Source of the DNA: Minisyncoccota bacterium
GTDB taxonomy: Bacteria; Patescibacteriota; Minisyncoccia; Phycocordibacterales; UBA2100
Direction of reading: 5' to 3'
Assembly: GCA_043780835.1 (NCBI GenBank)
Contig: JAYWCB010000002.1
Span: 27,466 to 91,465 of the forward strand
DNA: 64,000 nt
Positions 1 to 64,000 of this stretch are shown here, one piece after another. Under the pieces are notes generated by a model that saw only the letters and a program-made list of their open reading frames with translations, was not told the origin of the DNA and did no database searches. The translations under genes and the position numbers were made by a program. Positions within the stretch are counted from its first letter, which is position 1. Each line of letters starts with the position of its first letter.

Positions 1-8
1 TTGAATAT

Positions 9-854
9 ATGAAAAAACTAGCGCTCGTAGGTTTACTCTTTGTATCAGCCATTCCCTTTGTCGCATCGGCATACGTTGATTGCCGCGAAACTGATAAGGG
101 CTGCACTGTTGCGCAATTGGTGGCAATTTCCAGTCAGACGTTTTTGTCAGCAGAAGACAGAATTGCGGCACTTCAGCAAGCCATTACAACGCTGACGAAA
201 CAACGCGAGCTATCGAACGGTCAGTCACCCGATGCACTCAATACAAATACTCCGTCGTGCATCGACCTCTCACATAACATAAACCCCGGATCAAAAGACA
301 GTTACATCTCTCACGGAGACGATGTTTCGGCATTACAGCAGTTTCTAGGTGTTTCGGTCACGGGCTACTACGGCACACTCACGGCAGATGCGGTCGTTCG
401 TTGGCAAAAGGCGCACGGGATGGATTTTGTTACGGCAAAAAGTGGTGTCGGTCCGATGACTCGCGGCAAGATGGCGTGTACGCAAACAGTCGCACGGTGT
501 CCTACCTACGAAAGTAAGCCTGTGATTTCTTCCATTAGTCCCACTTCGGGACCAGTTGGAACGACTATAGAAATTCAAGGATGTAACTTTTTAGGCTTTG
601 AGGGAGACAAAACTGTGTGGTTCACGAACGGTAACGGAGAGAAGGCCATATGGAACGCCCAGTCGGACGAAGCAACACGCACGTCAAACACGACGCTCCG
701 CGTGACCCTCCCTGCAAAAATCTGCCAAGACATGAATTGGTACTCCGGGCTTCCCTGTAAGTCCTATCTAAACATGACCCCTGGTATCTACTCCATCAAT
801 ACGAGGTCGTATGGTGGAGATAGCAATATGATCAACTTTACGGTCACAAATTAA
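9..854 (+). CDS. Secreted protein with a putative peptidoglycan-binding domain (PG_binding_1-like motif DDVSALQQFLGV..GYYG..T..AVVRWQKAHGM) and a C-terminal IPT/TIG-like beta domain
   Basis: N-terminal signal peptide MKKLALVGLLFVSAIPFVASA. PG-binding-like repeat motif. Followed by an intrinsic terminator. Confidence 0.55.
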   Translation: MKKLALVGLLFVSAIPFVASAYVDCRETDKGCTVAQLVAISSQTFLSAEDRIAALQQAITTLTKQRELSNGQSPDALNTNTPSCIDLSHNINPGSKDSYISHGDDVSALQQFLGVSVTGYYGTLTADAVVRWQKAHGMDFVTAKSGVGPMTRGKMACTQTVARCPTYESKPVISSISPTSGPVGTTIEIQGCNFLGFEGDKTVWFTNGNGEKAIWNAQSDEATRTSNTTLRVTLPAKICQDMNWYSGLPCKSYLNMTPGIYSINTRSYGGDSNMINFTVTN

Positions 855-884
855 ACTATTCGCTCCACTACACATCATATGCAA

Positions 885-915
885 AAGCGCCGTCCGTGAC
901 GGCGATTTTTGTTTG
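885..915 (+). terminator. Rho-independent terminator (stem gcgccgtc/gacggcg followed by atttttgtttg)
   Basis: GC hairpin plus T-tract immediately after the stop of the 9-854 CDS. Confidence 0.5.
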
Positions 916-1010
916 TGCAGCTTTTTCAGTACGTCTTTTAGTCATTAGCAGAAATTGTAAAACAGATTCTTTTGCGAACGTCAGTACTGCCAACGATGGT
1001 GGGTGTTCGA

Positions 1011-1862
1011 TTAATGTGTCGATGCCGATATTTCGCGATGAGATTGAGAATCATTTACGATCACAATGATAAGAAGTATCGCTGTGTACGTAAACAACGG
1101 CAACCCGATGAACAGTCCAAAAAATGCTGCCAAAATCGTAACCGGAATACTTGCGAATAGCGCAGACACATACGCCGTTCGGTATGATTCATTCCGTTTA
1201 CGGAGTTTGAAGTACGCAAATACGAGCAGCGCCGGAAAGAAAATGTAGAGCAAGTGGAATACCAGCATGCCGAATCCGCCCAGAATGACCGCGAGCACAA
1301 ACAATATCGCGCCACCAAAAATCGCCACAGGTCGCACGTACGGTTTTATTTTTGACGCAAAGGATACGATGTCTGATTTTGTAAGTGTTGTCGTGCCAGT
1401 CGTTGTTCCGTAGGAGAAAATGCGCTGTTCACCGGAACTCGGCAACGACGCGCTATCGCTGTTTTCCGTAATCGCAAAAGTTCGTTTGAAAAGCACGAGC
1501 GTGTGCGCGTCGCGTAGTGCGGATGGTGTGAATACGTCGTTTCGTGTATCAAATACTGCAAGATTTGCCGGCAGTGATTTGGTGAACGTGTTCGGTATGG
1601 CAAACGGCTCAGGCTGATTTGTGTGGAGCTCACCGTGCGCGAGCGTCAGCTCAAGTGTGTCAGGGTAGAGTGCTGTTGCGGTATCGATGATTTCCGGACG
1701 TGCGTTCAAAAGCACCGCCCATACGGGCGCCATCAGTATAAACACGATGATAAATGCAACGACCGCATAGTATTTTGCGCCTTCACTCCATGAGCGATCA
1801 TGCATGCGGGCGTAAAACTCTGGATCAAACACACACGATCGTATGGTCTTAAATAAAGTCAT
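1011..1862 (-). CDS. Hypothetical polytopic membrane protein
   Basis: Long ORF with several hydrophobic helices (AVVAFIIVFILMAPVWAVLL..., ILFVLAVILGGFGMLVFHLLYIFFPALLVF...). Confidence 0.45.
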   Translation of the reverse strand: MTLFKTIRSCVFDPEFYARMHDRSWSEGAKYYAVVAFIIVFILMAPVWAVLLNARPEIIDTATALYPDTLELTLAHGELHTNQPEPFAIPNTFTKSLPANLAVFDTRNDVFTPSALRDAHTLVLFKRTFAITENSDSASLPSSGEQRIFSYGTTTGTTTLTKSDIVSFASKIKPYVRPVAIFGGAILFVLAVILGGFGMLVFHLLYIFFPALLVFAYFKLRKRNESYRTAYVSALFASIPVTILAAFFGLFIGLPLFTYTAILLIIVIVNDSQSHREISASTH

Positions 1863-1865
1863 GCA

Positions 1866-2558
1866 TTATTTGCGCTCAAACTTTACCTCGGGCATTCCCG
1901 CGGCATACGCGACCACTTGGTACGCTTGGAAAATAAACGTTACATTCTGCGGTGTCACCATAAACGTGGAATAGTTCTCGGGCTTCGCAGACGCGCCGTC
2001 TATAAATACTGAATCGCCATATGCCTGTTTAAGCTGCGCAAGCGATTTGGTAGAGACCTGACCGAGCGATAATCCGGTCAGTGAAAGCGCGCGATCGAGC
2101 GTGATCGTTTCTCCTGATTTCGCATCATAATTGAGTGCAAGTACAATCGGCAATCCGTGCGCGCCGCCTGTATCCTGATAGAGATTGATACGCTCGCTCA
2201 CGATATTGCCACCGCTGTAGTAATCGGCGATTTTTCCAGAAAATTCGTATGGTCGCATCTCGACTTTCGGATCGAATCCGGCGGCGTCTTTTTTGAACGC
2301 ATCAATGGCTTTTTGAACTTCGGCTTCTACATGTGCGTCAACAACGGCGTTATTAAACAGACGATATTCCACGTTGATGGTGTAGCTCGGGGTCTCCTCT
2401 TTAATGAGGTGAACATCACTTCCAGGAGCCGATGTGGTGCCCGTCGTTTCGGGTACTGGTGCCGGAAGCGCTACCATGGCAGGTTTCTGATTCAGTGCAA
2501 AATATATAACGCCACCGAGCGCTGCGATAAAGACAATTGCAACTAGAAGCCGCTTCAT
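1866..2558 (-). CDS. Secreted/anchored protein, DUF3298/DUF4163-like (RsiV/PdaC-type fold), tentative
   Basis: N-terminal TM/signal MKRLLVAIVFIAALGGVIYFAL. Overall composition and motifs resemble DUF3298-family extracytoplasmic proteins. Weak call. Confidence 0.35.
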   Translation of the reverse strand: MKRLLVAIVFIAALGGVIYFALNQKPAMVALPAPVPETTGTTSAPGSDVHLIKEETPSYTINVEYRLFNNAVVDAHVEAEVQKAIDAFKKDAAGFDPKVEMRPYEFSGKIADYYSGGNIVSERINLYQDTGGAHGLPIVLALNYDAKSGETITLDRALSLTGLSLGQVSTKSLAQLKQAYGDSVFIDGASAKPENYSTFMVTPQNVTFIFQAYQVVAYAAGMPEVKFERK

Positions 2559-2578
2559 ACGACTAGCCTAACATATGT

Positions 2579-2610
2579 AAAACCGACCCTCAGAGAGGGT
2601 CGGTTTTACT
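2579..2610. terminator. Bidirectional hairpin terminator (aaaccgaccctc-aga-gagggtcggtttt)
   Basis: Perfect 12-bp stem flanked by A/T tracts, between convergent gene ends. Confidence 0.45.
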
Positions 2611-2624
2611 TTCGAATCAGTACT

Positions 2625-2843
2625 TTATTGGTCAACGCGGCCCGTGTCGCCAACCGGTGCGGACGGAAGTGATACGTTCAGATGTGTCTCATCTGAACCG
2701 GTATTTGGTATGCCTACGTCTCGGCGAGCCCACACAAAGCCGGCCACGATGACAGCGAGAATAACGATAAGCGCAACGATCCAGCCGAGCGCCGTAGAAC
2801 CGTCATCGCGCGTCGGAGAATTTGTAACAATTGTATCTGCCAT
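2625..2843 (-). CDS. Small single-pass membrane protein (hypothetical)
   Basis: 72 aa ORF with central TM helix LGWIVALIVILAVIVAGFVWA. Downstream of dinB on the same strand. Confidence 0.3.
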   Translation of the reverse strand: MADTIVTNSPTRDDGSTALGWIVALIVILAVIVAGFVWARRDVGIPNTGSDETHLNVSLPSAPVGDTGRVDQ

Positions 2844-2932
2844 AATATTTGAGTTAACTGGCTAATGGTGCCCGAGAGCACCAGTGATCAGGCTACTCCA
2901 GAGGCGTGAATTGAAAATGAAGGACTTCATAA

Positions 2933-4258
2933 TCAGTTAACCTCCCCGAGCGATGCAACGCCAAGCCTTCGGCGAGCGGTTTCTCCCCGAAAGAGTTCTC
3001 GATGACGTTGCGGCTTTTCTTCGCGGGCGATCGGTGCGTGGTGTGCAACCTTACTCAATTGCGGCGCCATTGCATGAAAGCTGGATCCGAGGAACACCGC
3101 GTGTTTGCCGTATTTTCCGCAAATCTCATCGAGGCTCGCATACACCGATTTGGCAGCTTCGGTTTTCAAGACAGATCCGAACAGATCAAGCTGCGTATTA
3201 TTAGCATCCTGTAATTTCATAAGCACGATGCCGGTTGCACGATACAGCGTCCCCTTTTTAAAAACTTTCAAGAAATACTCCCGCACCGCCGAAAGAATCT
3301 CGCTCGGGATACACGTGGCATGCGAAAGCTTGATCTCGCATCCGTGATACTTAAATTCCTGTGTCTTCAGAAAAAAGAATATCTCCGTCGTCGCGAGACC
3401 CCAGCGCCGGGCCTTGATGCATGCGTTTTCAACATTCTTGGAAAGCTGTGCCCCCACGAAGCGCGGATCGGACGACGGCGGCGTAAATGTTTTTGTCTTG
3501 CTAATCGATTGATATGATTCCCTTCCTTCAGTATCCAGTTCGTACACCACCTGGCCGTTGAGCTCGTGCCAAATCTCACGATACGGCTTCGCCATATTTT
3601 TTTGAATCCACGCTTCGTCTTTCTTTGCGTACTCGTATGCTGTTTTTACGCCGAGCTGCTGCAGGTACGCAGCGGTATTGGGACCGATCCCCCACACACC
3701 GACGGTGGGGGTTTTGCGAAGAAACGATTCTGCGGCAGATAATGGAATCAGGGTAAGGCCGTGCGGCTTTTTCCATTTTGATCCGACTTTCGCGAGCACC
3801 TTTGTGGGCGCGACGCCGATTGAAAACGAGAGTCCGAGATCGCGCTCGAGCTCATCCTGCAGGCGCGCTGCGATTTTTGCATATGGCATGCGGAGCGTAC
3901 GGCGCAACCCTGTGAGGTCGGCAAAGCACTCATCTATTGAATACTCCTCGACCGTGGGTGTGTACCGGCGCACGATCTCATACATACGATTGGAAAACAG
4001 ACTGTATGTTTCGTAGTCAGACGGCAGAATAATTGCATCGGGACACACCTTTCGCACTTCGTGCAACGCCATGCCCCGCTTCACGCCGCGCGCCTTCGCT
4101 TCGTATGTGCACGCGGATACAATGCCGCGCTCTTTTCCGGTGATTACCGCCTTGCCCCGAAGCGACGGATCTTTTGCGACCTCGCATGCCGCAAAGAAAG
4201 AGTCACCGTCGATGTGGAGGATTGCGCGCGGAAATGATCGTAGTGAGCCCCAGGCCAT
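2933..4258 (-). CDS. dinB: DNA polymerase IV (Y-family translesion polymerase)
   Basis: ILHIDGDSFFAACEV (catalytic DxD, compare E. coli IIHVDMDCFFAAVE), SACTYEAKARGVKRGM, KVLAKVGSKWKKPHG. Likely start at MAWGSL (4258); the ORF extends to 4291. Confidence 0.8.
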   Translation of the reverse strand: MAWGSLRSFPRAILHIDGDSFFAACEVAKDPSLRGKAVITGKERGIVSACTYEAKARGVKRGMALHEVRKVCPDAIILPSDYETYSLFSNRMYEIVRRYTPTVEEYSIDECFADLTGLRRTLRMPYAKIAARLQDELERDLGLSFSIGVAPTKVLAKVGSKWKKPHGLTLIPLSAAESFLRKTPTVGVWGIGPNTAAYLQQLGVKTAYEYAKKDEAWIQKNMAKPYREIWHELNGQVVYELDTEGRESYQSISKTKTFTPPSSDPRFVGAQLSKNVENACIKARRWGLATTEIFFFLKTQEFKYHGCEIKLSHATCIPSEILSAVREYFLKVFKKGTLYRATGIVLMKLQDANNTQLDLFGSVLKTEAAKSVYASLDEICGKYGKHAVFLGSSFHAMAPQLSKVAHHAPIAREEKPQRHRELFRGETARRRLGVASLGEVN

Positions 4259-4263
4259 ACCCC

Positions 4264-4533
4264 TCACACGAAACGACCTGATCGCAGACAATCAGGAATT
4301 CGTCGCTTCAGCGCAGTTTGTGCTCCAGCCGACCTTTTGAGACGATCCTCTCGCTTTTTAGCATCTGTCTGCGATAGGTACGCCTCGTAGTACACGAGTT
4401 TGAGCGGTGCTCTAAACTTCGTTGATTTGTTAAGACCATTATTATGTTCGGATAATCGACGCTTCAAGTTATTGGTATAGCCTGTGTACATATTTTGATC
4501 TTTCAAGCTTTGTAATATATATACGTAGAACAT
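4264..4533 (-). CDS. YhbQ-like (UPF0213) GIY-YIG nuclease family protein
   Basis: FYVYILQS...NMYTGYTNNLKRRLSEHNNG GIY-YIG motif, about 89 aa like E. coli YhbQ. Confidence 0.7.
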   Translation of the reverse strand: MFYVYILQSLKDQNMYTGYTNNLKRRLSEHNNGLNKSTKFRAPLKLVYYEAYLSQTDAKKREDRLKRSAGAQTALKRRIPDCLRSGRFV

Positions 4534-4558
4534 AATAAGGTCGTTTCGTGTGTAGGGG

Positions 4559-6106
4559 TTATTGAATAACCGACTCGCCTTCTATCTCGTGGAGAAAACG
4601 TTTGAACTCCTCGCGTGAGAGCGGGCGGATACGGGAACAATTTGCGGGATCGCGCATGTAACGCGAAAAGATCTTATAACGATCATGATCAAACTCGGGA
4701 ACGGTTGTGCGTGATTCCACATCAATATCCGAGGTCTTGATATCGCCGATGAGACACCAGTTGTCGAGCACAAATGAGTGCCGTTCCAGATCGTCTTTTT
4801 TCTCTTCGATCACGACCGCACCCGGATACGGCCACGCTTTCAACCGTCGGGCGCGAAACGCCGATTCGAAACGTTTGTTGTAACCGTCGCTTTTTTCTTT
4901 CATCTGACAGGCGCCTTTACAGGTACCGATCTGATGCCCAAAGCACGCGCCTTTCCCCAATTCGAGGCCGAGAATTTTTTTGCAGAGCGTGTGCGCAGCG
5001 GCGGCGAGCGAGAGGAATTCCTTTGCCTGCGCGATTGATTTAAAAATGCCGAGTATATCGCGGTATTCGTGCGCACCGATTCCTTCAACGCGCGAGAGCT
5101 CGAGCGAGGCATATGCACCGCACATTGACCGCCGCGCAACCACAATCTCTTTGCGCTTCACCAACATACGGTTATAGCGCGGCATCATCGATTTAATAAG
5201 CGAGGATTCCAAAAGCAGTGCCGACAGTTCACCGGCGGTTTCGCGGGCTTCCACACGCACCACATGCTGACTCATAATCGCTTCTTTCGAAGATGAGTGA
5301 CTGCCGGAGAAATGTGAGAGCACGCGAGTTTTGATGTTGCGACTCTTACCCACATAGAGAGGTACCTGCTCTTCGTCATAAAAGATGTACACCCCCGGAC
5401 TGTCGGGGAGATTACTAATTGTCTGCATATCCAAAAACGGCGGGAGCGTGTGCCGCTGCAAAAGTGTGTCGATTGCTGTTTCGAGCTTCGCCCCATACTT
5501 CTCGTGCGAATACTGCAGAAATTGCCAGAGTACGTGCGCATCATCAAATGCACGGTGCCGATCTGTGCAGGTAAAACTGTAGCGTCTAATCACACTCGAG
5601 AGATCGTGTTTCTTTGCGCGCGGGTAGAGCGCGCGAGAGAGTCGCACGGTGCACACGCACCGCGCATTGAATCGTTTTCCCACACGCTTGAATTCGTTCT
5701 TGATGAATCCATAATCGAACCGTGCGTTATGTGCCACGAATATCGCACCTTCGAGCAATCGCTCGACGGTGTCTGCAATATCTTCGAAGGACGGGGCGGC
5801 ATCGACTTCGCTTTGTTGAATACCCGTGAGTGCGGATATCCACGGTGATATCGCACGACCGCCCGGATTCACGCATGAGCGAAATGTTTCTGTGCATACG
5901 CCGTCTTCGATGCGAAGAATGCCGATTTCGATAACACGGCTGAACGTGGCGCTTGTCCCTGAAGTCTCAACATCGACGATTGCGAATGTTTTGCCCTTTA
6001 GATATTCCATACCTCGTAGCGCGTTGGCACGTACAGATGCGCACGCAAGAGGCGACGAATAAAGGTACTGATACGCGGCGTGAGTGTGATGGAAATTCTC
6101 ATACAA
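4559..6106 (-). CDS. DnaQ-like 3'-5' exonuclease fused to a UvrC/Cho-like GIY-YIG endonuclease domain
   Basis: Exo I motif FAIVDVETSG and Exo III H..DA. Central GIY-YIG GVYIFYDEEQVPLYVGKSRNIKTRVLSHF. Start may be MEYLKG (6010). Confidence 0.7.
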   Translation of the reverse strand: MYENFHHTHAAYQYLYSSPLACASVRANALRGMEYLKGKTFAIVDVETSGTSATFSRVIEIGILRIEDGVCTETFRSCVNPGGRAISPWISALTGIQQSEVDAAPSFEDIADTVERLLEGAIFVAHNARFDYGFIKNEFKRVGKRFNARCVCTVRLSRALYPRAKKHDLSSVIRRYSFTCTDRHRAFDDAHVLWQFLQYSHEKYGAKLETAIDTLLQRHTLPPFLDMQTISNLPDSPGVYIFYDEEQVPLYVGKSRNIKTRVLSHFSGSHSSSKEAIMSQHVVRVEARETAGELSALLLESSLIKSMMPRYNRMLVKRKEIVVARRSMCGAYASLELSRVEGIGAHEYRDILGIFKSIAQAKEFLSLAAAAHTLCKKILGLELGKGACFGHQIGTCKGACQMKEKSDGYNKRFESAFRARRLKAWPYPGAVVIEEKKDDLERHSFVLDNWCLIGDIKTSDIDVESRTTVPEFDHDRYKIFSRYMRDPANCSRIRPLSREEFKRFLHEIEGESVIQ

Positions 6107-6318
6107 GTGGTGATAATTACGAAATTAAATCTTTGTAATATGGGGCACGAGGAACCGGCTAACTTTGCGGGCGACCCGAGGCGATCGCACCTTCCCCCAG
6201 ACTTCTACGTTGGTAATGGTTGGCATCGAGGTAATGAGCGAGGACTCAATGACGTATCGTTGGATGGAAAGCCAGTTGTCTATTTTCTTCATATCGTAAT
6301 GTGGATGGTTGGTGATGA

Positions 6319-6897
6319 TTAGTACTTGCGCACGACTGCCGTAACGACCGCTTCGATCCGAAAGGACTCTTTCGGATAAATGGGTTTGTAACGCTCATTG
6401 GCCGGTTCGAGATATACCTTGTCTCCGTCTTTGCGGTAATACTTCATGGTGTACTCGCCGTCGACACTCGCGATTACAATCTGTCCCGGCTTGTACGATG
6501 CACGGCGCTCTACGATCACCATATCGCCTTCGCGAATTCCCGCATCGATCATGGAGTCGCCTTTTACTTTCAAGATGTAGCTCGATTCTTTGTTCGGCGT
6601 GAGGTATTCGTCGAAACTGAGCACGTCGAGCAATTCTTCTTCGGCCGGAGACGGGAATCCCGCTTCGACAAGTCCGAGGTATTTCAACCCCTGTTCCTCT
6701 TCGAAGTTATGCGGAATCAGATGCCCCGTTTTGTCTTTGCGCACGAGCCCTGCATCGATCATTTGATCGAGTTTGTAATTGACTGCGCTCTTAGTTTTGT
6801 AGCCCCATAGTTTCTGCAATTCCGAAAACGACGGCATGCGCTTGTGTTCGCGATAGAACTTTGCCATTTCGTCTCGGTACGCTGCGAAATCTTCCAT
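6319..6897 (-). CDS. lexA: LexA repressor (S24 peptidase, SOS regulator)
   Basis: N-terminal wHTH (SFSELQKLWGYKTKSAVNYKLDQMIDAGLV), cleavage-site region, S24 motif VKGDSMIDAGIREGDMVIVE. Confidence 0.85.
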   Translation of the reverse strand: MEDFAAYRDEMAKFYREHKRMPSFSELQKLWGYKTKSAVNYKLDQMIDAGLVRKDKTGHLIPHNFEEEQGLKYLGLVEAGFPSPAEEELLDVLSFDEYLTPNKESSYILKVKGDSMIDAGIREGDMVIVERRASYKPGQIVIASVDGEYTMKYYRKDGDKVYLEPANERYKPIYPKESFRIEAVVTAVVRKY

Positions 6898-6912
6898 ACG
6901 TGAATTATATTA

Positions 6913-6924
6913 GAACGATCGTTC
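6913..6924. promoter_or_regulatory. Candidate LexA operator (Cheo/SOS box type), palindrome GAACGATCGTTC
   Basis: Perfect GAAC-N4-GTTC inverted repeat 16-27 nt upstream of the lexA start and upstream of the divergent nuclease gene. Confidence 0.55.
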
Positions 6925-6953
6925 TGACGCAAGCGTGAAGCTGTGGATATCCA

Positions 6954-7565
6954 TTGGGAGTGCATACTGTGCCTATGATTCGCGCACGAAACAGACCACT
7001 TCGTCTTATCATTGCGGTCTTGTTTGTTGTTATTGCAGCGTACGTTGCAAAGGTTCCACTTCCTCAAACAAACCCCACACCCTCTGGGTCGTCTGCAACC
7101 ACTCCGACATCAACAAGTGCCTGGTACCCCATCGTGCGGGTTTCAGACGGAGACACAATCGTAATTAAAAAAGACGGCGCCGATGTACACGTGCGATTGA
7201 TCGGTATTAACACACCCGAAGTAAATGGTCCGTATACAAAAGAACAGTGTTACGGCAAAGCGGCCTCTGCCGAAGCAAAGAAAATTATGGGAGTGGGATC
7301 GGTGCGCATTGAAACGGATCCGTCGCAGGATCTTTACGATCAATACCATCGCCTGCTCGCATACGTGTACGTTCCGGCAAACATTCGCCCAGAAGGAATC
7401 ATGGTGAACGAATATATGGTGCGCGAAGGATTTGCCCGCGAATACACGTACAAGAAACCGTACGCGCACCAAGCGGAGTTCAAAGCCGACGAAGTGACGG
7501 CGAAATCCGAGAACAAAGGATTATGGGCGGCGTGTCCGCCTGCGCAGGCAGGCACGTCTTCATAG
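6954..7565 (+). CDS. Membrane-anchored/secreted thermonuclease (staphylococcal nuclease, SNase-like)
   Basis: DGDTIVI..G..V.VRLIGINTPE, YGKAAS, LLAYVYV, EYMVREGFA. N-terminal TM LRLIIAVLFVVIAAYVA. Confidence 0.75.
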   Translation: MGVHTVPMIRARNRPLRLIIAVLFVVIAAYVAKVPLPQTNPTPSGSSATTPTSTSAWYPIVRVSDGDTIVIKKDGADVHVRLIGINTPEVNGPYTKEQCYGKAASAEAKKIMGVGSVRIETDPSQDLYDQYHRLLAYVYVPANIRPEGIMVNEYMVREGFAREYTYKKPYAHQAEFKADEVTAKSENKGLWAACPPAQAGTSS

Positions 7566-7619
7566 TCGTCTCCACAGCGCACACCGTTTAATAGAGTATT
7601 TCTCTGTATACTTCATCGT

Positions 7620-9071
7620 ATGCAGTGCATCCCGAAATCCGGCACGATATTTTTGTGTGCCACTGCGCTTCTCACATCTTTTTTTTTGTTTAACAAAGTA
7701 AACGCGGACATCGGACCGAACACCACGGGATGCGGATCAGGCAAACACATGTCGACATCCGATGACGTTGCAAAAGGACTACCTGCAAACACATGCGTCG
7801 ACGATTCTATATCGTCCTACTTAAACGGTGGGTGCGGTTCAAACCCGTACGACATGCTGCAATCCGGCGGATTCATAGGAGGCGGCCAAGTTCGCCCTGT
7901 TTCCAGCGGTAGCAGCGGTAGCGCCGACCCTGCACTACGTCAAGGTATTGATCCGGCTCTCGCATGCCGTCTGTTTAAATTTTTTGAAGCGACAAAAGCA
8001 AAGGGCTGCACAGTAAAAATTATCAGCGCATACCGAAGCGCTCAACAACAGGAAGATATGTGCGGTACCGGGCGATCAGGATGTGCCGCCGCCGGCAGAT
8101 CGTGTCATCAGTACGGACTCGCCGTAGATGTTCAGACAAGCTGTATCGGATGGATGCGCGCAGCAGCGCCACAGTTCCAATTGGTTTTTCCCTACTATGG
8201 TCAGCACATTCAATGCGCCGAACATCCTGTCGCTGCATGCTCTACGAATACGAAGCCGTGTAATGGGGGTGTAAAAATCACTCCTGATCTTTCCCGCATT
8301 CCAAATCCCTCGCAAATCCCGGATTCATATTTCGTCCCACCGCCCGCCGCAACAAATCCATTCAGCAGTTCCAACTCGTTCATGCCAAATGCTCCGGTTC
8401 CGCCACCACCTTATTCGCCACAATCGTCAGGATCAAATACATCTTCGTACCCGACGAACACTTCGACAAACTCGTCGGGAATGAATGATATGAACGGTAC
8501 CGCAAACACGATCCCCCTACCAACAGCAACATCGAGTATTTTCACCGTGCCACCACCATATCCCTATTCACTCGGCACATCCTCGAATCCATCTAGTGGA
8601 CCGAGTGCGTATCAAAAGCTCGAGTTGATCGCACGGGACCCAGACGCAAGCAGCTCTTCGCAAAGCACACCGACGTCTGTTTCTGCACCGACACAGCTCA
8701 ACGGAGACCTCAACGACATCCAAAGCGGCTCAACTGATGGAACAAATTCGAGCCTCAATACTGTTGAGGCCAACACAACCGGTGGAACGAACGAAACAAA
8801 TCCTGCCGGCGGCACCATCGCCAAAAATTCTGTCTCGGTAAACCCCATCCATGTAACCGAAACTTTTTCGGGTTCGCAGCCGACTATGGTGCAACCTTCA
8901 CAAGCCGCGACTTCCGGATTGAACGCGGCCGCCAGCAAATCTCTGATTCTTGCACTTCTCACGACGCTTCGCGACTTACTCGTCTCTTACCTTCATTTCC
9001 TGCAATCGCGTTCTACCTACGGATTTCAAGGTTCGTGGCAGGTCCCCGCCGCAAGCGCTACGTACCGCTAA
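7620..9071 (+). CDS. Secreted peptidase M15-like (VanY/D,D-carboxypeptidase superfamily) protein with long Ser/Thr/Pro-rich low-complexity tail
   Basis: Signal peptide. IISAYRSAQQQEDMC ... HQYGLAVDV (M15-like Zn ligand pattern). About 250 aa S/T/P/N-rich C-terminal region. Confidence 0.4.
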   Translation: MQCIPKSGTIFLCATALLTSFFLFNKVNADIGPNTTGCGSGKHMSTSDDVAKGLPANTCVDDSISSYLNGGCGSNPYDMLQSGGFIGGGQVRPVSSGSSGSADPALRQGIDPALACRLFKFFEATKAKGCTVKIISAYRSAQQQEDMCGTGRSGCAAAGRSCHQYGLAVDVQTSCIGWMRAAAPQFQLVFPYYGQHIQCAEHPVAACSTNTKPCNGGVKITPDLSRIPNPSQIPDSYFVPPPAATNPFSSSNSFMPNAPVPPPPYSPQSSGSNTSSYPTNTSTNSSGMNDMNGTANTIPLPTATSSIFTVPPPYPYSLGTSSNPSSGPSAYQKLELIARDPDASSSSQSTPTSVSAPTQLNGDLNDIQSGSTDGTNSSLNTVEANTTGGTNETNPAGGTIAKNSVSVNPIHVTETFSGSQPTMVQPSQAATSGLNAAASKSLILALLTTLRDLLVSYLHFLQSRSTYGFQGSWQVPAASATYR

Positions 9072-9116
9072 ACGCGATTGCCGCAGGGACCTATTTTTGC
9101 TATAGTCCTGCGACCA

Positions 9117-9728
9117 ATGGGCTTTACAAAATACACATCGCAAGCGGAAAAAGAGCGCGTTCGAATGAACGAAGGCATCCGCGCCAAAGAAGTTCGCGTA
9201 CTTGGACCCGAAGGAGAAAACTTCGGGGTTCTTGCCACTGCCGACGCGCTCGCAAAGGCAAAGGAACTCGGTCTCGACCTCATTGAGGTATCCCCCAATG
9301 CGAACCCGCCCGTGTGCAAAATCACCGACTACGGTAAGCACAAATACGATCAAAAGAAGAAGGATAAGGACATTAAGTCAAAAGCCAAGGTAACCGAGAC
9401 AAAGGAAGCGCAGGTCAAAATCGGCACCTCGACCAACGATATGAACATCAAGGCCTCCAAAATCGGAGCCTGGCTACGCGAAGGCCATCGTGTCAAGGTG
9501 GATCTGTTCCTTTGGGGACGCTACAAATACATGGAATTCGACTTCTTAAAGGACCGTTTAGAGCGCTTTCTTGCAATAATCCCAGAATCGTATAAAATCG
9601 CTGACGAGATCAAGAAGAGCCCCAAAGGCCTCTCGGTCGTGCTGGAACGAGATGCTTCAAAAAAGGCGCCTTCCAAACAGGCGCTTAAAACCGAGGTAAT
9701 TCCCGATTCAGACGAGACAGACGCATAA
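9117..9728 (+). CDS. infC: Translation initiation factor IF-3
   Basis: RMNEGIRAKEVRVLGPEGENFGVL...DLIEVSPNANPPVCKITDYGKHKY. Start set at ATG 9117 by alignment to the IF3 N-terminus (the ORF is open from 9078). Has a C-terminal tail. Confidence 0.85.
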   Translation: MGFTKYTSQAEKERVRMNEGIRAKEVRVLGPEGENFGVLATADALAKAKELGLDLIEVSPNANPPVCKITDYGKHKYDQKKKDKDIKSKAKVTETKEAQVKIGTSTNDMNIKASKIGAWLREGHRVKVDLFLWGRYKYMEFDFLKDRLERFLAIIPESYKIADEIKKSPKGLSVVLERDASKKAPSKQALKTEVIPDSDETDA

Positions 9729-9733
9729 ATACC

Positions 9734-9928
9734 ATGAAAACGAACAAGTCATTCACCAAGCGCCTGCGCGTAACCCGCAAGGGTAAAATCATTGCCCGCG
9801 CTCCGGGTAACAACCATTTCAATGCAAAGCGCTCAAGCAATATCCGCCTCCAGAAAGGACGCCCCGTGGATATGAAAATGACCAATGTGCTTCGCTCGCG
9901 CTTCCTCCCAAACACCCCCAACACATAA
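9734..9928 (+). CDS. rpmI: 50S ribosomal protein L35
   Basis: MKTNKSFTKRLRVTRKGKI..R...NHFNAKRS. Confidence 0.9.
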   Translation: MKTNKSFTKRLRVTRKGKIIARAPGNNHFNAKRSSNIRLQKGRPVDMKMTNVLRSRFLPNTPNT

Positions 9929-9931
9929 TAT

Positions 9932-10282
9932 ATGGCACGCGTAAAACGAGGAGTAACGGCCAATAAGCGCCGAAAAAACACCCTTAAGATGGTCAAAGGC
10001 TATCGCTTCGGACGCTCCACCAAGGAGCGCATGGCGAAAGACGCCATCTTCCACGCGGGAACACACGCATTCCGCGACCGAAAGACAAAGAAGCGATTGG
10101 CTCGTAACCTTTTCACACTTCGCATTAATGCCGCAGCTCGAGAAGCTGGTTGGTCGTACTCAAAGTTTATCGGTGCTCTCAAAGCTGCCGGTATCACGAT
10201 CGATCGCAAGGCACTCGCGGGACTTGCCAAGGATCACCCGGAAGCATTCACCCGCTTCGCAGCCACTCTCAAGAAAGACTAA
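9932..10282 (+). CDS. rplT: 50S ribosomal protein L20
   Basis: MARVKRGVTANKRRKNTLKMVKGYRFGRS...FIGALKAAGI. Confidence 0.9.
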   Translation: MARVKRGVTANKRRKNTLKMVKGYRFGRSTKERMAKDAIFHAGTHAFRDRKTKKRLARNLFTLRINAAAREAGWSYSKFIGALKAAGITIDRKALAGLAKDHPEAFTRFAATLKKD

Positions 10283-10287
10283 ACAAA

Positions 10288-10320
10288 AAGCCTCGGGAAA
10301 CCGGGGCTTTTTAGTTTTTG
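10288..10320 (+). terminator. Rho-independent terminator after rplT (cctcggg-aaa-ccggggc, then tttttagttttt)
   Basis: Hairpin with one GU wobble followed by T-tract. Confidence 0.5.
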
Positions 10321-10886
10321 GCTATCTGCCGCTCGAGTAGCCTCAGTCCCTGCAGAATAGAGCGGGCGTCGGAGAGCCCATTGTGAGCACTACCCTGCGG
10401 CTCTACCCCGAAGGCCTTTGTGATGGTGCCCGAGGTGTAAGGAGTCGTGTCGATGCCATGAGAATCGAACAGCTCGCGAACATTGTGAAAGCTTCCCTCA
10501 TAGTCATGTGATATACCGCACAGTCGGCAGTTCTCTTCGATTACAAGGTTGTCGCGACCGAATGCGTACGCGGGGCGCGCACCACACCATGTTTTGAATG
10601 TGTTCCACGCATCGGCAAAATCAACCCCATCGCGATCAACAGTATCCTGTGCGATCTTCGTGAGCTCAATAAAATAATCCGAGAGCGTCGGATTGATACG
10701 AGGGCGCACATACAGATCGAGCGAATCCGTCTCTATAAATCCGGCGGTCTCTACGATAATCGCTCCTATCTCCACGATTTCCCGGTGTTCGTGCGCTCCG
10801 GTCCATTTACGCTCCTGTGAACCCTCCCAGGCAGAGTATTCGGTGTCATACAAAACTATGACGGGTGGCAGATCGAGCTTCATCAA
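10311..10886 (-). CDS. DEDDh-type 3'-5' exonuclease (DnaQ/ExoX/KapD-like)
   Basis: VIVLYDTEYSAW...EIVEIGAIIVE Exo I motif. HNGLSDARS Exo III-like motif. Confidence 0.5.
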   Translation of the reverse strand: MMKLDLPPVIVLYDTEYSAWEGSQERKWTGAHEHREIVEIGAIIVETAGFIETDSLDLYVRPRINPTLSDYFIELTKIAQDTVDRDGVDFADAWNTFKTWCGARPAYAFGRDNLVIEENCRLCGISHDYEGSFHNVRELFDSHGIDTTPYTSGTITKAFGVEPQGSAHNGLSDARSILQGLRLLERQIAKN

Positions 10887-10910
10887 AACAGTGTACTCGA
10901 AATACCGCAG

Positions 10911-12539
10911 CTACATTCCGTTCAGTTCCCGCAGTATTTGCTCCAGAGTTTGCTTAATTTGATCCAGCGCACCTCCGACGGCTGCCGAGTTACCCAGCGG
11001 ATCCCATGCACTGCCCTTCGGTGAACTTGGATCGATGGGTGCACGGACACCGGACATGGTAAACGTTTCGGATTGTACGCGCTCGCTAGCTCCGCCGGCG
11101 TTACGCGACAAAGTTGCTGTATATGTGCCTGCCTTATACCCGTACACAGTGCCCATCGTATAGTTGCTTGCGCAACGATCGGCCGGAACCTTTATAGTCA
11201 TCGACTTGCCGTCCCCGTACGTAAATGTGTATGGGGTTTTTGAGCAATCCTTATCGGTATTGACCCTGAAGTCGAAGTACATAGTCGCGCCGTCCTGCTT
11301 AACTGCTTTAAATCCGTCTTTGTATACTGGCGTGACGACCGGCGCCTTTATTTCATCGGGTCCGCCGCCGTACATCTTTATCGAAAAAGCACCGATCTCC
11401 GCACCTACGGCTTTCATGTATGAGATCTCGCCGCTGTACCCGAATTTACGCGGAGGAACATTCGCAAACGTATCCTGACCGGTCATCGTAAATTTTGTCG
11501 TGCCGTTCAATGAAACTTTAAATGACTCGCTCGGATCGCGTCTTGTAGGCCACGAGGAATCAATAAAGGAGCTGAAATACGCCACATTATTCTCAATACG
11601 ATCAAGCCGGATAATAAACCGTCCGCCCCACACATCGAATTCGTTCCCGACGCCGAGCACGATGGCCCCATCGGACTTATAGTTATCGGCTTTGTAATCG
11701 AGCAGTGCATCCGATGTTCCGTGCACGACAAACGTTTTGTCGCTTTCATCAGCCGCCACCAATACTTGAACCGGGAGCTGGATCTGCTGTGTGGTCATAT
11801 CAATACCCAACGCCTCTGCGGCTGATCGCACTGCCGGCGACGTCGTTGAGCGCTCGCTCTTAAAGATTCTCAGGCGGACTACGTTGTCGCTATCTTTGGC
11901 GTCGGCCATGTCGCGATAGAACGGGAGCGGCAGACTGCCGCCTGACAGGCTTGCACCTGCGAGAGATCCTAGTTCTGTGCCGCTTGAACTGACCACGCCG
12001 ATTTCGATGCGGTAATCCGACGGATTCGCACCCGGCGATAATCCCGTGACCGTGTACGTGATGGTCGTGGTTGATCCCTCGAAAAAATCTTCCCCACCGT
12101 TGGGAGTGAGAATATGGGCTGAAATACCGGAGCTCGCACGCCCATCGACAAAACCCCCGCCCCCCTCCAATGAAAGTGCACGGACAAGCTTGCATTGATA
12201 CAAGTGCAAACGAGTCTCTAAGCCGGTGACTCCGAATTCTTTGGAGGTTGTCTTAAAGCCCTTCGACACCTGAAATGCTTTTAACGCCGTCGAAGTCTTT
12301 GCGCCAAAGTAGCCTGTTGCGGCGTCCTGAGGAAGAAGTGCCTGACTGATCAAATATTTCTGCAATGCGGATACCTCGGCACCTTGCGATCCGATTTTCA
12401 GCGTTTTTGTTACGGTCGGACATGCCACTTGAGTTGACCGCGTCGACGGAGCTCGCAAAGCGAGTGCCGAGCCCGGCAGGACCGCCACGATCAGTAACAG
12501 TGCCGCGATCGTCCGCATGTCGGCCTTATTCATGAACAA
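10911..12539 (-). CDS. Large secreted protein with N-terminal peptidoglycan-binding-like domain
   Basis: Signal peptide MRTIAALLLIVAVLPGSALA. LKIGSQGAEVSALQKYLISQALL....TGYFGAKTSTALKAFQ. Confidence 0.45.
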   Translation of the reverse strand: MFMNKADMRTIAALLLIVAVLPGSALALRAPSTRSTQVACPTVTKTLKIGSQGAEVSALQKYLISQALLPQDAATGYFGAKTSTALKAFQVSKGFKTTSKEFGVTGLETRLHLYQCKLVRALSLEGGGGFVDGRASSGISAHILTPNGGEDFFEGSTTTITYTVTGLSPGANPSDYRIEIGVVSSSGTELGSLAGASLSGGSLPLPFYRDMADAKDSDNVVRLRIFKSERSTTSPAVRSAAEALGIDMTTQQIQLPVQVLVAADESDKTFVVHGTSDALLDYKADNYKSDGAIVLGVGNEFDVWGGRFIIRLDRIENNVAYFSSFIDSSWPTRRDPSESFKVSLNGTTKFTMTGQDTFANVPPRKFGYSGEISYMKAVGAEIGAFSIKMYGGGPDEIKAPVVTPVYKDGFKAVKQDGATMYFDFRVNTDKDCSKTPYTFTYGDGKSMTIKVPADRCASNYTMGTVYGYKAGTYTATLSRNAGGASERVQSETFTMSGVRAPIDPSSPKGSAWDPLGNSAAVGGALDQIKQTLEQILRELNGM

Positions 12540-12552
12540 AGTATAGCAAGGT

Positions 12553-13239
12553 CTATAGGATCACGTCCGCGTTCTTGCCGGTGGCGGACCATCCGTCGTG
12601 GTTGTTGAACACCAAGTTCGTTCCCTCTTTCATCCGCATCACCTTCTCGATCAATGCTTCCACAAGCGCTTTTGGATCAGAATCAAACACAATATTGGTA
12701 TTCGGGCGGTGCGCGGCATCAATAATCAATTCGAGCAATTCATCGGTGTCAGATGAGGAGCGCAGCACACCAATCGGCCTGTGGTCTTCGAATGCAACTG
12801 CAAATTCATTGATGGTACCAATGCGGCCCGGGCCGATGATCATCGCATCCGACGAACGCACGAAAAGCAGATCGCGGCCGGAATAGCCGAATCCGGTATA
12901 CATAACCACATCCATAAAATCGAGCGGAAGCTGGTAGGTGTCCACATGTTCGCGTTCCGTTGCGGCTGGAGAAAATCCAATTGAAAAACCGCACTCGTCC
13001 TTGGCACCCATCGCGGCGTAAAGCGGAAAGCCGGTGGTAGCACCCGTGGTAATGATTGCACCGTGTCGCGCGATCTCGCGTCCGATTTCTTTTGCTTTCT
13101 CAAAGGCATCGAGTCCCGCGTATGTGGTATCCGCTGCACCGGATACACCGATTTTTACAACACCGTATCCGTCGGGCAATCGACAAAAGTTCTGAGGAAC
13201 CGCCGAATGATTCGGATGAATGAGACGTTTATTCATCAT
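12553..13239 (-). CDS. TIGR00725/LOG-like (SLOG) Rossmann-fold protein
   Basis: VKIGVSGAADT...GAIITTGATTGFPLYAAMGAK...MIIGPGRIGTINEF pattern typical of the TIGR00725 family. Confidence 0.55.
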   Translation of the reverse strand: MMNKRLIHPNHSAVPQNFCRLPDGYGVVKIGVSGAADTTYAGLDAFEKAKEIGREIARHGAIITTGATTGFPLYAAMGAKDECGFSIGFSPAATEREHVDTYQLPLDFMDVVMYTGFGYSGRDLLFVRSSDAMIIGPGRIGTINEFAVAFEDHRPIGVLRSSSDTDELLELIIDAAHRPNTNIVFDSDPKALVEALIEKVMRMKEGTNLVFNNHDGWSATGKNADVIL

Positions 13240-13281
13240 CGTGCAATAAGTATAGCACCAGTAAATACGAAATCTGTATAG

Positions 13282-14640
13282 TTAGAACTCGATTTCTTGG
13301 GATTCTGCTTTTTTTGGTACGACGGCCCCGATTCCTAAGAAATCGTTGATGCGCTGCGCCAGAAACAGTGATGCCTTCGTCTCCCCCATTGTCACAAACA
13401 CGCGCTCGAGTGATGCGCCGGCGTTCTCGACGAATTGCATGAGCTGATCGCGATCTGCATGCCCGGAGTATCCGGTGAGGCTCGCAATCTGCGCTTGCAC
13501 CCTAATGGATTCCCCATCGATGTTTACTTTTGGCGCACCGTCCTGCAGACGGCGACCGAGTGTGCCTGGTGCTTGGTACCCGACAAAGAGTACGGTTGCA
13601 TTTTTGTCGCCCAAATAATGCTGCTCATGAGCCCGGATGCGGCCACCGGCAGACATTCCCGCGCCCGCAATAATGACTTTCGGGCTGTCGGCTTTGTGAA
13701 TTGCCATCGATTCCTGTTTGTTTTTTGTGATAGTGAGTCCGGGGAACATAAACAAATCATCTCCTGCCGCGATTTTGGCCGCTGCTTCGTCATTGAGGTA
13801 TTCCGCGTACGTGCGGAATACGGGCGTCACACGGCTTGCGAGCGGTGAATCCAGATACATTGGAATCGGGCGCATTGAGCCGTCATTGATCATGTTATTT
13901 ATTTCGTAGAGCAACACTTGAGTGCGCTCAACGGAAAACGACGGAATCAGGAGCGTGCCTTTACGTACGCGAATGTCTTCGATAAAACTCCGCAGACTCT
14001 CCTTTCGCTCGTCACGCTGTTCGTGCACGCGATCGCCGTACACGCTTTCCATTACCAGATAGTTGGCGCCCTCCGGCGATTCCGTGTCTTTTAAGAGCGG
14101 TTCCGGAGTATTTCCTAAATCGCCGGTAAAAATGATCGTGCGATTGCCGCGTGTGAATTTTACGAGCGCAGAGCCAAGAATATGTCCCGCATCCAGAAAC
14201 TCAACCGCCACATCATGTATATGGAACCGTTCGTGATACGAGTGATTTTTCCACTGCGACATCGTGTGCTCTATATCATCAGCCTCGTACAAAACAGGGA
14301 CACCGTATTTAAGCTCCTCTTCCTGCATGATATGGAGTGCATCCTGAAACATAATCTCCGCAATATCACGCGTTGCGCCGGTGGAATAAATTGCGCCACG
14401 GAATCCGGCTCTCACCAGTTTGGGAATTCGGCCGATATGATCTGCGTGTGCGTGTGTTACGACGAGCGCCTGCACGCTCTGCACGTCGTATGCAAACGGC
14501 TCATGATTTACGTCGTCAGCACTTGCGTGTTCGGCCACACTCCCGCAATCTACAAGTATCTTTGCGCTCCCGGTATCGAGAAGAAAGTTTGCTCCTGTTA
14601 CAGAGCCTGCACCGCCGTGAAAAGTGATGGTTGATTTCAT
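13282..14640 (-). CDS. Beta-CASP metallo-beta-lactamase ribonuclease (RNase J / CPSF-like)
   Basis: ITFHGGAGSVTGANFLLDTG..ILVDCG, VTHAHADHIG MBL motifs. Beta-CASP-like central region. Confidence 0.7.
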   Translation of the reverse strand: MKSTITFHGGAGSVTGANFLLDTGSAKILVDCGSVAEHASADDVNHEPFAYDVQSVQALVVTHAHADHIGRIPKLVRAGFRGAIYSTGATRDIAEIMFQDALHIMQEEELKYGVPVLYEADDIEHTMSQWKNHSYHERFHIHDVAVEFLDAGHILGSALVKFTRGNRTIIFTGDLGNTPEPLLKDTESPEGANYLVMESVYGDRVHEQRDERKESLRSFIEDIRVRKGTLLIPSFSVERTQVLLYEINNMINDGSMRPIPMYLDSPLASRVTPVFRTYAEYLNDEAAAKIAAGDDLFMFPGLTITKNKQESMAIHKADSPKVIIAGAGMSAGGRIRAHEQHYLGDKNATVLFVGYQAPGTLGRRLQDGAPKVNIDGESIRVQAQIASLTGYSGHADRDQLMQFVENAGASLERVFVTMGETKASLFLAQRINDFLGIGAVVPKKAESQEIEF

Positions 14641-15044
14641 ATATGACGTAGCATACTTCCCATTCGAACAGCTGCGTACCCACCAATTACGTCGCAGATG
14701 AGATCTTTTATGGTGTCGGCCTCATAACTCATGTATTTCGATCCCCCGGTACCGATGTGGTATTCCATGATTTCCCAGGCGATGCCAACTGCAAATACTA
14801 TCAGGACAGTACTAAGCGCGGGTTTCGGAATGAGAAACAGTGTCACTACAAATAACGCCGCGAATCCCACGGTGATCCCGCCGATAAAATGTTCGAACGA
14901 ATCCCACCATGCATATGTATCTGAATATGACCGCACGATATCAAAATAAGAAAAGATAACAGCTATGACCGCAAGCGATGCGATAGCGGCGAATAGATAG
15001 CGGCGCTCCATTGGCACGATTGTAACATTTGGAATGTTGACCAT
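14637..15044 (-). CDS. Small polytopic membrane protein, possibly VanZ-like
   Basis: Start set at MVNIPN/MERRY internal Met; the annotated longer ORF would run through a terminator hairpin. C-terminal E..DTIKDLICDVIGGYAAV resembles the VanZ-family motif. Weak. Confidence 0.35.
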   Translation of the reverse strand: MVNIPNVTIVPMERRYLFAAIASLAVIAVIFSYFDIVRSYSDTYAWWDSFEHFIGGITVGFAALFVVTLFLIPKPALSTVLIVFAVGIAWEIMEYHIGTGGSKYMSYEADTIKDLICDVIGGYAAVRMGSMLRHI

Positions 15045-15065
15045 GGCGCAACGCGCGATGAATTC

Positions 15066-15094
15066 CAAACAAAAAACTCCGCTGTGAAGCGGAG
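15066..15094 (-). terminator. Intrinsic terminator on the minus strand (ctccgcttcacagcggag plus UUUUUUGUUUG)
   Basis: Perfect 7-bp stem with loop and 6-T tract when read on the minus strand. Sits at the 3' end of a 200-nt ORF-free GC-rich segment. Confidence 0.45.
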
Positions 15095-15300
15095 CCCTTT
15101 GTTGCGGTAGATACAGTAAAGCCCGGCTCTGAAGCACAGGTGGGAGCCCGCACCGGTTTCGTTTGAAATTCGCTATCATTGGACCACGACTCTCAGCGGA
15201 AGACCGAGTATAGAAGGCCGCCCTAATCTTTACTAAGCAGGTTTTAGTACCTACCGCAAAAAAGAGTATACCCCATCTGTTTTTTTCTTGAATGAGGGGG
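15095..15300 (-). ncRNA. Candidate structured RNA / cis-regulatory leader (class unassigned) ending in the 15066-15094 terminator
   Basis: About 200 nt non-coding, GC-rich with several local stems, located between the stop of the 15301-15621 ORF and the start of the VanZ-like membrane gene. The terminator-just-before-CDS geometry fits a transcription-attenuation riboswitch or sRNA. Confidence 0.25.
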
Positions 15301-15621
15301 CTAGAGATGCTTCTTGAGTTCATAAATGGAGCTATGATACGGATGATTTATTGTGGTCTGAAGCGTATCGCCCTTCACATGGAACATCGCGTGGGGCGAT
15401 GCGCCACCCGGGTGATATTCCGTGGCGTACGCCTTGTCTCCTTTGAGCGCAAAGATCGGCTTCGATGTATCGACGATGCCGTTTTTAATGTCGTATATGT
15501 GTCCTCTATCGCGATCCATCGCCATAATAGGCTTCGCCGTATGAAATCCGCCCACATGACCATACGTTGATTGGTGTAGATATTCCATGCCGCTATTGTA
15601 CACCCGTGATGTAAGCTTCAT
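15301..15621 (-). CDS. Small His-rich hypothetical protein
   Basis: 106-aa ORF (HPGGASPHAMFHVKG...NHPYHSS). Start probably internal, because the annotated start abuts the divergent cax start with zero intergenic space. Confidence 0.25.
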   Translation of the reverse strand: MKLTSRVYNSGMEYLHQSTYGHVGGFHTAKPIMAMDRDRGHIYDIKNGIVDTSKPIFALKGDKAYATEYHPGGASPHAMFHVKGDTLQTTINHPYHSSIYELKKHL

Positions 15622-15623
15622 CC

Positions 15624-16670
15624 ATGCAAAAGATTTTCTTAGGGCTCCTTGTTTTTACGCCGATTACCCTTGTTGCCGAATATACAGGCACTTCACCGCT
15701 TATCGTGTTTTTTCTGAGCGCTATCGCGATTATTCCACTTGCAAAATTTATCGGAGACGCAACGGAGCATTTGGCGGCTCGAACGACACCCGCGCTCGGC
15801 GGGTTTCTGAATGCAACGTTTGGCAACGCAACGGAACTCATCATTGGGATACTCGCGCTTCGAGCGGGGCTCGTAGAAGTCGTACAGGCATCAATTACAG
15901 GTTCCATTATTGGCAACCTACTACTCGTCATTGGACTTTCGATGGTGGCAGGCGGATGGAAACGCGAGCGACAGACATTTAACCGAACAAGCGCCGTTGC
16001 GGCTGGCACAACGCTCCTCGTGTCAGCAATCGCCCTGATTATTCCTGCGGTATTTGTGTATTCATCGCCGGGAATGTCGAGTGCCACCGTAATGAAGCTC
16101 AGCATCTTCGTTTCTCTGATGATGATACTTTCGTACGGTGCAAGCCTCCTTTTTTCTCTGCGCACACACAAACACCTGTTTGATCAGGAAGAGATCGACA
16201 CAACGCATTCCTGGTCACTGTTGCATGGATGCGTCGTACTCACAGTCGCCACAATCGGAGTCGCATTTGTGAGTGAAGCACTGGTATCGTCTATTACTCC
16301 AGTCGTGGAAACTCTCGGATGGACGCAGCTCTTTATCGGCGTGGTATTTATCGCCATTATTGGCAATGCAGCGGAACATTTTTCTGCGGTCACGGTTGCG
16401 ATGAAAAACCGCATGGATCTCTCGCTTCAGATCGGCATGGGTTCGGCGGCGCAAATCGCACTTTTTGTGGCACCGTTCCTCGTACTCGTGAGTCTTTTTT
16501 TCCCTACACGAATGAATCTTGTATTTACACCGTTCGAAGTAGCAGCTGTTGTGCTCTCAATCTTTATCGCGAACTTTGTCGTCTCTGACGGTGAGAGCAC
16601 GTGGTTCGAAGGCGTCCAGCTGCTCGTTGCCTATACCGTTATTGGTGCGGCGTTCTTCTTCCTTCCATAA
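15624..16670 (+). CDS. Ca2+/H+ antiporter (CaCA family, ChaA/YfkE/CAX-like)
   Basis: Two alpha-repeat signature motifs GNATELIIGILA and GNAAEHFSAVTVA. About 11 TM helices. Confidence 0.8.
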   Translation: MQKIFLGLLVFTPITLVAEYTGTSPLIVFFLSAIAIIPLAKFIGDATEHLAARTTPALGGFLNATFGNATELIIGILALRAGLVEVVQASITGSIIGNLLLVIGLSMVAGGWKRERQTFNRTSAVAAGTTLLVSAIALIIPAVFVYSSPGMSSATVMKLSIFVSLMMILSYGASLLFSLRTHKHLFDQEEIDTTHSWSLLHGCVVLTVATIGVAFVSEALVSSITPVVETLGWTQLFIGVVFIAIIGNAAEHFSAVTVAMKNRMDLSLQIGMGSAAQIALFVAPFLVLVSLFFPTRMNLVFTPFEVAAVVLSIFIANFVVSDGESTWFEGVQLLVAYTVIGAAFFFLP

Positions 16671-16702
16671 CAAAAGAGCGCACTAGTGCGCTCTTTTGTT
16701 AT
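16671..16702. terminator. Bidirectional terminator (caaaagagcgcac-tag-tgcgctcttttg)
   Basis: Perfect 13-bp palindromic stem between convergent cax and ndk. Confidence 0.55.
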
Positions 16703-16712
16703 GTAGACTTTG

Positions 16713-17330
16713 TTATTCGAAGATGTTCTCGAGTTCTTTCGCGTAGATCACTGCCTCGTGGGTGACTTTGTAGTCGATTAATTCCTCTTTAGAAAACCAA
16801 TGCGGGATTTCCATATTCGCTTCCGCTACCGATCCGGATCCATGAATAAGATTACGCACTGCGCGATCGTCGTTGTCGGACATGACGTACGAATCAACAA
16901 CGAAATCTCCGCGGATTGTACCTACCTGTGCTCCACGCGGCTCGGTGCCGCCCGTGACTTTGCGCACAAGTTCTACCGCATGCGCACCTTGCCATACCAT
17001 CGCGATGACCGGGCCTGCCGTGAGGTACTTCTTGAGATTCTTGAGAATTTTTGCAGTGATTTCCAATGGGTCATCGGACGGCGGCGTGAGTCCGCGATCC
17101 TTATAGCTCTTAATCGTTTTTTCGCCGGTGACGCGGCGCCACTCCGGATCGAGCGTGTAGTGCCCTTCCACTTGTTCGGCTGTCGGGACCATGAGCTTCA
17201 TGCCCACGAGCTTTAGACCAAGGCGCTCGTAGCGTCCGAGAATCTCTGCAACCAGCGCGCGCTGAATGCCATCGGGTTTAATAATGACGAGCGTTCGCTC
17301 GTGGCTTGGATGCGATGTGGTATTTGTCAT
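16713..17330 (-). CDS. ndk: Nucleoside diphosphate kinase with about 60-aa C-terminal extension
   Basis: ERTLVIIKPDG, NLIHGSGSVAEANMEIPHWF (NDK active-site His region). Confidence 0.8.
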   Translation of the reverse strand: MTNTTSHPSHERTLVIIKPDGIQRALVAEILGRYERLGLKLVGMKLMVPTAEQVEGHYTLDPEWRRVTGEKTIKSYKDRGLTPPSDDPLEITAKILKNLKKYLTAGPVIAMVWQGAHAVELVRKVTGGTEPRGAQVGTIRGDFVVDSYVMSDNDDRAVRNLIHGSGSVAEANMEIPHWFSKEELIDYKVTHEAVIYAKELENIFE

Positions 17331-17359
17331 GGGCGGAAATATAGCACGGAGTGCATTCA

Positions 17360-17746
17360 CTAGCGAGGCAGAACAACAATCTTTTGTTCGCAGGTCTTTT
17401 GTATTCCGTTTGGGCCGAAAAACGTGAACTTATAGATGCGTGACTGCGGCGCATCCATCAGCATTGTCTGTTCACCATTTTCAGAGTAGGCATTCTGCGG
17501 ATCGGTTGAGTATTTTGCATCTGCCCCATATGAACCCCATGCAATAGTAAACGGCTCCCCTACTTTTACTGTTGACTTCGTTGCAGTCACTGCACAATTT
17601 ATTGATGTGTTAGCGAGGATTGCTTCAAGCGCAGCAATACGCGAAAGCAACTGACCGAGCGTCGGTTGAATTCCAAACGAATCCGCAGACGCGAACGCGG
17701 GAGCGAATAACGCGGTTACTATGAATGCGGCGAGGATTTTTTGCAT
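17360..17746 (-). CDS. Small secreted hypothetical protein
   Basis: Signal peptide MQKILAAFIVTALFAPAFASA, then about 100 aa. Confidence 0.35.
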   Translation of the reverse strand: MQKILAAFIVTALFAPAFASADSFGIQPTLGQLLSRIAALEAILANTSINCAVTATKSTVKVGEPFTIAWGSYGADAKYSTDPQNAYSENGEQTMLMDAPQSRIYKFTFFGPNGIQKTCEQKIVVLPR

Positions 17747-17789
17747 GGAGCCAGTATACCCAAACAGTGTGTCCTCGTCTCGGCCTGAT

Positions 17790-20600
17790 TCATCCGATGA
17801 TATTGAGCGGGCCGCGCACGAGAGGCTCAACCGGCGAAAAACCGAATTTACGCCGAATGTCCGCTTCTACTACTTCACGCGGCGTACCATAGCGGGCATA
17901 CGACCGCTCCTTTAATTCATCAATACTGCTGTGGTCGAATTCAGGAAGCTGCAGCGTCTCGATGGTAAAGGGCTTTGCGGGCACGCCATTCACAAGCATC
18001 GCCGCAACCCCGGTCCGATTCGGCAGCTGTTCAAGATCTTTTGCGGTAAACTCCGGCGAAAATTGTTTCTCTAAGAACTCCGCGTCGGTCGTACCGACTC
18101 GCATGGCAATTTTGGTTCCGACGTTGCCTATCACCGCATCGCGGATGTCGTCTTCGAGCTGTGCCATAAACTGATGCGCGACAGTGAGCGACAATTTGTA
18201 TTTGCGCGCTTCGGAGAGAATCGTTGAGATGGAGGGTGTGACAAAGTTCTGGAATTCATCAATATAGAGATAGTGCGGAGGAAGCACGTCTTTCGTGTTG
18301 GCGCGCGAAAACGCGGCCTGGAGAAACTTCGACACAATTACGAGACCGAGCAACGCCGCGTTTTTATCGCCGAGCCGCCCCTTTGAGAGATTCGCAAGAA
18401 ATATTTTCTTGTTGTCCATGATATCGCGGAAGTTGAATGCGGATTTTTCCTGCGCAACGATCGGCCGCATAATGTCGTGACTAAGGAACGCATCGAACTT
18501 GCTGGTAATGTACGGCGCGATTGATTCAAGCCCTGCATCCCCTTCTGCCGCTTCGGCTATTTTGCGCCAAAACTGAATGACAATCGGATTGTTGCACCGT
18601 GAAATCTTGAGATCGCGGAACGCTTTGTCGGCGAACACGCGGGGAATTTCCACAAATGTGCAACCGGTTGCGGGATCCTCCACCACGAGCTGTACCGCAT
18701 TGCGATAATACTGTTCGAACATTGGTCCGAATGCTTCCGGCACATCTGAGTACAACTGCCGAAACACTCCATAGACTTCGTCGATCACAAACGATTTCAT
18801 TTCCGGTTTGGTCGTATCGTATTCGAGCATATTGAGCCCCATGGGCATGGCCGCATGCGCAGGGTCGAAATAAATGATGTCTTTTTTACGATCTTCCGGA
18901 ATCGCCGAAAGAATATTTTCTATATCGCTACCGTGGGGATCAATAAATGCGACTCCTTCGCCGTTCTTGATGTCCTGCAAAATCATATTCGTTATGAATC
19001 CCGTCTTACCGGTGCCAGTTTGCCCGATGATGTAGCAGTGTCGCAAGCGGTCTGCCGGTGCAAAATGAACCGCCGTTTCATCGGCACCGTAGCGGTTCGT
19101 ACCAAGCACGATACCGTCGCCGCCGATTTCGACTGGTGCAGGCGCCTGCTTGCCGTGCGATTTTTTGAGCTCGCGCGAGGTGGTCACACGTTCCGCCGTG
19201 AAGTGGAACATCGCATTTATTTCCGCGAGACAAAGCGGCACCGCAATCGATGCCTCAAACGAGCGGAATGTAAAATCGCGAAGAAAATTTGAAATACCCC
19301 AACTGGAAATCCGTTCGAATATAAAATGATTGCCGCGCGGATTATCGTACTGATTGAGACCGGACATCAGATTGCTCAGCATTTCTTCGGCGCGAGCGGC
19401 GGTATGCGCGGATGCAACAAGCCGCACCGTAACCGGTGCGATTCGTGTGTGCACTTTGCGCGTGAGTTCGTCGAGCGCGATCTGATCAACGGCATGGCGA
19501 TCGCGATGATCGTCTTTTTGCGAATTCGAACTCGAAAAAATATGCTTTCCTAAATCGCGGAATACTTCCCCGACTTCGGTTTCCGGTGCATGTAGTGCTT
19601 CGTTTATCGGAGTTCCCTGCTCAAGCTCACGGATAATTTTCTGGTAGTAGCGATTATAGCGGTCGCCTTCGGAACCGACGACCAATTGCAGTGCCGCACC
19701 TTCGCCGTGCTTTGCAATTTTTGCAAACGCAGCCAGGAGCACATTCATAGGATCGTGTTCGAACATGTCGGGTGTTTTTATAGGAAAGGACGGATGCTTT
19801 GCAAGGGTGCCATAGGCAGCAGCGTGCGAGCCTTCGTAATCGAAAATATTATAGTCACCGCGACTCTCAGAAATCGTCGCGTTGGGAAAAACTGATGAAA
19901 TGAGCCGCTCCGCCAGCGTTTTCTTCTCGCGCGGTACTGCCAGATAGAGCGTTGCGCTTTCGGAGCCCTGAGGCACCGCGATTTCAAGCGAGAAACCTTC
20001 GTGACGCTCGATGAGCGAGAGTAGGCCTGCGTACAACTGTTCAGACGGCGCGAGTAGTTGTTCCAGCTTCGTTGCCGCCTGATCATTTGAACTGTTCTCG
20101 CCGTGTGCTTGTGGACGCACTTCAAAAAGCACGAGGTGTAGTGCCCGCTTCACCTTTTCCGGAACTGATGATCCTTTGTCGGGCAATCCCTCTGCTACGT
20201 AGCGCACCAAGACCCTGTGAAAATCGTCTTCGAGGTGCGGGTTTTTTAGGCGCATTGCCACCGATAACGCATTTCTTATCCCCTGCGTTTCGATGATACT
20301 GATAAGCCCATCCAGCTGCTTGTCGTGCGCCTCCGGTTCGAGCTTCATAATCTGTCGCATGGTTTCATGCTCAGGCATGACTACGGTCTCGTGCAATATC
20401 TGCGCAGCCGGCATATCGGCATACTGCACAATTTCACGCTTTGCAATGCGTTCACTTTCGAATTTACCCGGTTGCAGCGATAACTCGCGCTCTTTTTGCG
20501 CGACCTGTTCACGCAAGTATGCCAATTCTTCTTCGGCAGATTTCAGCTTTTCGGTATTTGCGCGCGGGGTTATCCGTTCGCTGAGTATTCTCGGCTCCAT
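17790..20600 (-). CDS. VirD4/TraG/TrwB-type (type IV coupling protein-like) P-loop ATPase with about 470-aa N-terminal region
   Basis: Walker A IIGQTGTGKTGF followed by VAFIDPHGS (compare TrwB VIVDPNGD). Walker B YLYIDEFQNF. FtsK/HerA/VirD4 superfamily. Confidence 0.55.
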   Translation of the reverse strand: MEPRILSERITPRANTEKLKSAEEELAYLREQVAQKERELSLQPGKFESERIAKREIVQYADMPAAQILHETVVMPEHETMRQIMKLEPEAHDKQLDGLISIIETQGIRNALSVAMRLKNPHLEDDFHRVLVRYVAEGLPDKGSSVPEKVKRALHLVLFEVRPQAHGENSSNDQAATKLEQLLAPSEQLYAGLLSLIERHEGFSLEIAVPQGSESATLYLAVPREKKTLAERLISSVFPNATISESRGDYNIFDYEGSHAAAYGTLAKHPSFPIKTPDMFEHDPMNVLLAAFAKIAKHGEGAALQLVVGSEGDRYNRYYQKIIRELEQGTPINEALHAPETEVGEVFRDLGKHIFSSSNSQKDDHRDRHAVDQIALDELTRKVHTRIAPVTVRLVASAHTAARAEEMLSNLMSGLNQYDNPRGNHFIFERISSWGISNFLRDFTFRSFEASIAVPLCLAEINAMFHFTAERVTTSRELKKSHGKQAPAPVEIGGDGIVLGTNRYGADETAVHFAPADRLRHCYIIGQTGTGKTGFITNMILQDIKNGEGVAFIDPHGSDIENILSAIPEDRKKDIIYFDPAHAAMPMGLNMLEYDTTKPEMKSFVIDEVYGVFRQLYSDVPEAFGPMFEQYYRNAVQLVVEDPATGCTFVEIPRVFADKAFRDLKISRCNNPIVIQFWRKIAEAAEGDAGLESIAPYITSKFDAFLSHDIMRPIVAQEKSAFNFRDIMDNKKIFLANLSKGRLGDKNAALLGLVIVSKFLQAAFSRANTKDVLPPHYLYIDEFQNFVTPSISTILSEARKYKLSLTVAHQFMAQLEDDIRDAVIGNVGTKIAMRVGTTDAEFLEKQFSPEFTAKDLEQLPNRTGVAAMLVNGVPAKPFTIETLQLPEFDHSSIDELKERSYARYGTPREVVEADIRRKFGFSPVEPLVRGPLNIIG

Positions 20601-20629
20601 TCAAAAAGTATACCCTGTGAAATGTGACG

Positions 20630-21949
20630 CTAGTACTTGGGCATATTGCGGACATCTTTTAATCCAGGTTGGATCGACTTCATACCGATATCGCGTCGCA
20701 CATACGCTCCTTCAAACGCTATAGTATCAATTGCTATATACGCGAGTTCGAGCGCTCTATCAATCGGAGAACCCGTGGCTGAAACAGACAGTACCCGCCC
20801 ACCCGCCGTTTTAAGCGTATCAGCCTGCACCGTTCCTGCATGAAACACAACGACATTTTCAATGCGCTCTGCCTCTTTAACACCGGTGATTGTGTAGCCT
20901 GTTTTAAAGTCGTCGGGATATCCTGCAGACGCGAGCACAATGGTTACAGACCCCTCGGTGCCCCAGCGCGGCACGTGTGTGCCGATTCCACCGTCGACAC
21001 ATTCGTCCAGTAGGTCGAGTAAGTCGGACTCAAGCAATCGCATAAACGCCTGGCACTCGGGGTCGCCGAAGCGAGCGTTCAATTCGATGACTTTGGGTCC
21101 TTTTTCAGTAATCATAATGCCGGGAAACAGAACTCCCTGAAACGGCATGCCGCGATTCCCAAGGGCAAGAATGAGGGGCTTGATGATGGTGTTTTCAATC
21201 GCAACCATTGTTTCTGCGGTAACCCACGGTACCGGTGCAATCACACCCATGCCGCCGGTGTTTTTCCCTGTGTCACCATCACCGACACGTTTGTGATCTT
21301 GCGCCGATGGAAAGAGTGCGTAATTTACTCCATCGGTCATGGCATGTATAGAAATTTCCGCTCCGATCAAGAATTCTTCAATTATCACTTGCGTGCCCGC
21401 GTCACCATGTATTTTCCGCACCATAATATCGTCGATTGCAGTCTGGACCTGTTCCATCGTTTCGCAAATATAGACACCTTTGCCGCCGGCGAGTCCGTTG
21501 GCTTTTACTACGAGCGGCACATGAGAGGCTTTTGCGTATGCATGAGCTTCCGTTGCATCAAAAAATGAGCGAAACGCAGCAGTGGGTATGCGCGCCTCTT
21601 GCATGAGCTTCTTTGCAAATACCTTGGAGCTTTCAATCTGGGCTGCGGCTTTTGACGGACCAAAAATACGCAATCCCGATCGTTTAAACTGATCAACAAT
21701 GCCGTGTGCGAGCGGCTCATCGGGCCCGACCACGGTCAGGCCAATGTTTTTTGTCGAAGCAAACTTCGCGAGATCCGGAATATTGTCTGCGCGAATATCC
21801 ACATTTACACAAAATGTTTCAGTACCTGCATTGCCCGGGGCGACGTAGATTGTGCCAACACGATTCGATTGGGAAAGCTTCCACGCGAGCGCGTGCTCGC
21901 GTGCCCCGCTTCCCACGATCAAAATGTCTGTCTTTCCCGCGTCTGCCAT
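20630..21949 (-). CDS. purD: Phosphoribosylamine--glycine ligase
   Basis: ILIVGSGAREHALAWKL, ATP-grasp core, GGMG, about 430 aa. Confidence 0.9.
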   Translation of the reverse strand: MADAGKTDILIVGSGAREHALAWKLSQSNRVGTIYVAPGNAGTETFCVNVDIRADNIPDLAKFASTKNIGLTVVGPDEPLAHGIVDQFKRSGLRIFGPSKAAAQIESSKVFAKKLMQEARIPTAAFRSFFDATEAHAYAKASHVPLVVKANGLAGGKGVYICETMEQVQTAIDDIMVRKIHGDAGTQVIIEEFLIGAEISIHAMTDGVNYALFPSAQDHKRVGDGDTGKNTGGMGVIAPVPWVTAETMVAIENTIIKPLILALGNRGMPFQGVLFPGIMITEKGPKVIELNARFGDPECQAFMRLLESDLLDLLDECVDGGIGTHVPRWGTEGSVTIVLASAGYPDDFKTGYTITGVKEAERIENVVVFHAGTVQADTLKTAGGRVLSVSATGSPIDRALELAYIAIDTIAFEGAYVRRDIGMKSIQPGLKDVRNMPKY

Positions 21950-21958
21950 ACCGACAAA

Positions 21959-22546
21959 CTATACACCGTCGGACTGATGCGGATACCGTCTCTTTAAAAT
22001 AATAACGAGCGCCATTACCCCGTTAATGACAACGAGATACACGGGAAATGCGTATGCAATAAATGAAGGTGGAGCCACAATAAAACTTGCAATAACGCTG
22101 AGCCCTGCAGCAACGTACGCGAACGCCGTTTCTGTCTCGGGATCGGTCCATGATTTAAACAAGGTCGGCAATGCCGCGAAGGCATCAGCAATGATGGCAA
22201 ATATTATTGCAATAACAGGCTCTCGCGTTACTGCCCACAGTATAAGTGCGAGCACAGAAAACGCGCCGCAGGCATAGTCGAATTTTTCAAGCTTCCAGTA
22301 AGCGTTTGAGTTCCAAAATGATGCTGCAAATACGAGCAAGGGACAAAGGCCCGTCATCAGCACTGGAACTACCGCCCATGACACGCCCCCATAGAATGCC
22401 GCTACCGCTCCAATAAGTGGAGCTATAGACCATAAAAACCACGTCACCCGATTCGGTTTGGTACTTCCTCGAAGTGTATCCCGAATGTAGGTATAGGTCC
22501 CAGCAAAATTGATAAGCACGCCGAGGATAACGACGGCTTGGACCAT
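21959..22546 (-). CDS. Hypothetical 6-TM membrane protein
   Basis: Hydrophobic ORF immediately downstream of map. Confidence 0.4.
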   Translation of the reverse strand: MVQAVVILGVLINFAGTYTYIRDTLRGSTKPNRVTWFLWSIAPLIGAVAAFYGGVSWAVVPVLMTGLCPLLVFAASFWNSNAYWKLEKFDYACGAFSVLALILWAVTREPVIAIIFAIIADAFAALPTLFKSWTDPETETAFAYVAAGLSVIASFIVAPPSFIAYAFPVYLVVINGVMALVIILKRRYPHQSDGV

Positions 22547-22548
22547 AG

Positions 22549-23319
22549 TTATTCTTTAGTCAAAATTTCCGGGCCATCGGCAGTGATCATGACGGTGTGT
22601 TCACTGTGCGCACTATGGGAGCCGTCTTTTGTGCGGTATGAATGTCCGTCATCATCTACAACAAGTACACCTGAACCAAGTGTAAACATCGGCTCGATTG
22701 CAATCACGAGACCTTCCACGAGTTCGTCACCGCTTCCCGGTGCGCCGAAGTTCGGTACATACGGCTCTTCATGCACTTTTGTGCCGACGCCGTGACCGGA
22801 AAGGTTCTTCGGGTAGCCGAAGCCGTTTTTCTTGGCGAAGCGCTCCACTGCATAGCCGATATCCCCTGTCATCTTTCCCATCTGCGCTTGCTCAATGCCG
22901 AGCAAGAGCGCTTCGTGTGTGCCGCGTACGAGGCGAAGATCTTCCGGATTATGCTTCGTCCCAGCAATGACCGTTGCTGCGTGATCGGTGAAAAGTCCGC
23001 GATGTTTGATGCCGAAATCGATACAGACCACGTCACCCTCTTCGATGAGCATATTGTTTACCGCTGCCGGCGAATGCACGATTACATCGTTGACCGATAC
23101 GCAGAGCGCTGACGGATACGGATGTTCATCTTTCTTTCCCTTGTAGCCCAGAAACGCCGGTTCGTCTCCGTCTTTGGCGACCATCTCGCGAGCAACTTTC
23201 TCGAGCTCAGCGGACGTGACTCCCGGTTTGACCATTTCAGAGATAATGCGCACGTGTCGCGCGAGACGGCGACCGCCTTCGCGCAGGATTTCAATTTGCT
23301 CTTGTGTAGTTGCAATCAT
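22549..23319 (-). CDS. map: Methionine aminopeptidase type I
   Basis: GDVVCIDFG...HRGLFTDHAATV, HGVG, EPMFTLG metal-ligand motifs. Confidence 0.9.
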   Translation of the reverse strand: MIATTQEQIEILREGGRRLARHVRIISEMVKPGVTSAELEKVAREMVAKDGDEPAFLGYKGKKDEHPYPSALCVSVNDVIVHSPAAVNNMLIEEGDVVCIDFGIKHRGLFTDHAATVIAGTKHNPEDLRLVRGTHEALLLGIEQAQMGKMTGDIGYAVERFAKKNGFGYPKNLSGHGVGTKVHEEPYVPNFGAPGSGDELVEGLVIAIEPMFTLGSGVLVVDDDGHSYRTKDGSHSAHSEHTVMITADGPEILTKE

Positions 23320-23909
23320 ACAAGCTTGAGCGAAGCGACGATATTATTGTGAATAGTTTCCACTTCGGGTTCGCCGTCGATCTCGTGCACGGTCCAGCCC
23401 AGTGTACCCAATTCATTTATCGCAGGAACCACATGTTCCTCGTACCACGAAAACCGTGCTGCAATAAGTTCGTCACGCGCATCGTCGGCGCGACCCCGTG
23501 CAACTAATCGCGCTTTGGCGCTCGCCGGTGTGAGCGTGAGCACAACGACCTGCAGATTCGTGCGATCGAATAGCTGCATCATGTCGTTTACGGCGCGGGA
23601 TTGATCCGGGCGACGGCAGGTTCCGTCAAGAATCAAATTCTCAGTACCGCTGAAAGTCTTGTTCAGCATTTCTGTCAGCATAAATATCGGCATGAACGAC
23701 GGCACCAACCCTCCCGCAGAAACGATCTCCCCAGTTTTTGCTGCGAGCGGCGTGCCGCTCTGCATAAACGTGCGCAAGAGACTACCCATTTCGGGGCGCA
23801 CGACAGCACGCTCCGTATCATGCTCAGTAAGATATTTTTCCAATAAGTCACACTGTGTCCCCTTACCCGATCCCGAGATGCCAAAAAATACGACAGAGAG
23901 GGGTTCCAT
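23316..23909 (-). CDS. adk: Adenylate kinase (short type)
   Basis: VVFFGISGSGKGTQ P-loop, ILDGTCRR (LDGFPR-like), RADD region. Confidence 0.8.
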   Translation of the reverse strand: MEPLSVVFFGISGSGKGTQCDLLEKYLTEHDTERAVVRPEMGSLLRTFMQSGTPLAAKTGEIVSAGGLVPSFMPIFMLTEMLNKTFSGTENLILDGTCRRPDQSRAVNDMMQLFDRTNLQVVVLTLTPASAKARLVARGRADDARDELIAARFSWYEEHVVPAINELGTLGWTVHEIDGEPEVETIHNNIVASLKLV

Positions 23910-24044
23910 ACCCCTACACACGAAACGGCATCGTGCTACCCGCACACTCCGTTACATTAGCGCTCGTAAAAGCCGAATCTTTCAGATGATTTGCATTCAT
24001 ACCAATATTTGAATATTTATGCCGCTTCGTGTGTCGGGGCATAA

Positions 24045-24623
24045 TTATTCAAGAGTATAGCCCTGTTTCTTTAAAATATCGACAACAGATTCAACAGCAT
24101 GATCGAGTTGTCCTTGTGCATTAATGACCGTGAAATCGTACTCTTTTACATCTTCTTCCATTTCTCGTTTTCCGATTGCCAGACGCTCCATAACCTCGGC
24201 GTCATCCATATCGGGATTGCGCGAGCGTATGCGATATTCCAACACTTCCGGAGAATCAGGTATTACGAATATGATGACCGCCCCGTAGAGTTCTTTCAGT
24301 CGTCTCGCGCCAATAATATCCAAATGCGCGAGTACAATTTTGCCCTGACCGAGCTTTGTATCAATATCGGGTTTATAGACACCGTAATGGGTTCCGAGAC
24401 CTTTTACATCGCGATGTTCCAGAATGTCACCGTTTTCGAGCGCCACCATAAACTGCTCGGTTGAAAGAAAATGGTAATCGATTCCGTCTTGTTCCCCGTT
24501 GCGGGGCTGGCGCGTTGTCGCGGTTACCAGACGCGCGCACATAGGATACCGCTCGACGAGCTGATCGAGAATCGAATTCTTTCCCCCGCCCGACGGCCCG
24601 GCGATGACCGCAACGTTCTTCAT
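24045..24623 (-). CDS. gmk: Guanylate kinase
   Basis: IAGPSGGGKNSI, VTATTRQPRNGEQDGIDYHFL, YGV. Confidence 0.8.
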   Translation of the reverse strand: MKNVAVIAGPSGGGKNSILDQLVERYPMCARLVTATTRQPRNGEQDGIDYHFLSTEQFMVALENGDILEHRDVKGLGTHYGVYKPDIDTKLGQGKIVLAHLDIIGARRLKELYGAVIIFVIPDSPEVLEYRIRSRNPDMDDAEVMERLAIGKREMEEDVKEYDFTVINAQGQLDHAVESVVDILKKQGYTLE

Positions 24624-24694
24624 GTCGAGACAGTATCACAAATCAAACAAAAAACCCCACACACGTGGGGTTTTTTGTGGTTTGTGAGCGAGTC

Positions 24695-25969
24695 TTAGTA
24701 CTCGCGAATTGATGTTTGGGCGTCGATCTTTTTAACAAGGTCGAGGACGACCGAGACTGCGATCAAGAGTGCAGTACCACCGATCGAAACTGCCGTAATG
24801 CCCGTGATCGCCTGCAAAGCGATCGGAGCAACCGCAAGCACACCAAGGAAGAGCGCCCCTACCAATGTGATGCGCGTGATGATGTTGCCCAAGTAGTCTG
24901 CTGTCGTGTTGCCTGGACGAACGCCTGGAATGAACGCACCGTTTTTCTGCAAGTTTTTAGCAATCTGGTGCGGCTCGAATGTGATTGCCGTATAGAAGTA
25001 CGTGAACATAACCACAAAGAAGAAGTAGAGCCCTCCGTAAATCCATTGATTCGCGAGACCGGTTACAACTGCGTGTGCTGCATTTGCAATCCACGCGATG
25101 TGCACACGCGCAAGGAAGGTCGCGATCATCTGCGGAAACAAGAGGAACGAAAGCGCAAAGATAATCGGAATCACACCGGCCTGATTTACCCGAAGTGGCA
25201 AGTACGTGGATACCCCGCCCATCACTTTCATCCCCCGCACGCGGCGCGCGTAGGTCACCGGAATGGGGCGTTCCGCTTCAGTGATGTATACAACTCCCGC
25301 CATGATCGCAATGCCGGCAGCCAAGAAGCCGAGGTACGCGGGCGCCTGCGACGCATCAAATGCGAAGAGTGTTTGCGAGATGTTGGCCGGAATGCGCGAC
25401 ACGATACCCGCAAAGATGATGAGCGATACACCGTTTCCGACGCCGAATTCAGAAATGAGTTCACCGATCCACATCAAGAGGATAGATCCTGCGGCGATAA
25501 CGGTGACGTTGGTAACGAGACCGATAAGCGAAAGTGAGGGCACAATGCCGTTTTGCTGCAGCAACAAGAGAAACGCAAACGCCTGGATAAATGCGAGCGG
25601 AATAGCGAGGTAGCGGGAATACTGTGAGAACCGCTGACGACCGGCGTCTCCCTCTTCCTGATACATCTCTTTCAAGCGAGGAATGAGGATTGTCATGAGC
25701 TGCATCACGATTGATGCCGTGATGTACGGACCGACGCCGAGCATGACGATAGAGAGATTCGAAAATCCGCCACCCGAGAAAATATTTAACAGACCAAAGA
25801 ATTGGTTATTCGAAAGGAAGGCCTCGAGCTGTTGTGCGTCGATGCCCGGAACCGGAATAGCCGCCAAGAAGCGGAATACCACAAGTGCACCGAGGACGAA
25901 AAGGATGCGGCTTCGCAACCCCTCGTCTTCGAACACAAGTTTTGTTTTTCGAAGGAAGGATTCAAACAT
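24695..25969 (-). CDS. secY: Preprotein translocase subunit SecY
   Basis: RILFVLGALVVFRFLAAIPVPGID, 10 TM helices, about 420 aa. Confidence 0.9.
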   Translation of the reverse strand: MFESFLRKTKLVFEDEGLRSRILFVLGALVVFRFLAAIPVPGIDAQQLEAFLSNNQFFGLLNIFSGGGFSNLSIVMLGVGPYITASIVMQLMTILIPRLKEMYQEEGDAGRQRFSQYSRYLAIPLAFIQAFAFLLLLQQNGIVPSLSLIGLVTNVTVIAAGSILLMWIGELISEFGVGNGVSLIIFAGIVSRIPANISQTLFAFDASQAPAYLGFLAAGIAIMAGVVYITEAERPIPVTYARRVRGMKVMGGVSTYLPLRVNQAGVIPIIFALSFLLFPQMIATFLARVHIAWIANAAHAVVTGLANQWIYGGLYFFFVVMFTYFYTAITFEPHQIAKNLQKNGAFIPGVRPGNTTADYLGNIITRITLVGALFLGVLAVAPIALQAITGITAVSIGGTALLIAVSVVLDLVKKIDAQTSIREY

Positions 25970-25975
25970 AGAATG

Positions 25976-26416
25976 TTATTTAACCGCAACGGTGCCGCCC
26001 GCTTTCTCGACTACCGCTTTCGCGGAGCCGGTTACACGGACGCCCGTAAATGAATACTTTTTGGAGGTTTCGCCGGCAACGATGGTAACCGGCTGGCTCT
26101 TGCGAGCGAGACCCAAGTCCACAATCATCTGCTTTGTGACGTTTCCTGCCGCAAAGATCGCATCGATCTTCGTGAGTGAGATAGCGCGCGCATCCTGACC
26201 GGGAATGACGGTGCGTCCGCGGTTTTTACCGTATCCGCGACGCTTCGGAAGCTTTTTGATGATATCGCGCATTTCTGGGCGCACCTTGTGACCCGCACGT
26301 GCGGTCTGTCCCTTACCACCGCGACCTGACTGCTTGCCACGGGTAGAACCCTGGCCACGTCCGACGCGTCGGTATGGTCGCTTTCCTGATCGTTTGAGTT
26401 CGTTGAGCGTTGCCAT
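25976..26416 (-). CDS. rplO: 50S ribosomal protein L15
   Basis: LNELKRSGKRPYRRVGRGQGSTRGKQSGRGGKGQ. Confidence 0.9.
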   Translation of the reverse strand: MATLNELKRSGKRPYRRVGRGQGSTRGKQSGRGGKGQTARAGHKVRPEMRDIIKKLPKRRGYGKNRGRTVIPGQDARAISLTKIDAIFAAGNVTKQMIVDLGLARKSQPVTIVAGETSKKYSFTGVRVTGSAKAVVEKAGGTVAVK

Positions 26417-26417
26417 A

Positions 26418-27029
26418 TTATTTTGTTGAGACGGATGCGAGTGCCTGTAGTGCTGCGCGTGCGTTGTTGATCGGATTCTTTGAGCGCGAGAGCAATTTTG
26501 CAGTCACGTCTGATACTCCTGCCATTTCAAGGACGGAGCGCACCGATGAACCTGCAACCAGGCCGCGGCCCGGAGATGGTCGAATTTCTACCACCGATGC
26601 ACAAAACTTTGCTTCGACGTTGTGCTTAATGGATCGGTTTTTGGTGAGATTGAGTGTAATCATGTGGCGCTTTGCATGGCGAGTCGCCTTTTCGATTGCG
26701 AGTTGTGTGTCTGCAGCTTTGCCTACACCCACTCCCACGCGGCCCTTCTTGTCGCCAATAACGATTGCAACAGAGAAATTGAAACGACGACCTCCTGCCA
26801 TCACACGGGCAACGCGGCGAATCCCGATCATCTTCTGGGCAAACTCACTGCGCTCGCGTTCCGGACGATTTCCTCCACGTCGTGGACCACGTTGACCGGG
26901 ACCGCCGCGGCGATCACGATTTTCGCGACCCTGGGAACGAGCCGGCCGTTCTGCAACAGCTGCAGGCGCTGCACCCTCTGCGGGCGCTGCCTGTGTCGCA
27001 TCCATATTCTGTTGTGTTTCGTCAGCCAT
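26418..27029 (-). CDS. rpsE: 30S ribosomal protein S5 (N-terminal extension)
   Basis: RRFNFSVAIVIGDKKGRVGVGVGKAADTQLAIEKA...LEMAGVSDV. Directly abuts rplO; no L30 gene between. Confidence 0.9.
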   Translation of the reverse strand: MADETQQNMDATQAAPAEGAAPAAVAERPARSQGRENRDRRGGPGQRGPRRGGNRPERERSEFAQKMIGIRRVARVMAGGRRFNFSVAIVIGDKKGRVGVGVGKAADTQLAIEKATRHAKRHMITLNLTKNRSIKHNVEAKFCASVVEIRPSPGRGLVAGSSVRSVLEMAGVSDVTAKLLSRSKNPINNARAALQALASVSTK

Positions 27030-27038
27030 AGTAAATGT

Positions 27039-27383
27039 TTAAAATTCTAATCCTGCGCCCCGTGCGGCGTCTGCAAATGCTTTAATAGTTCCGACATACT
27101 GGAAGCCGCCGCGATCAAACACGACCGCCTTGATTCCCTTCTCAACGGCGATCTTTGCAATCGCTACCGCAGCCTGTTCAGCGCGCTCGCGCGGAGTCTT
27201 TCCCTTTTCGTTTGCCGATGATGCTGCGGCGAGCGTAACCCCCTTGTCGTCATCGATAATCTGCGCAGTAAGACGCGTGTTGGACTTGTAAATCGAAAGA
27301 CGCGGACGGGATTCCGTGCCGGAAACACCTGCGCGTACGCGTCGGTGTCGTCGTTCTCGTTGTTCTCGTTTAGTGAGTGCCAT
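27039..27383 (-). CDS. rplR: 50S ribosomal protein L18
   Basis: [34 protein letters not shown]. Confidence 0.9.
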
Positions 27384-27391
27384 ACAAATAT

Positions 27392-27928
27392 TTATCCAGC
27401 TACCTTCTTACCTTGTTTCATGCGCACGACTTCGCCTTCGTATCGAATGCCCTTGCCCTTGTACGGCTCCGGCTTTTTGATTGCGCGAACCGATGCGGCA
27501 AACTGACCGACCGATTCTTTATCTGCGCCCGATACGGAGATAATGTTCTTTTCTACCAATACTGCGACTCCGTGCGGAATTGCAACCAAAACTGGATGCG
27601 AAAAGCCGAGTGCCATTTTGAGATTGGTTCCCTGCATTTCTGCTTTATAGCCGATGCCTTCGATCTGAAGCTTTTTGATGAACGGCGTGTTGACCCCCGA
27701 GATCATGTTGCGCACGTGTGCGGCATAGGTTCCCCACAATGCCTTTGCGAGGCGTGAGTTGTTGGCCGGGTTCACGGTCACATTTTGGCCGTCGATTGTA
27801 ACGGTAACTGCCGGATGGACCATTTTTGTGAGCGTGCCGCCCTTGCCTTTGACGATCAATTCCATCGAAACAACCGAGACTTCGGTGCCCGCAGGGATGA
27901 TTATTTCTTTTTTGCCGACTCGTGACAT
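27392..27928 (-). CDS. rplF: 50S ribosomal protein L6
   Basis: [19 protein letters not shown]...GIGYKAE. Start set at MSRVGKK. Confidence 0.9.
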
Positions 27929-27947
27929 ACAAATATAAATACGATGA

Positions 27948-28343
27948 TTACCAAATCTGGAAAAGCGCTTCGCCGCCGATGTTTTCTTTGCGCGCCTCCT
28001 TATCAGTCTTAATGCCTTTCGGAGTTGAGAGAATGAGTGAGCCGTGTCCGTAACGCACGCGCACGATTTCGCCCGCACGCTTGTATACACGTCGGCCCGG
28101 CTTTGAAATGCGCTTTACGCCCTGGATGATGTGCGTGCCCTCTGAATCGTATTTCAAGGTAACGTCGAGTGTCTTCTTGACCTTCTTACCCTTCTTTTCG
28201 ATTGCTGCGATGTACCCCGCCTCCTTGAGCTTCTCAGCGATTGCAGCCTTGAATGTGGAGTACGGCAAAGATACGACTGCGTGCTTAACAGCGCCGGCGT
28301 TGGTGAGGCGTGTGATGAAATCTGCTACGGGATCTGTGACCAT
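27948..28343 (-). CDS. rpsH: 30S ribosomal protein S8
   Basis: MVTDPVADFITRLTNA...GEALFQIW. Confidence 0.9.
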   Translation of the reverse strand: MVTDPVADFITRLTNAGAVKHAVVSLPYSTFKAAIAEKLKEAGYIAAIEKKGKKVKKTLDVTLKYDSEGTHIIQGVKRISKPGRRVYKRAGEIVRVRYGHGSLILSTPKGIKTDKEARKENIGGEALFQIW

Positions 28344-28344
28344 A

Positions 28345-28530
28345 TTACCAAGATGACTTTTTAACTCCGGGGATATTTCCTTCGAGCGCTTCTTCACGGA
28401 AGCAGATGCGGCAGAGGTTGAAGTCACGCATAAACCCGCGCGGACGTCCGCACTTGAAACAGCGACGTACTGTGCGCGAAGAAAACTTCGGGACGCGGTT
28501 TGCCTTTGCGATCATTGATTTCTTTGCCAT
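28345..28530 (-). CDS. rpsZ: 30S ribosomal protein S14 type Z (zinc-binding)
   Basis: [46 protein letters not shown]. Confidence 0.9.
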
Positions 28531-28779
28531 GTAATTTGTTTATCCCGCACTTTTTTAATTGGGCGGGGGCCGTGAAGGAAAGCGTGGGAGGCCTGCACCC
28601 TGCCTTGCGGCCTGGGTTATGGACACTCCGCGGCGTAGGTCCTAGATTCTTGCGATATACCTGAAAAGTTCAGGAATCAGGCCAAAAAACGGACCTCCTG
28701 CGAGGCCTGCAAAATATACTCGAAAGGTACAGTGAAGTCAAACGGTGACTATTTCATTTATTGACCCGCTGGAGAGATC

Positions 28780-29169
28780 GTGTATCGTTTCAAAAGCGAA
28801 GCATGGAGAACTCCGATGACCGCTGCATTTTCTGACGTAAAAGTAGAACTATCATTCACTATCCCGAAAATGGGAAATGGTCGTCGCGTATTCGTTATTC
28901 CAAACAACGAGGGGCGGCGGCATAAAATTCTCCCAGGATTCGGCACCTATCTTGGTGACGCGAGTCTCGGAAGAATTCTCAATTTGGGTCGACCTGACCT
29001 GATTCGTACGCTCACGCCGAAATTCCGCATGCAGTCTGGCAAAGTTGTGTATGGGATTGAATGCGCATGGACGACGACTCTGCTGTTTCAATCTCCCAGC
29101 AACATCATTGTGCAGTTCGGTGTCGACGACGCTACACTTGAACTCTGCAAAAGACACGGTCTTTTTTAA
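28780..29169 (+). CDS. Hypothetical protein (island 1)
   Basis: GTG/ATG start with GGAGAG upstream. Followed by a strong terminator. Confidence 0.35.
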   Translation: MYRFKSEAWRTPMTAAFSDVKVELSFTIPKMGNGRRVFVIPNNEGRRHKILPGFGTYLGDASLGRILNLGRPDLIRTLTPKFRMQSGKVVYGIECAWTTTLLFQSPSNIIVQFGVDDATLELCKRHGLF

Positions 29170-29183
29170 ATAGCTGGAACGAA

Positions 29184-29210
29184 CGGCCGCGCAATTGCGC
29201 GGCCGTTTTT
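29184..29210 (+). terminator. Rho-independent terminator (cggccgcgc-aatt-gcgcggccg ttttt)
   Basis: Perfect 9-bp GC stem plus T-tract. Confidence 0.55.
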
Positions 29211-29330
29211 ATACTAGTTTCTGCAGCTAGACAGAAAAGTGGGCGTTTCCAGTCACGCTATTCCCCTAACTTGCATATAGTTGGGCTACATGGTTCTGTG
29301 GGTGCAGGATCATTGAAAAGGAGAATATGC

Positions 29331-29918
29331 ATGACGGTGCAGACCAACGATGCGGACTTCGCGGATATTCTCGGGCAGCTTACACAGCGTATTGCAAACG
29401 TAGATGCGTCGAACTTCGTACCACCATCCCGTCAACCGAGCACACGCGACATCATCCTCGGTCCTGCAACAGATCACATCAAGACCTTGAGGACAGCACG
29501 AGCAAAACTCAAGCAGGAGATTGAGTCGATGAGACAGAATATCATTACACTCATCGACAAGATCCAGGCGATGCTTCCGGACACCGTCGCGTCCCTCGCA
29601 GACTACAGCGTGTGGGAAGAACATAATCCTTCAGGAAAAAAGATAGTGGAGGAGCTTTATCGCTTGGACGCTTTAGGTCAGCCGATGCGCGCGATTGAGA
29701 AGATGATGACCGTCCTTCTTAATGCGGAGGTCGCTCGGGCTTATCCTGAGATCTACAAGAAGCGCAACGACGACAAGATCCCTCGCATTAACTCAAACTG
29801 GGATGTGGTGTTTGTTGATCCCCCACACTACACAGGCATCAGCATCGCGGACGGGATAGTTTTTCCGAGTTTACGAACGCTGATGACACAAGAGTCCTCG
29901 GGTATGCACAAGCATTAG
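29331..29918 (+). CDS. Hypothetical protein (island 1)
   Basis: AAAGGAG RBS 7 nt upstream of ATG 29331. Followed by a terminator. Confidence 0.4.
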   Translation: MTVQTNDADFADILGQLTQRIANVDASNFVPPSRQPSTRDIILGPATDHIKTLRTARAKLKQEIESMRQNIITLIDKIQAMLPDTVASLADYSVWEEHNPSGKKIVEELYRLDALGQPMRAIEKMMTVLLNAEVARAYPEIYKKRNDDKIPRINSNWDVVFVDPPHYTGISIADGIVFPSLRTLMTQESSGMHKH

Positions 29919-29947
29919 TCTGTGTTCTAAACGAACGACTGATGCAA

Positions 29948-29975
29948 AAAGGGCCGCTACATGCGGCCCTTTTTC
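29948..29975 (+). terminator. Rho-independent terminator (aaagggccgc-taca-tgcggcccttttt)
   Basis: Perfect stem plus T-tract. Confidence 0.55.
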
Positions 29976-30024
29976 ATATTTTTTTGGGAGTTGGTCGAGA
30001 ATACGTGGCTCTTCGGATCGTGTT

Positions 30025-30567
30025 TTATAAATCGATATACATGTGGTGTGAGTCGACGAGTTCCCCCTGATGACGGGTTCCCTTTGGGAGCATGCCGAAC
30101 TCAACGAATCCGAGCTTTTCGTACAGCGATTTTGCGAGACTGTTCGGAGCCTTCACGGTGAGAATAATCTTTTGCAATCCTTCTAGCTTTTTTGCCTCAT
30201 CAATTGTTGTTTCCATCAGCAATCGGCCAAACCCTTGTCCGCGTGATGCCGCATCAACTCCGAGCCCGAGCTTTGCGATATGACTTTCAGTTTTATCCTG
30301 CATCTCGATATTGCAAAGCCCATGAACCTCGCCATTAACGATAAGAAATAATGCTGCAGCCTTTCCTACCTCGACTTTCTCGATCAGCTTCGTAATAAAC
30401 TTCTGCTCTTCCTCGAGCGTTACCTCTTCTCCCTGCACACGCACAAACGTGCGTTCTTTAGAAAGACGATTGATGTATCTCCACGCACTTTCAACATCTG
30501 CAATTTCCGGATACCGAATGGTATACGGTGTACCATTTTTAGTCGTTCCTTCAGTAACTATTCTCAT
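30025..30567 (-). CDS. GNAT family N-acetyltransferase
   Basis: Acetyl-CoA binding motif RGQGFGRLLM, GNAT beta-alpha core. Start set at MRIVTEG. Confidence 0.7.
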   Translation of the reverse strand: MRIVTEGTTKNGTPYTIRYPEIADVESAWRYINRLSKERTFVRVQGEEVTLEEEQKFITKLIEKVEVGKAAALFLIVNGEVHGLCNIEMQDKTESHIAKLGLGVDAASRGQGFGRLLMETTIDEAKKLEGLQKIILTVKAPNSLAKSLYEKLGFVEFGMLPKGTRHQGELVDSHHMYIDL

Positions 30568-30607
30568 AGGATGAGTGTACGCTCGCACATGCTCGCTGAC
30601 GAGCGAC

Positions 30608-30904
30608 TTATTCTTCAATGTCGGCGTAGATGACAACCCCACATCCGTCATCGAGTGCGGTGTTCAAAGCTATTTCCAACGGATCGGTCGTTTCAAGTTT
30701 TGGCATCGCATCAGGGAGTGTGCCCATTTTCTCTATTGAGAGTATCCAAAAGGCATCAAACATCGCCGTATCGATTTTCTTTATCGCATCTTCCTCATTA
30801 AGGGCTTTTACAAAAATCATCGCACCGTGCTTTTCACCCGTGTTGTACCGCGCATTCCCCTGCGCAGCTGTCGCGATACCGGTGGCTATATGAATGACGT
30901 CCAT
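30608..30904 (-). CDS. Small hypothetical protein between the MTase and GNAT genes
   Basis: 98-aa ORF from MDVIHIATG. The upstream part of the annotated ORF overlaps the MTase and was rejected. Confidence 0.3.
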   Translation of the reverse strand: MDVIHIATGIATAAQGNARYNTGEKHGAMIFVKALNEEDAIKKIDTAMFDAFWILSIEKMGTLPDAMPKLETTDPLEIALNTALDDGCGVVIYADIEE

Positions 30905-30911
30905 AGATTGG

Positions 30912-31694
30912 TTATACCAGCTTCTGTAGGTACATCGAGAAGGTACGGCGTTTCCAGGCACGCTCCTCGCCGATTTTTCCGCGATTGATGTGCTTATGGG
31001 ATTTCTGGATCTTGTGGATCTCGAAGTACGGCTCAAAAAATTCACGGGCCTCGTCCTCGGTCCACACGTGCTCATGCACGCCGATCTTCGGGTGAATATA
31101 TCCTCCGGGTTCATCCGACGGATGATCTTTGAGCAGGCGCGCACTGTGCAGGTCTTCATCCGCAAGGAATGATTTGAAAAACAGCCATCCGCCCGGTTTG
31201 AGCACTCGCACGATTTCTGCGAGGAGTTTCTCACGCTCCTCTTTATGCAAGAAATGCGACGCCATCATATCGAGCACAAACGTGGTTGAGTTGTCGGCAT
31301 CCGGCAAGGGTTCCGTCATGGAGCGCACTGCAAATTCGAGCGGTAAGTCTTCGGCGTTTTTGATGGCTTCTTTGATTGCGACTTCTGATATGTCGTAACC
31401 CACGCCGCGCATGCCAAAATTATTCGACATGTAGATAATGTTGCGCCCGTTGCCGGTGCCGATATCGATCACTTTTACGATCGGATTCAGGTATTTACGA
31501 CCGAAGTCACGCTCCATCCAGCGGATGAACTTTTCAAGATCTTCTGACACATTCATAGAGAGCGCGAGGTGTTCGCTCGTTTGGTATTCCTTATTCCAGA
31601 ATTCCTTATGCTTGCCGGTCCCCTGCTTGAGAAGGGTCGTTTGCCCCGGTTTTATCTTTTTTACTTTTCGTACCATAGTCTGTATTTTCCCCAC
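30912..31694 (-). CDS. Class I SAM-dependent methyltransferase
   Basis: Motif I VIDIGTGNGRN, motif post-I GYDIS, VLKPGGWLFF. Confidence 0.7.
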   Translation of the reverse strand: MGKIQTMVRKVKKIKPGQTTLLKQGTGKHKEFWNKEYQTSEHLALSMNVSEDLEKFIRWMERDFGRKYLNPIVKVIDIGTGNGRNIIYMSNNFGMRGVGYDISEVAIKEAIKNAEDLPLEFAVRSMTEPLPDADNSTTFVLDMMASHFLHKEEREKLLAEIVRVLKPGGWLFFKSFLADEDLHSARLLKDHPSDEPGGYIHPKIGVHEHVWTEDEAREFFEPYFEIHKIQKSHKHINRGKIGEERAWKRRTFSMYLQKLV

Positions 31695-31730
31695 AATACC
31701 TTACCCCACTCTTCTATGCACCCTTCCGTA

Positions 31731-31764
31731 TCCCTATCTGTACGCGATAGCGTATATTTAGGGA
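31731..31764. promoter_or_regulatory. Operator-like repeat copy A (tccctatctgTACGCGATAGCGTAtatttaggga), palindromic core TACGC-GATA-GCGTA
   Basis: Immediately upstream of the PaaX-like gene start (31766). A near-identical copy sits at 32384-32413. Confidence 0.4.
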
Positions 31765-31765
31765 T

Positions 31766-32347
31766 ATGAGAAATATCGAGGAGAAAGGGAGAAAGCGAAG
31801 AAGAAAAGAAAATATTCAGAACGCCCTCCTTTCGATTGTCACCGTCGCTGGAACTCTAGCCGTTGCAACAGTGGCACCGAATATATTCCAAGCACTTCCT
31901 CATATCGTCGGCAAGGATCGCTATAGACTCGCATTCAAAAGTAAGACGGCGATCGATCGGTTGATCATAAAGAAGTATCTTCGTCGCGTTCGTAAAAACG
32001 GATCAGTGTTTTTGGAGTTAACCAACGAGGGCCGCCAACATCTACTTGTGGAAGAAGCGCGAGTAAGCTCTCCCGCGTCAAAAAAGAGAAAGCGATGGGA
32101 CGGTCGATATCGGCTTGTTATGTTCGATATACCAGAAAAGCGAAAAACTACGCGCGATCGCCTACGAATGCTCATGAACGAATTTGGCTTTATGCGATTA
32201 CAAAACAGCGTGTGGGTTTCTCCGTACGATTGTGAGGAACTGATTGCACTCGTAAAGGCGGAGCTCCGAATCGGGTCGGCAATTCTGTACGCTCTTGTCG
32301 ACCAGATCGAGGGCGAACGAAGAATTAAGGATCATTTTGGACTGTAA
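31766..32347 (+). CDS. PaaX-like transcriptional regulator-like protein (wHTH-like N-terminus plus Cas2/VapD-like ferredoxin-fold C-terminal domain)
   Basis: C-terminal YRLVMFDIPEKRKTTRDRLRMLMNEFGFMRLQNSVWVS strongly resembles the Cas2 N-terminal beta1-alpha1-beta2 region (...YDV..KRR.R..K....YG.RVQNSVFEC). N-terminal region is basic/HTH-like. Confidence 0.45.
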   Translation: MRNIEEKGRKRRRKENIQNALLSIVTVAGTLAVATVAPNIFQALPHIVGKDRYRLAFKSKTAIDRLIIKKYLRRVRKNGSVFLELTNEGRQHLLVEEARVSSPASKKRKRWDGRYRLVMFDIPEKRKTTRDRLRMLMNEFGFMRLQNSVWVSPYDCEELIALVKAELRIGSAILYALVDQIEGERRIKDHFGL

Positions 32348-32383
32348 TATACCGCCACAAACAAATATATGTCGTTTAATAAA

Positions 32384-32413
32384 TCCCTATTTCTACGCGA
32401 TAGCGTAATTATA
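32384..32413. promoter_or_regulatory. Operator-like repeat copy B (tccctatttcTACGCGATAGCGTAattatagaga)
   Basis: Second copy of the palindromic motif, upstream of small gene 32501-32788. Confidence 0.4.
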
Positions 32414-32500
32414 GAGACATGACTGTAGTGAGGTAGTGAGATAGCGGATAAATCATACGTCTGGTACCGTACCACAGGATCATCACCGAAGGAGACTCTT

Positions 32501-32788
32501 ATGTTGGCTATTCGCATTATTGCGATGCCTCCTGGCTTCGCGCCCGAAGAAATACGTAGATCTTGGATTGGCGTTACCATTCCGCTCGCGACAGACGAAG
32601 AGATTGCAGTAGATCCGCCATCGGGCTTCGGATTCGGCAACCTGAACATGGACGGACATCTTGTCCTTCTAGACAAGGCTCTGGCTGCTTTGGATGCTGC
32701 TCAACAGAATGAGGCTTTCATATTCTGGGAACAATTCCTAATGGGCAGATATCTTCGTTTCAGCAAGGACGTGTGCGAACTGGTTTAA
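32501..32788 (+). CDS. Small hypothetical protein (island 1)
   Basis: GGAGA RBS 6 nt upstream. Terminator follows. Confidence 0.4.
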   Translation: MLAIRIIAMPPGFAPEEIRRSWIGVTIPLATDEEIAVDPPSGFGFGNLNMDGHLVLLDKALAALDAAQQNEAFIFWEQFLMGRYLRFSKDVCELV

Positions 32789-32804
32789 GTTCGTTCCAAT
32801 ATCA

Positions 32805-32832
32805 AAATGGCCGCTTTGCAGCGGCCATTTTT
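32805..32832. terminator. Bidirectional terminator (aaatggccgc-tttgca-gcggccattttt) between the island and rplE
   Basis: Perfect 10-bp stem with flanking A/T tracts. Confidence 0.55.
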
Positions 32833-32837
32833 GTTTG

Positions 32838-33368
32838 TTATTTCTGGAGCGGGACACCGAGATGTCGTAAAAATGCTTCTGCCTCTTTTTTGTTTTTTGC
32901 AGTCGTTGTAACCGTGACTGCGAGACCGAACACATCTTTTGCGTCTTCGTCGGATGTCTCCGGGAAGACGGTGTGTTCCTTGAAGCCGATGGTGATATTT
33001 CCCATCTCATCGATTGCAGAGACCTTGATACCACGGAAGTCTTTCACACGCGGGAGTACGATATTGACGAGTTTGTCGAAGAACGAAACCATTCGAGCAC
33101 CGCGCATCGTGATCTGGTAGCCAGAGAGATCACCAACACGAGTCTTGAAGTTCGCAATTGATTTCGTGGTGAGGCGCTTGGCGGGAGCCTGACCGGTAAT
33201 TTTGGTCAGACGATCAACGATGACCTCGAGCTTCTTTTTGTCTTTGACGGAGCCTACGCCGCACGAAACGATGAGCTTACTCAGCGTCGGGGTCTGCATG
33301 ACATTTTTGTATCCGAACTCAGCCTTGAGGGCTGCGTGGGTATTCTTCTGAATAGTGTGTGCGTCCAT
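32838..33368 (-). CDS. rplE: 50S ribosomal protein L5
   Basis: PTLSKLIVSCGVGS...FRGI...GNITIGFKEH. Confidence 0.9.
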   Translation of the reverse strand: MDAHTIQKNTHAALKAEFGYKNVMQTPTLSKLIVSCGVGSVKDKKKLEVIVDRLTKITGQAPAKRLTTKSIANFKTRVGDLSGYQITMRGARMVSFFDKLVNIVLPRVKDFRGIKVSAIDEMGNITIGFKEHTVFPETSDEDAKDVFGLAVTVTTTAKNKKEAEAFLRHLGVPLQK

Positions 33369-33369
33369 A

Positions 33370-33681
33370 TTATTTGATGGCCTGACCGCTCTTTACAGCG
33401 ATGCGGCTACGAACTCCTTTTTCGTCTCGCTTGATTGAAATACGTGATGGCTTTCCGGTTTTCACGTCTACGATCATTACATTCGATACATGGATCGGCA
33501 TCGGTTTATTGATGATCTGGCCGCTTCGGGAAGCCTGTGTTCGCTTCTTGTGACGCTTGCCCATGTTCACGCCGTCGATGATGATCTTATCGATCTTCGT
33601 GAATACCTGTGTGATTGCGCCGGTTGCGCCTTTTGCCTTGCCCGCAATCACCATTACTTTGTCTCCTTTTTTGAGTTTCAT
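33370..33681 (-). CDS. rplX: 50S ribosomal protein L24
   Basis: MKLKKGDKVMVIAGKAKGATGAI (KOW motif). Start set at MKLKKGD. Confidence 0.85.
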   Translation of the reverse strand: MKLKKGDKVMVIAGKAKGATGAITQVFTKIDKIIIDGVNMGKRHKKRTQASRSGQIINKPMPIHVSNVMIVDVKTGKPSRISIKRDEKGVRSRIAVKSGQAIK

Positions 33682-33685
33682 ATAA

Positions 33686-34057
33686 TTACAAAATTTCCGG
33701 TGCAAGTGATGCGATCTTCTGATAGCCGCGTTCAATGACTTCGCGCGGAATCGGTCCGAATACACGGTTTGCCTTTGGCTCCTTCTTATCCTTTTCCACG
33801 AGCACCACAGCGTTTTCGTCGAAGCGGATGTATGAACCGTCCTTGCGGCGGAATGCCTTTTTCTGGCGTACGACAACTGCGCGGTGCACATCCTTCTTCT
33901 TTACAGACTTACGAGGCTGCGCAGTTTGGATGGAGAGGACGACCTCGTCGCCGATTTCGGCATAGCGCTTTTTGGATCCGCCAAGAATTTTGAACACACG
34001 CCCGATCTGTCCGCCGGAGTTGTCTGCAATTTTTACGAGTGATCGATCCTGCAACAT
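33686..34057 (-). CDS. rplN: 50S ribosomal protein L14
   Basis: MLQDRSLVKIADNSGG... Confidence 0.9.
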   Translation of the reverse strand: MLQDRSLVKIADNSGGQIGRVFKILGGSKKRYAEIGDEVVLSIQTAQPRKSVKKKDVHRAVVVRQKKAFRRKDGSYIRFDENAVVLVEKDKKEPKANRVFGPIPREVIERGYQKIASLAPEIL

Positions 34058-34063
34058 ATATAT

Positions 34064-34333
34064 TTATTTTGTTTCGACTGCGGCACTATCGGATGAAACG
34101 ATGATGAAGCGCTTGAGCTTTGAAATTGGTCGTGTCTCCTTGATGGTCACTTTTGCACCAACGACTGCGGTATTACCCGGATTGTGGACGAGAAACTTCT
34201 TTGAAAGACGCATGTACTTCTTGTATTTCGGATGCTTCACGTAGCGTTCCACCTGAACGGTCACCGTGTCTTTCATCGCCGCTTTTACAACGACGCCGTC
34301 AAATGTCTTTCCTGTTGTGATTTTAGCTTCCAT
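34064..34333 (-). CDS. rpsQ: 30S ribosomal protein S17
   Basis: GVVVKAAMKDTVTVQVERYVKHPKYKKY. Confidence 0.9.
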   Translation of the reverse strand: MEAKITTGKTFDGVVVKAAMKDTVTVQVERYVKHPKYKKYMRLSKKFLVHNPGNTAVVGAKVTIKETRPISKLKRFIIVSSDSAAVETK

Positions 34334-34339
34334 ACAATC

Positions 34340-34531
34340 TTACTTTTGGCCTACCTTACGCGAATTCATCTCTGTAAGCAACCGAGCGATCTCTTTGCGG
34401 AGTCCGCGACCCTCGCGCACGTTGCGTGTGCGGGTTCCAGCCTCACCGAATCGGAACGTGCGAAGTGCCTCGCGCTTTGTTGCGATCTCCTTCTGCAGGT
34501 CTTCCATGTTCCATGATTTAAGTTCAGCCAT
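34340..34531 (-). CDS. rpmC: 50S ribosomal protein L29
   Basis: MAELKSWNMEDLQKEIATKREALRTFRF. Confidence 0.85.
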   Translation of the reverse strand: MAELKSWNMEDLQKEIATKREALRTFRFGEAGTRTRNVREGRGLRKEIARLLTEMNSRKVGQK

Positions 34532-34542
34532 ACAATTTATGA

Positions 34543-34965
34543 TTACGCTCGTGCGACAATGCGGACTTTTACGGGAAGTTTTGTGCCTGCCTTGCGAAGT
34601 GCTTCGCGTGCCATAGCCTCGGTTGCTCCGTCGACTTCGAACAGGATGCGTCCCGGACGAACATCAAACACGTAGCCTGCCAAATCACCTTTACCGGATC
34701 CCATGCGTACTTCTGCAGGCTTTTTGGTGAACGGTCGGTCCGGGAAAATGCGCACCCAGATCTTTGCGCTCTTCCCTGCTGCGCGCGAGAGCGCACGACG
34801 AGCTGCTTCGATCTGATTCGCAGTCACTCGGTGCTGGCTCATGGCCTTGAGGCCGAATGATCCGAAGGCTACGGTGATGCCGCGGGTGTCGGGAGCAACA
34901 CGACGATCGCCTCGTCGGCGGCCGTTCTGCCACTTTCGGTGTTTAACTTTTTTTGGTGCCAACAT
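34543..34965 (-). CDS. rplP: 50S ribosomal protein L16
   Basis: MLAPKKVKHRKWQNGRRRG... Confidence 0.9.
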   Translation of the reverse strand: MLAPKKVKHRKWQNGRRRGDRRVAPDTRGITVAFGSFGLKAMSQHRVTANQIEAARRALSRAAGKSAKIWVRIFPDRPFTKKPAEVRMGSGKGDLAGYVFDVRPGRILFEVDGATEAMAREALRKAGTKLPVKVRIVARA

Positions 34966-34971
34966 ACAAAT

Positions 34972-35646
34972 TTATTGATCCTTCTTGTCGAAGATGTCGC
35001 CGCGATAGATCCATACCTTCACACCGATAACGCCGTATGGGAGATATGCCTTTTCTTTCGCAAAATCGATGTCTGCGCGAAGCGTCTGCAACGGCACACG
35101 ACCGCGTTTGATCTCTTCGGAGCGAGACATTTCTGCCCCTCCCAATCGGCCGGAGATGCCGATGCGCACACCCTGTACGTCACGGTTTGCCATCACCTTC
35201 TCTACCGTCTGCTTGAGCACGCGGCGGAACGTTTGGCGCTTCTCGAGACCTTCTGCAACCATGTAGGCAACAACCGGAGCCTGCGACTCAGGAGAACGCA
35301 CTTCTTCGATGTCGAGCTTGACCAACGATCGTCCTTTTGGAGCACCTTTTACCGTGCCGACAACCTTCTCGATTTCTTTGACGAGTTTCTGGCTACCTTC
35401 GCCGCCGCGGCCGATGACGAGTCCCGGTCGTGAGGTTTTCACGAGGATGCGGATAACGGTCTGTGCGCGTTCGATTTCAACTGACGTCACGAACATACCG
35501 CGAAGGCGCTTCGTAAGGAATCGGCGGATAGTCGTGTCGATCATCACGTTGGTGCGGTACTCGAGCGGTGACTTCGCAAACCAGCGCGACTTCCAATCGC
35601 GGATGATGCCGAGGCGATGTGCGTATGGATGTACTGTATGTGTCAT
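34972..35646 (-). CDS. rpsC: 30S ribosomal protein S3
   Basis: HPYAHRLGIIRDWKSRWFA, KH domain GLVIGRGGEG. Confidence 0.9.
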   Translation of the reverse strand: MTHTVHPYAHRLGIIRDWKSRWFAKSPLEYRTNVMIDTTIRRFLTKRLRGMFVTSVEIERAQTVIRILVKTSRPGLVIGRGGEGSQKLVKEIEKVVGTVKGAPKGRSLVKLDIEEVRSPESQAPVVAYMVAEGLEKRQTFRRVLKQTVEKVMANRDVQGVRIGISGRLGGAEMSRSEEIKRGRVPLQTLRADIDFAKEKAYLPYGVIGVKVWIYRGDIFDKKDQ

Positions 35647-35649
35647 AAA

Positions 35650-36111
35650 TTATTCGGATTTTGATTCGCTCTTTGGTGCTTTCTTTGCGGTCTTTTTTGC
35701 GACAACTTTCTTCGCAGCCTTCGGCTTAGCCTCTTCTGCTACGTCTGCCGTCTTTTTCGACTTTGCGGGTACCGCAGGTGTCGCGCTGTTAGAACCGAGC
35801 TCGAGCGTTACGATGGAAAAAGTCTTTGCATAGCGCGCCGCGCGACCACGTGCCTTCGGCATAAAGCGGCGCATGACCTGACCTTTGTTCACCGCTATAG
35901 CCTTTACAAAAAGACTCTCCACATCGGCGCCGTTATTTTGCACCGCATTCGAGACAGCGGAATTAAGGAGCTTCAACATAACCGGAGAAGACTTTTTTGG
36001 GAGAAACGACAATGCCTGACGCGCTGCCGGAATCGACTTGCCGCGAATTAAATCCGCAACGAGGCGTACTTTGCGTGGTGATTGTTTGTAGTTTGTGAGC
36101 AGCGCCTTCAT
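35650..36111 (-). CDS. rplV: 50S ribosomal protein L22 (Lys/Ala-rich C-terminal tail)
   Basis: SPRKVRLVADLIRGKSIPAARQALSFLPKKSSPVMLKLLNSAVSNAVQN. Confidence 0.9.
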   Translation of the reverse strand: MKALLTNYKQSPRKVRLVADLIRGKSIPAARQALSFLPKKSSPVMLKLLNSAVSNAVQNNGADVESLFVKAIAVNKGQVMRRFMPKARGRAARYAKTFSIVTLELGSNSATPAVPAKSKKTADVAEEAKPKAAKKVVAKKTAKKAPKSESKSE

Positions 36112-36120
36112 AAAAATCTA

Positions 36121-36459
36121 TTATTTCTTCGCTGCGGTAGTTGCTGCTTTTGCGGCTTGTGCGGTCTGGATCTCCTGCTGCTTAGCAGCCATTTCAGCCT
36201 CCTTTTGCATCTTACCGCCGTGTCGAACGAAGCGCGTAGTTGGTGCAAATTCGCCGAGCTTGTGGCCTACCATGTCTTCAGAAACGAACACCGCATCGAA
36301 GTTCTTTCCCGTGTGGACTGCGAATGTGTAGCCGACGAATTCAGGAGCGATCGAGCTTGCGCGCGCCCACGTCTTAATAGAGCCGTCATTCGGCTTGCGA
36401 TTAGACACCTTTTTGAGGAGTTTCTCGTCTACGTAAGGTCCTTTTTTTGCGCTTCGCAT
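36121..36459 (-). CDS. rpsS: 30S ribosomal protein S19 (C-terminal extension)
   Basis: [17 protein letters not shown]...[23 protein letters not shown]. Confidence 0.9.
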
Positions 36460-36633
36460 AGTATTATTTGTTCGGTCAATTGAAAACCCGCGTTTGGCGG
36501 GAGTTCGTGCAATTTATACGAAGTACCCTCTAATGTCAACTATTTTCAAGCTAAATTAGAGGTCGTGTTGCAGAGTTGCGGATATGTGGCATAGTAATCG
36601 CCGGAAAACGTCCGCAAACAATGGAGTTAAGCC

Positions 36634-36957
36634 ATGAAATACGTGCTCGCGCTGGATATTCGTGTCATGAATCCCGATGACCCAAAACTGGAATGTGCGC
36701 TCAGATGTTGGAATGGACCGCTTATCCCGGCGGGAGCCGGCGTATTCATTGATTGCGGTTTATCTGAGGGCTACATGACAACCGTAGTCGGCCACAATAC
36801 GATGCTCAAGCCGAGCCAAATCCACGAGGAACATATAGAGATCAATCTCGAGTTCACAGCAGAGGCGCTCGGAGAAATCCCCTCTCGCGATCGTACGTGG
36901 GCCGAAGCACAAGTCGCCTACCTCCTTGGTGAGGGCGGATGGAAGCTGCTTAGTTAA
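36634..36957 (+). CDS. Hypothetical protein (island 2)
   Basis: 107-aa ORF with GGAG RBS, opposite strand to the flanking r-protein genes. Confidence 0.35.
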   Translation: MKYVLALDIRVMNPDDPKLECALRCWNGPLIPAGAGVFIDCGLSEGYMTTVVGHNTMLKPSQIHEEHIEINLEFTAEALGEIPSRDRTWAEAQVAYLLGEGGWKLLS

Positions 36958-37096
36958 CAGGACTAAAGCAATTCTATTTAAAAAAACCCGGATGCTGTGA
37001 AAAGGACCGTGTGAAAAGGACCGTCCTTTTCAGAGCTCTGCATGCGAACCATGGAAAAGGCTCATTGAATAAGCCTCATCGTTCATTGCGATATTC

Positions 37097-37130
37097 AAAA
37101 GGCCCGGATCACTCCGGGCCTTTTTGTTTT
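37097..37130. terminator. Bidirectional terminator (aaaaggcccgga-tcact-ccgggcctttttgtttt)
   Basis: Perfect 8-bp GC stem with T-tract, between 36634-36957(+) and the hydrolase(-). Confidence 0.55.
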
Positions 37131-37134
37131 CAAA

Positions 37135-37803
37135 TCAGTCCGTCTGAAGAAAATGACGGACGGCGTGAAGAAATTCCCCTTTCTTATCCCGAAACACAAA
37201 GTGTCCTCTGTGCGGTATGACCACACACTGTGCATTTGGAATACGCGTAGCCATGTGTTTCCCGTAGTGTGCCGGCGCGAGCGCGTCTGCGCTCGCATAC
37301 ACAAACAGAACGCTACTGCGTATCTTCGAAAAAAGACTACTGTCTCCTCGAGTGTGAGCGGCAAGATAACGCTTACGATGGAATATGTGCGCCAACGCGA
37401 TGCATGCGAAGCGAAACAGAGAGTGCTCGCCGATAGGGCCCATCGATATGAGCACGATTTTCTTGATGGGAAATCGTGACGCATACGTCAGTGCAATTCG
37501 TGCGCCAAAGGAGTGTCCGATGATTGCACACGGCGCCACCTGGAGCGTTACCGCAAATTTGTTTACAAAATCCGCGTACGTTTCCACCGTCCACGCTGCT
37601 TGTGGAGTATCGCTCTCTCCGAACCCGGGAAGATCGAGTATATAGAGGGTGAAATGCTCTCCAAGCACTGATGCAGAGCTGCTCCAGGTTTTTCCGGCCT
37701 GAGCCCAACCATGCAAAAGAATAACTGCGGGACCGGAACCAATCTGCTCGTACGCGCATACTACGCCGTCTACTTCGACCGTACCGCGAGTCATACATCG
37801 CAT
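37135..37803 (-). CDS. Alpha/beta-fold hydrolase
   Basis: VILLHGWAQAGKTW, nucleophile elbow IIGHSFGARIAL, C-terminal His region. Confidence 0.7.
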   Translation of the reverse strand: MRCMTRGTVEVDGVVCAYEQIGSGPAVILLHGWAQAGKTWSSSASVLGEHFTLYILDLPGFGESDTPQAAWTVETYADFVNKFAVTLQVAPCAIIGHSFGARIALTYASRFPIKKIVLISMGPIGEHSLFRFACIALAHIFHRKRYLAAHTRGDSSLFSKIRSSVLFVYASADALAPAHYGKHMATRIPNAQCVVIPHRGHFVFRDKKGEFLHAVRHFLQTD

Positions 37804-37867
37804 CGTATCTTGTCATCTCACAAACAAAAACACTGCCATGCGGCAGTGTTTTTGTTTTGAATCTGTT

Positions 37868-38710
37868 TTACTTGCGCTTGCCAACCTTTCGGCGGGTGAC
37901 CACGAAGACGTTTGAGTACTTCTTTGGTGAGCGAGTCTTTTGACCCTTGCCTGATGGCTTGCCCCACATGGTGCGCTGACGTCGGTGACCGCGACCCTGC
38001 TTTCCTTCTCCGCCGCCGTGTGGGTGATCTACCGGGTTCATGACCGTTCCGCGAACCGTTGGGCGGATGCCCATCCATCGGGAGCGACCTGCTTTACCAA
38101 TGACCACGAGGCGATGTTCGTCATTTGAGACTTCTCCAATGCATGCCCATGCGGTTGAGATCACGCGACGTACTTCGGTTGATGGCATTTTGAGGTGTGT
38201 GTAGCCTGCATCTTGCGCAACCACTTCTGCGTAGTTACCTGCTGAGCGTGCGATTGCGGCTTTCATACCCGGTTGAATCGACACGTTGTACACGAATGTG
38301 CCGACCGGCATTTTACCTAACGGGAGACGATTGCCCGGTTTGAGCGGTGCGGTTTCAGAGACGATGAACACGTCGTCGACTTTTACCGACTTCGGCAAAA
38401 CTACGTATCGCTTTTCGCCGTCACGATAGACCGCGAGACCGATGAACGCAGAGCGGTTCGGATCGTATTCAATGGTCTTGATCGTCGCCTCGATGTTCTG
38501 TTTGTCGAAAACGAAGTCCACATTGCGGTACTTGCGCTTGTGACCGCCGCCATGATGACGAGTCGTGATGCGACCGAATGAGTTTCGGCCACCGGTTGAG
38601 CGCTTTCCCTTCAAAAGCGACTTTGTCGGCTTGTGACCGGAAAGTACTTTATTGTATTCAATGCGCGTCATGCCGCGCGTTCCTGGTGTGACTGGTTTAA
38701 GGTGTTTCAT
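37868..38710 (-). CDS. rplB: 50S ribosomal protein L2
   Basis: MKHLKPVTPGTRGMT...GRNSFGRITTRHHGGGHKRKYR. Confidence 0.9.
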   Translation of the reverse strand: MKHLKPVTPGTRGMTRIEYNKVLSGHKPTKSLLKGKRSTGGRNSFGRITTRHHGGGHKRKYRNVDFVFDKQNIEATIKTIEYDPNRSAFIGLAVYRDGEKRYVVLPKSVKVDDVFIVSETAPLKPGNRLPLGKMPVGTFVYNVSIQPGMKAAIARSAGNYAEVVAQDAGYTHLKMPSTEVRRVISTAWACIGEVSNDEHRLVVIGKAGRSRWMGIRPTVRGTVMNPVDHPHGGGEGKQGRGHRRQRTMWGKPSGKGQKTRSPKKYSNVFVVTRRKVGKRK

Positions 38711-38715
38711 ATAGT

Positions 38716-39078
38716 TTAGAACGTGATCGTATCGCTCGACTTGAGATAGACGTATGCTTTTTTGCCACCGCCCTTCATACCGGACTTTCCGGTGCGTGCA
38801 TGCCGAACTGACTTCATTGGAACCGTAACCATGCGAACGCTTCGCGGAGTTACCTTGTAAAGCTGGTAGACCGCACGGATCACGTCGCGCTTCGTGGCGC
38901 GGGTTGCAACATCGAAGGTATACACCTTTGCGTCTGCATGCATCGTCGCCTTTTCGGTGATGCGGGCATGCATCAACACGTGCGAGAGATCGCGTTGACC
39001 TGCTGAAACAGATTCAGTTGCTTTAACGGGTGCATCCGCTTTCTTAGCTGCTTTTTTCTTAGTTGAGAAGAGTGCCAT
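38716..39078 (-). CDS. rplW: 50S ribosomal protein L23 (N-terminal extension)
   Basis: VLMHARITEKATMHADAKVYTFDVATRATKRDVIRAVYQLYKV. Confidence 0.85.
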   Translation of the reverse strand: MALFSTKKKAAKKADAPVKATESVSAGQRDLSHVLMHARITEKATMHADAKVYTFDVATRATKRDVIRAVYQLYKVTPRSVRMVTVPMKSVRHARTGKSGMKGGGKKAYVYLKSSDTITF

Positions 39079-39087
39079 ACGCGATTA

Positions 39088-39804
39088 TTATTTTTCTGAT
39101 GTGTCAGAGGTATCTGCCTTGTTCTTTTTTGCACCGCTCTTGCTTCCGCGTTTTGCGATTGCAGGAACGGAAAGATCAGGGTTTTCGATGACGATGTACT
39201 TATATTTGAGCACATTGACCGGATTTAAGTTCGAAACCTGTTCAAACGTAACGGAGCCGATGTTGCGGAAGCTTTTTTCTGCAGCCTCGGATTTTACCGG
39301 CGTCGCAATGAGGGCGAGGTTGTGCTTTTTTGTGCCCAACAGTTTTTCAAACCCTTTTACACTCGCAAGTGCGATGAGTACCTTCTTTGCGTCTGCAGTT
39401 TTCGGTGCTGAGAAGCCGAACGAGTCCACAAACAGGAGTTCTCCGTCGCGCATTTTGCGTGAGAGTGCTACGAAAAGTGCCTTTGCACGCATCTTCTTCG
39501 GGATTTCGCGAGAATAGACCTTTTCGTTGCGCGGACCGTGAGTTACACCGCCGCCTTTCCAGATTGGAGAGCGAGTGGAACCGTGACGGGCGCGACCAGT
39601 ACCCTTCTGAGCCCACGGCTTTTTGCCACCGCCGCGTACCTCACCACGGGTCTTGGTGTGCGCAACATTCGTGCGGGCGTTTGCCTGCATCGATATAACC
39701 ACCTGGTGAATCAGTGCATCGTTCCACGGAAGATCAAATACGTTCTCCGGGAGCTCAACGTTGCCCGCCTTCTTTCCTTTGATATCAAAAATGTCTGTTT
39801 TCAT
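39088..39804 (-). CDS. rplD: 50S ribosomal protein L4 (C-terminal extension)
   Basis: GGGKKPWAQKGTGRARHGSTRSPIWKGGGVTHGP. Start set at MKTDIF. Confidence 0.85.
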   Translation of the reverse strand: MKTDIFDIKGKKAGNVELPENVFDLPWNDALIHQVVISMQANARTNVAHTKTRGEVRGGGKKPWAQKGTGRARHGSTRSPIWKGGGVTHGPRNEKVYSREIPKKMRAKALFVALSRKMRDGELLFVDSFGFSAPKTADAKKVLIALASVKGFEKLLGTKKHNLALIATPVKSEAAEKSFRNIGSVTFEQVSNLNPVNVLKYKYIVIENPDLSVPAIAKRGSKSGAKKNKADTSDTSEK

Positions 39805-39808
39805 AGTG

Positions 39809-40426
39809 TTATGCGCGGATTTCCACGAGTGTTCCCGGTCGGCCAGGAACGGCACCGGAGATAAGAATTTGATTGTTTTCTGCGTCTACCTGCAATACGC
39901 GGAGATTTGAGACTGTAACACGGTCACCGCCCATGCGACCAGCCATGCGCATGCCTTTGACTACACGACCGCCAGCGCGACCGCCGCCGCCGATAGATCC
40001 AGGAGCACGCTCCTTATTTTTCTGACCGTGCGATCGCGGTCCACCCGAGAATCCGTGTCGCTTCACGACTCCTTGAAAGCCCTTACCTTTTGAGATTGCG
40101 GATACTTCCACAACGTCGCCGGGAACAAAAATAGAAAGGTCGATGGTGTCGCCGCGCTTCATTTCACCCGCAAGCATCCGATGTTCACGAATATATCGTG
40201 CATTTGGAAGGTCCTTCAAGTGACCGAGCATTGCTTTACCGAGATTTTTTGGAGCACGTGTACCCATACCCACCTGAACTGCATCGTATCCGTCTTTCTC
40301 CTTTCCCTTTATCTGGGTAACAGTGAGCGGTCCGGCATTAATAACTGTTGCAGCATGCACGACACCCTTCTCGTCGAAGATTTGTGTCATTTTGCCCTTC
40401 GTTCCGAGCATGAATTTGCCTGCCAT
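39809..40426 (-). CDS. rplC: 50S ribosomal protein L3
   Basis: MAGKFMLGTKGKMTQIFDEKGVVHAATVI...GKGFQGVVKRHGFSGGPRSHG. Start set at MAGKF. No rpsJ upstream. Confidence 0.9.
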   Translation of the reverse strand: MAGKFMLGTKGKMTQIFDEKGVVHAATVINAGPLTVTQIKGKEKDGYDAVQVGMGTRAPKNLGKAMLGHLKDLPNARYIREHRMLAGEMKRGDTIDLSIFVPGDVVEVSAISKGKGFQGVVKRHGFSGGPRSHGQKNKERAPGSIGGGGRAGGRVVKGMRMAGRMGGDRVTVSNLRVLQVDAENNQILISGAVPGRPGTLVEIRA

Positions 40427-40592
40427 AATTATTGTGTATTTTGCAAAAAAATTGACCCGCCATAAGCGAGCCGTATCTTCGAAATCGAAGATGATGAGTC
40501 GCCAGTGGTCCCCGACCGGTATGCCGGAGGGACATGGGTGGAGGCAGTATACGGAACTGTCGGGAATTTGCAAATTCCTCACCGAACGAGGA

Positions 40593-41027
40593 TCAGGCGT
40601 GCGTATGAATGGATTCGATGGTGGGATGAATGCCGTGTTTGTGGTGACGATGCAACATCATACTAATGAACAGTATGAGCAGTGCCGAAGTCACACCGAG
40701 TCCGATCGGTATGGTGAAGTCGTTGCCTCCAAACCCGAAAATGGCATTGATTGAGCACAGGAAATCGCAATCAAGCGGTTTTGATCCGTTCGATTTTGCT
40801 TCCGCGGGTCGCCACGTGATGTCGGCTGCAGTAACTCCCTGTTGGGAAGCAGCTTGTGCGAGCGACGCAACCATCGCGTCTACCTGTGCCGCAGGGATGG
40901 ATGACGAGCGTGGATCTTTTAAAATTTCGGCACGAATCGCTTGGGATAGTCCGGTAGATTGCGCACCTGCAGCAAACGGGAGCGCGAGTGCAAGCGTGAG
41001 AATAGTTGCAACGAATGACGCTTTCAT
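40593..41027 (-). CDS. Secreted protein with His-rich C-terminal TM segment (hypothetical)
   Basis: Signal peptide MKASFVATILTLALALPFAAGA. C-terminus ALLILFISMMLHRHHKHGIHP. Confidence 0.35.
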   Translation of the reverse strand: MKASFVATILTLALALPFAAGAQSTGLSQAIRAEILKDPRSSSIPAAQVDAMVASLAQAASQQGVTAADITWRPAEAKSNGSKPLDCDFLCSINAIFGFGGNDFTIPIGLGVTSALLILFISMMLHRHHKHGIHPTIESIHTHA

Positions 41028-41095
41028 ATGAATACAATCAGTATACAGGAGTGTTCGGCGGTCGATTGCATTGATGCGCTTATAGTGTGGATGAA

Positions 41096-41908
41096 TCATT
41101 TCTTACCGATTGCCACCTCAATTTTTGCAAGATTCGACGCGACCGCCGCCTTGAATGCGGCCATACCCGCTGGAGCGGCAGCATATCCGTTGCCCGAATA
41201 CGCGCGTACAAATTGATCTTCAGTAAGTACACTGACCGCTTTTTCGGCGCGACGTGCCCACGTTTCTGCCTCTGTGAATGATTGGGTTTCATACAGCGCG
41301 ACCGCATATTCATTCATGAGCCACGGATTTTCCGGAAATTGCTGCATACCATCTACGAGCATATGCAACGCGCGATCAACGTGACCGCCTTTCAACATGA
41401 CCCATGCATAGTCGTTCATCGCAGACCAATTGAGCGACCCGTGAGGATTTAATCTAAGAAACGTAAGGAAATCACGACCCGCAGCGTCGTATTGTCCCGA
41501 AAATCCGTACGCAAGCGCGCGGATATAAAACGGCTTGTCGAAAGCTTCGCCCTGCAACGCGATTTCTTCATCAGCATAGACCCGTGCCTTTACAAGCTCA
41601 TTACGTAAGAACGCGATGCGTGCCAATTGGTAGTGAGCGCGCGGATACACAGGATCAATGTGCACGGTTTTAGAAAAGAAATATTCAGCGCGCATAAGAT
41701 CCTGGTGATCCGTTGCATCCATGAACTTCATGCCGTAACGAAATCCCCGCTCCCCACTCGGAAATCGCGAGAACGCGATCTTATCGCAGGCATACTCCAT
41801 TTCCCACCGCATTGTGTGCATATGTCCGGATGTTATACCGAACGCTATTATGGCCAGCGAGAGGCCTACTACAGCAGCGAGTTTATACGCCCGTCGTTCA
41901 CGTATCAT
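41096..41908 (-). CDS. N-terminally anchored TPR-repeat protein (paralog of 52035-52817 and 52834-53637)
   Basis: N-terminal TM, TPR-like repeats, conserved ...PENPWLMNEYAVALYE... block shared with the two paralogs. Confidence 0.5.
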   Translation of the reverse strand: MIRERRAYKLAAVVGLSLAIIAFGITSGHMHTMRWEMEYACDKIAFSRFPSGERGFRYGMKFMDATDHQDLMRAEYFFSKTVHIDPVYPRAHYQLARIAFLRNELVKARVYADEEIALQGEAFDKPFYIRALAYGFSGQYDAAGRDFLTFLRLNPHGSLNWSAMNDYAWVMLKGGHVDRALHMLVDGMQQFPENPWLMNEYAVALYETQSFTEAETWARRAEKAVSVLTEDQFVRAYSGNGYAAAPAGMAAFKAAVASNLAKIEVAIGKK

Positions 41909-41911
41909 GTG

Positions 41912-42370
41912 TTACCGCGGTGACGAACCTTGTACGATGGGCAGGTTCTCGACAATCCATTCGTTGGTCCCGCCACCGATGCGTCTCAAATTCAGATACC
42001 CGTGATGCTCGAGATAACCGTAGCCAACACCGGATTCACGTCCGCCTGCACAAATCAGCACGATCGTCTTTCCTTTTTTTGGAAACTGGGAATACCCATC
42101 AAAAAAGCGCGGAAGCGGTACATTGACCGCGCCGAGTGCATGCCCTTTTTCGTATTCGCTTCCTGATCGCACGTCAACAAACATGTACGAATCGGGATGT
42201 GCGAGAAAAGCAGCCTGAAATTCCGTGGGCGAAATATCTTTCGTAGCCGGTTCAATGATATGCAGATTCTGAAGCGGCGTAAGATAGATAATGAGCACAC
42301 TAGCAACAACGCCAATGATAAGAAAAAAGATTGCGATTAACGAAATACGCATATAAGAAAAGTATAGCAA
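41912..42370 (-). CDS. Membrane-anchored rhodanese-domain protein (sulfurtransferase-like); paralog of 53669-54196
   Basis: N-terminal TM. Rhodanese core FVDVRSGSEYEKGHALGAVNVP...IVLICAGGRES (active-site Cys loop CAGGRES). Confidence 0.7.
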   Translation of the reverse strand: MLYFSYMRISLIAIFFLIIGVVASVLIIYLTPLQNLHIIEPATKDISPTEFQAAFLAHPDSYMFVDVRSGSEYEKGHALGAVNVPLPRFFDGYSQFPKKGKTIVLICAGGRESGVGYGYLEHHGYLNLRRIGGGTNEWIVENLPIVQGSSPR

Positions 42371-43045
42371 CTATTTTAAAGTGTCGACGCGATGTATGAG
42401 CGACTGAATATAGTCAATCGCTACGCGCGTGCCGTTCCCCCTATTCCCCTGCACAAGAATGGACTTCCCCGCTCCTTCAATTACAACACCCGGCGTTGCA
42501 TCAACCCCCGCACCTTTGCCCTCAGCAATGTCGTCGTCCACAATCTTTTTCGCAACACCACTTGCAACACAGGTTCGCACGGGGGCGACTGCAATTCCGA
42601 CGGCTTCTGCTGCCGCATATCCCGCATTATCCGACTGCGACGTCGCAACAGGTTGATCAACTTTGAATAAGCGCGATACGTATTTCCAATATGTTTCTTC
42701 CCCATCAATACGCGCGATGCACTCTGCGATCTGCGCTTTCAAATATGCACCAGTATGTTCTTCGCGTGGAAAATTTTTATATATCACAACGATGCCGCCC
42801 CCATATGCAGCGTGAAGTTTTCCATAAGATCTTTCGTGAAAGTCCTTGCAGTGTGGACACTCGTAATCTGTAAATATCGTCAGTGTAATCGGCGCAGCGA
42901 GATTTCCTATCACATGCCGGGCTGCGGTGTGGACTGCCGATTGTGACTCTTGTCTACCGGTGTACACGGTCGTGAACACCAATACCGCAGTGATGACGAC
43001 TCCGATGACCGCTATCAGTGCAGTAATAAAGCGCACCGGTTTCAT
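42371..43045 (-). CDS. Membrane-anchored DsbA-like thiol:disulfide oxidoreductase; paralog of 54201-54899
   Basis: N-terminal TM. Thioredoxin CPHC active site in FTDYECPHCKDFHE. Confidence 0.7.
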   Translation of the reverse strand: MKPVRFITALIAVIGVVITAVLVFTTVYTGRQESQSAVHTAARHVIGNLAAPITLTIFTDYECPHCKDFHERSYGKLHAAYGGGIVVIYKNFPREEHTGAYLKAQIAECIARIDGEETYWKYVSRLFKVDQPVATSQSDNAGYAAAEAVGIAVAPVRTCVASGVAKKIVDDDIAEGKGAGVDATPGVVIEGAGKSILVQGNRGNGTRVAIDYIQSLIHRVDTLK

Positions 43046-43047
43046 GC

Positions 43048-44211
43048 TTATCGATTTGATCCAGTGAAGTCACGAGTCTGCCACCCAAGACGAATAAGCA
43101 ATTTCTTGAAGTTGGGATCTTTTGCCGCGAGCGCTACGAGATAGCGTTTTTTTCCTCGCGCGTCGTCTTTTTCACGCGCAAAATAACGGAACGCACTTGA
43201 ATGTTCATACGCATTGGATGCATACATCGGTGAAAGAATCTTCCTGATGTCAGCAGCGCGCTTTTCTCCGTACACTTGATTCAAAAAGCGTGCATATTGG
43301 AAGCGCGCCAGTCCGTCGTCAGGAGTACCCTTTACAACGGCGTACGAGGCAAGCACTTGAGAGAAGATATGTTCCGTTTTTTCTGGCGTACTTTCACCGA
43401 TCACCGCGAGACTACGCTCTATAGATGCGCGAAGTAACAGAGTCGGCGGTACGAGGTTTGCCGTATTGGGGTCGTCTTTCGAACGCGCGAGATTATGTTC
43501 CGCCGCATCAATACGACGGCGCAATTCTGTCAGGTATTCTTTTTGTTCGGCATCAGAAAGCTTCTGGTCTTTGCCGGTAAATGAGCGTTCAAGTTTGGTT
43601 GCATACCAATCGGCAACATACAGTTCTGAAAATGCGAGCGGATAGAAGTCTGAGGCGTATGCAAAGAGTTCGCGCTGTGTAAGCGACAGATCTTTCGGAT
43701 GGTAGAATGTTGCGAACGGAGGCTGGGAAAATATCTGATCCTCGAACACATTTCCAAATTCCTGCCAAAATCGGCCGATAGTCTGTATCGCGTATGCGCG
43801 CACAATGGGAGTGGCTTGACCGTCGCGTGCAATATTCATGTACAAATCAATTGCACCACCCACATTGCCGCGATCATACTCCGCGAGTCCGATTTTATAT
43901 CGTATTTGATCTTTTTGTTCTTTATCAGGCGCAGTGCCGATTGCCGATTGATAGAGCGCGATTGCGCTCGTTGCATTACCGAGCCGGCGCTGGTTTTCTG
44001 CATCTGCAAATGAGCCATTCCCTTGCATGAGATGCATGTAGGGGTCATTGGTACTGGTGTATTTGCTTTTGCTCGGAAAAATCCCACTCAAAGGAATCCC
44101 CATAAGAGTGAGCACAAGAAAAACCACAACGATAATCGCAAGGATTGCTCCGAGCGCATTTCGAATCGGGTGTTTTCGTACGGTGGTTTCGGGTTTCATG
44201 TATTGAATCAT
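43048..44211 (-). CDS. N-terminally anchored helical-repeat (TPR-like) protein; paralog of 54907-56031
   Basis: N-terminal TM. Shared block IRYKIGLAEYDRGNVGGAIDLYMNIA vs IRFKIALATEESGDFANAIAQYKSIA. Confidence 0.4.
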   Translation of the reverse strand: MIQYMKPETTVRKHPIRNALGAILAIIVVVFLVLTLMGIPLSGIFPSKSKYTSTNDPYMHLMQGNGSFADAENQRRLGNATSAIALYQSAIGTAPDKEQKDQIRYKIGLAEYDRGNVGGAIDLYMNIARDGQATPIVRAYAIQTIGRFWQEFGNVFEDQIFSQPPFATFYHPKDLSLTQRELFAYASDFYPLAFSELYVADWYATKLERSFTGKDQKLSDAEQKEYLTELRRRIDAAEHNLARSKDDPNTANLVPPTLLLRASIERSLAVIGESTPEKTEHIFSQVLASYAVVKGTPDDGLARFQYARFLNQVYGEKRAADIRKILSPMYASNAYEHSSAFRYFAREKDDARGKKRYLVALAAKDPNFKKLLIRLGWQTRDFTGSNR

Positions 44212-44492
44212 CCATCATCTGCGTCACCTGATCCACCTGCATCGCCTCCACAATCATCATCGTCGCCACCGGTTGACACATCGACCACTATCGCCTCTGC
44301 ATGAGCAACGGGCACATCGAGGTGAACTCTATCTGCTATCAAAGCGTGCTCGGGATCGTGAATGGATGTGTGAGGACTGATTGCAAAAAAAAGACCGAGA
44401 AAACTGAAAAAGATTCCGCTCGCCCACGAGACTTGTTTGATCAGACGTTTTGCGCGGCGCTCGATGAATACCATGCATTCATCATATCTCAA
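44208..44492 (-). CDS. Small membrane-anchored peptide with Gly/Asp/Cys-rich C-terminal tail; paralog of 56035-56310
   Basis: Basic N-terminus, TM helix ASGIFFSFLGLFFAISP, conserved VAHAEAIVVDVS, tail TGGDDDDCGGDAGGSGDADDG. First gene of the minus-strand operon. Confidence 0.4.
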   Translation of the reverse strand: MRYDECMVFIERRAKRLIKQVSWASGIFFSFLGLFFAISPHTSIHDPEHALIADRVHLDVPVAHAEAIVVDVSTGGDDDDCGGDAGGSGDADDG

Positions 44493-45930
44493 TTACATGA
44501 AGGAATGGGCACCTGCTGGGGAAAAGGTTTTTCAAGCGAAGACTATCGGCCTGATATACACTACTGCCATGTTTCGTTTCAGGCGCATCGGCGAGTACTA
44601 CAAACGCCTCTTTTCAGTTTCTGAAATTGAAACGACACCGGTGCTGCAATGGATGTGCGGTGTCACACTCCTCTTCTTTTACGCCACCTTCACGCGCTGG
44701 ATTTACAGCGATGAAGCCACGATTGATGCGGTGAATCGCGGCGCCGCATACTGCTGGCCGTATTTTCAAAGCTGTCACGCTCTCTTTTTCCTGCATAGCT
44801 TACCTTACAGCTACGTGCAGATGACCTTTTACATGGGACTGCTTGTCAGTATGTGCGCAACCGTGTACGCAATGTGGAAAAAACGGTGGGCGCTGGTACA
44901 CGCACTCCTCTCGATACTTTTTGCATGGAAGCTGTGGGTGATGTTTGTGCTTTCATACGAGATTTCGGGCAATTACGACTACTACCACGTGTTCCTCACC
45001 TTTTTACTCCTTGTGGTGCCGCATAAAGAGTATTTCCTCAAACTATGCTTCGTGGTTCTCTATTTCCTTTCCGTTACAACAAAATTTCATCAAACGTGGA
45101 TCCTGGGCAGCTACTTTACGTCGCTCCATACCGGTACGCCTCTTTTTCCTGATGCGGTTGCGCCCCTGCTCACCAATACCGTGATCTTTATGCAGGTTAT
45201 CGGCAGTTGGTTTTTAATCAGCAGGAACTGGCCGCTACAACGCCTCTCGCTTACATACTTCACGATATTCCATTTGTATTCGGGGATTCTCGTGCGCTAC
45301 CTCTATCCCTCGATCGCACTTACCGCACTCCTCGTATTGTTTGGGCCCCTCTATCGGTACACGCCACCGCCGCGATCCTTACTCAAAGCGCTGCCGGGAG
45401 CACTGCTCATTCTTACGCAGTTCGCATTTCAGATGCCTGCTCATTTCATAGTCGGTGATCAGAAACTGACGCTCGAGGGTAATAAGTACGGCATGTACAT
45501 GTTCGAAGCGAATCATCAATGTATCGGGCATATGAAATATATTGAGCGACGCGACGGTCCGGTTGCGGAAACGTTTTCTCAGATTCCACCCGGTACACAA
45601 TGTCCGGGAGGGTCGTGTGTGACGAAGCGCCACACATACGCAGACGGAGCGTACACTGTGCGCGAAGAAACATGGGAGTCAGCCGTCGCTTGGAACCGCT
45701 GCGATCCCTATTTGTTCTGGCAGCGGACTCGTCGATTTTGTGAGTTGCCGCGGGCGGTACGGGTCGATATGCAGTTCGACCACTCAATAGACGGCGGGCC
45801 ATTTTATCGCATTATCGATGAGCGAGATATTTGCGGCCTCACCTATCATCCGTTCGTGCACAATAATTGGATTCTGCTTCCACCCGACGCAAAGATCGTC
45901 GGCTATCCCGTCCAAAATATCTTGCGATAA
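44437..45930 (+). CDS. Large polytopic membrane protein with Cys-containing C-terminal soluble domain (possibly HTTM/vitamin-K-carboxylase-like). Start uncertain (maybe 44572).
   Basis: About 8-10 TM helices, then conserved C-domain (ANHQC...QFDHSIDGGPFYRI.DE..IC.L.Y). Paralogous to the next gene. Confidence 0.4.
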   Translation: MIRRFARRSMNTMHSSYLNYMKEWAPAGEKVFQAKTIGLIYTTAMFRFRRIGEYYKRLFSVSEIETTPVLQWMCGVTLLFFYATFTRWIYSDEATIDAVNRGAAYCWPYFQSCHALFFLHSLPYSYVQMTFYMGLLVSMCATVYAMWKKRWALVHALLSILFAWKLWVMFVLSYEISGNYDYYHVFLTFLLLVVPHKEYFLKLCFVVLYFLSVTTKFHQTWILGSYFTSLHTGTPLFPDAVAPLLTNTVIFMQVIGSWFLISRNWPLQRLSLTYFTIFHLYSGILVRYLYPSIALTALLVLFGPLYRYTPPPRSLLKALPGALLILTQFAFQMPAHFIVGDQKLTLEGNKYGMYMFEANHQCIGHMKYIERRDGPVAETFSQIPPGTQCPGGSCVTKRHTYADGAYTVREETWESAVAWNRCDPYLFWQRTRRFCELPRAVRVDMQFDHSIDGGPFYRIIDERDICGLTYHPFVHNNWILLPPDAKIVGYPVQNILR

Positions 45931-45933
45931 GCT

Positions 45934-47760
45934 ATGCCTACAACGTCACCAACATTTATTGTATTAACAGAGCTTGTAGGACACGCTCCCGCGTCTCTCA
46001 ATCAAATACAGGCTGTGATTGCACCGCATGTGCATTCCCTGACGGTAACGTGGCTCGCGCTGTGGTGTACAGCGCTTGTCTTTGCAATCCGAGCACTCAT
46101 CAACAAAATCCGATTTCCGGAACTCGATGTGCCGAGTACGACTCCATCGATTTCATTCGAGCTACCACCGATACTCACTCGCATACGCGTCCTGTACAGA
46201 CGATTATTCTCTGTTTCTGAAATTGAGCATTCGCTCGTACTCAGATGGCTCTATGGGGCGATGCTGTTCGGATTCTTTACCTCGTTTGGAAATTGGATAC
46301 TTGATTCGTCGATCACCGCAGAAACTGCTTCGAAAGGTGCGCAGATCTGCTGGACGTATTTTCCGCAGTGTGGTCAGTGGTATGTGCTGCATACCCTGCC
46401 CTACGGATACTCATATACGAGTGTATACATGGTGCTGTACGCCGTCATGCTTGCCTGCGTTTTTGCGATGTGGAAGAAATCGTGGACGTCTGCGCATGCA
46501 TTGATGATGATCCTCTTTGTGTGGAAAGTGCTTGTGATGTTCGTGCTCACCGCTTCTATTCAGGGTGGCCCGAACTACCACCATGTACTGATCACCTTCG
46601 TGCTCTTATTTCTCCCGTATAAGGAGTTTTTCGCGCGCGTGTCGTTTGTCGTCATGTATTTCTTGTCGGCAGTCATCAAGCTTGATGAATCGTGGATACT
46701 GGGCGAATATTTTACATCGCTTCAGTCCGGACTGCCCGTGTTCGGAAACACACTTGCGCCCATCTTTACCAACGCGGTCATCGGCATGCAGATCATTTTG
46801 GGATGGTTTTTGCTCAGTGGAAGAAGTCGCATCCAAAAAACGGCGCTCGTGTGCTTTAGCGTGTTCCATATCTATGCAGGTATTTTTGTCGGGTACACGT
46901 ATCCCATACTCGCGCTCTCCATGCTGTGGATTCTGTTTGGACCACTGTTTCACGTAAGTACAATCCCGCTTAACCGTCGTTCGGTGGCAGGATGGATAAC
47001 ACTCATCGCGCTTTTTGCATTTCATGCACCGGCACATCTCATAGAAGGCGATCAGCGAATGACACAAGAAGGAAGTCGCTTCGGATTGAATTTATTTGAC
47101 GCGAATCATCAGTGTGCGAGTACCCTCTCGATCTACGCTACATCGAGTACACCTGTGCGCGATACGCAATGGTCCGCAAAACCGCGGCAAACCTGTGGTG
47201 ATTATATTTGTCTCACCACCACGATTACGCACGAAGCCGACGACATGGTTGTAACGCGCGAACGGTGGGAATCTCCCGTATCGTGGCAACGGTGTCGCGT
47301 ATCTACGTTTTGGTCAATTGCAAAACAACAGCATTGCAGCGATCCGGGTGTGCTTCGCGTGCAGATGCAATTTGATCACTCAATTGACGGTGGACCGTTT
47401 TACCGCATCGTAGACGAGCAGAATATTTGCACACTTTCATATCAGACATTTAGCCACAACGGCTGGATAAAAATGCCACCAGAAGCACCCATCGTCGGAT
47501 ATCCGGTCAAAAATGTTTTCCGCTACCAGCGTCAAAGCGGCAGCGCGTTCAATGAACGTGCCCCTCAAATTTCTACGTCTTCAGATATCATCGCGCTCAA
47601 CGAACTCGTGGGTAACGATCGGATACAGCGCACCAGTCTCCAGAGCGCGGTTGCGCCATACTTTCCGGTGCTCGTGTTCTTCTGGCGCGTTATCTGGACA
47701 ATGATGTGTGCACTCGTGATCAGTCGCGTGTGGTTTGCATATCAGCGAACCAAAAAATAA
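45934..47760 (+). CDS. Paralog of 44437-45930: large polytopic membrane protein (HTTM-like?) with extra C-terminal TM
   Basis: Colinear similarity, e.g. RLFSVSEIE, HVLITFVLLFLPYKEFF, QFDHSIDGGPFYRIVDE. Confidence 0.4.
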   Translation: MPTTSPTFIVLTELVGHAPASLNQIQAVIAPHVHSLTVTWLALWCTALVFAIRALINKIRFPELDVPSTTPSISFELPPILTRIRVLYRRLFSVSEIEHSLVLRWLYGAMLFGFFTSFGNWILDSSITAETASKGAQICWTYFPQCGQWYVLHTLPYGYSYTSVYMVLYAVMLACVFAMWKKSWTSAHALMMILFVWKVLVMFVLTASIQGGPNYHHVLITFVLLFLPYKEFFARVSFVVMYFLSAVIKLDESWILGEYFTSLQSGLPVFGNTLAPIFTNAVIGMQIILGWFLLSGRSRIQKTALVCFSVFHIYAGIFVGYTYPILALSMLWILFGPLFHVSTIPLNRRSVAGWITLIALFAFHAPAHLIEGDQRMTQEGSRFGLNLFDANHQCASTLSIYATSSTPVRDTQWSAKPRQTCGDYICLTTTITHEADDMVVTRERWESPVSWQRCRVSTFWSIAKQQHCSDPGVLRVQMQFDHSIDGGPFYRIVDEQNICTLSYQTFSHNGWIKMPPEAPIVGYPVKNVFRYQRQSGSAFNERAPQISTSSDIIALNELVGNDRIQRTSLQSAVAPYFPVLVFFWRVIWTMMCALVISRVWFAYQRTKK

Positions 47761-47782
47761 AAACCCGGGCGAACCCGGGTTT
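47761..47782. terminator. Hairpin terminator (aaacccgggc-gaa-cccgggttt), strong on the minus strand (followed by TTATTTTTT)
   Basis: Perfect stem between the convergent 45934-47760(+) and 47801-48028(-) genes. Confidence 0.45.
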
Positions 47783-47800
47783 CTAAAACCGTCATTTCAA

Positions 47801-48028
47801 TTACGCGCAGCTTCGTTCACGGCCGCCGCCGTGACCCTTCATACTGCATGAGCCGACGACCTTCTGTACGCCGGACGGGCACGAGCCGCTTTTCACGTAG
47901 ATAACTTGCTTGCAATTGAGCTCACCCGCCGCTGGCTCTGCGCCGAGGGGATTGCTGCGGCTTTGCGCCTGAGCGGCACCGGCGATCAGCGCAACGAACG
48001 TACACGCGAGTATGGTCGAACGAATCAT
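47801..48028 (-). CDS. Small secreted Cys-rich peptide (75 aa precursor)
   Basis: Signal peptide MIRSTILACTFVALIAGAAQA. Mature region with 5 Cys. Strong SD AGGGAGG 6 nt upstream. Paralog-like to 60303-60551 (shared AQSR after signal). Confidence 0.45.
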   Translation of the reverse strand: MIRSTILACTFVALIAGAAQAQSRSNPLGAEPAAGELNCKQVIYVKSGSCPSGVQKVVGSCSMKGHGGGRERSCA

Positions 48029-48145
48029 TGATTCCTCCCTTGATGAGGCTGCCGGTCGTGTGACAGCTGGCGATTTTATACCACATGCTGGCTAAATTGC
48101 AATCTGCTCAATGACCCGATCTCAGCACAGCGGTATACTCTCACC

Positions 48146-49891
48146 ATGTCGCTACTCGCTGCTCGTGATCGTATTAAACGTGCAATCGAAACACGCGCAT
48201 ATGTAGATGTCAGACAAGGTACGATCGTTCAAAGAAACAAACAGGTGAAGACTGAAGGGTGGCTTATCGATATTCGTTCAATACTACTCGATTCTGATGT
48301 ACTCTCTGACATAGCGGAAGTATTTTGGGACTCGTTTCGAGAAATGAACGATGTGCAGATCGGCGGCATTGAAACTGCCGCTATCCCGCTCATTACCTCG
48401 CTTGTTACACATGCAAAGACGTATGCACAGCGCGAACACACATCGGGATTTTATATACGCAAATCACGAAAGAAAGACGGGCTTCTTAAAATGATCGAAG
48501 GAACACTCGTACCGGATGTGCCAGTGATACTCGTAGATGATCTCATCAATAGCGGACAAAGCCTGATTCGTCAGGTTGAAGTTTTACGCGATCACGGCAC
48601 AGCGGTGCACGCGGTGTGGACCCTTGTGCGATTCCGGGATCCTGAATTCTATACGTATTTTTCAGAGCGGAATATTCCAATATATTCGCTATTCACGCTC
48701 AACGATTTTCACGATTCACTTGGCCTGAGCAATCGGACAAGTGGTGCGCTCGACGAGCGATACGCGCCGTTTCGCGTGCTATGGCGGTACGGCTCGCCAC
48801 GCCCGAGTTACCAACACGTGGTTCCAAAATCTGATCCCGTAATCGACGAGCAGCTACTGTTTATTGGATCTGACACCGGTCACATGCGTGCCTTGCGCCA
48901 AAAAGACGGTGGTATCGCGTGGGAGTTTAAAACCGGCACACACGCACACGGCAAAGGTATTTTTTCTACACCAGCGCTCCACAATGGAGTTCTCTATTTC
49001 GGATCGTATGACGGCAATGTATACGCCCTCGATGCAATGACGGGTCGCACGAAATGGACCTATTGGGATGCGGACTGGGTCGGTTCATCGCCCACTCTTG
49101 CACCCGATCTCGGGATACTCTTTATTGGATTGGAATTCGGATTATGGAGAAAACGCGGCGGCATTGCCGCACTCGATATGCGTACCGGAAAGACGGCGTG
49201 GGAACATATAATGCCGTGCTATACGCACTCATCTCCACTGTATATTCCAAAACACGCGCAGGTCGTTATTGGAAGCAATGACGGCGCAGTGTATTTGTAC
49301 AACGCATCCACCGGCACGCTTCTGTGGAAATATGAAAAAGCCGCCCTCACCGCACGCGAGCTCGAAACGGGATTCGGTGAGCGCGACATCAAAGAATCAT
49401 TTGCCTACGACGCAGCGCGCGACATCATTCTGTTTGGCGCCATGGACGGCACGCTGACCGCGCTCGAGCGCTCAACAGGGAGAGCGCTGCGGTCATTCCA
49501 GGCAGAATTCGGCATCTATTCAACCCCCATTATTCACGGTGATACCGTTATTTTTAGCTCTCTCGATAAACATCTGTATTGCCTCAATATTGATACTTTA
49601 GAATTGAAATGGAGGTGGTACGCAGGTGCTCGTCTATTTGCCACGCCAGTTATCATGGGCGGCATGATATATATCGGTGCCAATACCGGGAGATTAACCG
49701 TACTCGACGCTGAATCAGGCCTCGCTCGCACTTATTTCACCGTAAGCGAACGAATCACAAATAGGATTGCATTCAACCCGATCACGCGACATCTTTTTCT
49801 CACAACGTTTGCCAACGAGGTGTACTGCCTTGAGCAACCACCATCAATGGCAGATATTACGAACCTGCCGGCTCGTACCACTGTGGAATAA
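48146..49891 (+). CDS. Orotate-PRTase-like (type I PRTase) domain fused to a PQQ-repeat beta-propeller; paralog of 58610-60253
   Basis: PRPP-binding loop PVILVDDLINSGQSL, PyrE-like IRKSRKKDGLLKMIEG. Then repeated DGNVYALDAMTGRTKW / DGAVYLYNASTGTLLW / DGTLTALERSTGRAL propeller blades. Confidence 0.55.
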   Translation: MSLLAARDRIKRAIETRAYVDVRQGTIVQRNKQVKTEGWLIDIRSILLDSDVLSDIAEVFWDSFREMNDVQIGGIETAAIPLITSLVTHAKTYAQREHTSGFYIRKSRKKDGLLKMIEGTLVPDVPVILVDDLINSGQSLIRQVEVLRDHGTAVHAVWTLVRFRDPEFYTYFSERNIPIYSLFTLNDFHDSLGLSNRTSGALDERYAPFRVLWRYGSPRPSYQHVVPKSDPVIDEQLLFIGSDTGHMRALRQKDGGIAWEFKTGTHAHGKGIFSTPALHNGVLYFGSYDGNVYALDAMTGRTKWTYWDADWVGSSPTLAPDLGILFIGLEFGLWRKRGGIAALDMRTGKTAWEHIMPCYTHSSPLYIPKHAQVVIGSNDGAVYLYNASTGTLLWKYEKAALTARELETGFGERDIKESFAYDAARDIILFGAMDGTLTALERSTGRALRSFQAEFGIYSTPIIHGDTVIFSSLDKHLYCLNIDTLELKWRWYAGARLFATPVIMGGMIYIGANTGRLTVLDAESGLARTYFTVSERITNRIAFNPITRHLFLTTFANEVYCLEQPPSMADITNLPARTTVE

Positions 49892-50726
49892 CATTCACGG
49901 TTCTAGTTTCGGTAATTGTGGTAGGTGTAGCACCGGCTTTTGAATGGCAGAAGAGTGTGTAATCGGTGCGACTCGTGATCGGACTGGTGACTTTCCCTGA
50001 AGGACCCGAGCCTGAAGAAATTCCTGACGTATCCCACGAACCGGTACGACTCCCTGCGGTGCCGTCGCCGTTTGTGCCATGCACCGTGCAGTCACGTACA
50101 TTTGTTACGTTCCAGTAGACGCGTGATGGATCTCCTGAACGTACGAGTGACGGCCGGACTTCGAGATGCCCTGAGGCACTGAATCCTTGCGTCGTGGTAA
50201 ATCCTATAAATTGTGGTGATTGTGGTGGTAGACACGCATTGCCTTGTGCGGTGTACCCGACCGGACATGCTGGACATGCCCCCAATCTGTCGGGCAGGGA
50301 TCCATCCCAACAGGTTGATGCGTACGTGCTTTCGTATGAGCTTTCTGCGGGACCGGAGGCTTGAGAAGGTCCGGAGGCTTGAGAAGGTCCGGAGGCTTGA
50401 GGTGGAGGATATGCGGCTTCGTAGTAACTCGTAACAGGACCGGAGTCTTGTGGTGGCGGATATGAGGCTTGGTAGTAGCTTTGGTAGTACGCCTGATAGT
50501 ACGCCTGATAGTACGCTTCGTAGTAGTCTACGACAGATCCGCCAGATGCGGGCACAACTTGTAAACCCGATGGCGTGGTATCAGTGAAGCGAGCCTCGGC
50601 TGAAACTGCAACATGATGATTCGACACCCCATTCAAGAGAAAATATGCAATTGCAAAAATTGCCGCCGCAAATAATCCATACCGCAGAAAACGGAATACG
50701 GGGCGCCGATGCGTGTGATGAACCAT
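49857..50726 (-). CDS. Anchored Tyr/Gln/Ser-rich repetitive surface protein
   Basis: N-terminal TM. YYQAYYQAYYQSYYQASY and (GPSQAS)n repeats encoded by DNA tandem repeats. Confidence 0.4.
   Translation of the reverse strand: MVHHTHRRPVFRFLRYGLFAAAIFAIAYFLLNGVSNHHVAVSAEARFTDTTPSGLQVVPASGGSVVDYYEAYYQAYYQAYYQSYYQASYPPPQDSGPVTSYYEAAYPPPQASGPSQASGPSQASGPAESSYESTYASTCWDGSLPDRLGACPACPVGYTAQGNACLPPQSPQFIGFTTTQGFSASGHLEVRPSLVRSGDPSRVYWNVTNVRDCTVHGTNGDGTAGSRTGSWDTSGISSGSGPSGKVTSPITSRTDYTLFCHSKAGATPTTITETRTVNVIPQWYEPAGS
50353..50404. repeat. 18-bp tandem repeat (ccggaggcttgagaaggt) x about 2.8 inside CDS
   Basis: Direct perfect repeats encoding GPSQAS units. Confidence 0.55.
50467..50530. repeat. 12-bp tandem repeat (gcctgatagtac and variants) x about 5 inside CDS
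   Basis: Direct repeats encoding AYYQ units. Confidence 0.5.
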
Positions 50727-50747
50727 ACGTACTACAATTGTACTTCA

Positions 50748-52004
50748 TCAATGCGTCTCTAGAGGAGCGGCTGTGTATAGCGAAGCCCGTCTACCAAGAC
50801 AGACATCGGAATATTTTTTATCAAGCGAGCCGCATCGTTGCGCACGCACAGATGCATCCGGGATGTATATCGAAATACTAGTGGCTAAATCGTTAAAACA
50901 AAAATCCTTTGAACCGTCATCAGCAAGCGTACTGCAAAAACGGAGCGATAATTTCGGATCGGCATCCCCTCCCCAAAAAAAATAGGAGAGTGCATACGAT
51001 TCGCACGCATACGCATCTTCACGTGCTTGAACCAGGTGACACAGACTTTCAACGCGTCGCAACTGCTCATCGGAAAATACACCCTGATCCAGTTTTCGGA
51101 TGTCTTTTTCCCCGACGACACTTACGAAATCTTTTCCAAAACCACCGATACATGAACTGCGGTCCGATCCAAACGGAAGTGCAGTACACGCGCGCATTGC
51201 ATCAGCAAACTTAGACGTGTCTTTCGTACGGAAATCAGATCCTACTGCCGCCAAAAGATGCGGAGTGATGTACACATAACATCGTGCCTTTGCACTCTGC
51301 GGAATAAGCCGCGTCGAGCATGGCGCGAGTGGATCTGAGGCGGTGAAATACGTGGCGTTTGCCTTTTTCCATAGCTCTCGGTCATGGCCGCCCCCGCCCA
51401 CTAATTCCATTATGGATCCTCCGATACACTCCTGCGATTGCATATATTTCCATTCAGCCGTACCGGTTTTCGAACAAAAGCTGATTGTCTTTTCCAAGGA
51501 ATACCCATAATAGGCAAGTACACCATGACCAAGCCCGTGGTAACACATGCCATATGCGCTTTTCCCGCCCGGTGCTTTTTTACATGCAGTGTCGATCATG
51601 GCGCGCACGTCGTCTCCGTCACCGAATTCCTGCAGCGTATCGACGACAATCGAATGTGAGCAACCATTTCTGAATTCCTGCGTGCAGATTGACATGCCGT
51701 CGATTCCCTTCTGTGCATAGAGTTTATGTCCGATTGCATGTGCAACGAGATGAATATCTGTATTCGGCGGAATTACCGCATACCGAAGCACACCGAATGC
51801 GTATTCGGCACCTTTTTTATCGGCAATGTCTTCGAATCGTTTTACGAGCACATCAAATGTCGGATTATCCGCCGCAATAGTCTTTACTTCCGCATATGTT
51901 GCCTCACCGTCGGCCACGTGTACCTTTGACTCTTTTAGATATGCCCCAGCGGCACCCGCGAGCAGTACGAGCAATACAACTATCAGATGTTTCGTCGAAG
52001 TCAT
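50748..52004 (-). CDS. Large secreted Cys-rich hypothetical protein
   Basis: Signal/TM MTSTKHLIVVLLVLLAGAAGA. About 18 Cys. Confidence 0.4.
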   Translation of the reverse strand: MTSTKHLIVVLLVLLAGAAGAYLKESKVHVADGEATYAEVKTIAADNPTFDVLVKRFEDIADKKGAEYAFGVLRYAVIPPNTDIHLVAHAIGHKLYAQKGIDGMSICTQEFRNGCSHSIVVDTLQEFGDGDDVRAMIDTACKKAPGGKSAYGMCYHGLGHGVLAYYGYSLEKTISFCSKTGTAEWKYMQSQECIGGSIMELVGGGGHDRELWKKANATYFTASDPLAPCSTRLIPQSAKARCYVYITPHLLAAVGSDFRTKDTSKFADAMRACTALPFGSDRSSCIGGFGKDFVSVVGEKDIRKLDQGVFSDEQLRRVESLCHLVQAREDAYACESYALSYFFWGGDADPKLSLRFCSTLADDGSKDFCFNDLATSISIYIPDASVRAQRCGSLDKKYSDVCLGRRASLYTAAPLETH

Positions 52005-52034
52005 ACGTGTGAGTATAGATGATACGTAACAGTA

Positions 52035-52817
52035 TTATTCACGAATCCCCTTTGCTGTGGCTGCTGATTCTATTTTCTGTAGATTTTGATGTGCTGCGTT
52101 TCGTAACGTTTCAAGGCCGGTTTCTGCCGCATCCGGAGCATTTCCGGGATATGCTGCGTGCCACTGTGCAGGTGTAATACCATCAACCGCCGCTGTTGCA
52201 CGCCGTGCCGCAACAAGCGCTTCGCGCAGTTTTCCTTGTTCAAAAAAGATCGTAGCGCGCACGCTCAGAAGCCATGGATTGTCTGGATACCGACTAAGTC
52301 CCGCGTCGACTACGATAAGCGCTTCGTCCAGCTTTCCTGTTTTGATCAAAACCCAGGCATAGTCTGTTCGGCCTTCCCAACCACCGGGATTCAGCTCCAC
52401 ATACGTTTTGTAATCTCGGGCGGCAGCATTGTAATCATTGAGATACCCCTCTATAAGACCGCGTAGATAGTACGCACTTGAACGAGATGTGTGGGTGTTA
52501 TTTTGGATTTCAATATTTACTTCTGCAAGTGCTTCGTGATACTCGCCGTTCAAAAAATGAATCCGCGCCAATTGATGGTGCACGAGCGGATATTGTGGAT
52601 CCAGGTGCGCCGCCCGTGAAAAGAAATATGCAGCTTCCGCTAAATCATATTCTGACTCATTCGGTCGGTCGATATGCTGCAGGCCGTATGTATAGGCGAG
52701 CTCTGCGCGCGGATGAAGTTTGAGATGCAGTCGTTCCCGTATGGCTCCGGGATCAATAAGAAATAGTCCGATAATAAATACAGCGGCTACAGTACATGAA
52801 ACGAGGGAGCGAGTCAT
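52035..52817 (-). CDS. N-terminally anchored TPR-repeat protein (paralog of 41096-41908)
   Basis: TM plus TPR; shared YPDNPWLLSVRATIFFEQGK block. Start trimmed to MTRSLV. Confidence 0.5.
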   Translation of the reverse strand: MTRSLVSCTVAAVFIIGLFLIDPGAIRERLHLKLHPRAELAYTYGLQHIDRPNESEYDLAEAAYFFSRAAHLDPQYPLVHHQLARIHFLNGEYHEALAEVNIEIQNNTHTSRSSAYYLRGLIEGYLNDYNAAARDYKTYVELNPGGWEGRTDYAWVLIKTGKLDEALIVVDAGLSRYPDNPWLLSVRATIFFEQGKLREALVAARRATAAVDGITPAQWHAAYPGNAPDAAETGLETLRNAAHQNLQKIESAATAKGIRE

Positions 52818-52833
52818 GAGCGCATTGTACTGT

Positions 52834-53637
52834 TTAGCGCGTACTAGATGTCGCGTTCTTTTGTATAGCCGCATGGATAAGCTTGATATTTCCCGCTATT
52901 GCTTCGCGCAGTTTTTCTATACCCTTTGCACCCATAGAAGGGTCGTTGCCTGGATTTACTTTGGCCCAATCATCTGGTTCAAGCAGTTGCGCCGCTTTGG
53001 CGGCTGATTCTGCAACGGCACGTGATTCATCGTAACGACCCATCTCATAGAGCGCCGTCGCTTTACTGTTCAGCAGCCATGCGTTTCCCGGTGTATATGC
53101 CAAGCCGGTGTCGAGCGCGACAAGCGCCTCCGTAAATTTATGCTCCTTCAGTAATATCCATGCGTAATCGTTGAATCCCGGCCAATTGTGCGACCCGCCT
53201 TTTAAGTATGTTTCGTAATCAGCCTGCGCCTCGGGATATTTGCCGAGGAATCCGTACGTAAGAGCGCGTACATAATACGAACTCGGTCTGGAATCAGGGT
53301 GGAGGTTTATTTGCAGTGTAATTTCGGCTAGCGCGGCATTGAGCATCCCTATGATGAACGACGTTCTCGCGAGCTCATGATATGCCATCGGATAGTTCGG
53401 ATCGAGTGCGACGGTTTTTAAATAGTACTGTCGCGCTCGACGAACATCGTATGCGCGATTCGGGACGGGTCCAAAATGATGCTCGGCAATTTCAAAAGCG
53501 TGTGCCGCCGTCGGTGAATGCATAAACGACACGTCTTCGTACGTATTTAAGATTTTTGTGCGCAAGGGCATTCGAAATGCGATCGCAAATACGACAGCAC
53601 ATAAAGACACAACAAGCATCATCTGTCGCGTGACCAT
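52834..53637 (-). CDS. N-terminally anchored TPR-repeat protein (third paralog)
   Basis: TM plus TPR; TPGNAWLLNSKATALYEMGR block. Start trimmed to MVTRQM. Confidence 0.5.
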   Translation of the reverse strand: MVTRQMMLVVSLCAVVFAIAFRMPLRTKILNTYEDVSFMHSPTAAHAFEIAEHHFGPVPNRAYDVRRARQYYLKTVALDPNYPMAYHELARTSFIIGMLNAALAEITLQINLHPDSRPSSYYVRALTYGFLGKYPEAQADYETYLKGGSHNWPGFNDYAWILLKEHKFTEALVALDTGLAYTPGNAWLLNSKATALYEMGRYDESRAVAESAAKAAQLLEPDDWAKVNPGNDPSMGAKGIEKLREAIAGNIKLIHAAIQKNATSSTR

Positions 53638-53668
53638 GACGCAAGTATACTGCGGTTCCCTCGCGGTG

Positions 53669-54196
53669 TTACTGATGCTCATCGACACCGGAAAATCCAT
53701 GTGGAATGTTATTTCCTTCTATCGGCAGTCCTTCGAGTGACCAATTTTCGAGCCCTCCTTTGATGCGAATAAGATTGAGAAAGCCCCAATTTTCCAAATA
53801 TCCATACGCGATTCCGGCAAGCCTGCCGCTCGTGCAAATCAGCGCAATCTTTTTACCGTGCTTCGGCAAGGTAAAATGTTCATCAATGAGATTTTCAATC
53901 GGTATATTTATCGCGCCAACTGCGTGGGCGGAATTGTAGACAGTCGTCGATCGCACATCGATCAACATATACTGATCGCGGTGCTGAGAATAATCAGCAT
54001 AAAACTCCTTCGGATCGATATCGTTTGATATCGGGGCGATCAGTGTGAGGTGTTTGAGTGGCGTCAGATAGATGAGCAGTATCGTCACAACAATGACGCC
54101 GATGAGTGATGCAATAAACATGAAGCGATCATCGAAAAGACTTACAGAGCCGTCTGCCTCTGCTTTTGCTCGATTCGAAAAATATCGTTTTAACAT
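53669..54196 (-). CDS. Membrane-anchored rhodanese-domain protein (paralog of 41912-42370)
   Basis: LIDVRSTTVYNSAHAVGAINIP...IALICTSGRLAG (Cys loop CTSGRLA). Confidence 0.7.
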   Translation of the reverse strand: MLKRYFSNRAKAEADGSVSLFDDRFMFIASLIGVIVVTILLIYLTPLKHLTLIAPISNDIDPKEFYADYSQHRDQYMLIDVRSTTVYNSAHAVGAINIPIENLIDEHFTLPKHGKKIALICTSGRLAGIAYGYLENWGFLNLIRIKGGLENWSLEGLPIEGNNIPHGFSGVDEHQ

Positions 54197-54200
54197 AAAA

Positions 54201-54899
54201 TTATTTTTTCCCTAAGAGATAGCTGATACTCGTCGCAATCTGCGAACGGTAATCCCCTTTTATGATGATACTGCGTCCTGCGGATTTCAAAACAATAGAC
54301 GGTGTTACGTCGAGTCCGGCAATTGCACCTTGGACCATGTCACGCCTTACCCGATCGGCGGGAGTTTGATTTTTTACACATTGATCGAATGACGCCGGAT
54401 TGACCCCGACGTTCACTGCGAAACGCGTGAGCGTCACCGGATCGACTGGTCCCTCGAGCCGAGGAGAGCTGTAGACATCTGTTACGAAGGTATCAAATGC
54501 CGCCGCGCCACGATCATTAAATACGCACTCGGCGGCAATCGCCTCACCATACGCACCCGTGTGCTTTGGCAGCGGCAGATGACGAAATGCGATCAATAAT
54601 GTATTGGCGAACTCTTTCTGCAATGCGGGGAGAGTCTGCAAATAGAGATGTTTGCAATACGGACAATCAAGATCCGAATACACAATCATTTGAACCGGAG
54701 CTTTCAAATCACCGGAATATATATGATCGTCTGCGGCCACACCAATAACCGCAAGCGGTGATTGATCATCAACGGTCCGGACCTGTTCGAGCGCACGCTT
54801 ATTATGCAAAACAGCCAGTAGAATAAATACACCGATACCGACCGCAGAAATTACTAAGATTAGAATTTTCGAATCACGTTTGATTTTGGAACTTCGCAT
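54201..54899 (-). CDS. Membrane-anchored DsbA-like thiol:disulfide oxidoreductase (paralog of 42371-43045)
   Basis: CPYC active site in YSDLDCPYCKHLY. Confidence 0.7.
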   Translation of the reverse strand: MRSSKIKRDSKILILVISAVGIGVFILLAVLHNKRALEQVRTVDDQSPLAVIGVAADDHIYSGDLKAPVQMIVYSDLDCPYCKHLYLQTLPALQKEFANTLLIAFRHLPLPKHTGAYGEAIAAECVFNDRGAAAFDTFVTDVYSSPRLEGPVDPVTLTRFAVNVGVNPASFDQCVKNQTPADRVRRDMVQGAIAGLDVTPSIVLKSAGRSIIIKGDYRSQIATSISYLLGKK

Positions 54900-54906
54900 G
54901 GAACCG

Positions 54907-56031
54907 TTACTGTGCGAAGTCGCTTGGCTGCCAGCCGAGCGATATCAGATACGCCTTGAATGAAGGTGCAATATCGGCAATTTTAATCAGTGCCATATGA
55001 TTATATTGCGCCTGATTGTTTCTTCGAACACTTCTGAAGAAGCCTTCGACTGATTGAACATACGTATTTTTAACACCCGTCACAGGTTTGAGCGTGGACA
55101 CGGTAGATATAATTTCGTCCGCTCGCGATTCGCCATAGAACGTCGCGAGTGCAGCCGCGTATAAATAGCGCGGGTAGCTGTCCTGCCCCGGTACGGTGGC
55201 GGCAGTAGCTGAAAGGCTGAGCGCGTCTCGGAAAGGCGCAATCACGTCCTCAATCTTTGCAACACCTGCAGTCGCAAGTTTACGCTCCACAATTCCTTCT
55301 CTTGTGAGGGCATCTATAAGCGGACCGGTTTCGTTTGCATCTTTGCGCATGCGATCAAGCTCGGGTTGCGCCTGCGATTGTAGTTCTTTAATTTTCGCGA
55401 TGTCTGCAATGCCTGCGGGACTGGTACTTGCGTTGTGTAATGTTTTTGATAGGTCCGTCGCATACCAATCCGCTTGACGCATAAGAGAAGGAGCGAGCAG
55501 GTAGAGCGAAGAAGCGTACTCATTCAAGCGTCTGAGCGCCATTTCGGTATCGACACCTTGCGCCATCTCTGCGTAGGGTGAATCTTTGAAAATCTCATCG
55601 CTCACCTCAGGATGGGAATAATTATATGTGTAGTAGAACGATGCGAGCTGTTGCACGGCATACGCTCTTATTTGCTTGAAATATCGCTCATTTGAAGCGA
55701 TTGATTTATATTGAGCTATAGCGTTGGCAAAATCCCCGCTCTCCTCAGTCGCGAGCGCAATTTTAAACCGAATTTGTGCTTCTGCTTGCGGATCAGAAGC
55801 ATTGGCAAGAGATGCCTGAAGTGCCTGCTTTGCCTCATCATACTGGCCTGCTTTCATGAGAGTCATCGCGTGAGAAAACGACTGATCTTCTTGGGTCAGT
55901 ACTTTATACGGCGTGCGAGATGCATCGTATTGATTTTGAGATCTTACGGCGGCAAACCAATACACCAAAAGTGCAACCGCGATAACGAAGAGGACGCCGA
56001 GTGCGAGTGATATATCTTTTCGTAGATTCAT
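54907..56031 (-). CDS. N-terminally anchored helical-repeat (TPR-like) protein (paralog of 43048-44211)
   Basis: TM plus helical repeats. Confidence 0.4.
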   Translation of the reverse strand: MNLRKDISLALGVLFVIAVALLVYWFAAVRSQNQYDASRTPYKVLTQEDQSFSHAMTLMKAGQYDEAKQALQASLANASDPQAEAQIRFKIALATEESGDFANAIAQYKSIASNERYFKQIRAYAVQQLASFYYTYNYSHPEVSDEIFKDSPYAEMAQGVDTEMALRRLNEYASSLYLLAPSLMRQADWYATDLSKTLHNASTSPAGIADIAKIKELQSQAQPELDRMRKDANETGPLIDALTREGIVERKLATAGVAKIEDVIAPFRDALSLSATAATVPGQDSYPRYLYAAALATFYGESRADEIISTVSTLKPVTGVKNTYVQSVEGFFRSVRRNNQAQYNHMALIKIADIAPSFKAYLISLGWQPSDFAQ

Positions 56032-56034
56032 ACA

Positions 56035-56310
56035 TTAGCCGCAACTACCGCCACTACCACCACTATCACATCCGGATCCACTGTCACTTCCTCCGGCGCT
56101 TCCGGCTCCGGAGTCAACCACTTCTGCGTGAACAGTTCCTGCGCCCAACACAGTGTCGCTCAAATGAGCAGATGATTTTGGCGAAGCCGTATAAAAGAGT
56201 ACGGTAAAAAATCCCACGGCTATGATGGAAGCTGCGGTTATCTTTCGGTAGTATCTGGAAAACGTCGAAATACCTTGTACGAGAAATGCCATATACGTAT
56301 TATTCCACAA
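56035..56310 (-). CDS. Small anchored peptide with Gly/Ser/Cys-rich C-terminal tail (candidate RiPP/TOMM-type precursor)
   Basis: TM AASIIAVGFFTVLFYTASP, conserved TVHAEVVDS, tail GAGSAGGSDSGSGCDSGGSGGSCG. Divergent from the YcaO-SagB genes. Confidence 0.45.
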   Translation of the reverse strand: MWNNTYMAFLVQGISTFSRYYRKITAASIIAVGFFTVLFYTASPKSSAHLSDTVLGAGTVHAEVVDSGAGSAGGSDSGSGCDSGGSGGSCG

Positions 56311-56399
56311 AAAGACGAATTGCTATGCAACCTGCTTCCAATTTGGGGATAATAGCTATTTCTTTGCTCAACAAAGACTGACTTGATATTATATCCTGG

Positions 56400-57839
56400 A
56401 TGATTCTTGATGCTGAGCTGTTTACTGTAGTCAAGAATGCCCACAATACGGACAGTTCTCAAAGTCCGATCGCGCGGTTTATTGCCTACATTGAAAAAAA
56501 ACTCGGCGTTGTTGTAGCGTACGATAAACACGACCTGCCCTATGGAAGGACAGATCTTTCGCAACAATTTACACTTGCTGCAAAACTTGAACACGCCGGT
56601 ATCCTTCGCACGTTCGGTCCAATCATTCCATTGGCGGACGAACCGCAAATGCGCTTATGGGGAACCCGCGACACGACCGATCAACACGCCGGTGGCGCAA
56701 CAATGAATGACGACGCGGCGGCATTGACCGCAGCGCTTGCAGAGGGTTTGGAGCGCTCAATTTGGAGAACGAAAAACGATTATTTTGACGGTGCTATCCG
56801 TGCGACAGTCGGAGAAATTGCGATCAAAGGCAGGTACATCGCCCCAAAATCCTTTGCAAGTTTCTCTGAGGAGCAGCGGGAAGGAAACTCACAACTACGC
56901 CTGCCTCCGGAAGCAACGTACACATGGATTAAGGGTAAATCATTGGTATCAAACGAAGCAACCTATGTGCCTGCTCAGACCGTGAGCGGTAATCGCGCCT
57001 GGCTTACCGATCCGTACAGTGAACCACGAATCCGTATACCGATTACCATCGGTCTCGCCACGTGGCCTACACGATCGGGTGCGCAACTCGCCGGCGCACT
57101 GGAAGTGATCGAACGAGAGGCGTATATGATTATGTGGCTCAACCAGCTCACGCTTCCCCACATTCGCTTGGAAGATTTACAAGCAAAGTACCCCGAACTT
57201 GAATCGGTATTATCTGACTGTAAACGATATCGCATCAAGCCGCACGTGATACCCATGCTTACCGATGCACCTGTGCATGCGGTCAGTGTCATTTTAGAGG
57301 ACATGTCGGGCAACGCACCCCGTTTTATTATCGGGTTAAAAGCCCATCGGTCGTTTGCGCTTGCGGTCGAAAAAGCCATTACCGAAGCCCTTCGTGGACG
57401 AGCATTTTGCCGAAGAGATTTTCTTCCCAAGGGCGACTGGGACACCTCGCGATCCGTAGACACCGTTGGTCATTATGAGCGACTCTATTATTGGAGCCAT
57501 CCGCAAAACGCGCGCAAATTGGAATTTCTGGTGAGCGGCGCGGAAATAGCCGTGCCGGAAACAACATGGGAAAATTTGTCGATCGAGGAACATCTCAAAA
57601 TGGTTACCGCATGGTGCGCGACGAATCAATTCGATTGCATTTCGGTATCATTGAGCACTAAAAAAAACAATCCCACGTCTTGGTACATTGAAATGGTGGT
57701 TATCCCGCAACTGCAACATACGTATCTCGACGAAAAACTCCGTCAACTCGGTGGAACGCGCCGCTTAGAGGTACCGAAACTGTTCGGCTATTCACCACGA
57801 CCCGCACCATACCTTGACGACCCTCATCCGTACGCATGA
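56400..57839 (+). CDS. YcaO-domain protein (ATP-dependent peptide-backbone-activating enzyme; cyclodehydratase/thioamidase family)
   Basis: GGATMNDDAAALTAALAEGLERSIW matches the YcaO ATP-binding region (G.G......A..SAL.EA.ER, ExxER). About 480 aa, typical size. Confidence 0.6.
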   Translation: MILDAELFTVVKNAHNTDSSQSPIARFIAYIEKKLGVVVAYDKHDLPYGRTDLSQQFTLAAKLEHAGILRTFGPIIPLADEPQMRLWGTRDTTDQHAGGATMNDDAAALTAALAEGLERSIWRTKNDYFDGAIRATVGEIAIKGRYIAPKSFASFSEEQREGNSQLRLPPEATYTWIKGKSLVSNEATYVPAQTVSGNRAWLTDPYSEPRIRIPITIGLATWPTRSGAQLAGALEVIEREAYMIMWLNQLTLPHIRLEDLQAKYPELESVLSDCKRYRIKPHVIPMLTDAPVHAVSVILEDMSGNAPRFIIGLKAHRSFALAVEKAITEALRGRAFCRRDFLPKGDWDTSRSVDTVGHYERLYYWSHPQNARKLEFLVSGAEIAVPETTWENLSIEEHLKMVTAWCATNQFDCISVSLSTKKNNPTSWYIEMVVIPQLQHTYLDEKLRQLGGTRRLEVPKLFGYSPRPAPYLDDPHPYA

Positions 57840-58596
57840 GCATATGACGATTTTTCTTTCACATCTGCATACTGCTTTACGCGCAACGCGATTCACCCGC
57901 CGAGGCGCGACGCGTCGACCTGAAGACGTGCCGCAAGGCACACATAAAGAATACAGTCGTATGGAACGTATTTCACTGCCGGAACCCGTGGTATTGGATA
58001 TTTCTCTACCCGAAGCGCTCTCCCGCCGTGTTTCATCACTGAATCAGGGTGGGGATACGCCGCTTTCGCTGCAGGATATTGGCACCGTATTTGGACTTGC
58101 GCTCAGACAGCACGCCGATTCGAATCACAGAAATTATCCGTCCGGTGGCGCACTCTATCCGATTGAAACGTATTTGATTGCAACATCACTGGAAGGTGCG
58201 GCTCCCGGGGTGTACCACTATCACCCCTCTGCACATGCACTTGAATACTTATGGGAACTCGAGCCGAATTTTGATATCACCCGACTCGTTCAGAAACCGG
58301 AGTTTCTCTTACCTTCCGCACTGATCGTGTTCACGAGTGTATGGCGTCGATCATCCGCAAAATACGGCGATTTCACGTACGGACTTTCATTACTCGAGGC
58401 AGGCCACATGTCGGAAAACGTGCTTCTCGTCTCAAGTGCACTCAAGCTCCAGGTGCGCCCCATGGCAGGATTCGACGACCAGCGAACGAATGATCTTTTG
58501 GACCTTGACCCTGATCTCGAGCAAGCGGTGCACTCTATTACGCTTTCGAAAGGCGCGCATGTGCAGACTCGCGCCCGTATGGATGCAGACGAATGA
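57814..58596 (+). CDS. SagB/McbC-type FMN-dependent dehydrogenase (nitroreductase fold)
   Basis: Hallmark NYPSGGALYPIETY (PSAGALYP-type motif). Size about 250 aa. Start may be the second Met at 57844 to avoid overlap with ycaO. Confidence 0.6.
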   Translation: MTTLIRTHEHMTIFLSHLHTALRATRFTRRGATRRPEDVPQGTHKEYSRMERISLPEPVVLDISLPEALSRRVSSLNQGGDTPLSLQDIGTVFGLALRQHADSNHRNYPSGGALYPIETYLIATSLEGAAPGVYHYHPSAHALEYLWELEPNFDITRLVQKPEFLLPSALIVFTSVWRRSSAKYGDFTYGLSLLEAGHMSENVLLVSSALKLQVRPMAGFDDQRTNDLLDLDPDLEQAVHSITLSKGAHVQTRARMDADE

Positions 58597-58609
58597 GCAA
58601 TGCTCGTGT

Positions 58610-60253
58610 ATGACCGCACAAGAAAAATTATTTCATCATGCAATCGCTGCCGGGGCTTTTATCCGCTCAAACGCGATAACTCCCATCATTCGATCCGAGC
58701 ATACCGGTGATCGGGATGAGTGGATATTTGATTTCAGAGCAATCATGCTGCAACCGACATGGCTTGCCTGCTACGCTGAACTATTCTGGGAACGATTCGC
58801 GACTCAGTACCCGTTTCAAGTGGGAGGACTTGAAACGGCATCAATCGCACTTATTACTGCAATCGTGATGAAAGGAATTGAGCGAGGCACACCAGTAAAT
58901 GGGTTTTATGTGCGAAAGTCGCGAAAACGACAGGGACTTATGAAACAAGTGGAGGGCACGCTGACCGATGATCCGATCGTACTCGTTGACGACCTCATAA
59001 ATTCGGGACAATCCTTCCTTCGACAACTTGAGATCCTCGAAAGTCTGGGGAAAACCGTTCGGGACGTGTTCGTAATCCTCGCGTTCCGCGACGATGCGAC
59101 CTATCACTTTTTAAACGATCGTGGTGTTCGTTTTTCAAAACTGTTTACGGTTGCTGATTTCGATATTCCACTCCTCAAGGAAACACCGGATGTCCCGGAT
59201 GATGCATTTGTTGAACATTGGTTGTATGCGCCGCAGCACATGAGTCACTATAATGTGGTACAAAAATCAGCTCCCATCCTGTTCGAAAACCTCATTCTGT
59301 ACGGCGGCGACGATGGTATCTTTCGAGCACTCGATAGCGAACATGGAACCGTCGTATGGAATTTTAAAGTAGGACGACATCCGGATGGAAAAGGAATATT
59401 GTCCTCGCCGTGCATATACAACGGCACGGTATTTTTTGGCGCGTATGACGGTAACGTATACGCGCTCAATGCGCGCAGCGGTACGCAACAATGGCAATAC
59501 GACCACGCAGATTGGATCGGTTCATCTCCTGCGGTAGCAGGAAAATTTGGAGTCATATGTATCGGTCTTGAATTCGGATTGTTCAGAAAGAGAGGCGGCA
59601 TCGCCGCGATCGATATTGCGACCGGTGTCGAACGGTGGAACGCACCACATGCAGCCCTTACCCACGGTTCGCCACTCTACATCGAATCAGAAGACATCGT
59701 CGTCATTGGCGATAATGACGGTGTCGTATACGCATATCGTGCTTCTGACGGTGAACTGTTGTGGCGAACACCGTGCGATAGTGACATCAAGACGACTCCT
59801 GCATATGACGCAAAACGTAAACAGATACTGTGCGGCACGATCAAAGGAACTCTCTATGCATTGTCCGTACACAACGGTTCTCCGATGCGCGCGTTTTCGA
59901 CTGCGGGATTTTATTCGATACCGCTCGTGATTGATGATGTGGCCTACGTTGCATCGCTCGACAAGCACCTGTACGCCCTCGATCTCGTCAGTTGGAAGCC
60001 GCGATGGGAGTTTCGCACCAATGGCCGCATTTTTGCATCGCCTCGCCTCTTCGACGATTCGGTATGGATCGGCTCCAACGACGGCAGACTCTACGAGATC
60101 GATCCGAAGACAGGCACGCTCATTCGTTTTTTCCAAACGACCGAAAGAATTTTGAACGCGGTCGAGTATGACGCATCGTCAAAAAAGATATATATTCCGA
60201 CATCATCGAACGGCATGTACTGCATATCTAAAAAGATGGGTGCGGATGCATAA
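58610..60253 (+). CDS. Orotate-PRTase-like domain fused to PQQ-repeat beta-propeller (paralog of 48146-49891)
   Basis: PIVLVDDLINSGQSF, FYVRKSRKRQGLMKQVEG, DGNVYALNARSGTQQW propeller blades. Start trimmed to MTAQEK after the SagB stop. Confidence 0.55.
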   Translation: MTAQEKLFHHAIAAGAFIRSNAITPIIRSEHTGDRDEWIFDFRAIMLQPTWLACYAELFWERFATQYPFQVGGLETASIALITAIVMKGIERGTPVNGFYVRKSRKRQGLMKQVEGTLTDDPIVLVDDLINSGQSFLRQLEILESLGKTVRDVFVILAFRDDATYHFLNDRGVRFSKLFTVADFDIPLLKETPDVPDDAFVEHWLYAPQHMSHYNVVQKSAPILFENLILYGGDDGIFRALDSEHGTVVWNFKVGRHPDGKGILSSPCIYNGTVFFGAYDGNVYALNARSGTQQWQYDHADWIGSSPAVAGKFGVICIGLEFGLFRKRGGIAAIDIATGVERWNAPHAALTHGSPLYIESEDIVVIGDNDGVVYAYRASDGELLWRTPCDSDIKTTPAYDAKRKQILCGTIKGTLYALSVHNGSPMRAFSTAGFYSIPLVIDDVAYVASLDKHLYALDLVSWKPRWEFRTNGRIFASPRLFDDSVWIGSNDGRLYEIDPKTGTLIRFFQTTERILNAVEYDASSKKIYIPTSSNGMYCISKKMGADA

Positions 60254-60282
60254 AAAGGCCGGCATCAATTGCCGGCCTTTTG
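60253..60282. terminator. Bidirectional terminator (aaaaggccggc-atcaatt-gccggcctttt)
   Basis: Perfect 9-bp stem flanked by A/T tracts between convergent genes. Confidence 0.55.
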
Positions 60283-60302
60283 CGAAGAACTGAACGAAAA
60301 GA

Positions 60303-60551
60303 CTATTTCATCTTGCCGGAGGATGTGCTCATGCTCTTCCACTGTTCGGATCGTGCGTTCGGTTGGTCGTTCACGAACTCTTTCGACGGCGTACAACTGG
60401 ACGAACAGGAAACGGCGCCTGGCATGTACTTGCTACACCACGCGACGCACGTAATTTTTCCTGCCGGACGGGATTGTGCGAGCGCCTCGCTCAGCGAGCC
60501 ACTGACTACCAGCAATGCCATGAGGGCAGATTTAGTAAGTAATTTCTGCAT
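60303..60551 (-). CDS. Small secreted Cys-rich peptide (82 aa precursor)
   Basis: Signal peptide MQKLLTKSALMALLVVSGSLSEALA. CVAWCSKYMPGAVSCSSSC. Strong SD AAGGAGG 6 nt upstream. Confidence 0.45.
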   Translation of the reverse strand: MQKLLTKSALMALLVVSGSLSEALAQSRPAGKITCVAWCSKYMPGAVSCSSSCTPSKEFVNDQPNARSEQWKSMSTSSGKMK

Positions 60552-60670
60552 CGCATCCTCCTTGAAGGTGATGTATCGCTTGATGCACTTTCTCAACCAC
60601 CAAAGTATTCTATAACTTAGAATCCTCCCGACGTCAATGGGTCTATTTATTCGGGGCGGGGCGATAATGA

Positions 60671-61216
60671 TTGCGCGGTATGCGATCTCGCTTCGATCAA
60701 TTTTCTTTCACAGCCGGTGTTTGTGTTGCGCTCCTTGTTCTCTGTTTCGGTGCTTGGTTTGGAATAGGAAAAATATTTTTTGCAATCGTGTTTGATCCAT
60801 CACTTCCGGCGCTCTCGCGTGTATCGTTTGCGAGATCACTCCTTTTTGGAGCGTTCACTGATAAACCCCTCGTGGAGTTGGCGTATCTTGTGAGCGTTGC
60901 AGTTCTTATCGGGGTGAATGCCACACTCACGAGCACCTACATTCGAACCTATCGCAAACTGGAAACATCATATGGCATATCGAGCGGTCTGCTTGGCCTT
61001 GTCTCCGCTGTGCTCGGTTTTGGGTGCGCCGCATGCGGCTCCCTCGGTGCAGGATGGGCACTGGCGTCTGTCGGTGCCGGTAGCCTTATCGCGGCACTTC
61101 CCTTTGGCGGCATTGAGTTACGCGTGAGTGCCCTCGCACTTCTTGCACTATCATCATATTTTATGATCCGCGAGCTTCGCCGCGCGCAGTCATATATGAA
61201 ATCATCGAAATCGTGA
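60671..61216 (+). CDS. Hypothetical polytopic membrane protein
   Basis: 4-5 hydrophobic helices. Confidence 0.4.
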   Translation: MRGMRSRFDQFSFTAGVCVALLVLCFGAWFGIGKIFFAIVFDPSLPALSRVSFARSLLFGAFTDKPLVELAYLVSVAVLIGVNATLTSTYIRTYRKLETSYGISSGLLGLVSAVLGFGCAACGSLGAGWALASVGAGSLIAALPFGGIELRVSALALLALSSYFMIRELRRAQSYMKSSKS

Positions 61217-61241
61217 CGAGCGTATTTGCTATGATAGCCAC

Positions 61242-61898
61242 ATGCAGCTCTACAGTGCCTTGCTCGATAGAAAGAGTAACGCTGTATTAATTGCCAGTAC
61301 CCACATATCCGCAATCGTTTTTTTGAATAAACACGTACCGGATACGGTTCACTGGCCGCTCGTACAAAGTCCAAATCATGAGCAGTCGTTTCCGCTTCAT
61401 GGCCTCGTGCCTGAACAGTATCCCAACTGGCACTGGGATGAAAAAGCCCGATTGTTCAGTCAGACTACCCCGCATGACGTTGCAGAAGCGCTCAGGGAGC
61501 GCGCGCAACTTACGGCAGCAAAATTCGGCGCGATTTCGAAAGTTATGTTTAATATCAATGCAGCGAGATACCAGAACCGGTCGGGAATAGAATTTCAAGA
61601 AACAGTTTATCTATTGAAGCGATTACAAGCCGAGGGATTCATCGCATCAAATTACGACGAGTCTCGCGCATCTGAATTTCCTCTTGTGGTGCAGTACGCG
61701 GATTTCTCGGGTTGTACCCTGCGCACAGCGGCGGACGACATTCGCTTTAAAGCGCGCTTGTACGAAGACCTGCTCGCAAAAAGCGAAATTCTACGCATGA
61801 AATATTTTCAGTTGATCGGCGATGCTGCCGAATCAGCGCTTCCGGAAATTTTAGGGGAATTTTATCGAGACTGCTACGAAAACGCACTCGTCGCATAA
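61242..61898 (+). CDS. Hypothetical protein
   Basis: ORF only. Confidence 0.3.
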   Translation: MQLYSALLDRKSNAVLIASTHISAIVFLNKHVPDTVHWPLVQSPNHEQSFPLHGLVPEQYPNWHWDEKARLFSQTTPHDVAEALRERAQLTAAKFGAISKVMFNINAARYQNRSGIEFQETVYLLKRLQAEGFIASNYDESRASEFPLVVQYADFSGCTLRTAADDIRFKARLYEDLLAKSEILRMKYFQLIGDAAESALPEILGEFYRDCYENALVA

Positions 61899-61908
61899 GT
61901 ACATACGC

Positions 61909-62994
61909 ATGAACAATCTTCTGTATTTCAACGCAGGCGTCACTGCACACTCACCTCTCCCCGGCATGAAAATGCTTTCGGGGCTCGCAAAGATTTTTAA
62001 AACGCGAGTAACGTTCGTGGATCGCAGCAATACCATCGCATCTCCGCTGCGAACTCAATCACTCTTTCCCCTTCCAGTCATGCGCACTTTTTCAAAGACG
62101 TACGAAAACATATGTGATGAACGTGCTGTTGAATTACTGACCACGGCAACCAAGCGCGGCTGCAAAATATATGTATCGTGGTCGGGCGGTATTGATTCCA
62201 CCACAGCGCTCGTTTCACTGCTGAAGCACGCAACCGTGGAACAAAGAAAATCGATTGTGGTACTCCTTACAGAGGACTCGATATTTGAAAATCCGGTATT
62301 TTATCGAGAGCATATACGAGGGCACCTTGCGCGGGAGTCGTCAATGCTGCTCCCGTATCTCGTCGGGGATGATCATATTTTCGTGAGCGGAGAACTCAAT
62401 GACCAATTGTTCGGTGCTGAAACAACAAATGGATTGATTAAACGATTCGGGCCGCACGCACCGCACAAAGCGTATGACAGAGATATGCTGCACACCTATT
62501 TTTTGGAAAAGAGCGGGGATGAAACTCTCACGACATTTTATCTGAATTTGTTCGAACGCATGCGGGACAATGCTCCGATTGATGTGGTCTCGAATCACGA
62601 TATGATTTGGTGGTTCAGTTTTGCCGTTAAATGGCAATCGGTGTACTACAGAGCGGTTTCATACGCCAGCACGCACAGCCTTCCGAAGATTTCGGCGGCA
62701 TATTTACATGAATCATTTACCCCGTTCTTTAATACGGAGGACTTCCAACTCTGGAGCATGCTCAACCCCGATAAAAAAATCGGTGATGGGTGGCACACCT
62801 ATAAATGGCCCGCGAAAGACATTATCTACAAATTTACCAAAGACGAACACTATCGCGATACCAAACTAAAATCAGGGTCGCTATCACTCGTGACGCTTCG
62901 CATGCACTCATATCGTTTTATTGACGACGACATGTGTTTTTCAGATACGATCAATCTCGACGATTACCACAATCCCATCAATGACTTCGTTTAA
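61909..62994 (+). CDS. PP-loop (SGGxDS) ATP-pyrophosphatase family protein (QueC/AsnB-C-terminal-like adenylating enzyme)
   Basis: KIYVSWSGGIDSTTALVSL PP-loop motif. Confidence 0.5.
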   Translation: MNNLLYFNAGVTAHSPLPGMKMLSGLAKIFKTRVTFVDRSNTIASPLRTQSLFPLPVMRTFSKTYENICDERAVELLTTATKRGCKIYVSWSGGIDSTTALVSLLKHATVEQRKSIVVLLTEDSIFENPVFYREHIRGHLARESSMLLPYLVGDDHIFVSGELNDQLFGAETTNGLIKRFGPHAPHKAYDRDMLHTYFLEKSGDETLTTFYLNLFERMRDNAPIDVVSNHDMIWWFSFAVKWQSVYYRAVSYASTHSLPKISAAYLHESFTPFFNTEDFQLWSMLNPDKKIGDGWHTYKWPAKDIIYKFTKDEHYRDTKLKSGSLSLVTLRMHSYRFIDDDMCFSDTINLDDYHNPINDFV

Positions 62995-63553
62995 TTATCT
63001 GACCCGTAGCTCGCTTGATACAAGCGATTACGCACGATATGGGATCTTCGATTTCAGGCTGATACCTTATCACGTCGATAGGTTCGTCAAACGGTTCAAA
63101 CTCTTGCACAGTATGCTCACGCTGACGAAGCGCACGCTCGAATAAAGGGCCGGAATTCGATCCGACACTCTCAGCAATGCGCTCTTGGATAGCACCTTCG
63201 TCTGAGTCGAGCCAAATCGTAACAACATTCGAAAAATGGCGTCTTGCCGCAGTGATTAAATGTTCACGTGGAAGTCGTCGATGTAATAGATGCTCAACGA
63301 TGACACCATCGTACATTTTCGACAACAGCGGAAAATCCCTTACGATCTTCTCCAGCCGCTGCACACGGAGTGCGTCTGTAATGATGACCGGATCGGTATG
63401 TATCACAGTTGATGAGCGCTCGAAACGGGATGGCACAACAGATCCATTTCGGGCAGTGTCGTGCCAAAAGAAGCCTGTAGCATCAGAAAAAGCCCGTGCG
63501 AGCTGGCGTTTACCGCTCCCCTGAAGACCGCCGAGAAGGATAAGCATAGTCAA
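62978..63553 (-). CDS. P-loop kinase-like protein with atypical Walker A (GGLQGSGKR)
   Basis: MLILLGGLQGSGKRQLA, about 190 aa like small-molecule/polynucleotide kinase folds. Confidence 0.35.
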   Translation of the reverse strand: MTMLILLGGLQGSGKRQLARAFSDATGFFWHDTARNGSVVPSRFERSSTVIHTDPVIITDALRVQRLEKIVRDFPLLSKMYDGVIVEHLLHRRLPREHLITAARRHFSNVVTIWLDSDEGAIQERIAESVGSNSGPLFERALRQREHTVQEFEPFDEPIDVIRYQPEIEDPISCVIACIKRATGQIIKRSH

Positions 63554-63664
63554 ATTGTCTCGTATCGATCCGCGAGATGCAACCGAAATTGACCGCGCGT
63601 ACGACCACTCGTATAGTGTGCCGCGGGACGAACAGAATGTTTGTCATTATGTGGAGAATCTGAA

Positions 63665-64000
63665 TGTCTGCTTTCCGCAATACGCTTCGCGTTACCGCGC
63701 TTACACTGCCGCTTGCAACCGCACATATTGGATTAGCGGCGGAACACTATCCCGCGCGACGCGTAACAGTGATCGCTCCGTTTCCGGCAGGTGCCTCGGC
63801 TGACGCTGCGGCACGTATTGTGTTGCAGCGAATGACCGAGCTGCTCGGGCAACCGTTCATCGTCGAAAACAGAAAGGGAGCACTTGGAGAAATCGGCGTG
63901 CGCGAAATGCTTAAAGCGTCCGCGGACGGGTACACGCTCTGCTTCTGCAACGACGGAGGTGCCATTACCGTCCCAGCCGCATACGCTGCTGCCGGTAAGA
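63665..64000 (+). CDS. TctC/Bug-family periplasmic solute-binding protein (tripartite tricarboxylate transporter receptor), 5' partial (runs off window)
   Basis: Own translation: MSAFRNTLRVTALTLPLATAHIGLAAEHYPARRVTVIAPFPAGASADAAARIVLQRMTELLGQPFIVENRKGALGEIGVREMLKASADGYTL matches the Bug-family N-terminus (R..VIAPF.AGG..D..AR.......LGQ..VVENR.GA.G.IG...V..A.PDGYTL). GGAGAA RBS. Confidence 0.5.

What the first reader, a model, noticed from the sequence alone, without database searches (positions are those of the whole stretch)
44437..47760. Tandem paralogous polytopic membrane proteins with conserved Cys-containing C-terminal domain (HTTM/VKGC-like?)
Both have about 8-10 TM helices, then about 170 aa containing ANHQC, C..G.C/C.DY.C and the strongly conserved QFDHSIDGGPFYRI(I/V)DE..IC.L(T/S)Y. 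Architecture and context (DsbA neighbour, Cys-rich secreted peptides) resemble HTTM-domain proteins such as SdpB. The family assignment is my inference only.
Basis: inference. Interest (0 to 1): 0.5.

Follow-up and report, generated by a model that had tools for sequence, protein, structure and literature searches.

The report
Divergent vitamin-K-carboxylase-like membrane enzyme pair
Two adjacent genes of an ultra-small (CPR/Paceibacteria) bacterium encode very distant, unannotated relatives of the human vitamin K-dependent carboxylase that keep its quinone pocket and catalytic lysine and lie in a conserved peptide-modification gene cluster, pointing to vitamin-K-type chemistry on secreted peptides in organisms not known to make quinones.

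The parts
44497..45930 (+). Catalytic-Lys equivalent K196 = 45082-45084; W201 = 45097-45099; F258-H259 = 45268-45273; C86 = 44752-44754; C415 = 45739-45741.
45934..47760 (+). Protein B, paralog of A (608 aa): VKGC-like core at about aa 78-530, with a small-membrane-protein module fused at each end. Active-site motif KLDESW at aa 249-254 (K249 = 46678-46680).
   Evidence: BLASTP to A, E 2e-151. AF2 pLDDT 87.7. Foldseek top 15 hits all GGCX, E 7e-7. Motif and coordinates.
45934..46104 (+). N-terminal module of B (aa 1-57), homologous to the free-standing 60-70 aa single-pass protein that follows the VKGC-like gene in other genomes. It is probably the partner subunit of A fused to B.
47575..47754 (+). 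C-terminal module of B (aa 548-607), a second copy of the small single-pass protein, fused after the extracytoplasmic domain.
   Evidence: HMM 48.1 bits, E 4.2e-11. Helix 568-607 modelled at pLDDT 94-97. Weaker C-terminal fusions in other family members.
44208..44492 (-). Precursor-like exported peptide (94 aa): signal-anchor, VAHAE motif, acidic tail GGDDDDCGGDAGGSGDADDG. Candidate substrate.
   Evidence: ORF. Same architecture in 17 ORFs of 14 related loci, with a recurrent [IV]AHADAP-type motif. Tail 34% acidic.
43048..44211 (-). 387 aa membrane-anchored TPR-like protein of unknown function (paralog at 54907-56031). Frequent neighbour of the family.
   Evidence: Pfam weak TPR_16. Homologs within 10 kb of 26 of 57 family genes (category 'p', which pools p387, p374, p168, p289 and p418).
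42371..43045 (-). DsbA-like thioredoxin-fold protein (CPHC motif).
   Evidence: Thioredoxin_4 E 2.4e-22, DSBA E 6.7e-9. Near only 6 of 57 homologs. Its paralog at 54201-54899 sits in the cluster that lacks a VKGC-like gene.
41912..42370 (-). Membrane-anchored rhodanese-domain protein.
   Evidence: Rhodanese E 3.8e-13.
41096..41908 (-). TPR protein; conserved member of the minus-strand module.
   Evidence: TPR_19 E 1.4e-11. TPR homologs within 10 kb of 28 of 57 family genes.
48146..49891 (+). PRTase + PQQ-like beta-propeller fusion protein. The propeller is the commonest conserved neighbour of the family.
   Evidence: Beta-prop_ACSF4 E 1.6e-44, PQQ_2 E 7.6e-31, Pribosyltran E 5.5e-6. Within 3 kb of 30 and within 10 kb of 39 of 57 family genes.
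56035..56310 (-). Second precursor-like exported peptide (91 aa; VHAE motif, tail SGAGSAGGSDSGSGCDSGGSGGSCG), in the paralogous YcaO cluster.
   Evidence: ORF. Family. Composition.
56400..58596 (+). SagD-like YcaO cyclodehydratase (56400-57839) and SagB-family peptide dehydrogenase (57814-58596). In most related genomes these lie immediately upstream of the VKGC-like gene in one operon.
   Evidence: YcaO E 4.9e-40 and Nitroreductase. TIGR03604 at 146 bits, below the 219 cutoff; TIGR03605 at 114.7 bits, above the 78.4 cutoff. Synteny.
58337..60253 (+). Second PRTase + beta-propeller paralog. The listed GTG start overlaps the SagB gene, so the true start is probably downstream.
   Evidence: ORF list.

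Best explanation
A and B are integral-membrane enzymes of the vitamin K-dependent gamma-carboxylase (VKGC/HTTM) superfamily. They belong to a deeply divergent, unannotated, essentially CPR-restricted family. Each has a nine-helix membrane domain (N-terminus inside) and a ~160 aa extracytoplasmic domain. That domain is probably held by four disulfides and corresponds to the first lumenal subdomain of GGCX. The propeptide-clamp jelly roll and C-terminal domain of GGCX are absent.

The quinone pocket and general base of GGCX are retained: Lys (K196 in A, K249 in B) stacked on Trp, the Phe and Met that sandwich the naphthoquinone ring, and Gln/Glu in place of Asp263. The residues that hold the glutamate substrate and CO2 are not retained.

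Most likely mechanism (inferred): the enzyme binds a membrane quinol at the outer leaflet. The Lys deprotonates it and O2 converts it to a strong base. That base activates a C-H of a residue in an exported peptide held by the extracytoplasmic domain, leading most plausibly to carboxylation of Asp/Glu, as in GGCX and in MloH, which acts on Asp.

The likely substrates are the signal-anchored peptides encoded divergently next to the operon: an AHADAP-like motif followed by a Gly/Ser/Asp/Cys-rich tail. The same clusters also encode a SagD-like YcaO and a SagB dehydrogenase, so the enzyme would act as a tailoring enzyme of a TOMM-like peptide or protein.

A 60-70 aa single-pass protein (N-out, C-in) is a subunit. 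It is a separate gene in many genomes. In B it is fused at the C-terminus (B's own copy) and at the N-terminus (probably A's copy, which would tether A and B).

Shown here: paralogy, fold, profile homology, residue conservation, synteny and the fusions. Inferred: cofactor, chemistry, substrate and the A-B complex.
For: Fold:
- Foldseek with the A model: the 9 best PDB hits are all GGCX (E 6.7e-7 to 2.3e-5, probability 1.0, about 470-515 aligned columns); the next hit has E 0.5.
- Foldseek with the B model: the 15 best are all GGCX; the next has E 0.095.

Sequence:
- hhalign of the 285-sequence family profile against a vertebrate GGCX profile: probability 91.5%, E 8.4e-7, score 64.2 over 316 columns. 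The null of 31 reversed or block-shuffled profiles has mean 22.1, SD 3.2, maximum 35.1.
- Sub-threshold Pfam VKGC_lumenal_dom hits in 2 members (E 0.069 and 0.0077).

Residue mapping and conservation over 285 members:
- K218 to K196 (98%); W223 to W201 (98%); G226 to G204 (95%).
- F286-H287 to F258-H259 (98%); D263 to Q/E233 (98%); M401 to M335 or M333.
- H408-Q409 to H340-Q341; C99 to C86 (97%); C450 to C415 (98%).
- B reads KLDESW where GGCX reads KLDADW.
- PMC12647623 gives the roles in GGCX: K218 is the base, W223 stacks on it, F286 and M401 sandwich the quinone, and K218 and D263 hydrogen-bond to it.

Topology: the positive-inside pattern gives N-in and the C-terminal domain outside. Cysteines co-vary in pairs.

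Context:
- One operon YcaO-SagB-VKGC-like-small-propeller in L001, L004, a JGI locus and many GTDB loci.
- Of 28 genes with at least 5 kb on both sides, 22 have a propeller or YcaO within 5 kb.
- The SagB model is above its curated cutoff.
- A precursor-like family occurs in 14 loci plus 2 in the window.

Small subunit.

Precedents: MloH carboxylates Asp (PMC12647623 discussion). Bacterial HTTM proteins are predicted to pair with a single-pass partner (bioRxiv 10.64898/2026.08.19.745780).
Against: - No activity, cofactor or substrate was tested.
- The GGCX residues that bind the Glu carboxylate and CO2 are not conserved: H160 maps to Y/F, Y395 to N329 (E327 in the alignment), F299 to V/L, and N159 is only partly kept.
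- Asp263 is Gln in both A and B.
- CPR genomes are reported to lack quinone biosynthesis (PMC8407418), and no quinone or respiratory gene lies in this 64 kb window.
- The reaction needs O2, and many CPR bacteria are thought to be anaerobes.
- Pfam HTTM does not detect any member.
- With the 50-sequence alignment alone, hhalign was not above the null (27.8 against a null maximum of 27.7).
- The residue mapping rests on profile alignment, not on superposed coordinates, which were not available.
- The YcaO link is frequent but not universal: 21 of 57 within 10 kb.
- The precursor search selected for Gly/Ser/Asp-rich tails, so their composition is partly circular.
- About 430 aa family members have no small subunit.
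Confidence: 0.55

Rival explanations
1. The VKGC-like chemistry is kept but the outcome is not carboxylation. The quinol- and O2-derived base (or an epoxidase-only reaction) drives a different modification of the exported peptide, such as epimerisation, elimination or cross-linking. Alternatively the protein serves peptide maturation or export as proposed for SdpB.
For: The quinone site is conserved but the Glu/CO2 site is not. The propeptide clamp B and C-terminal domain are absent, since the alignment ends near GGCX residue 504. From my own knowledge, not checked here: the Leptospira VKGC orthologue was reported to epoxidise vitamin K without carboxylating, and SdpB is needed for SDP toxin maturation.
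Against: The only bacterial homolog with a described reaction that I found, MloH, is a carboxylase acting on Asp, and the candidate substrates are rich in Asp. There is no NCBIfam SdpB-family hit.
Confidence: 0.2
2. The proteins are quinone-linked thiol oxidases or disulfide-relay partners, functional analogues of DsbB, VKOR or MauE. They would reoxidise the neighbouring DsbA-like protein so that Cys-rich secreted proteins can fold.
For: A DsbA-like gene and a rhodanese lie next to A and B. There are eight conserved cysteines, two of them in the first outer loop as Cx6C. One related locus has a DCC1-like thiol-disulfide oxidoreductase gene 3 kb away, and bacterial HTTM proteins occur fused to DCC1-like domains.
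Against: - DsbA is within 10 kb of only 6 of 57 homologs.
- In this window the second DsbA paralog sits in the cluster that lacks any VKGC-like gene.
- There is no CxxC motif.
- Cysteines are lost or gained in pairs, and one pair is absent from about half the family, as expected for structural disulfides.
- C86 and C415 align with the two cysteines of GGCX's C99-C450 pair, which I recall to be a structural disulfide.
- VKOR is not a structural match (4nv2, E 3.7, probability 0.08).
Confidence: 0.12
3. The proteins are catalytically inactive descendants of a VKGC-like enzyme and serve as a membrane scaffold or receptor for the cluster's other proteins.
For: CPR bacteria are reported to lack quinone biosynthesis. 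Substrate-site residues are not conserved. The genes are duplicated and fused to a small partner, as in structural complexes.
Against: Pseudoenzymes normally lose the catalytic base and cofactor pocket. Here K196, W201, F258 and H259 are 98% conserved across 285 sequences that are otherwise only 23-55% identical.
Confidence: 0.08
4. The resemblance to VKGC is a chance or compositional similarity between polytopic membrane proteins, and the family is an unrelated transporter or permease.
Against: - Two independent models hit GGCX exclusively, with a gap of at least four orders of magnitude in E-value to the next fold.
- The profile-profile score is about 13 SD above shuffled controls that keep membrane-like composition.
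- The alignment is colinear across both the membrane and soluble domains and matches the functional residues and both cysteines of the C99-C450 pair.
- There are no MFS, ABC or other transporter hits.
Confidence: 0.03

Closest known systems
[quoted passage not shown]
   Same: Nine-helix membrane domain followed by an extracytoplasmic (lumenal) domain. Conserved K-x4-W-x2-G active-site motif (KLDESW in B, KLDADW in GGCX). The Phe and Met that sandwich the quinone, the F-H motif, the H-Q motif and both cysteines of the C99-C450 pair are all present. The only PDB fold match for both paralogs.
   Different: 12-15% identity. About 450 aa core against 758 aa. Lacks the jelly-roll clamp B and the C-terminal domain that bind the propeptide. 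Glu/CO2-site residues N159, H160, Y395 and F299 are not conserved. Asp263 is Gln or Glu. Six extra conserved cysteines. A separate or fused small single-pass subunit. Found in bacteria (CPR) in a YcaO/SagB context.
MloH, the Streptomyces VKGC orthologue of malonomycin biosynthesis (Law et al. 2018, as cited in PMC12647623 and bioRxiv 10.64898/2026.08.19.745780)
   Same: A bacterial VKGC-type enzyme used as a tailoring enzyme in natural-product biosynthesis. It acts on an aspartyl residue, and the candidate substrates here are Asp-rich.
   Different: MloH is recognisably a GGCX orthologue found by BLAST and acts on a PKS-NRPS intermediate. The present family is undetectable by Pfam HTTM and sits in a ribosomal-peptide (TOMM-like) context. 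No sequence of MloH was available here for direct comparison.
Bacterial HTTM(+DCC1-like) proteins with a single-pass DUF5819 partner (bioRxiv 10.64898/2026.08.19.745780)
   Same: A 'split' bacterial VKGC-like enzyme: an HTTM membrane protein plus an adjacent single-pass partner gene that is fused in some relatives. Conserved Lys/Trp/Phe around a predicted menaquinol site.
   Different: The partner here is a 60-70 aa protein with no Pfam match, not DUF5819. Here the extracytoplasmic domain is part of the main chain. There is no fused DCC1-like domain. The taxon and gene context differ.
SdpB / HTTM family (Pfam PF05090; NCBIfam SdpB family)
   Same: A polytopic HTTM-superfamily membrane protein encoded next to a secreted peptide that needs maturation.
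   Different: No PF05090 hit in 60 members scanned and no NCBIfam hit. The present proteins also carry the VKGC-type extracytoplasmic domain.
TOMM (thiazole/oxazole-modified microcin) RiPP clusters: SagB, SagC, SagD
   Same: A SagB-family dehydrogenase (above the curated cutoff) and a SagD-like YcaO lie next to short ORFs with Gly/Ser/Cys-rich C-terminal cores.
   Different: The precursors start with a signal-anchor instead of a cytoplasmic leader and are strongly acidic. No SagC/E1-like partner was identified. The cluster adds a VKGC-like membrane enzyme, a PRTase-beta-propeller and TPR proteins. No paper in the searched library mentions both HTTM and YcaO.

Membership tests
VKGC/HTTM superfamily | GGCX-type fold: multi-helix HTTM membrane domain followed by the lumenal domain | tested here: met
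VKGC/HTTM superfamily | Significant profile-level sequence similarity to GGCX | tested here: met
   hhalign of the 285-sequence profile against the GGCX profile: probability 91.5%, E 8.4e-7, score 64.2, against a shuffled null of mean 22, SD 3.2, maximum 35. Not significant with the 50-sequence profile.
VKGC/HTTM superfamily | Match to Pfam HTTM (PF05090) at or above the gathering score | tested here: not met
   No PF05090 hit even at E<=10 for A, B, 48 further members of A1, or 10 divergent representatives.
VKGC/HTTM superfamily | Match to Pfam VKGC_lumenal_dom (PF22777) at or above the gathering score | tested here: not met
   Only two sub-threshold hits: E 0.069 and P0255 at E 0.0077, 16.6 bits against a cutoff of 27.7. 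They fall on the FD..SIN..RI.D motif region.
VKGC/HTTM superfamily | Catalytic general base Lys218 with stacking Trp223 | tested here: met
   K196 and W201 align to K218 and W223 in both hhalign runs. Each is 98% conserved in 285 members. B reads KLDESW against GGCX KLDADW.
VKGC/HTTM superfamily | Naphthoquinone-ring contacts Phe286, Met401 and Asp263 | tested here: inconclusive
   F286 maps to F258 (98%). M401 maps to M335 or M333 depending on the alignment. D263 maps to Q233, which is Gln in 58% and Glu in 40% of members. No coordinates were available to confirm the geometry.
VKGC/HTTM superfamily | Both cysteines of the Cys99-Cys450 pair linking the membrane and lumenal domains | tested here: met
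   C86 aligns to C99 and C415 to C450. They are 97% and 98% conserved. That the two cysteines are bonded is not tested here, and that C99-C450 is a disulfide in GGCX is from my own knowledge.
Gamma-glutamyl carboxylase proper (functional GGCX orthologue) | Glu- and CO2-site residues Asn159, His160, Tyr395 and Phe299 | tested here: not met
   H160 maps to Y/F160. Y395 maps to N329 or E327. F299 maps to V266 or L265. N159 maps to N (37%) or P (44%). An invariant-looking His (H164, 72% conserved) lies one helical turn away, so its equivalence is unresolved.
Gamma-glutamyl carboxylase proper (functional GGCX orthologue) | Propeptide-binding clamp B (jelly roll) and C-terminal domain | tested here: not met
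   The alignment ends at about GGCX residue 504 and the proteins end about 15 residues later. The model has a single small beta/alpha domain.
Gamma-glutamyl carboxylase proper (functional GGCX orthologue) | Vitamin K hydroquinone-, O2- and CO2-dependent carboxylation activity | not testable with these tools
   Requires biochemistry.
SdpB family (NCBIfam) | Match to the curated SdpB-family model | tested here: not met
   No NCBIfam family at E<=10 for A or B.
VKOR / DsbB-type quinone-dependent thiol oxidases | VKOR fold or Pfam match with an active-site CxxC | tested here: not met
   No Pfam hit. VKOR 4nv2 Foldseek E 3.7, probability 0.08. No CxxC among the conserved cysteines.
DoxX/DoxD | Pfam DoxX/DoxD match | tested here: not met
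   No such hit in 60 members at E<=10.
   No Pfam hit. The ABC and RND structures listed by Foldseek have E>=0.5 and TM<=0.17.
TOMM-type RiPP cluster (context) | SagB-family dehydrogenase, YcaO cyclodehydratase and a Cys/Ser-rich precursor in one locus | tested here: inconclusive
   SagB TIGR03605 scores 114.7 bits, above the 78.4 cutoff. YcaO matches SagD TIGR03604 best but below cutoff (146 against 219). Precursor-like ORFs are present. No C-protein/E1-like partner was identified. The products are unknown.

The most novel reading that the evidence does not exclude
A CPR-specific branch of the vitamin K carboxylase superfamily is a tailoring enzyme for ribosomally made, exported, TOMM-like acidic peptides. 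It would carboxylate Asp/Glu, or otherwise activate them, on the outer face of the membrane, using a quinol the cell cannot make itself and must take from its host. That would make it the first RiPP-associated VKGC-type enzyme, and the first vitamin-K-type chemistry in Patescibacteria, possibly producing Ca2+- or metal-binding surface peptides involved in host attachment.
Probability: 0.25. Interest if true: 0.8.

Novelty: new variant of a known kind. Interest (0 to 1): 0.62.

Why it matters
GGCX was long regarded as an animal enzyme with a few bacterial orthologues, and its structure and mechanism were solved only in 2025.

- **A large hidden branch.** The family has 658 clusters at 50% identity, carries no annotation in any database searched, and is found almost only in CPR bacteria. 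It keeps the quinone site and catalytic lysine but changes the substrate site. This extends the superfamily and gives a natural experiment on which parts of the GGCX machinery are essential.
- **A new tailoring step.** Its fixed association with SagB and YcaO enzymes and exported acidic Gly/Ser/Asp/Cys peptides suggests a new class of tailoring step for ribosomal peptides.
- **A testable question about cofactors.** It raises the question of how organisms reported to lack quinone biosynthesis could run quinone chemistry, perhaps with host-derived cofactor.
- **A practical gain.** About 470 hypothetical proteins at 90% clustering, plus a companion 60-70 aa protein family, can now receive a structural annotation.

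Tried and rejected
- **Single-sequence and 50-sequence searches found nothing useful.** These were Pfam and NCBIfam on A and B, phmmer and hmmsearch against PDB sequences (which gave only chance hits to Fc-epsilon-RI beta and cofilin), and Pfam on 60 family members.
- **hhalign with the 50-sequence alignment was not significant.** It gave probability 1.9%, and the score equalled the null maximum. I therefore did not rely on it alone and rebuilt the profile from 285 sequences.
- **The afdb50 Foldseek library was unavailable**, so I could not see which bacterial AlphaFold clusters are closest.
- **VKOR, DoxX and SdpB were rejected** (see the membership tests).
- **DsbA as a specific partner was rejected** on synteny counts and on the arrangement of the second cluster.
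- **The small protein as substrate is less likely than as subunit.** It is fused to the enzyme at either end in different lineages, and its C-terminal copy is modelled confidently against the core.
- **A clean split into an A-type and a B-type subfamily with distinct neighbourhoods was not crisp**, so I do not claim it.
- **The source organism could not be named.** The database entries carry no name; the nearest named relatives are Paceibacterota and Kaiserbacteria MAGs.
- **Literature searches** for HTTM with YcaO, and for YcaO in CPR bacteria, found no prior description.

Full report
**1. The observation**

The ORF listing shows two consecutive plus-strand ORFs, 44437..45930 (497 aa from TTG) and 45934..47760 (608 aa). 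A TAA stop, three bases and an ATG separate them.

BLASTP of one against the other gives 46% identity over 449 residues, E 2e-151.

The database copy of A is 477 aa, starting at ATG 44497. The TTG at 44437 overlaps a conserved, divergently transcribed ORF at 44208-44492. I therefore take 44497 as the start and number A accordingly.

**2. Standard annotation finds nothing**

- Pfam and NCBIfam give no hit for either protein.
- phmmer and a 50-sequence profile against all PDB sequences give only chance matches.
- The word-indexed search finds 471 homologs at E<=1e-3. All are 'hypothetical', and the named ones come from Paceibacterota, Kaiserbacteria or Parcubacteria MAGs.
- An exhaustive profile search of 1.84 billion cluster representatives finds 658 clusters with E<=1e-3 and 176 with E<=1e-30.
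- 51 loci in GTDB species representatives are almost all Patescibacteria. A few contigs are labelled Proteobacteria, Oligoflexia or Methanosarcinales and may be misbinned.

**3. Fold**

AlphaFold2 with the family alignment gives a confident model of A (pLDDT 88.0, pTM 0.88). It has nine long helices followed by a beta-rich domain with one long helix.

- Foldseek against the PDB returns nine hits with E<=0.001. All are human vitamin K-dependent gamma-carboxylase (E 6.7e-7 to 2.3e-5, probability 1.00, TM 0.51-0.54 normalised to the query, 470-515 columns, 13-15% identity). The tenth hit has E 0.5.
- The independently modelled paralog B (pLDDT 87.7) gives 15 GGCX chains as its best hits (E 7e-7 to 1e-3), then a gap to E 0.095.
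- VKOR appears only as noise (4nv2, E 3.7).

**4. Sequence-level homology**

I confirmed that the human GGCX sequence I used is identical over 758 residues to PDB chain 13ib_A. I then built a 20-sequence vertebrate alignment from it.

- hhalign of the 50-sequence family alignment against it gave a colinear 324-column alignment, but with probability only 1.9%. Its score of 27.8 equals the maximum of a null built from reversed or block-shuffled GGCX profiles. On its own this is not evidence.
- With 285 non-identical family members aligned to the family HMM, the result is probability 91.5%, E 8.4e-7, score 64.2 over 316 columns. The null has mean 22.1, SD 3.2 and maximum 35.1 from 31 profiles.
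- Two members also give sub-threshold Pfam hits to VKGC_lumenal_dom (E 0.069 and 0.0077). Pfam HTTM (PF05090) never appears.

**5. Residue mapping** and conservation over 285 members

The roles in GGCX come from PMC12647623. Lys218 is the general base that deprotonates vitamin K hydroquinone, and Trp223 stacks on it. The naphthoquinone ring is sandwiched by Phe286 and Met401 and hydrogen-bonds to Lys218 and Asp263. Asn159, His160 and Tyr395 hold the substrate Glu, and Phe299 holds CO2.

| GGCX residue | Residue in A | Conservation in family |
|---|---|---|
| K218 | K196 | 98% |
| W223 | W201 | 98% |
| G226 | G204 | 95% |
| F286-H287 | F258-H259 | 98% each |
| D263 | Q233 | Gln 58%, Glu 40% |
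| M401 | M335 (M333 in the first alignment) | hydrophobic; Met is the commonest residue at position 333 (position 335 not tabulated) |
| H408-Q409 | H340-Q341 | 79% and 90% |
| C99 | C86 | 97% |
| C450 | C415 | 98% |
| H160 | Y/F160 | not conserved as His |
| Y395 | N329 or E327 | not conserved |
| F299 | V266 or L265 | hydrophobic only |
| N159 | N (37%) or P (44%) | partly conserved |

In B the active-site stretch reads KLDESW, against KLDADW in GGCX. The alignment ends near GGCX residue 504, so the jelly-roll clamp B and the C-terminal domain are absent.

In short, the cofactor half of the active site is kept and the substrate half is not.

**6. Topology and disulfides**

Loops rich in Lys/Arg alternate with loops that carry the cysteines and acidic residues:

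- K/R-rich: the N-terminal 47 residues (8 K/R), KKR at 128-130, SRN at 242-244, and YRYTPPPRS within loop 283-294.
- Cys-bearing or acidic: 70-106 (C86 and C93), 198-221, and the C-terminal domain (6 Cys).

This gives N-in and C-terminal domain out. K196 then lies at the outer end of helix 5, which matches GGCX, where the active site is at the lumenal membrane interface.

Cysteine patterns across the family: 131 members have all eight, 120 lack C369 and C374 together, and about 20 lack C342 and C402 together. This supports pairs C369-C374 and C342-C402. By analogy with GGCX, C86 pairs with C415, which leaves C93-C446. The cysteines therefore look structural.

**7. Genomic context**

Look-ups of four homologs on long contigs and an ORF/phmmer survey of 55 loci show a recurrent arrangement next to the rplC-rplD ribosomal genes.

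- Minus strand: two proteins without Pfam match (homologs of window p168 and p289), one or two TPR proteins, sometimes rhodanese and DsbA, a ~375 aa TPR-like protein, and a small ORF.
- Plus strand, divergent: YcaO, nitroreductase, the VKGC-like gene, a 60-70 aa ORF, and a PQQ-like beta-propeller.

| Neighbour | Of 57 family genes |
|---|---|
| Propeller within 3 kb | 30 |
| Propeller within 10 kb | 39 |
| Nitroreductase within 10 kb | 25 |
| YcaO within 10 kb | 21 |
| DsbA within 10 kb | 6 |
| Second family copy within 10 kb | 8 |

Of the 28 genes with at least 5 kb of flank on both sides, 22 have a propeller or a YcaO within 5 kb.

NCBIfam names the nitroreductase a SagB-family peptide dehydrogenase (114.7 bits, cutoff 78.4). 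The YcaO matches the SagD family best (146 bits, below the 219 cutoff).

In the window this cluster is present twice and has been partitioned:

- Cluster 1 (40.6-49.9 kb) keeps A, B and a PRTase-propeller.
- Cluster 2 (49.9-60.3 kb) keeps YcaO, SagB and a PRTase-propeller.
- Each has its own TPR, rhodanese, DsbA and ~380 aa paralogs and its own small ORF.

**8. Precursor-like peptides**

The small divergent ORFs share an architecture: a basic N-terminus, a hydrophobic anchor, a spacer, a motif of the type [IV]-A-H-A-D-A-P, then a Gly/Ser/Asp/Cys-rich tail with almost no basic residues.

- Window: 44208-44492 and 56035-56310.
- Other loci: L001 5445-5672, L004 5444-5734, and 13 further ORFs found by a composition heuristic (17 in 14 loci in all).
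- Over 813 tail residues the composition is 36% Gly, 22% Ser, 16% Asp, 6% Cys and 0.6% Lys+Arg.

The heuristic selected for such tails, so composition is partly circular. The motif was not selected for, yet it is present in all 19. In the window, the peptide next to A and B has a 34% acidic tail with one Cys. The peptide next to YcaO/SagB has a 14% acidic tail with 8 Ser and 2 Cys (n=1, suggestive only).

These are the most plausible substrates. They are predicted to be exported, as the active site of the VKGC-like enzyme requires, and they are rich in Asp. The bacterial GGCX orthologue MloH carboxylates an aspartyl residue (PMC12647623).

**9. The small membrane protein and the structure of B**

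A 60-70 aa ORF lies within 300 nt downstream of 17 of 57 family genes. Its consensus is M..sT..lIVLkELaGN.P..L..iQ..l.PH......W...W..T, followed by a basic tail.

- Weaker C-terminal matches occur in several ~485-520 aa family members.
- The predicted N-out/C-in orientation fits fusion both before an N-in core and after an extracytoplasmic domain.
- In the B model the C-terminal helix (568-607) has pLDDT 94-97 although few other sequences in the alignment cover it. The N-terminal module has pLDDT 39-73.

I infer that each core has one docking site. B's own subunit is fused at its C-terminus, and A's subunit has become fused to B's N-terminus, which would tether A and B. This was not tested.

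A 2026 preprint gives a precedent. It predicts that bacterial HTTM proteins pair with an adjacent single-pass DUF5819 protein to rebuild a GGCX-like assembly, with conserved Lys, Trp and Phe around menaquinol. The small protein here has no Pfam match.

**10. Problems for the mechanism**

- GGCX chemistry needs a reduced quinone and O2.
- CPR genomes are reported to lack quinone biosynthesis, although some carry quinol oxidases (PMC8407418).
- The rest of the window is housekeeping, with no quinone or respiratory gene.
- The substrate-site residues differ from GGCX.

Carboxylation is therefore the leading guess, not a conclusion. A different base-driven modification, or a thiol-oxidase role, remains possible. 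The thiol-oxidase idea is weakened by the synteny counts and by the pairwise loss of cysteines.

**11. Comparison with what is known, and novelty**

The proteins work like, and descend from, the VKGC/HTTM superfamily. Fold, profile homology, the catalytic Lys/Trp, the quinone contacts and the conserved cysteine pair were all tested and met.

They are not members of Pfam HTTM or of the SdpB family as currently defined. They also fail the features that define a gamma-glutamyl carboxylase proper, namely the Glu/CO2 site and the propeptide clamp.

I found no paper that mentions HTTM together with YcaO, and no description of this cluster in CPR bacteria. I rate it a new variant of a known kind: a large, unannotated, CPR-centred branch with a reduced architecture, a detachable small subunit and a TOMM-like context.

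**12. Verdict**

Corrections concern the start of A, the composite nature of B, and the context, which is YcaO/SagB/propeller rather than DsbA.
- My confidence is about 0.9 that these are true VKGC-superfamily homologs with a retained cofactor site.
- My confidence is about 0.3 that they carboxylate acidic residues of the neighbouring exported peptides.
- Interest: 0.62.

Noticed in passing
window 40593-49891 versus 49857-60253: The conserved CPR cluster is present twice and has been partitioned. Copy 1 keeps the two VKGC-like genes and a PRTase-propeller. Copy 2 keeps the SagD-like YcaO, SagB and a PRTase-propeller. Each copy has its own TPR, rhodanese, DsbA, ~380 aa protein and precursor-like ORF. 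In most other genomes all plus-strand genes form one operon.
   Followed up: yes
window 44208-44492 (-) and 56035-56310 (-); L001 5445-5672, L004 5444-5734 and 13 further ORFs (17 in 14 loci): A family of signal-anchored small proteins with an [IV]AHADAP-type motif followed by a Gly/Ser/Asp/Cys-rich, almost base-free tail of 26-71 residues. It has no Pfam match and looks like a RiPP precursor that is exported.
   Followed up: partly
L001 9350-9547, L003 9417-9599, L004 9360-9569 and 14 other loci; window 45934-46104 and 47575-47754: A new 60-70 aa single-pass membrane protein family (LxELxGN.P...Q...PH...W...W) encoded directly downstream of the VKGC-like gene. In the window it exists only as fusions to both ends of protein B.
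   Followed up: yes
window 48146-49891 (+) and 58337-60253 (+): Two paralogous fusions of an orotate-PRTase-like domain to a PQQ/BamB-like beta-propeller, apparently cytoplasmic (no signal or TM segment noticed). The propeller is the commonest neighbour of the family and its role is unknown. The GTG start at 58337 overlaps the SagB gene by about 260 nt, so the real start is probably downstream.
   Followed up: partly
window 47801-48028 (-): A 75 aa secreted Cys-rich protein matching DUF6719 (E 1.8e-7) is wedged between B and the PRTase-propeller. No counterpart was found in the 55 related loci, so it looks like a local insertion.
   Followed up: partly
window 40593-41099 (-), 49857-50726 (-), 50748-52004 (-): Three membrane-anchored or secreted proteins without Pfam or NCBIfam match (168, 289 and 418 aa; the last is very Cys-rich, the second has YYQA/PPPQ repeats). 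Their homologs recur on the minus-strand side of the cluster in many loci.
   Followed up: partly
JGI locus of P0036, about 3 kb downstream of the VKGC-like gene: A DCC1-like thiol-disulfide oxidoreductase gene (PF04134), a domain reported to occur fused to bacterial HTTM proteins, lies near the cluster in one genome.
   Followed up: no
L031, L035, L036, L038, L042, L044, L048: Some family loci come from MAGs labelled Proteobacteria, Alphaproteobacteria, Oligoflexia or Methanosarcinales, and many from MAGs labelled 'Saccharibacteria'. These could be misbinned contigs or mislabels, or real spread outside Paceibacteria. Not resolved.
   Followed up: no
L036 3903-6587, L040 1-1840, L043 8399-13006, L011 9896-15796: Tandem or nearby second copies of the VKGC-like gene occur in other genomes too, so the pairing seen in the window is a recurrent theme.
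   Followed up: partly
window 1-40000: The remainder is typical CPR housekeeping: the ribosomal protein operon (about 24-40 kb), IF3, GARS, NDK, adenylate kinase, Met aminopeptidase, a DinB-like polymerase (2933-4291), a LexA-like S24 peptidase (6319-6897), a Na/Ca exchanger (15624-16670) and a TraG/VirD4-like coupling ATPase (17790-20600). There are no quinone-biosynthesis or respiratory genes.
   Followed up: partly

What the first reader, a model, noticed from the sequence alone, without database searches (positions are those of the whole stretch)
47801..48028. Two strongly translated small secreted Cys-rich peptides flanking the cassettes (47801-48028 and 60303-60551)
Each has a Sec signal peptide followed by AQSR and a 45-55 aa mature region with 5-6 Cys (CKQV..SGSCPSG..VVGSCSMKG..C and CVAWCSKY..VSCSSSCT). 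Each has a perfect AGGGAGG/AAGGAGG SD 6 nt before the ATG (rare in this genome) and a strong intrinsic terminator downstream. Each sits beside an OPRT-like-propeller gene. They are good candidates for bacteriocin-like or signalling peptides whose disulfides are made by the co-located DsbA paralogs, and possibly for substrates of the HTTM-like proteins (compare B. subtilis SdpC maturation by SdpAB).
Basis: partly seen in the sequence, partly recalled or inferred. Interest (0 to 1): 0.6.

Follow-up and report, generated by a model that had tools for sequence, protein, structure and literature searches.

The report
Two small secreted cysteine-rich proteins
Two real but unannotated genes in a Patescibacteria (CPR) genome encode small exported, probably disulfide-bonded proteins of unknown function; they sit in a position beside a conserved, uncharacterised gene cluster where related genomes carry other, unrelated peptides of the same kind.

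Summary
Both ORFs exist as described: pepA 47801-48028(-), 75 aa, and pepB 60303-60551(-), 82 aa. Each has a Sec-type signal peptide ending A-x-A|QSR and a GC-rich hairpin terminator. Each also has one of the two strongest Shine-Dalgarno sites among about 60 genes in a window where many promoters look leaderless. Corrections: each mature peptide has 4 Cys, not 5-6, and the SD-ATG spacing is 5 nt.

PepA is a peripheral member of Pfam DUF6719. Its closest relative (56% identity) lies in an alphaproteobacterial-type context, and pepA is a GC outlier, which suggests horizontal transfer. PepB belongs to an unnamed "G-K-I-T-C-x-x-W-C" family with no Pfam model and no known fold. In both families Cys residues are gained or lost in pairs, which argues for disulfides.

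The neighbourhood is a conserved CPR module. Outside-facing TPR, DsbA and rhodanese proteins are encoded on one strand. YcaO, SagB, a polytopic membrane protein and a PRTase-propeller are encoded on the other. In about 10 of roughly 45 related loci, an unrelated SD-led secreted Cys-rich ORF occupies the same convergent position at the operon's 3' end.

The bacteriocin or signalling role is untested. The "HTTM-like" link has no sequence support.

The parts
47801..48028 (-). pepA coding sequence: 75 aa, signal peptide residues 1-21, mature 54 aa with 4 Cys. Peripheral DUF6719 member.
   Evidence: Translation. Pfam DUF6719 at 31.3 bits against a gathering score of 27. Ten relatives at E <= 1e-3 among 1.84 billion proteins, the best at 56% identity. 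GC 61.4% against 50.7 +/- 1.9% for window genes.
48034..48039 (-). pepA Shine-Dalgarno site GGGAGG, 5 nt before the ATG
   Evidence: Duplex energy -11.3 kcal/mol, second strongest of about 60 genes.
48073..48102 (-). pepA promoter-like site (TTGCAA, 18 nt, TAAAAT), giving a leader of about 40 nt. It lies back to back with the Prop1 promoter-like site at 48111-48139(+).
   Evidence: Consensus scan. This is a consensus match only.
47758..47785 (-). pepA intrinsic terminator hairpin (12 pairs, then TTTTTTGGTT), shared with the convergent Mem608 gene
   Evidence: Fold energy -19.5 kcal/mol.
60303..60551 (-). pepB coding sequence: 82 aa, signal peptide residues 1-25, mature 57 aa with 4 Cys. Member of an unnamed G-K-I-T-C-x-x-W-C family.
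   Evidence: Translation. Family found in CPR loci L035 (two copies), L049 and L029, and in database proteins P0001-P0006. No Pfam or NCBIfam model.
60557..60562 (-). pepB Shine-Dalgarno site AGGAGG, 5 nt before the ATG
   Evidence: Duplex energy -11.4 kcal/mol, the strongest in the window.
60607..60637 (-). Possible pepB promoter (TTGACG, 17 nt, TATAGA), giving a leader of about 55 nt
   Evidence: Read by eye from the upstream sequence printed. The scanner did not report it. Inference only.
60249..60281 (-). pepB terminator: GGCCGGCA/TGCCGGCC hairpin, then TTTTTAT on the minus strand. Shared with the convergent Prop2 gene.
   Evidence: Fold energies -22.5 (minus strand) and -25.1 (plus strand) kcal/mol. 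Missed by the consensus scan.
44437..47760 (+). Context: Mem497 and Mem608, paralogous polytopic membrane proteins with a Cys-rich C-terminal domain. PepA is convergent at the 3' end of this operon.
   Evidence: No Pfam or PDB match.
48146..49891 (+). Context: Prop1, a type-I PRTase domain fused to a PQQ-like beta-propeller, predicted cytoplasmic. Divergent from pepA.
56400..60253 (+). Context: the YcaO (C-terminal PxPxP), SagB-family dehydrogenase and Prop2 operon. PepB is convergent 49 bp after its stop codon.
60671..61216 (+). Context: g181, a 4-TM protein with a conserved membrane-embedded G-C-A-A-C-G motif. Divergent from pepB, and adjacent to small Cys peptides in L049, L035, L034 and L007 as well.
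42371..43045 (-). Context: DsbA1, membrane-anchored thioredoxin-fold protein with a CPHC site
54201..54899 (-). Context: DsbA2, membrane-anchored thioredoxin-fold protein with a CPYC site

Best explanation
PepA and pepB are genuine genes for small proteins that the Sec system exports. Signal peptidase cleaves them after A-x-A, leaving an N-terminal Gln. Outside the cell each folds into a compact domain held by two disulfide bonds.

They are not orthologues of each other, and neither is a fixed part of the neighbouring gene cluster. Instead they occupy a variable 'cargo' position, convergent at the 3' end of a conserved CPR operon (YcaO, SagB, polytopic membrane protein, PRTase-propeller). In related genomes that position holds unrelated SD-led, Sec-signal, Cys-rich ORFs.

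Unlike most genes in this genome, which look leaderless or lack an SD, these two have 40-60 nt leaders with near-perfect SD sites and their own terminators. That suggests separately controlled, efficient translation.

PepA was probably acquired horizontally from a high-GC donor, with Alphaproteobacteria as the best lead.

What is shown: the genes are real, they have family relatives, they carry export and translation signals, Cys residues co-vary in pairs, and the position recurs. What is inferred: the actual disulfide bonds, oxidation by the co-located membrane-anchored DsbA paralogs, and an extracellular role in dealing with other cells (antagonism or host interaction), which I consider the most likely use for a surface-attached CPR bacterium.
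For: Real genes:
- PepA scores above the Pfam gathering threshold for DUF6719. It has 10 relatives at E <= 1e-3 among 1.84 billion proteins, the best at 56% identity.
- PepB shares AGKITC-x-x-WC-x-KY-x-PG with P0004 and has at least 8 relatives.
- The antisense ORF over pepB has no homologs, and no frameshift explains pepB's C-terminus.

Export:
- Both have the n/h/c layout with an A-x-A site, and the mature domain is what is conserved in both families.
- SecY is present in the window.

Disulfides:
- PepA family: C2 and C4 are invariant. C1 and C3 are both present in 5 sequences and both absent in 4, never one alone.
- PepB family: C1 and C6 are both present in 5 sequences and both absent in 2.
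- Cys counts are even in 11 of 13 peptide families at such loci.
- The AlphaFold model of the pepB-family domain is compact, with pLDDT 76-87.
- Outward-facing DsbA paralogs with CPHC and CPYC sites lie in the same region.

Special expression:
- These are the two strongest SD sites of about 60 genes.
- 9 of 58 genes have a -10 box ending 4-12 nt before the start codon, against 1.1% of random positions.
- Strong SD sites recur upstream of family members elsewhere.
- Both have terminator hairpins.

Variable position:
- The module is conserved in 51 CPR loci.
- 8 of 24 SD + signal-peptide + Cys candidates lie within 500 bp of Prop, against 2.0 +/- 1.3 by random placement, with 0 of 2000 permutations reaching 8.
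- A convergent peptide sits at the operon end in L020, L030, L031, L035, L038, L039, L044 and L049, from at least 6 unrelated families.
- The most syntenic genome, L039, has a different 4-Cys peptide at pepB's position.

Horizontal transfer of pepA:
- No homolog in the 51 CPR loci.
- The nearest relative lies next to GcrA, DUF2336 and PilZ genes on a 64% GC contig.
- PepA GC is 61.4% and GC3 68.4%, above all 26 window genes tested; only 0.19% of same-size windows reach that GC.
Against: - No expression or proteomic data. The Logan gene call for this contig does not call pepA.
- Signal peptides were judged by heuristics, not SignalP.
- The disulfide pairing is inferred from small, phylogenetically non-independent samples. 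I could not measure Cys-Cys distances in the model.
- The positional association is partial: about 10 of roughly 45 loci with enough downstream sequence. The permutation null allowed placement over non-module coding sequence, which flatters the enrichment. A first slot-based test was invalid.
- High GC in both peptides could partly reflect their Ala/Gly/Pro/Cys-rich composition rather than foreign origin.
- DsbA is absent from most peptide-bearing loci within the 20 kb seen.
- The proposed extracellular function is not tested by anything here.
Confidence: 0.6

Rival explanations
1. The peptides, pepB above all, are precursors of ribosomally made, post-translationally modified peptides. The adjacent cytoplasmic YcaO cyclodehydratase and SagB-type dehydrogenase would convert some Cys/Ser/Thr into thiazole or oxazole rings before Sec export. 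This would be a YcaO counterpart of the bufferins, which are Sec-signal RiPPs whose Cys are modified by MNIO enzymes.
For: - PepB lies 49 bp from the end of a YcaO-SagB-Prop2 operon. YcaO has the C-terminal PxPxP motif, and SagB passes the TIGR03605 cut-off (114.7 against 78.4 bits).
- Family members sit between SagB and Prop in L049 and L088.
- 7 of 10 operon-end peptides are next to an operon containing YcaO-SagB.
- The cores are rich in Cys/Ser/Thr (VSCSSSCTPS, SGSCPSG, VGSCS) and vary greatly between genomes.
- No other candidate precursor was seen.
- Bufferins show that Sec-signal Cys-rich RiPP precursors exist and can combine heterocycles with a disulfide (PMC11626156).
Against: - The N-termini are ordinary Sec signal peptides with no conserved leader.
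- Cys are gained and lost in pairs and counts are even, as expected for disulfides.
- PepA sits beside a cassette without YcaO-SagB, and its closest relatives lie in contexts with no YcaO.
- P0004 and P0006 lie on contigs with no YcaO, although those contigs are short.
- About half of the YcaO-type loci have no such peptide at the operon end, so YcaO probably has another conserved substrate.
- The enrichment of peptides with YcaO-containing loci over YcaO-lacking loci is not significant (6 of 19 against 3 of 28, my count).
- No docking or leader-binding (RRE-type) protein was detected.
Confidence: 0.15
2. The peptides are substrates of the polytopic membrane proteins Mem497 and Mem608, taken to be HTTM / vitamin-K-carboxylase-like. 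These would process or modify them during export, as SdpAB matures SdpC in Bacillus subtilis.
For: - PepA, the L031 peptide and the L035 peptides are convergent right after a Mem497/Mem608 gene.
- The Mem497 family has an N-terminal multi-helix membrane domain and a C-terminal beta-rich Cys-containing domain.
- One of 20 members gives a weak VKGC lumenal-domain hit at E = 0.18.
- The family's invariant Cys, His and Lys (C106, H155, K197) lie at roughly the spacing I recall for human GGCX. That is from memory and is only a lead.
Against: - No Pfam HTTM/VKG_Carbox hit even at E = 10.
- A 20-member profile finds nothing in PDB sequences.
- The AlphaFold model of the membrane domain is unusable (pLDDT 44.5) and Foldseek finds nothing.
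- No SdpA or SdpI homolog was seen.
- Most Mem497-bearing loci have no adjacent peptide.
Confidence: 0.1
3. The peptides are extracytoplasmic thiol or metal buffers or chaperones, not effectors. They would bind copper, zinc or another thiophilic ligand through their Cys, or serve as redox partners of the module's DsbA, rhodanese and g181 (CxxC) proteins.
For: - They sit among outward-facing thiol-redox proteins: DsbA (CPHC, CPYC), a PspE-like rhodanese, and g181 with a membrane-embedded GCAACG motif.
- PepA has a His/Gly-rich C-terminal stretch (KGHGGGR).
- One relative's contig carries a cupredoxin gene.
- Bufferins are Sec-exported Cys-rich metallophores.
Against: - Paired Cys gain and loss points to structural disulfides rather than free metal-binding thiols.
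- A housekeeping buffer would not be expected to be replaced by unrelated families from genome to genome.
- No metal-resistance genes are in the window.
Confidence: 0.1
4. One or both ORFs are chance or decaying reading frames that are not expressed.
For: - PepA is not called in the public gene prediction for this contig.
- PepB has lost two of its family's six Cys and has a divergent, low-complexity C-terminal tail.
Against: - Both have significant protein-level family relatives.
- Both have intact signal peptides, optimally spaced strong SD sites that are otherwise nearly absent from the window, and dedicated terminators.
- PepB's Cys loss is paired and shared with P0003.
Confidence: 0.03

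Closest known systems
Pfam DUF6719 (PF20477), a family of small secreted proteins of unknown function
   Same: PepA matches the model end to end (residues 5-74 to profile positions 4-72 of 78) above the gathering score. It shares the size, the signal peptide, the L-x-x-EP-x-x-G-x-L and VYV-x-x-G-[ST]-CP-x-G-x-x-K-V-T-G-G motifs, and the C-terminal R-x-x-C.
   Different: PepA is a peripheral member (31 bits, against 58-66 bits for core members) in a 4-Cys subclade. It is encoded in a CPR genome beside a YcaO/PRTase-propeller module, whereas its relatives lie in unrelated contexts, apparently proteobacterial. The family has no known function, so membership explains nothing mechanistically.
Sec-dependent class II bacteriocins such as enterocin P and lactococcin 972 (from my own knowledge)
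   Same: Small, ribosomally made, exported through a Sec signal peptide rather than a dedicated ABC transporter. Some are disulfide-stabilised. They often sit next to a small multi-pass membrane immunity protein, and pepB is divergent from the 4-TM protein g181.
   Different: No sequence or fold similarity was detected. G181 carries a conserved CxxC-type motif that suggests redox chemistry rather than immunity. No antimicrobial activity has been tested.
Bufferins (BufA precursors with MNIO BufB and DUF2063 BufC), PMC11626156
   Same: Sec signal peptide on a Cys-rich small protein of 60-70 residues that folds, encoded next to cytoplasmic Cys-modifying enzymes. Bufferins combine heterocycles with a disulfide.
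   Different: There is no MNIO (DUF692) or DUF2063 gene here. The neighbouring enzymes are YcaO and SagB. The peptides are on the opposite strand, are not in DUF2282, and are absent from many module loci.
TOMM / linear azol(in)e peptide precursors such as McbA and SagA (from my own knowledge)
   Same: Cys/Ser/Thr-rich small peptides encoded beside a YcaO cyclodehydratase and a SagB/McbC-type dehydrogenase, with sequences that vary greatly.
   Different: Those precursors carry a cytoplasmic leader peptide and use dedicated exporters. Here the N-terminus is a Sec signal peptide, the Cys framework behaves like disulfide pairs, and pepA has no adjacent YcaO.
SdpC with SdpAB of Bacillus subtilis
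   Same: A Sec-signal peptide with a disulfide, encoded near a polytopic membrane protein.
   Different: No detectable similarity of Mem497/Mem608 to HTTM/SdpB. No SdpA, SdpI or SdpR. No similarity between the peptides and SdpC.

Membership tests
Pfam DUF6719 (pepA) | Whole-protein score at or above the curated gathering score (27 bits) | tested here: met
   31.3 bits, E = 1.8e-7, residues 5-74 against profile positions 4-72 of 78. Relatives P0012-P0014 score 58-66 bits. P0008 scores 17 bits, and P0007 and P0015 give no hit, so pepA sits at the family's edge.
Pfam DUF6719 (pepB) | Score at or above the gathering score | tested here: not met
   No hit. PepA and pepB align only over the signal-peptide end.
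Sec-exported protein (both peptides) | N-terminal signal peptide with a positive n-region, a hydrophobic h-region of 10-15 residues and an A-x-A cleavage site; Sec machinery present | tested here: met
   Seen directly in the sequence and conserved as a feature across both families. SecY is at 24695-25969. No dedicated predictor was available, and export itself is not testable with these tools.
Disulfide-stabilised mini-protein | Even number of Cys, conserved spacing, and Cys gained or lost in pairs | tested here: met
   4 Cys in each mature peptide. PepA family: C1 and C3 both present in 5 sequences and both absent in 4. PepB family: C1 and C6 both present in 5 and both absent in 2. The actual bonds are not testable with these tools.
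TOMM / azol(in)e RiPP precursor | Encoded beside a YcaO cyclodehydratase and a SagB/McbC-type dehydrogenase | tested here: inconclusive
   Met for pepB, which is 49 bp after the YcaO-SagB-Prop2 operon. Not met for pepA, whose nearest YcaO is about 8 kb away beside the other cassette, nor for family members P0004, P0006, P0018 and P0008, which lie on short contigs without YcaO.
TOMM / azol(in)e RiPP precursor | N-terminal leader recognised by a docking or RRE protein, and a C-terminal core with heterocyclisable residues | tested here: not met
   The N-terminus is a Sec signal peptide. No conserved leader and no docking or RRE protein was detected among the operon genes. The cores are Cys/Ser/Thr-rich.
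TOMM / azol(in)e RiPP precursor | Azol(in)e heterocycles in the mature product | not testable with these tools
   Needs mass spectrometry of native or co-expressed peptide.
Bufferin (MNIO-modified Sec RiPP) | Adjacent MNIO (DUF692) and DUF2063 genes; precursor in DUF2282 or BUF_6/12Cys | tested here: not met
   No such domains appear in any gene of the two cassettes.
   Sequence tests were negative: Pfam at E <= 10, a 20-member scan, and a PDB profile search. The structure test is uninformative because the model is poor (pLDDT 44.5).
Known bacteriocin or defensin folds | Structural similarity of the mature domain to a solved fold | tested here: not met
   Foldseek of the pepB-family model against PDB gave a best E of 2.2 and TM-scores of 0.35 or less. 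PepA was not modelled.

The most novel reading that the evidence does not exclude
These peptides represent a new class of Sec-exported RiPPs in CPR bacteria. Hypervariable Cys/Ser/Thr-rich small proteins would be heterocyclised in the cytoplasm by a leader-independent YcaO-SagB pair, possibly with the PRTase-propeller as the substrate-binding partner. They would then be exported by Sec and finished outside the cell by the module's membrane-anchored DsbA, rhodanese and TPR proteins. The variable position at the operon's 3' end would be a swappable precursor cassette, supplied partly by horizontal transfer from the bacteria that CPR cells live on.
Probability: 0.12. Interest if true: 0.8.

Novelty: new member of a known kind. 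Interest (0 to 1): 0.4.

Why it matters
CPR/Patescibacteria have tiny genomes, are thought to live attached to other microbes, and are almost entirely uncultured, so very little is known about what they secrete.

This finding identifies two unannotated genes for exported, disulfide-type mini-proteins. They have unusually strong translation signals in a genome that otherwise largely lacks SD sites. Related genomes carry different peptides of the same kind at the same position, next to a widely conserved but undescribed module (YcaO, SagB, PRTase-propeller, plus outward-facing TPR, DsbA and rhodanese proteins).

That gives concrete candidates for CPR surface or interbacterial factors. It also gives a lead on gene flow between a CPR bacterium and Alphaproteobacteria, and a testable question about what the CPR YcaO-SagB pair modifies.

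As it stands, the peptides themselves are ordinary in kind, and one belongs to an existing Pfam DUF. Their function is unknown.

Tried and rejected
1. Word-indexed homolog searches with pepA and pepB alone found nothing. Only a family alignment and the exhaustive HMMER search worked.
2. PepA and pepB are not homologs of each other beyond the signal-peptide end.
3. The metagenome scan with g418, chosen so that 10 kb flanks would cover both peptide positions, gave only 3 distant loci in a different context with no peptides. No close relative of this genome was found, so orthologue-level (dN/dS) analysis was impossible.
4. The first enrichment test, based on intergenic slots, was invalid. My crude gene calling let spurious opposite-strand ORFs mask most peptides, including pepB. 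I replaced it with a permutation test that needs no gene calls.
5. HTTM claim: Pfam at E <= 10, a 20-member Pfam scan and a PDB profile search were all negative. The two-sequence model was too poor.
6. Foldseek of the pepB-family model found no known fold.
7. tblastn of pepA and P0004 against annotated plasmids and phages gave no match, so the mobile-element idea prompted by resolvase and RT neighbours is unsupported.
8. A frameshift does not explain pepB's odd C-terminus, and the antisense ORF 60331-60615(+) is rejected.
9. Rfam found no RNA family in the window.
10. Literature searches for the module, for DUF6719 and for CPR Cys-rich secreted proteins found nothing specific.
11. NCBIfam found no TOMM docking protein among g218 and g361.
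12. A lipoprotein reading of pepA's 'ILAC' was rejected. The preceding segment is too short for a lipoprotein signal, and that Cys is absent from relatives.
Full report
**1. What is at the coordinates**

The minus strand carries two small ORFs:
- pepA, 47801-48028, 75 aa: MIRSTILACTFVALIAGAAQA|QSRSNPLGAEPAAGELNCKQVIYVKSGSCPSGVQKVVGSCSMKGHGGGRERSCA
- pepB, 60303-60551, 82 aa: MQKLLTKSALMALLVVSGSLSEALA|QSRPAGKITCVAWCSKYMPGAVSCSSSCTPSKEFVNDQPNARSEQWKSMSTSSGKMK

Both begin with a basic n-region, an uncharged hydrophobic stretch of 13-15 residues, and an A-x-A site followed by QSR. I had no signal-peptide predictor, so this rests on those features. It also rests on the fact that in both protein families the conserved part starts right after that site, while the hydrophobic N-terminus varies. 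SecY is encoded in the window at 24695-25969.

Each mature peptide has four Cys, and pepA's fifth lies in the signal peptide.

**2. Expression signals**

GGGAGG (48034-48039) and AGGAGG (60557-60562) each end 5 nt before the ATG. I computed the anti-SD duplex energy upstream of about 60 genes. The two peptides rank first and second (-11.4 and -11.3 kcal/mol), while most genes lie between -3 and +1. The hexamers are not enriched in the window as a whole (12 observed against 12.7 and 13.9 expected), so it is their placement that is special.

Many other genes instead have a TAYANT box ending 4-12 nt before the start codon: 9 of 58, against 1.1% of random positions. This points to leaderless mRNAs at operon starts. 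The peptides therefore stand out as leadered, SD-dependent genes.

Both are followed by GC-rich hairpins with T tracts, at -19.5 and -22.5 kcal/mol. The scanner missed the second, probably because A/T pairs extend its stem. Each hairpin lies between convergent genes and can terminate both. Rfam finds no structured RNA anywhere in the window.

**3. The neighbourhood and the organism**

One strand encodes proteins that each carry one N-terminal membrane anchor and so should face outward: several TPR proteins, a DsbA-like protein (CPHC in copy 1, CPYC in copy 2), a PspE-like single-domain rhodanese, and the unknowns g168, g289 and g418 (16 Cys).

The other strand, divergent from the first, encodes predicted cytoplasmic proteins:
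- a YcaO with the C-terminal PxPxP motif;
- a SagB-family dehydrogenase (114.7 bits against a cut-off of 78.4);
- a fusion of a type-I phosphoribosyltransferase domain with a PQQ-like beta-propeller ('Prop').

That strand also encodes the polytopic membrane proteins Mem497 and Mem608.

The window has this module twice, with the parts split between copies. Cassette 1 has Mem497, Mem608 and Prop1. Cassette 2 has YcaO, SagB and Prop2. The two Prop proteins are 40% identical.

A scan of species-representative genomes with the two Prop paralogs returned 51 loci with full-length relatives. Nearly all are from Patescibacteria (Kaiserbacteria, Paceibacterota and similar), with a best identity of 57%. 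The same genes recur there in the same arrangement. The module lies next to or inside the S10 ribosomal-protein operon, both in the window (rplC and rplD follow g168) and in L089.

The searchable literature only mentions that antiSMASH flags YcaO clusters in CPR genomes. It has nothing on this module.

**4. PepA's family**

PepA passes the gathering threshold of Pfam DUF6719 (31.3 bits against 27). An exhaustive HMMER search of 1.84 billion representatives found 10 relatives at E <= 1e-3. The best are 78-aa and 77-aa proteins at 56% and 45% identity. Three of the relatives are strong DUF6719 members at 58-66 bits, so pepA belongs to a divergent subclade at the family's edge.

The shared pattern is: signal peptide, L-x-x-EP-x-x-G-x-L, VYV-x-x-G-[ST]-CP-x-G-x-x-K-V-T-G-G, and a C-terminal R-x-x-C. 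The CP Cys and the C-terminal Cys are invariant. The other two Cys are both present in five sequences (pepA included) and both absent in four, never one alone. That is what two disulfides, C1-C3 and C2-C4, would produce.

The domain also occurs as lipoprotein versions and as repeats inside 756-aa and 6466-aa proteins.

None of the 51 CPR loci has a pepA relative. The closest relative lies next to GcrA, DUF2336 and PilZ genes on a 64% GC contig. GcrA is restricted to Alphaproteobacteria, which I state from my own knowledge. A second relative also has no module nearby.

PepA itself is a compositional outlier. Its GC is 61.4% against 50.7 +/- 1.9% for window genes, its GC3 of 68.4% is above all 26 genes tested, and only 0.19% of same-size windows reach its GC. 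Horizontal acquisition is the simplest reading, although the peptide's Ala/Gly-rich composition contributes to the GC.

**5. PepB's family**

Searching the mature part of pepB against all ORFs of the CPR loci, then iterating, recovered a tandem pair in L035 and one gene in L049, with L029 as a more distant member. A family-profile search of the large protein database added P0004-P0006. P0004 reads AGKITCAQWCAKYRPG where pepB reads AGKITCVAWCSKYMPG.

The canonical family has six Cys. PepB and P0003 lack both the first and the last, again a paired loss. They share a C-x3-C-[ST] insertion, so pepB is a 4-Cys subtype. A frameshift does not explain its divergent tail, and the antisense ORF over it has no support.

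The family has no Pfam or NCBIfam model. An AlphaFold model of P0004 built on the 7-sequence alignment gives a compact strand-helix-turns-strand domain with pLDDT 76-87. It matches nothing in PDB (best E 2.2).

The contexts are mixed:
- P0005 and the L049 gene lie between SagB and Prop.
- P0003 lies beside a module embedded in the S10 operon.
- P0004 and P0006 lie on short contigs with resolvase or reverse-transcriptase genes and no module.

Neither family occurs on annotated plasmids or phages.

**6. A recurring position filled by unrelated peptides**

I searched the CPR loci for ORFs that combine an SD at proper spacing, a signal peptide and at least 3 Cys. This returned 24 candidates from at least six unrelated families.

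Eight lie within 500 bp of the Prop gene, against 2.0 +/- 1.3 under random placement in the same loci. None of 2000 permutations reached 8. The null is lenient, because it also allows placement over non-module coding sequence.

The typical layout is the window's own: a peptide gene convergent at the 3' end of the plus-strand operon. It appears in L020, L030, L031, L035, L038, L039, L044 and L049, which is about 10 of roughly 45 loci with enough downstream sequence and about half of the YcaO-SagB-Prop2-type loci.

L039 is the most syntenic genome, yet it has a different 4-Cys peptide exactly where pepB sits. Mature Cys counts are even in 11 of 13 families.

The 4-TM protein g181, with a conserved membrane-embedded G-C-A-A-C-G motif, is divergent from pepB. 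It neighbours such peptides in four other loci, but it is not universal.

**7. Interpretation**

The evidence best fits Sec-exported mini-proteins with two disulfides that occupy a variable position at the end of a conserved CPR operon and are translated through unusually strong SD sites.

The co-located DsbA paralogs are plausible oxidants, but the link is not specific. Most peptide-bearing loci show no DsbA within the 20 kb seen, and the module's own exported proteins are Cys-rich.

An extracellular role in dealing with other cells is my preferred inference. It rests on the turnover of families at one position, the apparent horizontal origin of pepA, and the lifestyle of CPR bacteria. Nothing here tests it.

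**8. Rivals**

- *RiPP reading.* Here YcaO-SagB would heterocyclise these peptides before Sec export. It is attractive because of the adjacency and because bufferins set a precedent for Sec-signal Cys-rich RiPPs (PMC11626156). It is weakened by the paired Cys behaviour, by pepA's relatives lying outside any YcaO context, by the many YcaO loci without a peptide, and by the lack of a leader or docking protein. I put it at about 0.15.
- *Sdp-like / HTTM reading.* This has no sequence support and could not be tested structurally. I put it at about 0.1.
- *Metal or thiol buffer.* I put this at about 0.1.
- *Spurious ORFs.* This is very unlikely, at about 0.03.

**9. Verdict**

In kind these are ordinary small secreted Cys-rich proteins, and one belongs to an existing DUF. 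The notable aspects are the context, the exceptional translation signals, and the likely horizontal origin of pepA. The context here means an undescribed, widely conserved CPR module with a variable peptide position.

Noticed in passing
window 39088-63553; loci L001-L051: A conserved, apparently undescribed CPR module. Outward-facing, membrane-anchored TPR, DsbA, rhodanese, g168, g289 and g418 proteins are encoded divergently from cytoplasmic YcaO, SagB-type dehydrogenase and a PRTase-beta-propeller fusion, plus polytopic Mem497/Mem608 and often g218 and g361. In the window it is duplicated, with the parts split between the two copies.
   Followed up: partly
window 37868-44211; L089 1-20267: The module lies next to or inside the S10 ribosomal-protein operon. 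In the window, rplC, rplD and rplB follow g168 on the same strand. In L089, module genes sit between S10 and L3 and between L2 and S19. Whether this implies co-transcription with ribosomal proteins, or a ribosomal substrate for YcaO, is unknown.
   Followed up: no
window-wide, e.g. 48111-48139(+) upstream of Prop1 and upstream of 50748-52004(-): 9 of 58 genes have a TAYANT -10 box ending 4-12 nt before the start codon, against 1.1% of random positions, and almost no gene has an SD. This suggests widespread leaderless translation in this genome.
   Followed up: partly
window 60671-61216 (+): G181 is a 4-TM protein with a conserved membrane-embedded G-C-A-A-C-G (CxxC) motif. Homologs also have a C-terminal Cys that the window copy lacks. 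It has no Pfam or NCBIfam hit and neighbours small Cys-rich secreted ORFs in the window, L049, L035, L034 and L007. It could be a membrane thiol-redox protein or an immunity-type protein.
   Followed up: partly
window 44437-45930 and 45934-47760 (+): The Mem497 family (alignment A2) has invariant C106, W107, C113, H155, K197, H279, an N-H-Q-C motif, R421-C422 and D-H-S around 448-450. It has a beta-rich C-terminal domain that is modelled with moderate confidence. The family has no database annotation. Short ORFs of about 65 aa resembling part of Mem608 follow Mem497 in L001, L030, L031 and L039.
   Followed up: partly
window 50748-52004 (-): G418 is a membrane-anchored protein with 16 Cys and repeated G-H-G / H-x-x-G-H motifs. 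It is found only in L039 (58% identity) and in three distant metagenome loci, where it occurs as tandem paralogs in another context.
   Followed up: partly
L020 4664-4990(-), L049 4751-4996(-); L020 5396-5566(+), L029 6467-6661(+), L034 7417-7608(+), L049 5751-5933(+): Two further families of SD-led secreted Cys peptides sit at the same kind of position in other CPR genomes. One has six Cys (GDCT-x-YS...C-x-SCCARNY...C-TNAC) and lies convergent 57 bp after Prop2. The other has three Cys (C-x-K-V-C-x-x-T-G-x-C-L at the C-terminus).
   Followed up: partly
L038 11722-12000 (-): A 92-aa secreted ORF with 12 Cys, made of two tandem repeats of C-x3-C-x2-WC-AENRPT-x2-C-RADC, lies convergent about 110 bp after Prop2. 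It shares the C-x-x-W-C element with the pepB family.
   Followed up: no
L091 (Logan SRR23617225 contig), equivalent to window about 45146-50382: The window's region is present in a public Logan assembly. The gene prediction on record there does not call pepA between Mem608 and Prop1. Neither peptide is in the 5.8-billion-protein collection.
   Followed up: yes
window 32501-32788 (+) and 29331-29918 (+): Two other ORFs, of 95 and 195 aa, have a well-spaced AGGAG SD and no Pfam hit. They are among the few other candidate SD-dependent genes in the window.
   Followed up: no
window 17790-20600 (-): A 936-aa protein with TraG/VirD4-type coupling-protein domains (TraG-D_C, TrwB) hints at a type IV secretion or conjugation-related system in this CPR genome.
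   Followed up: no
window 60331-60615 (+): A 94-aa antisense ORF overlapping pepB has its own GGAGG 8 nt upstream of an ATG. It has no homologs in any locus and is most likely a chance frame.
   Followed up: yes
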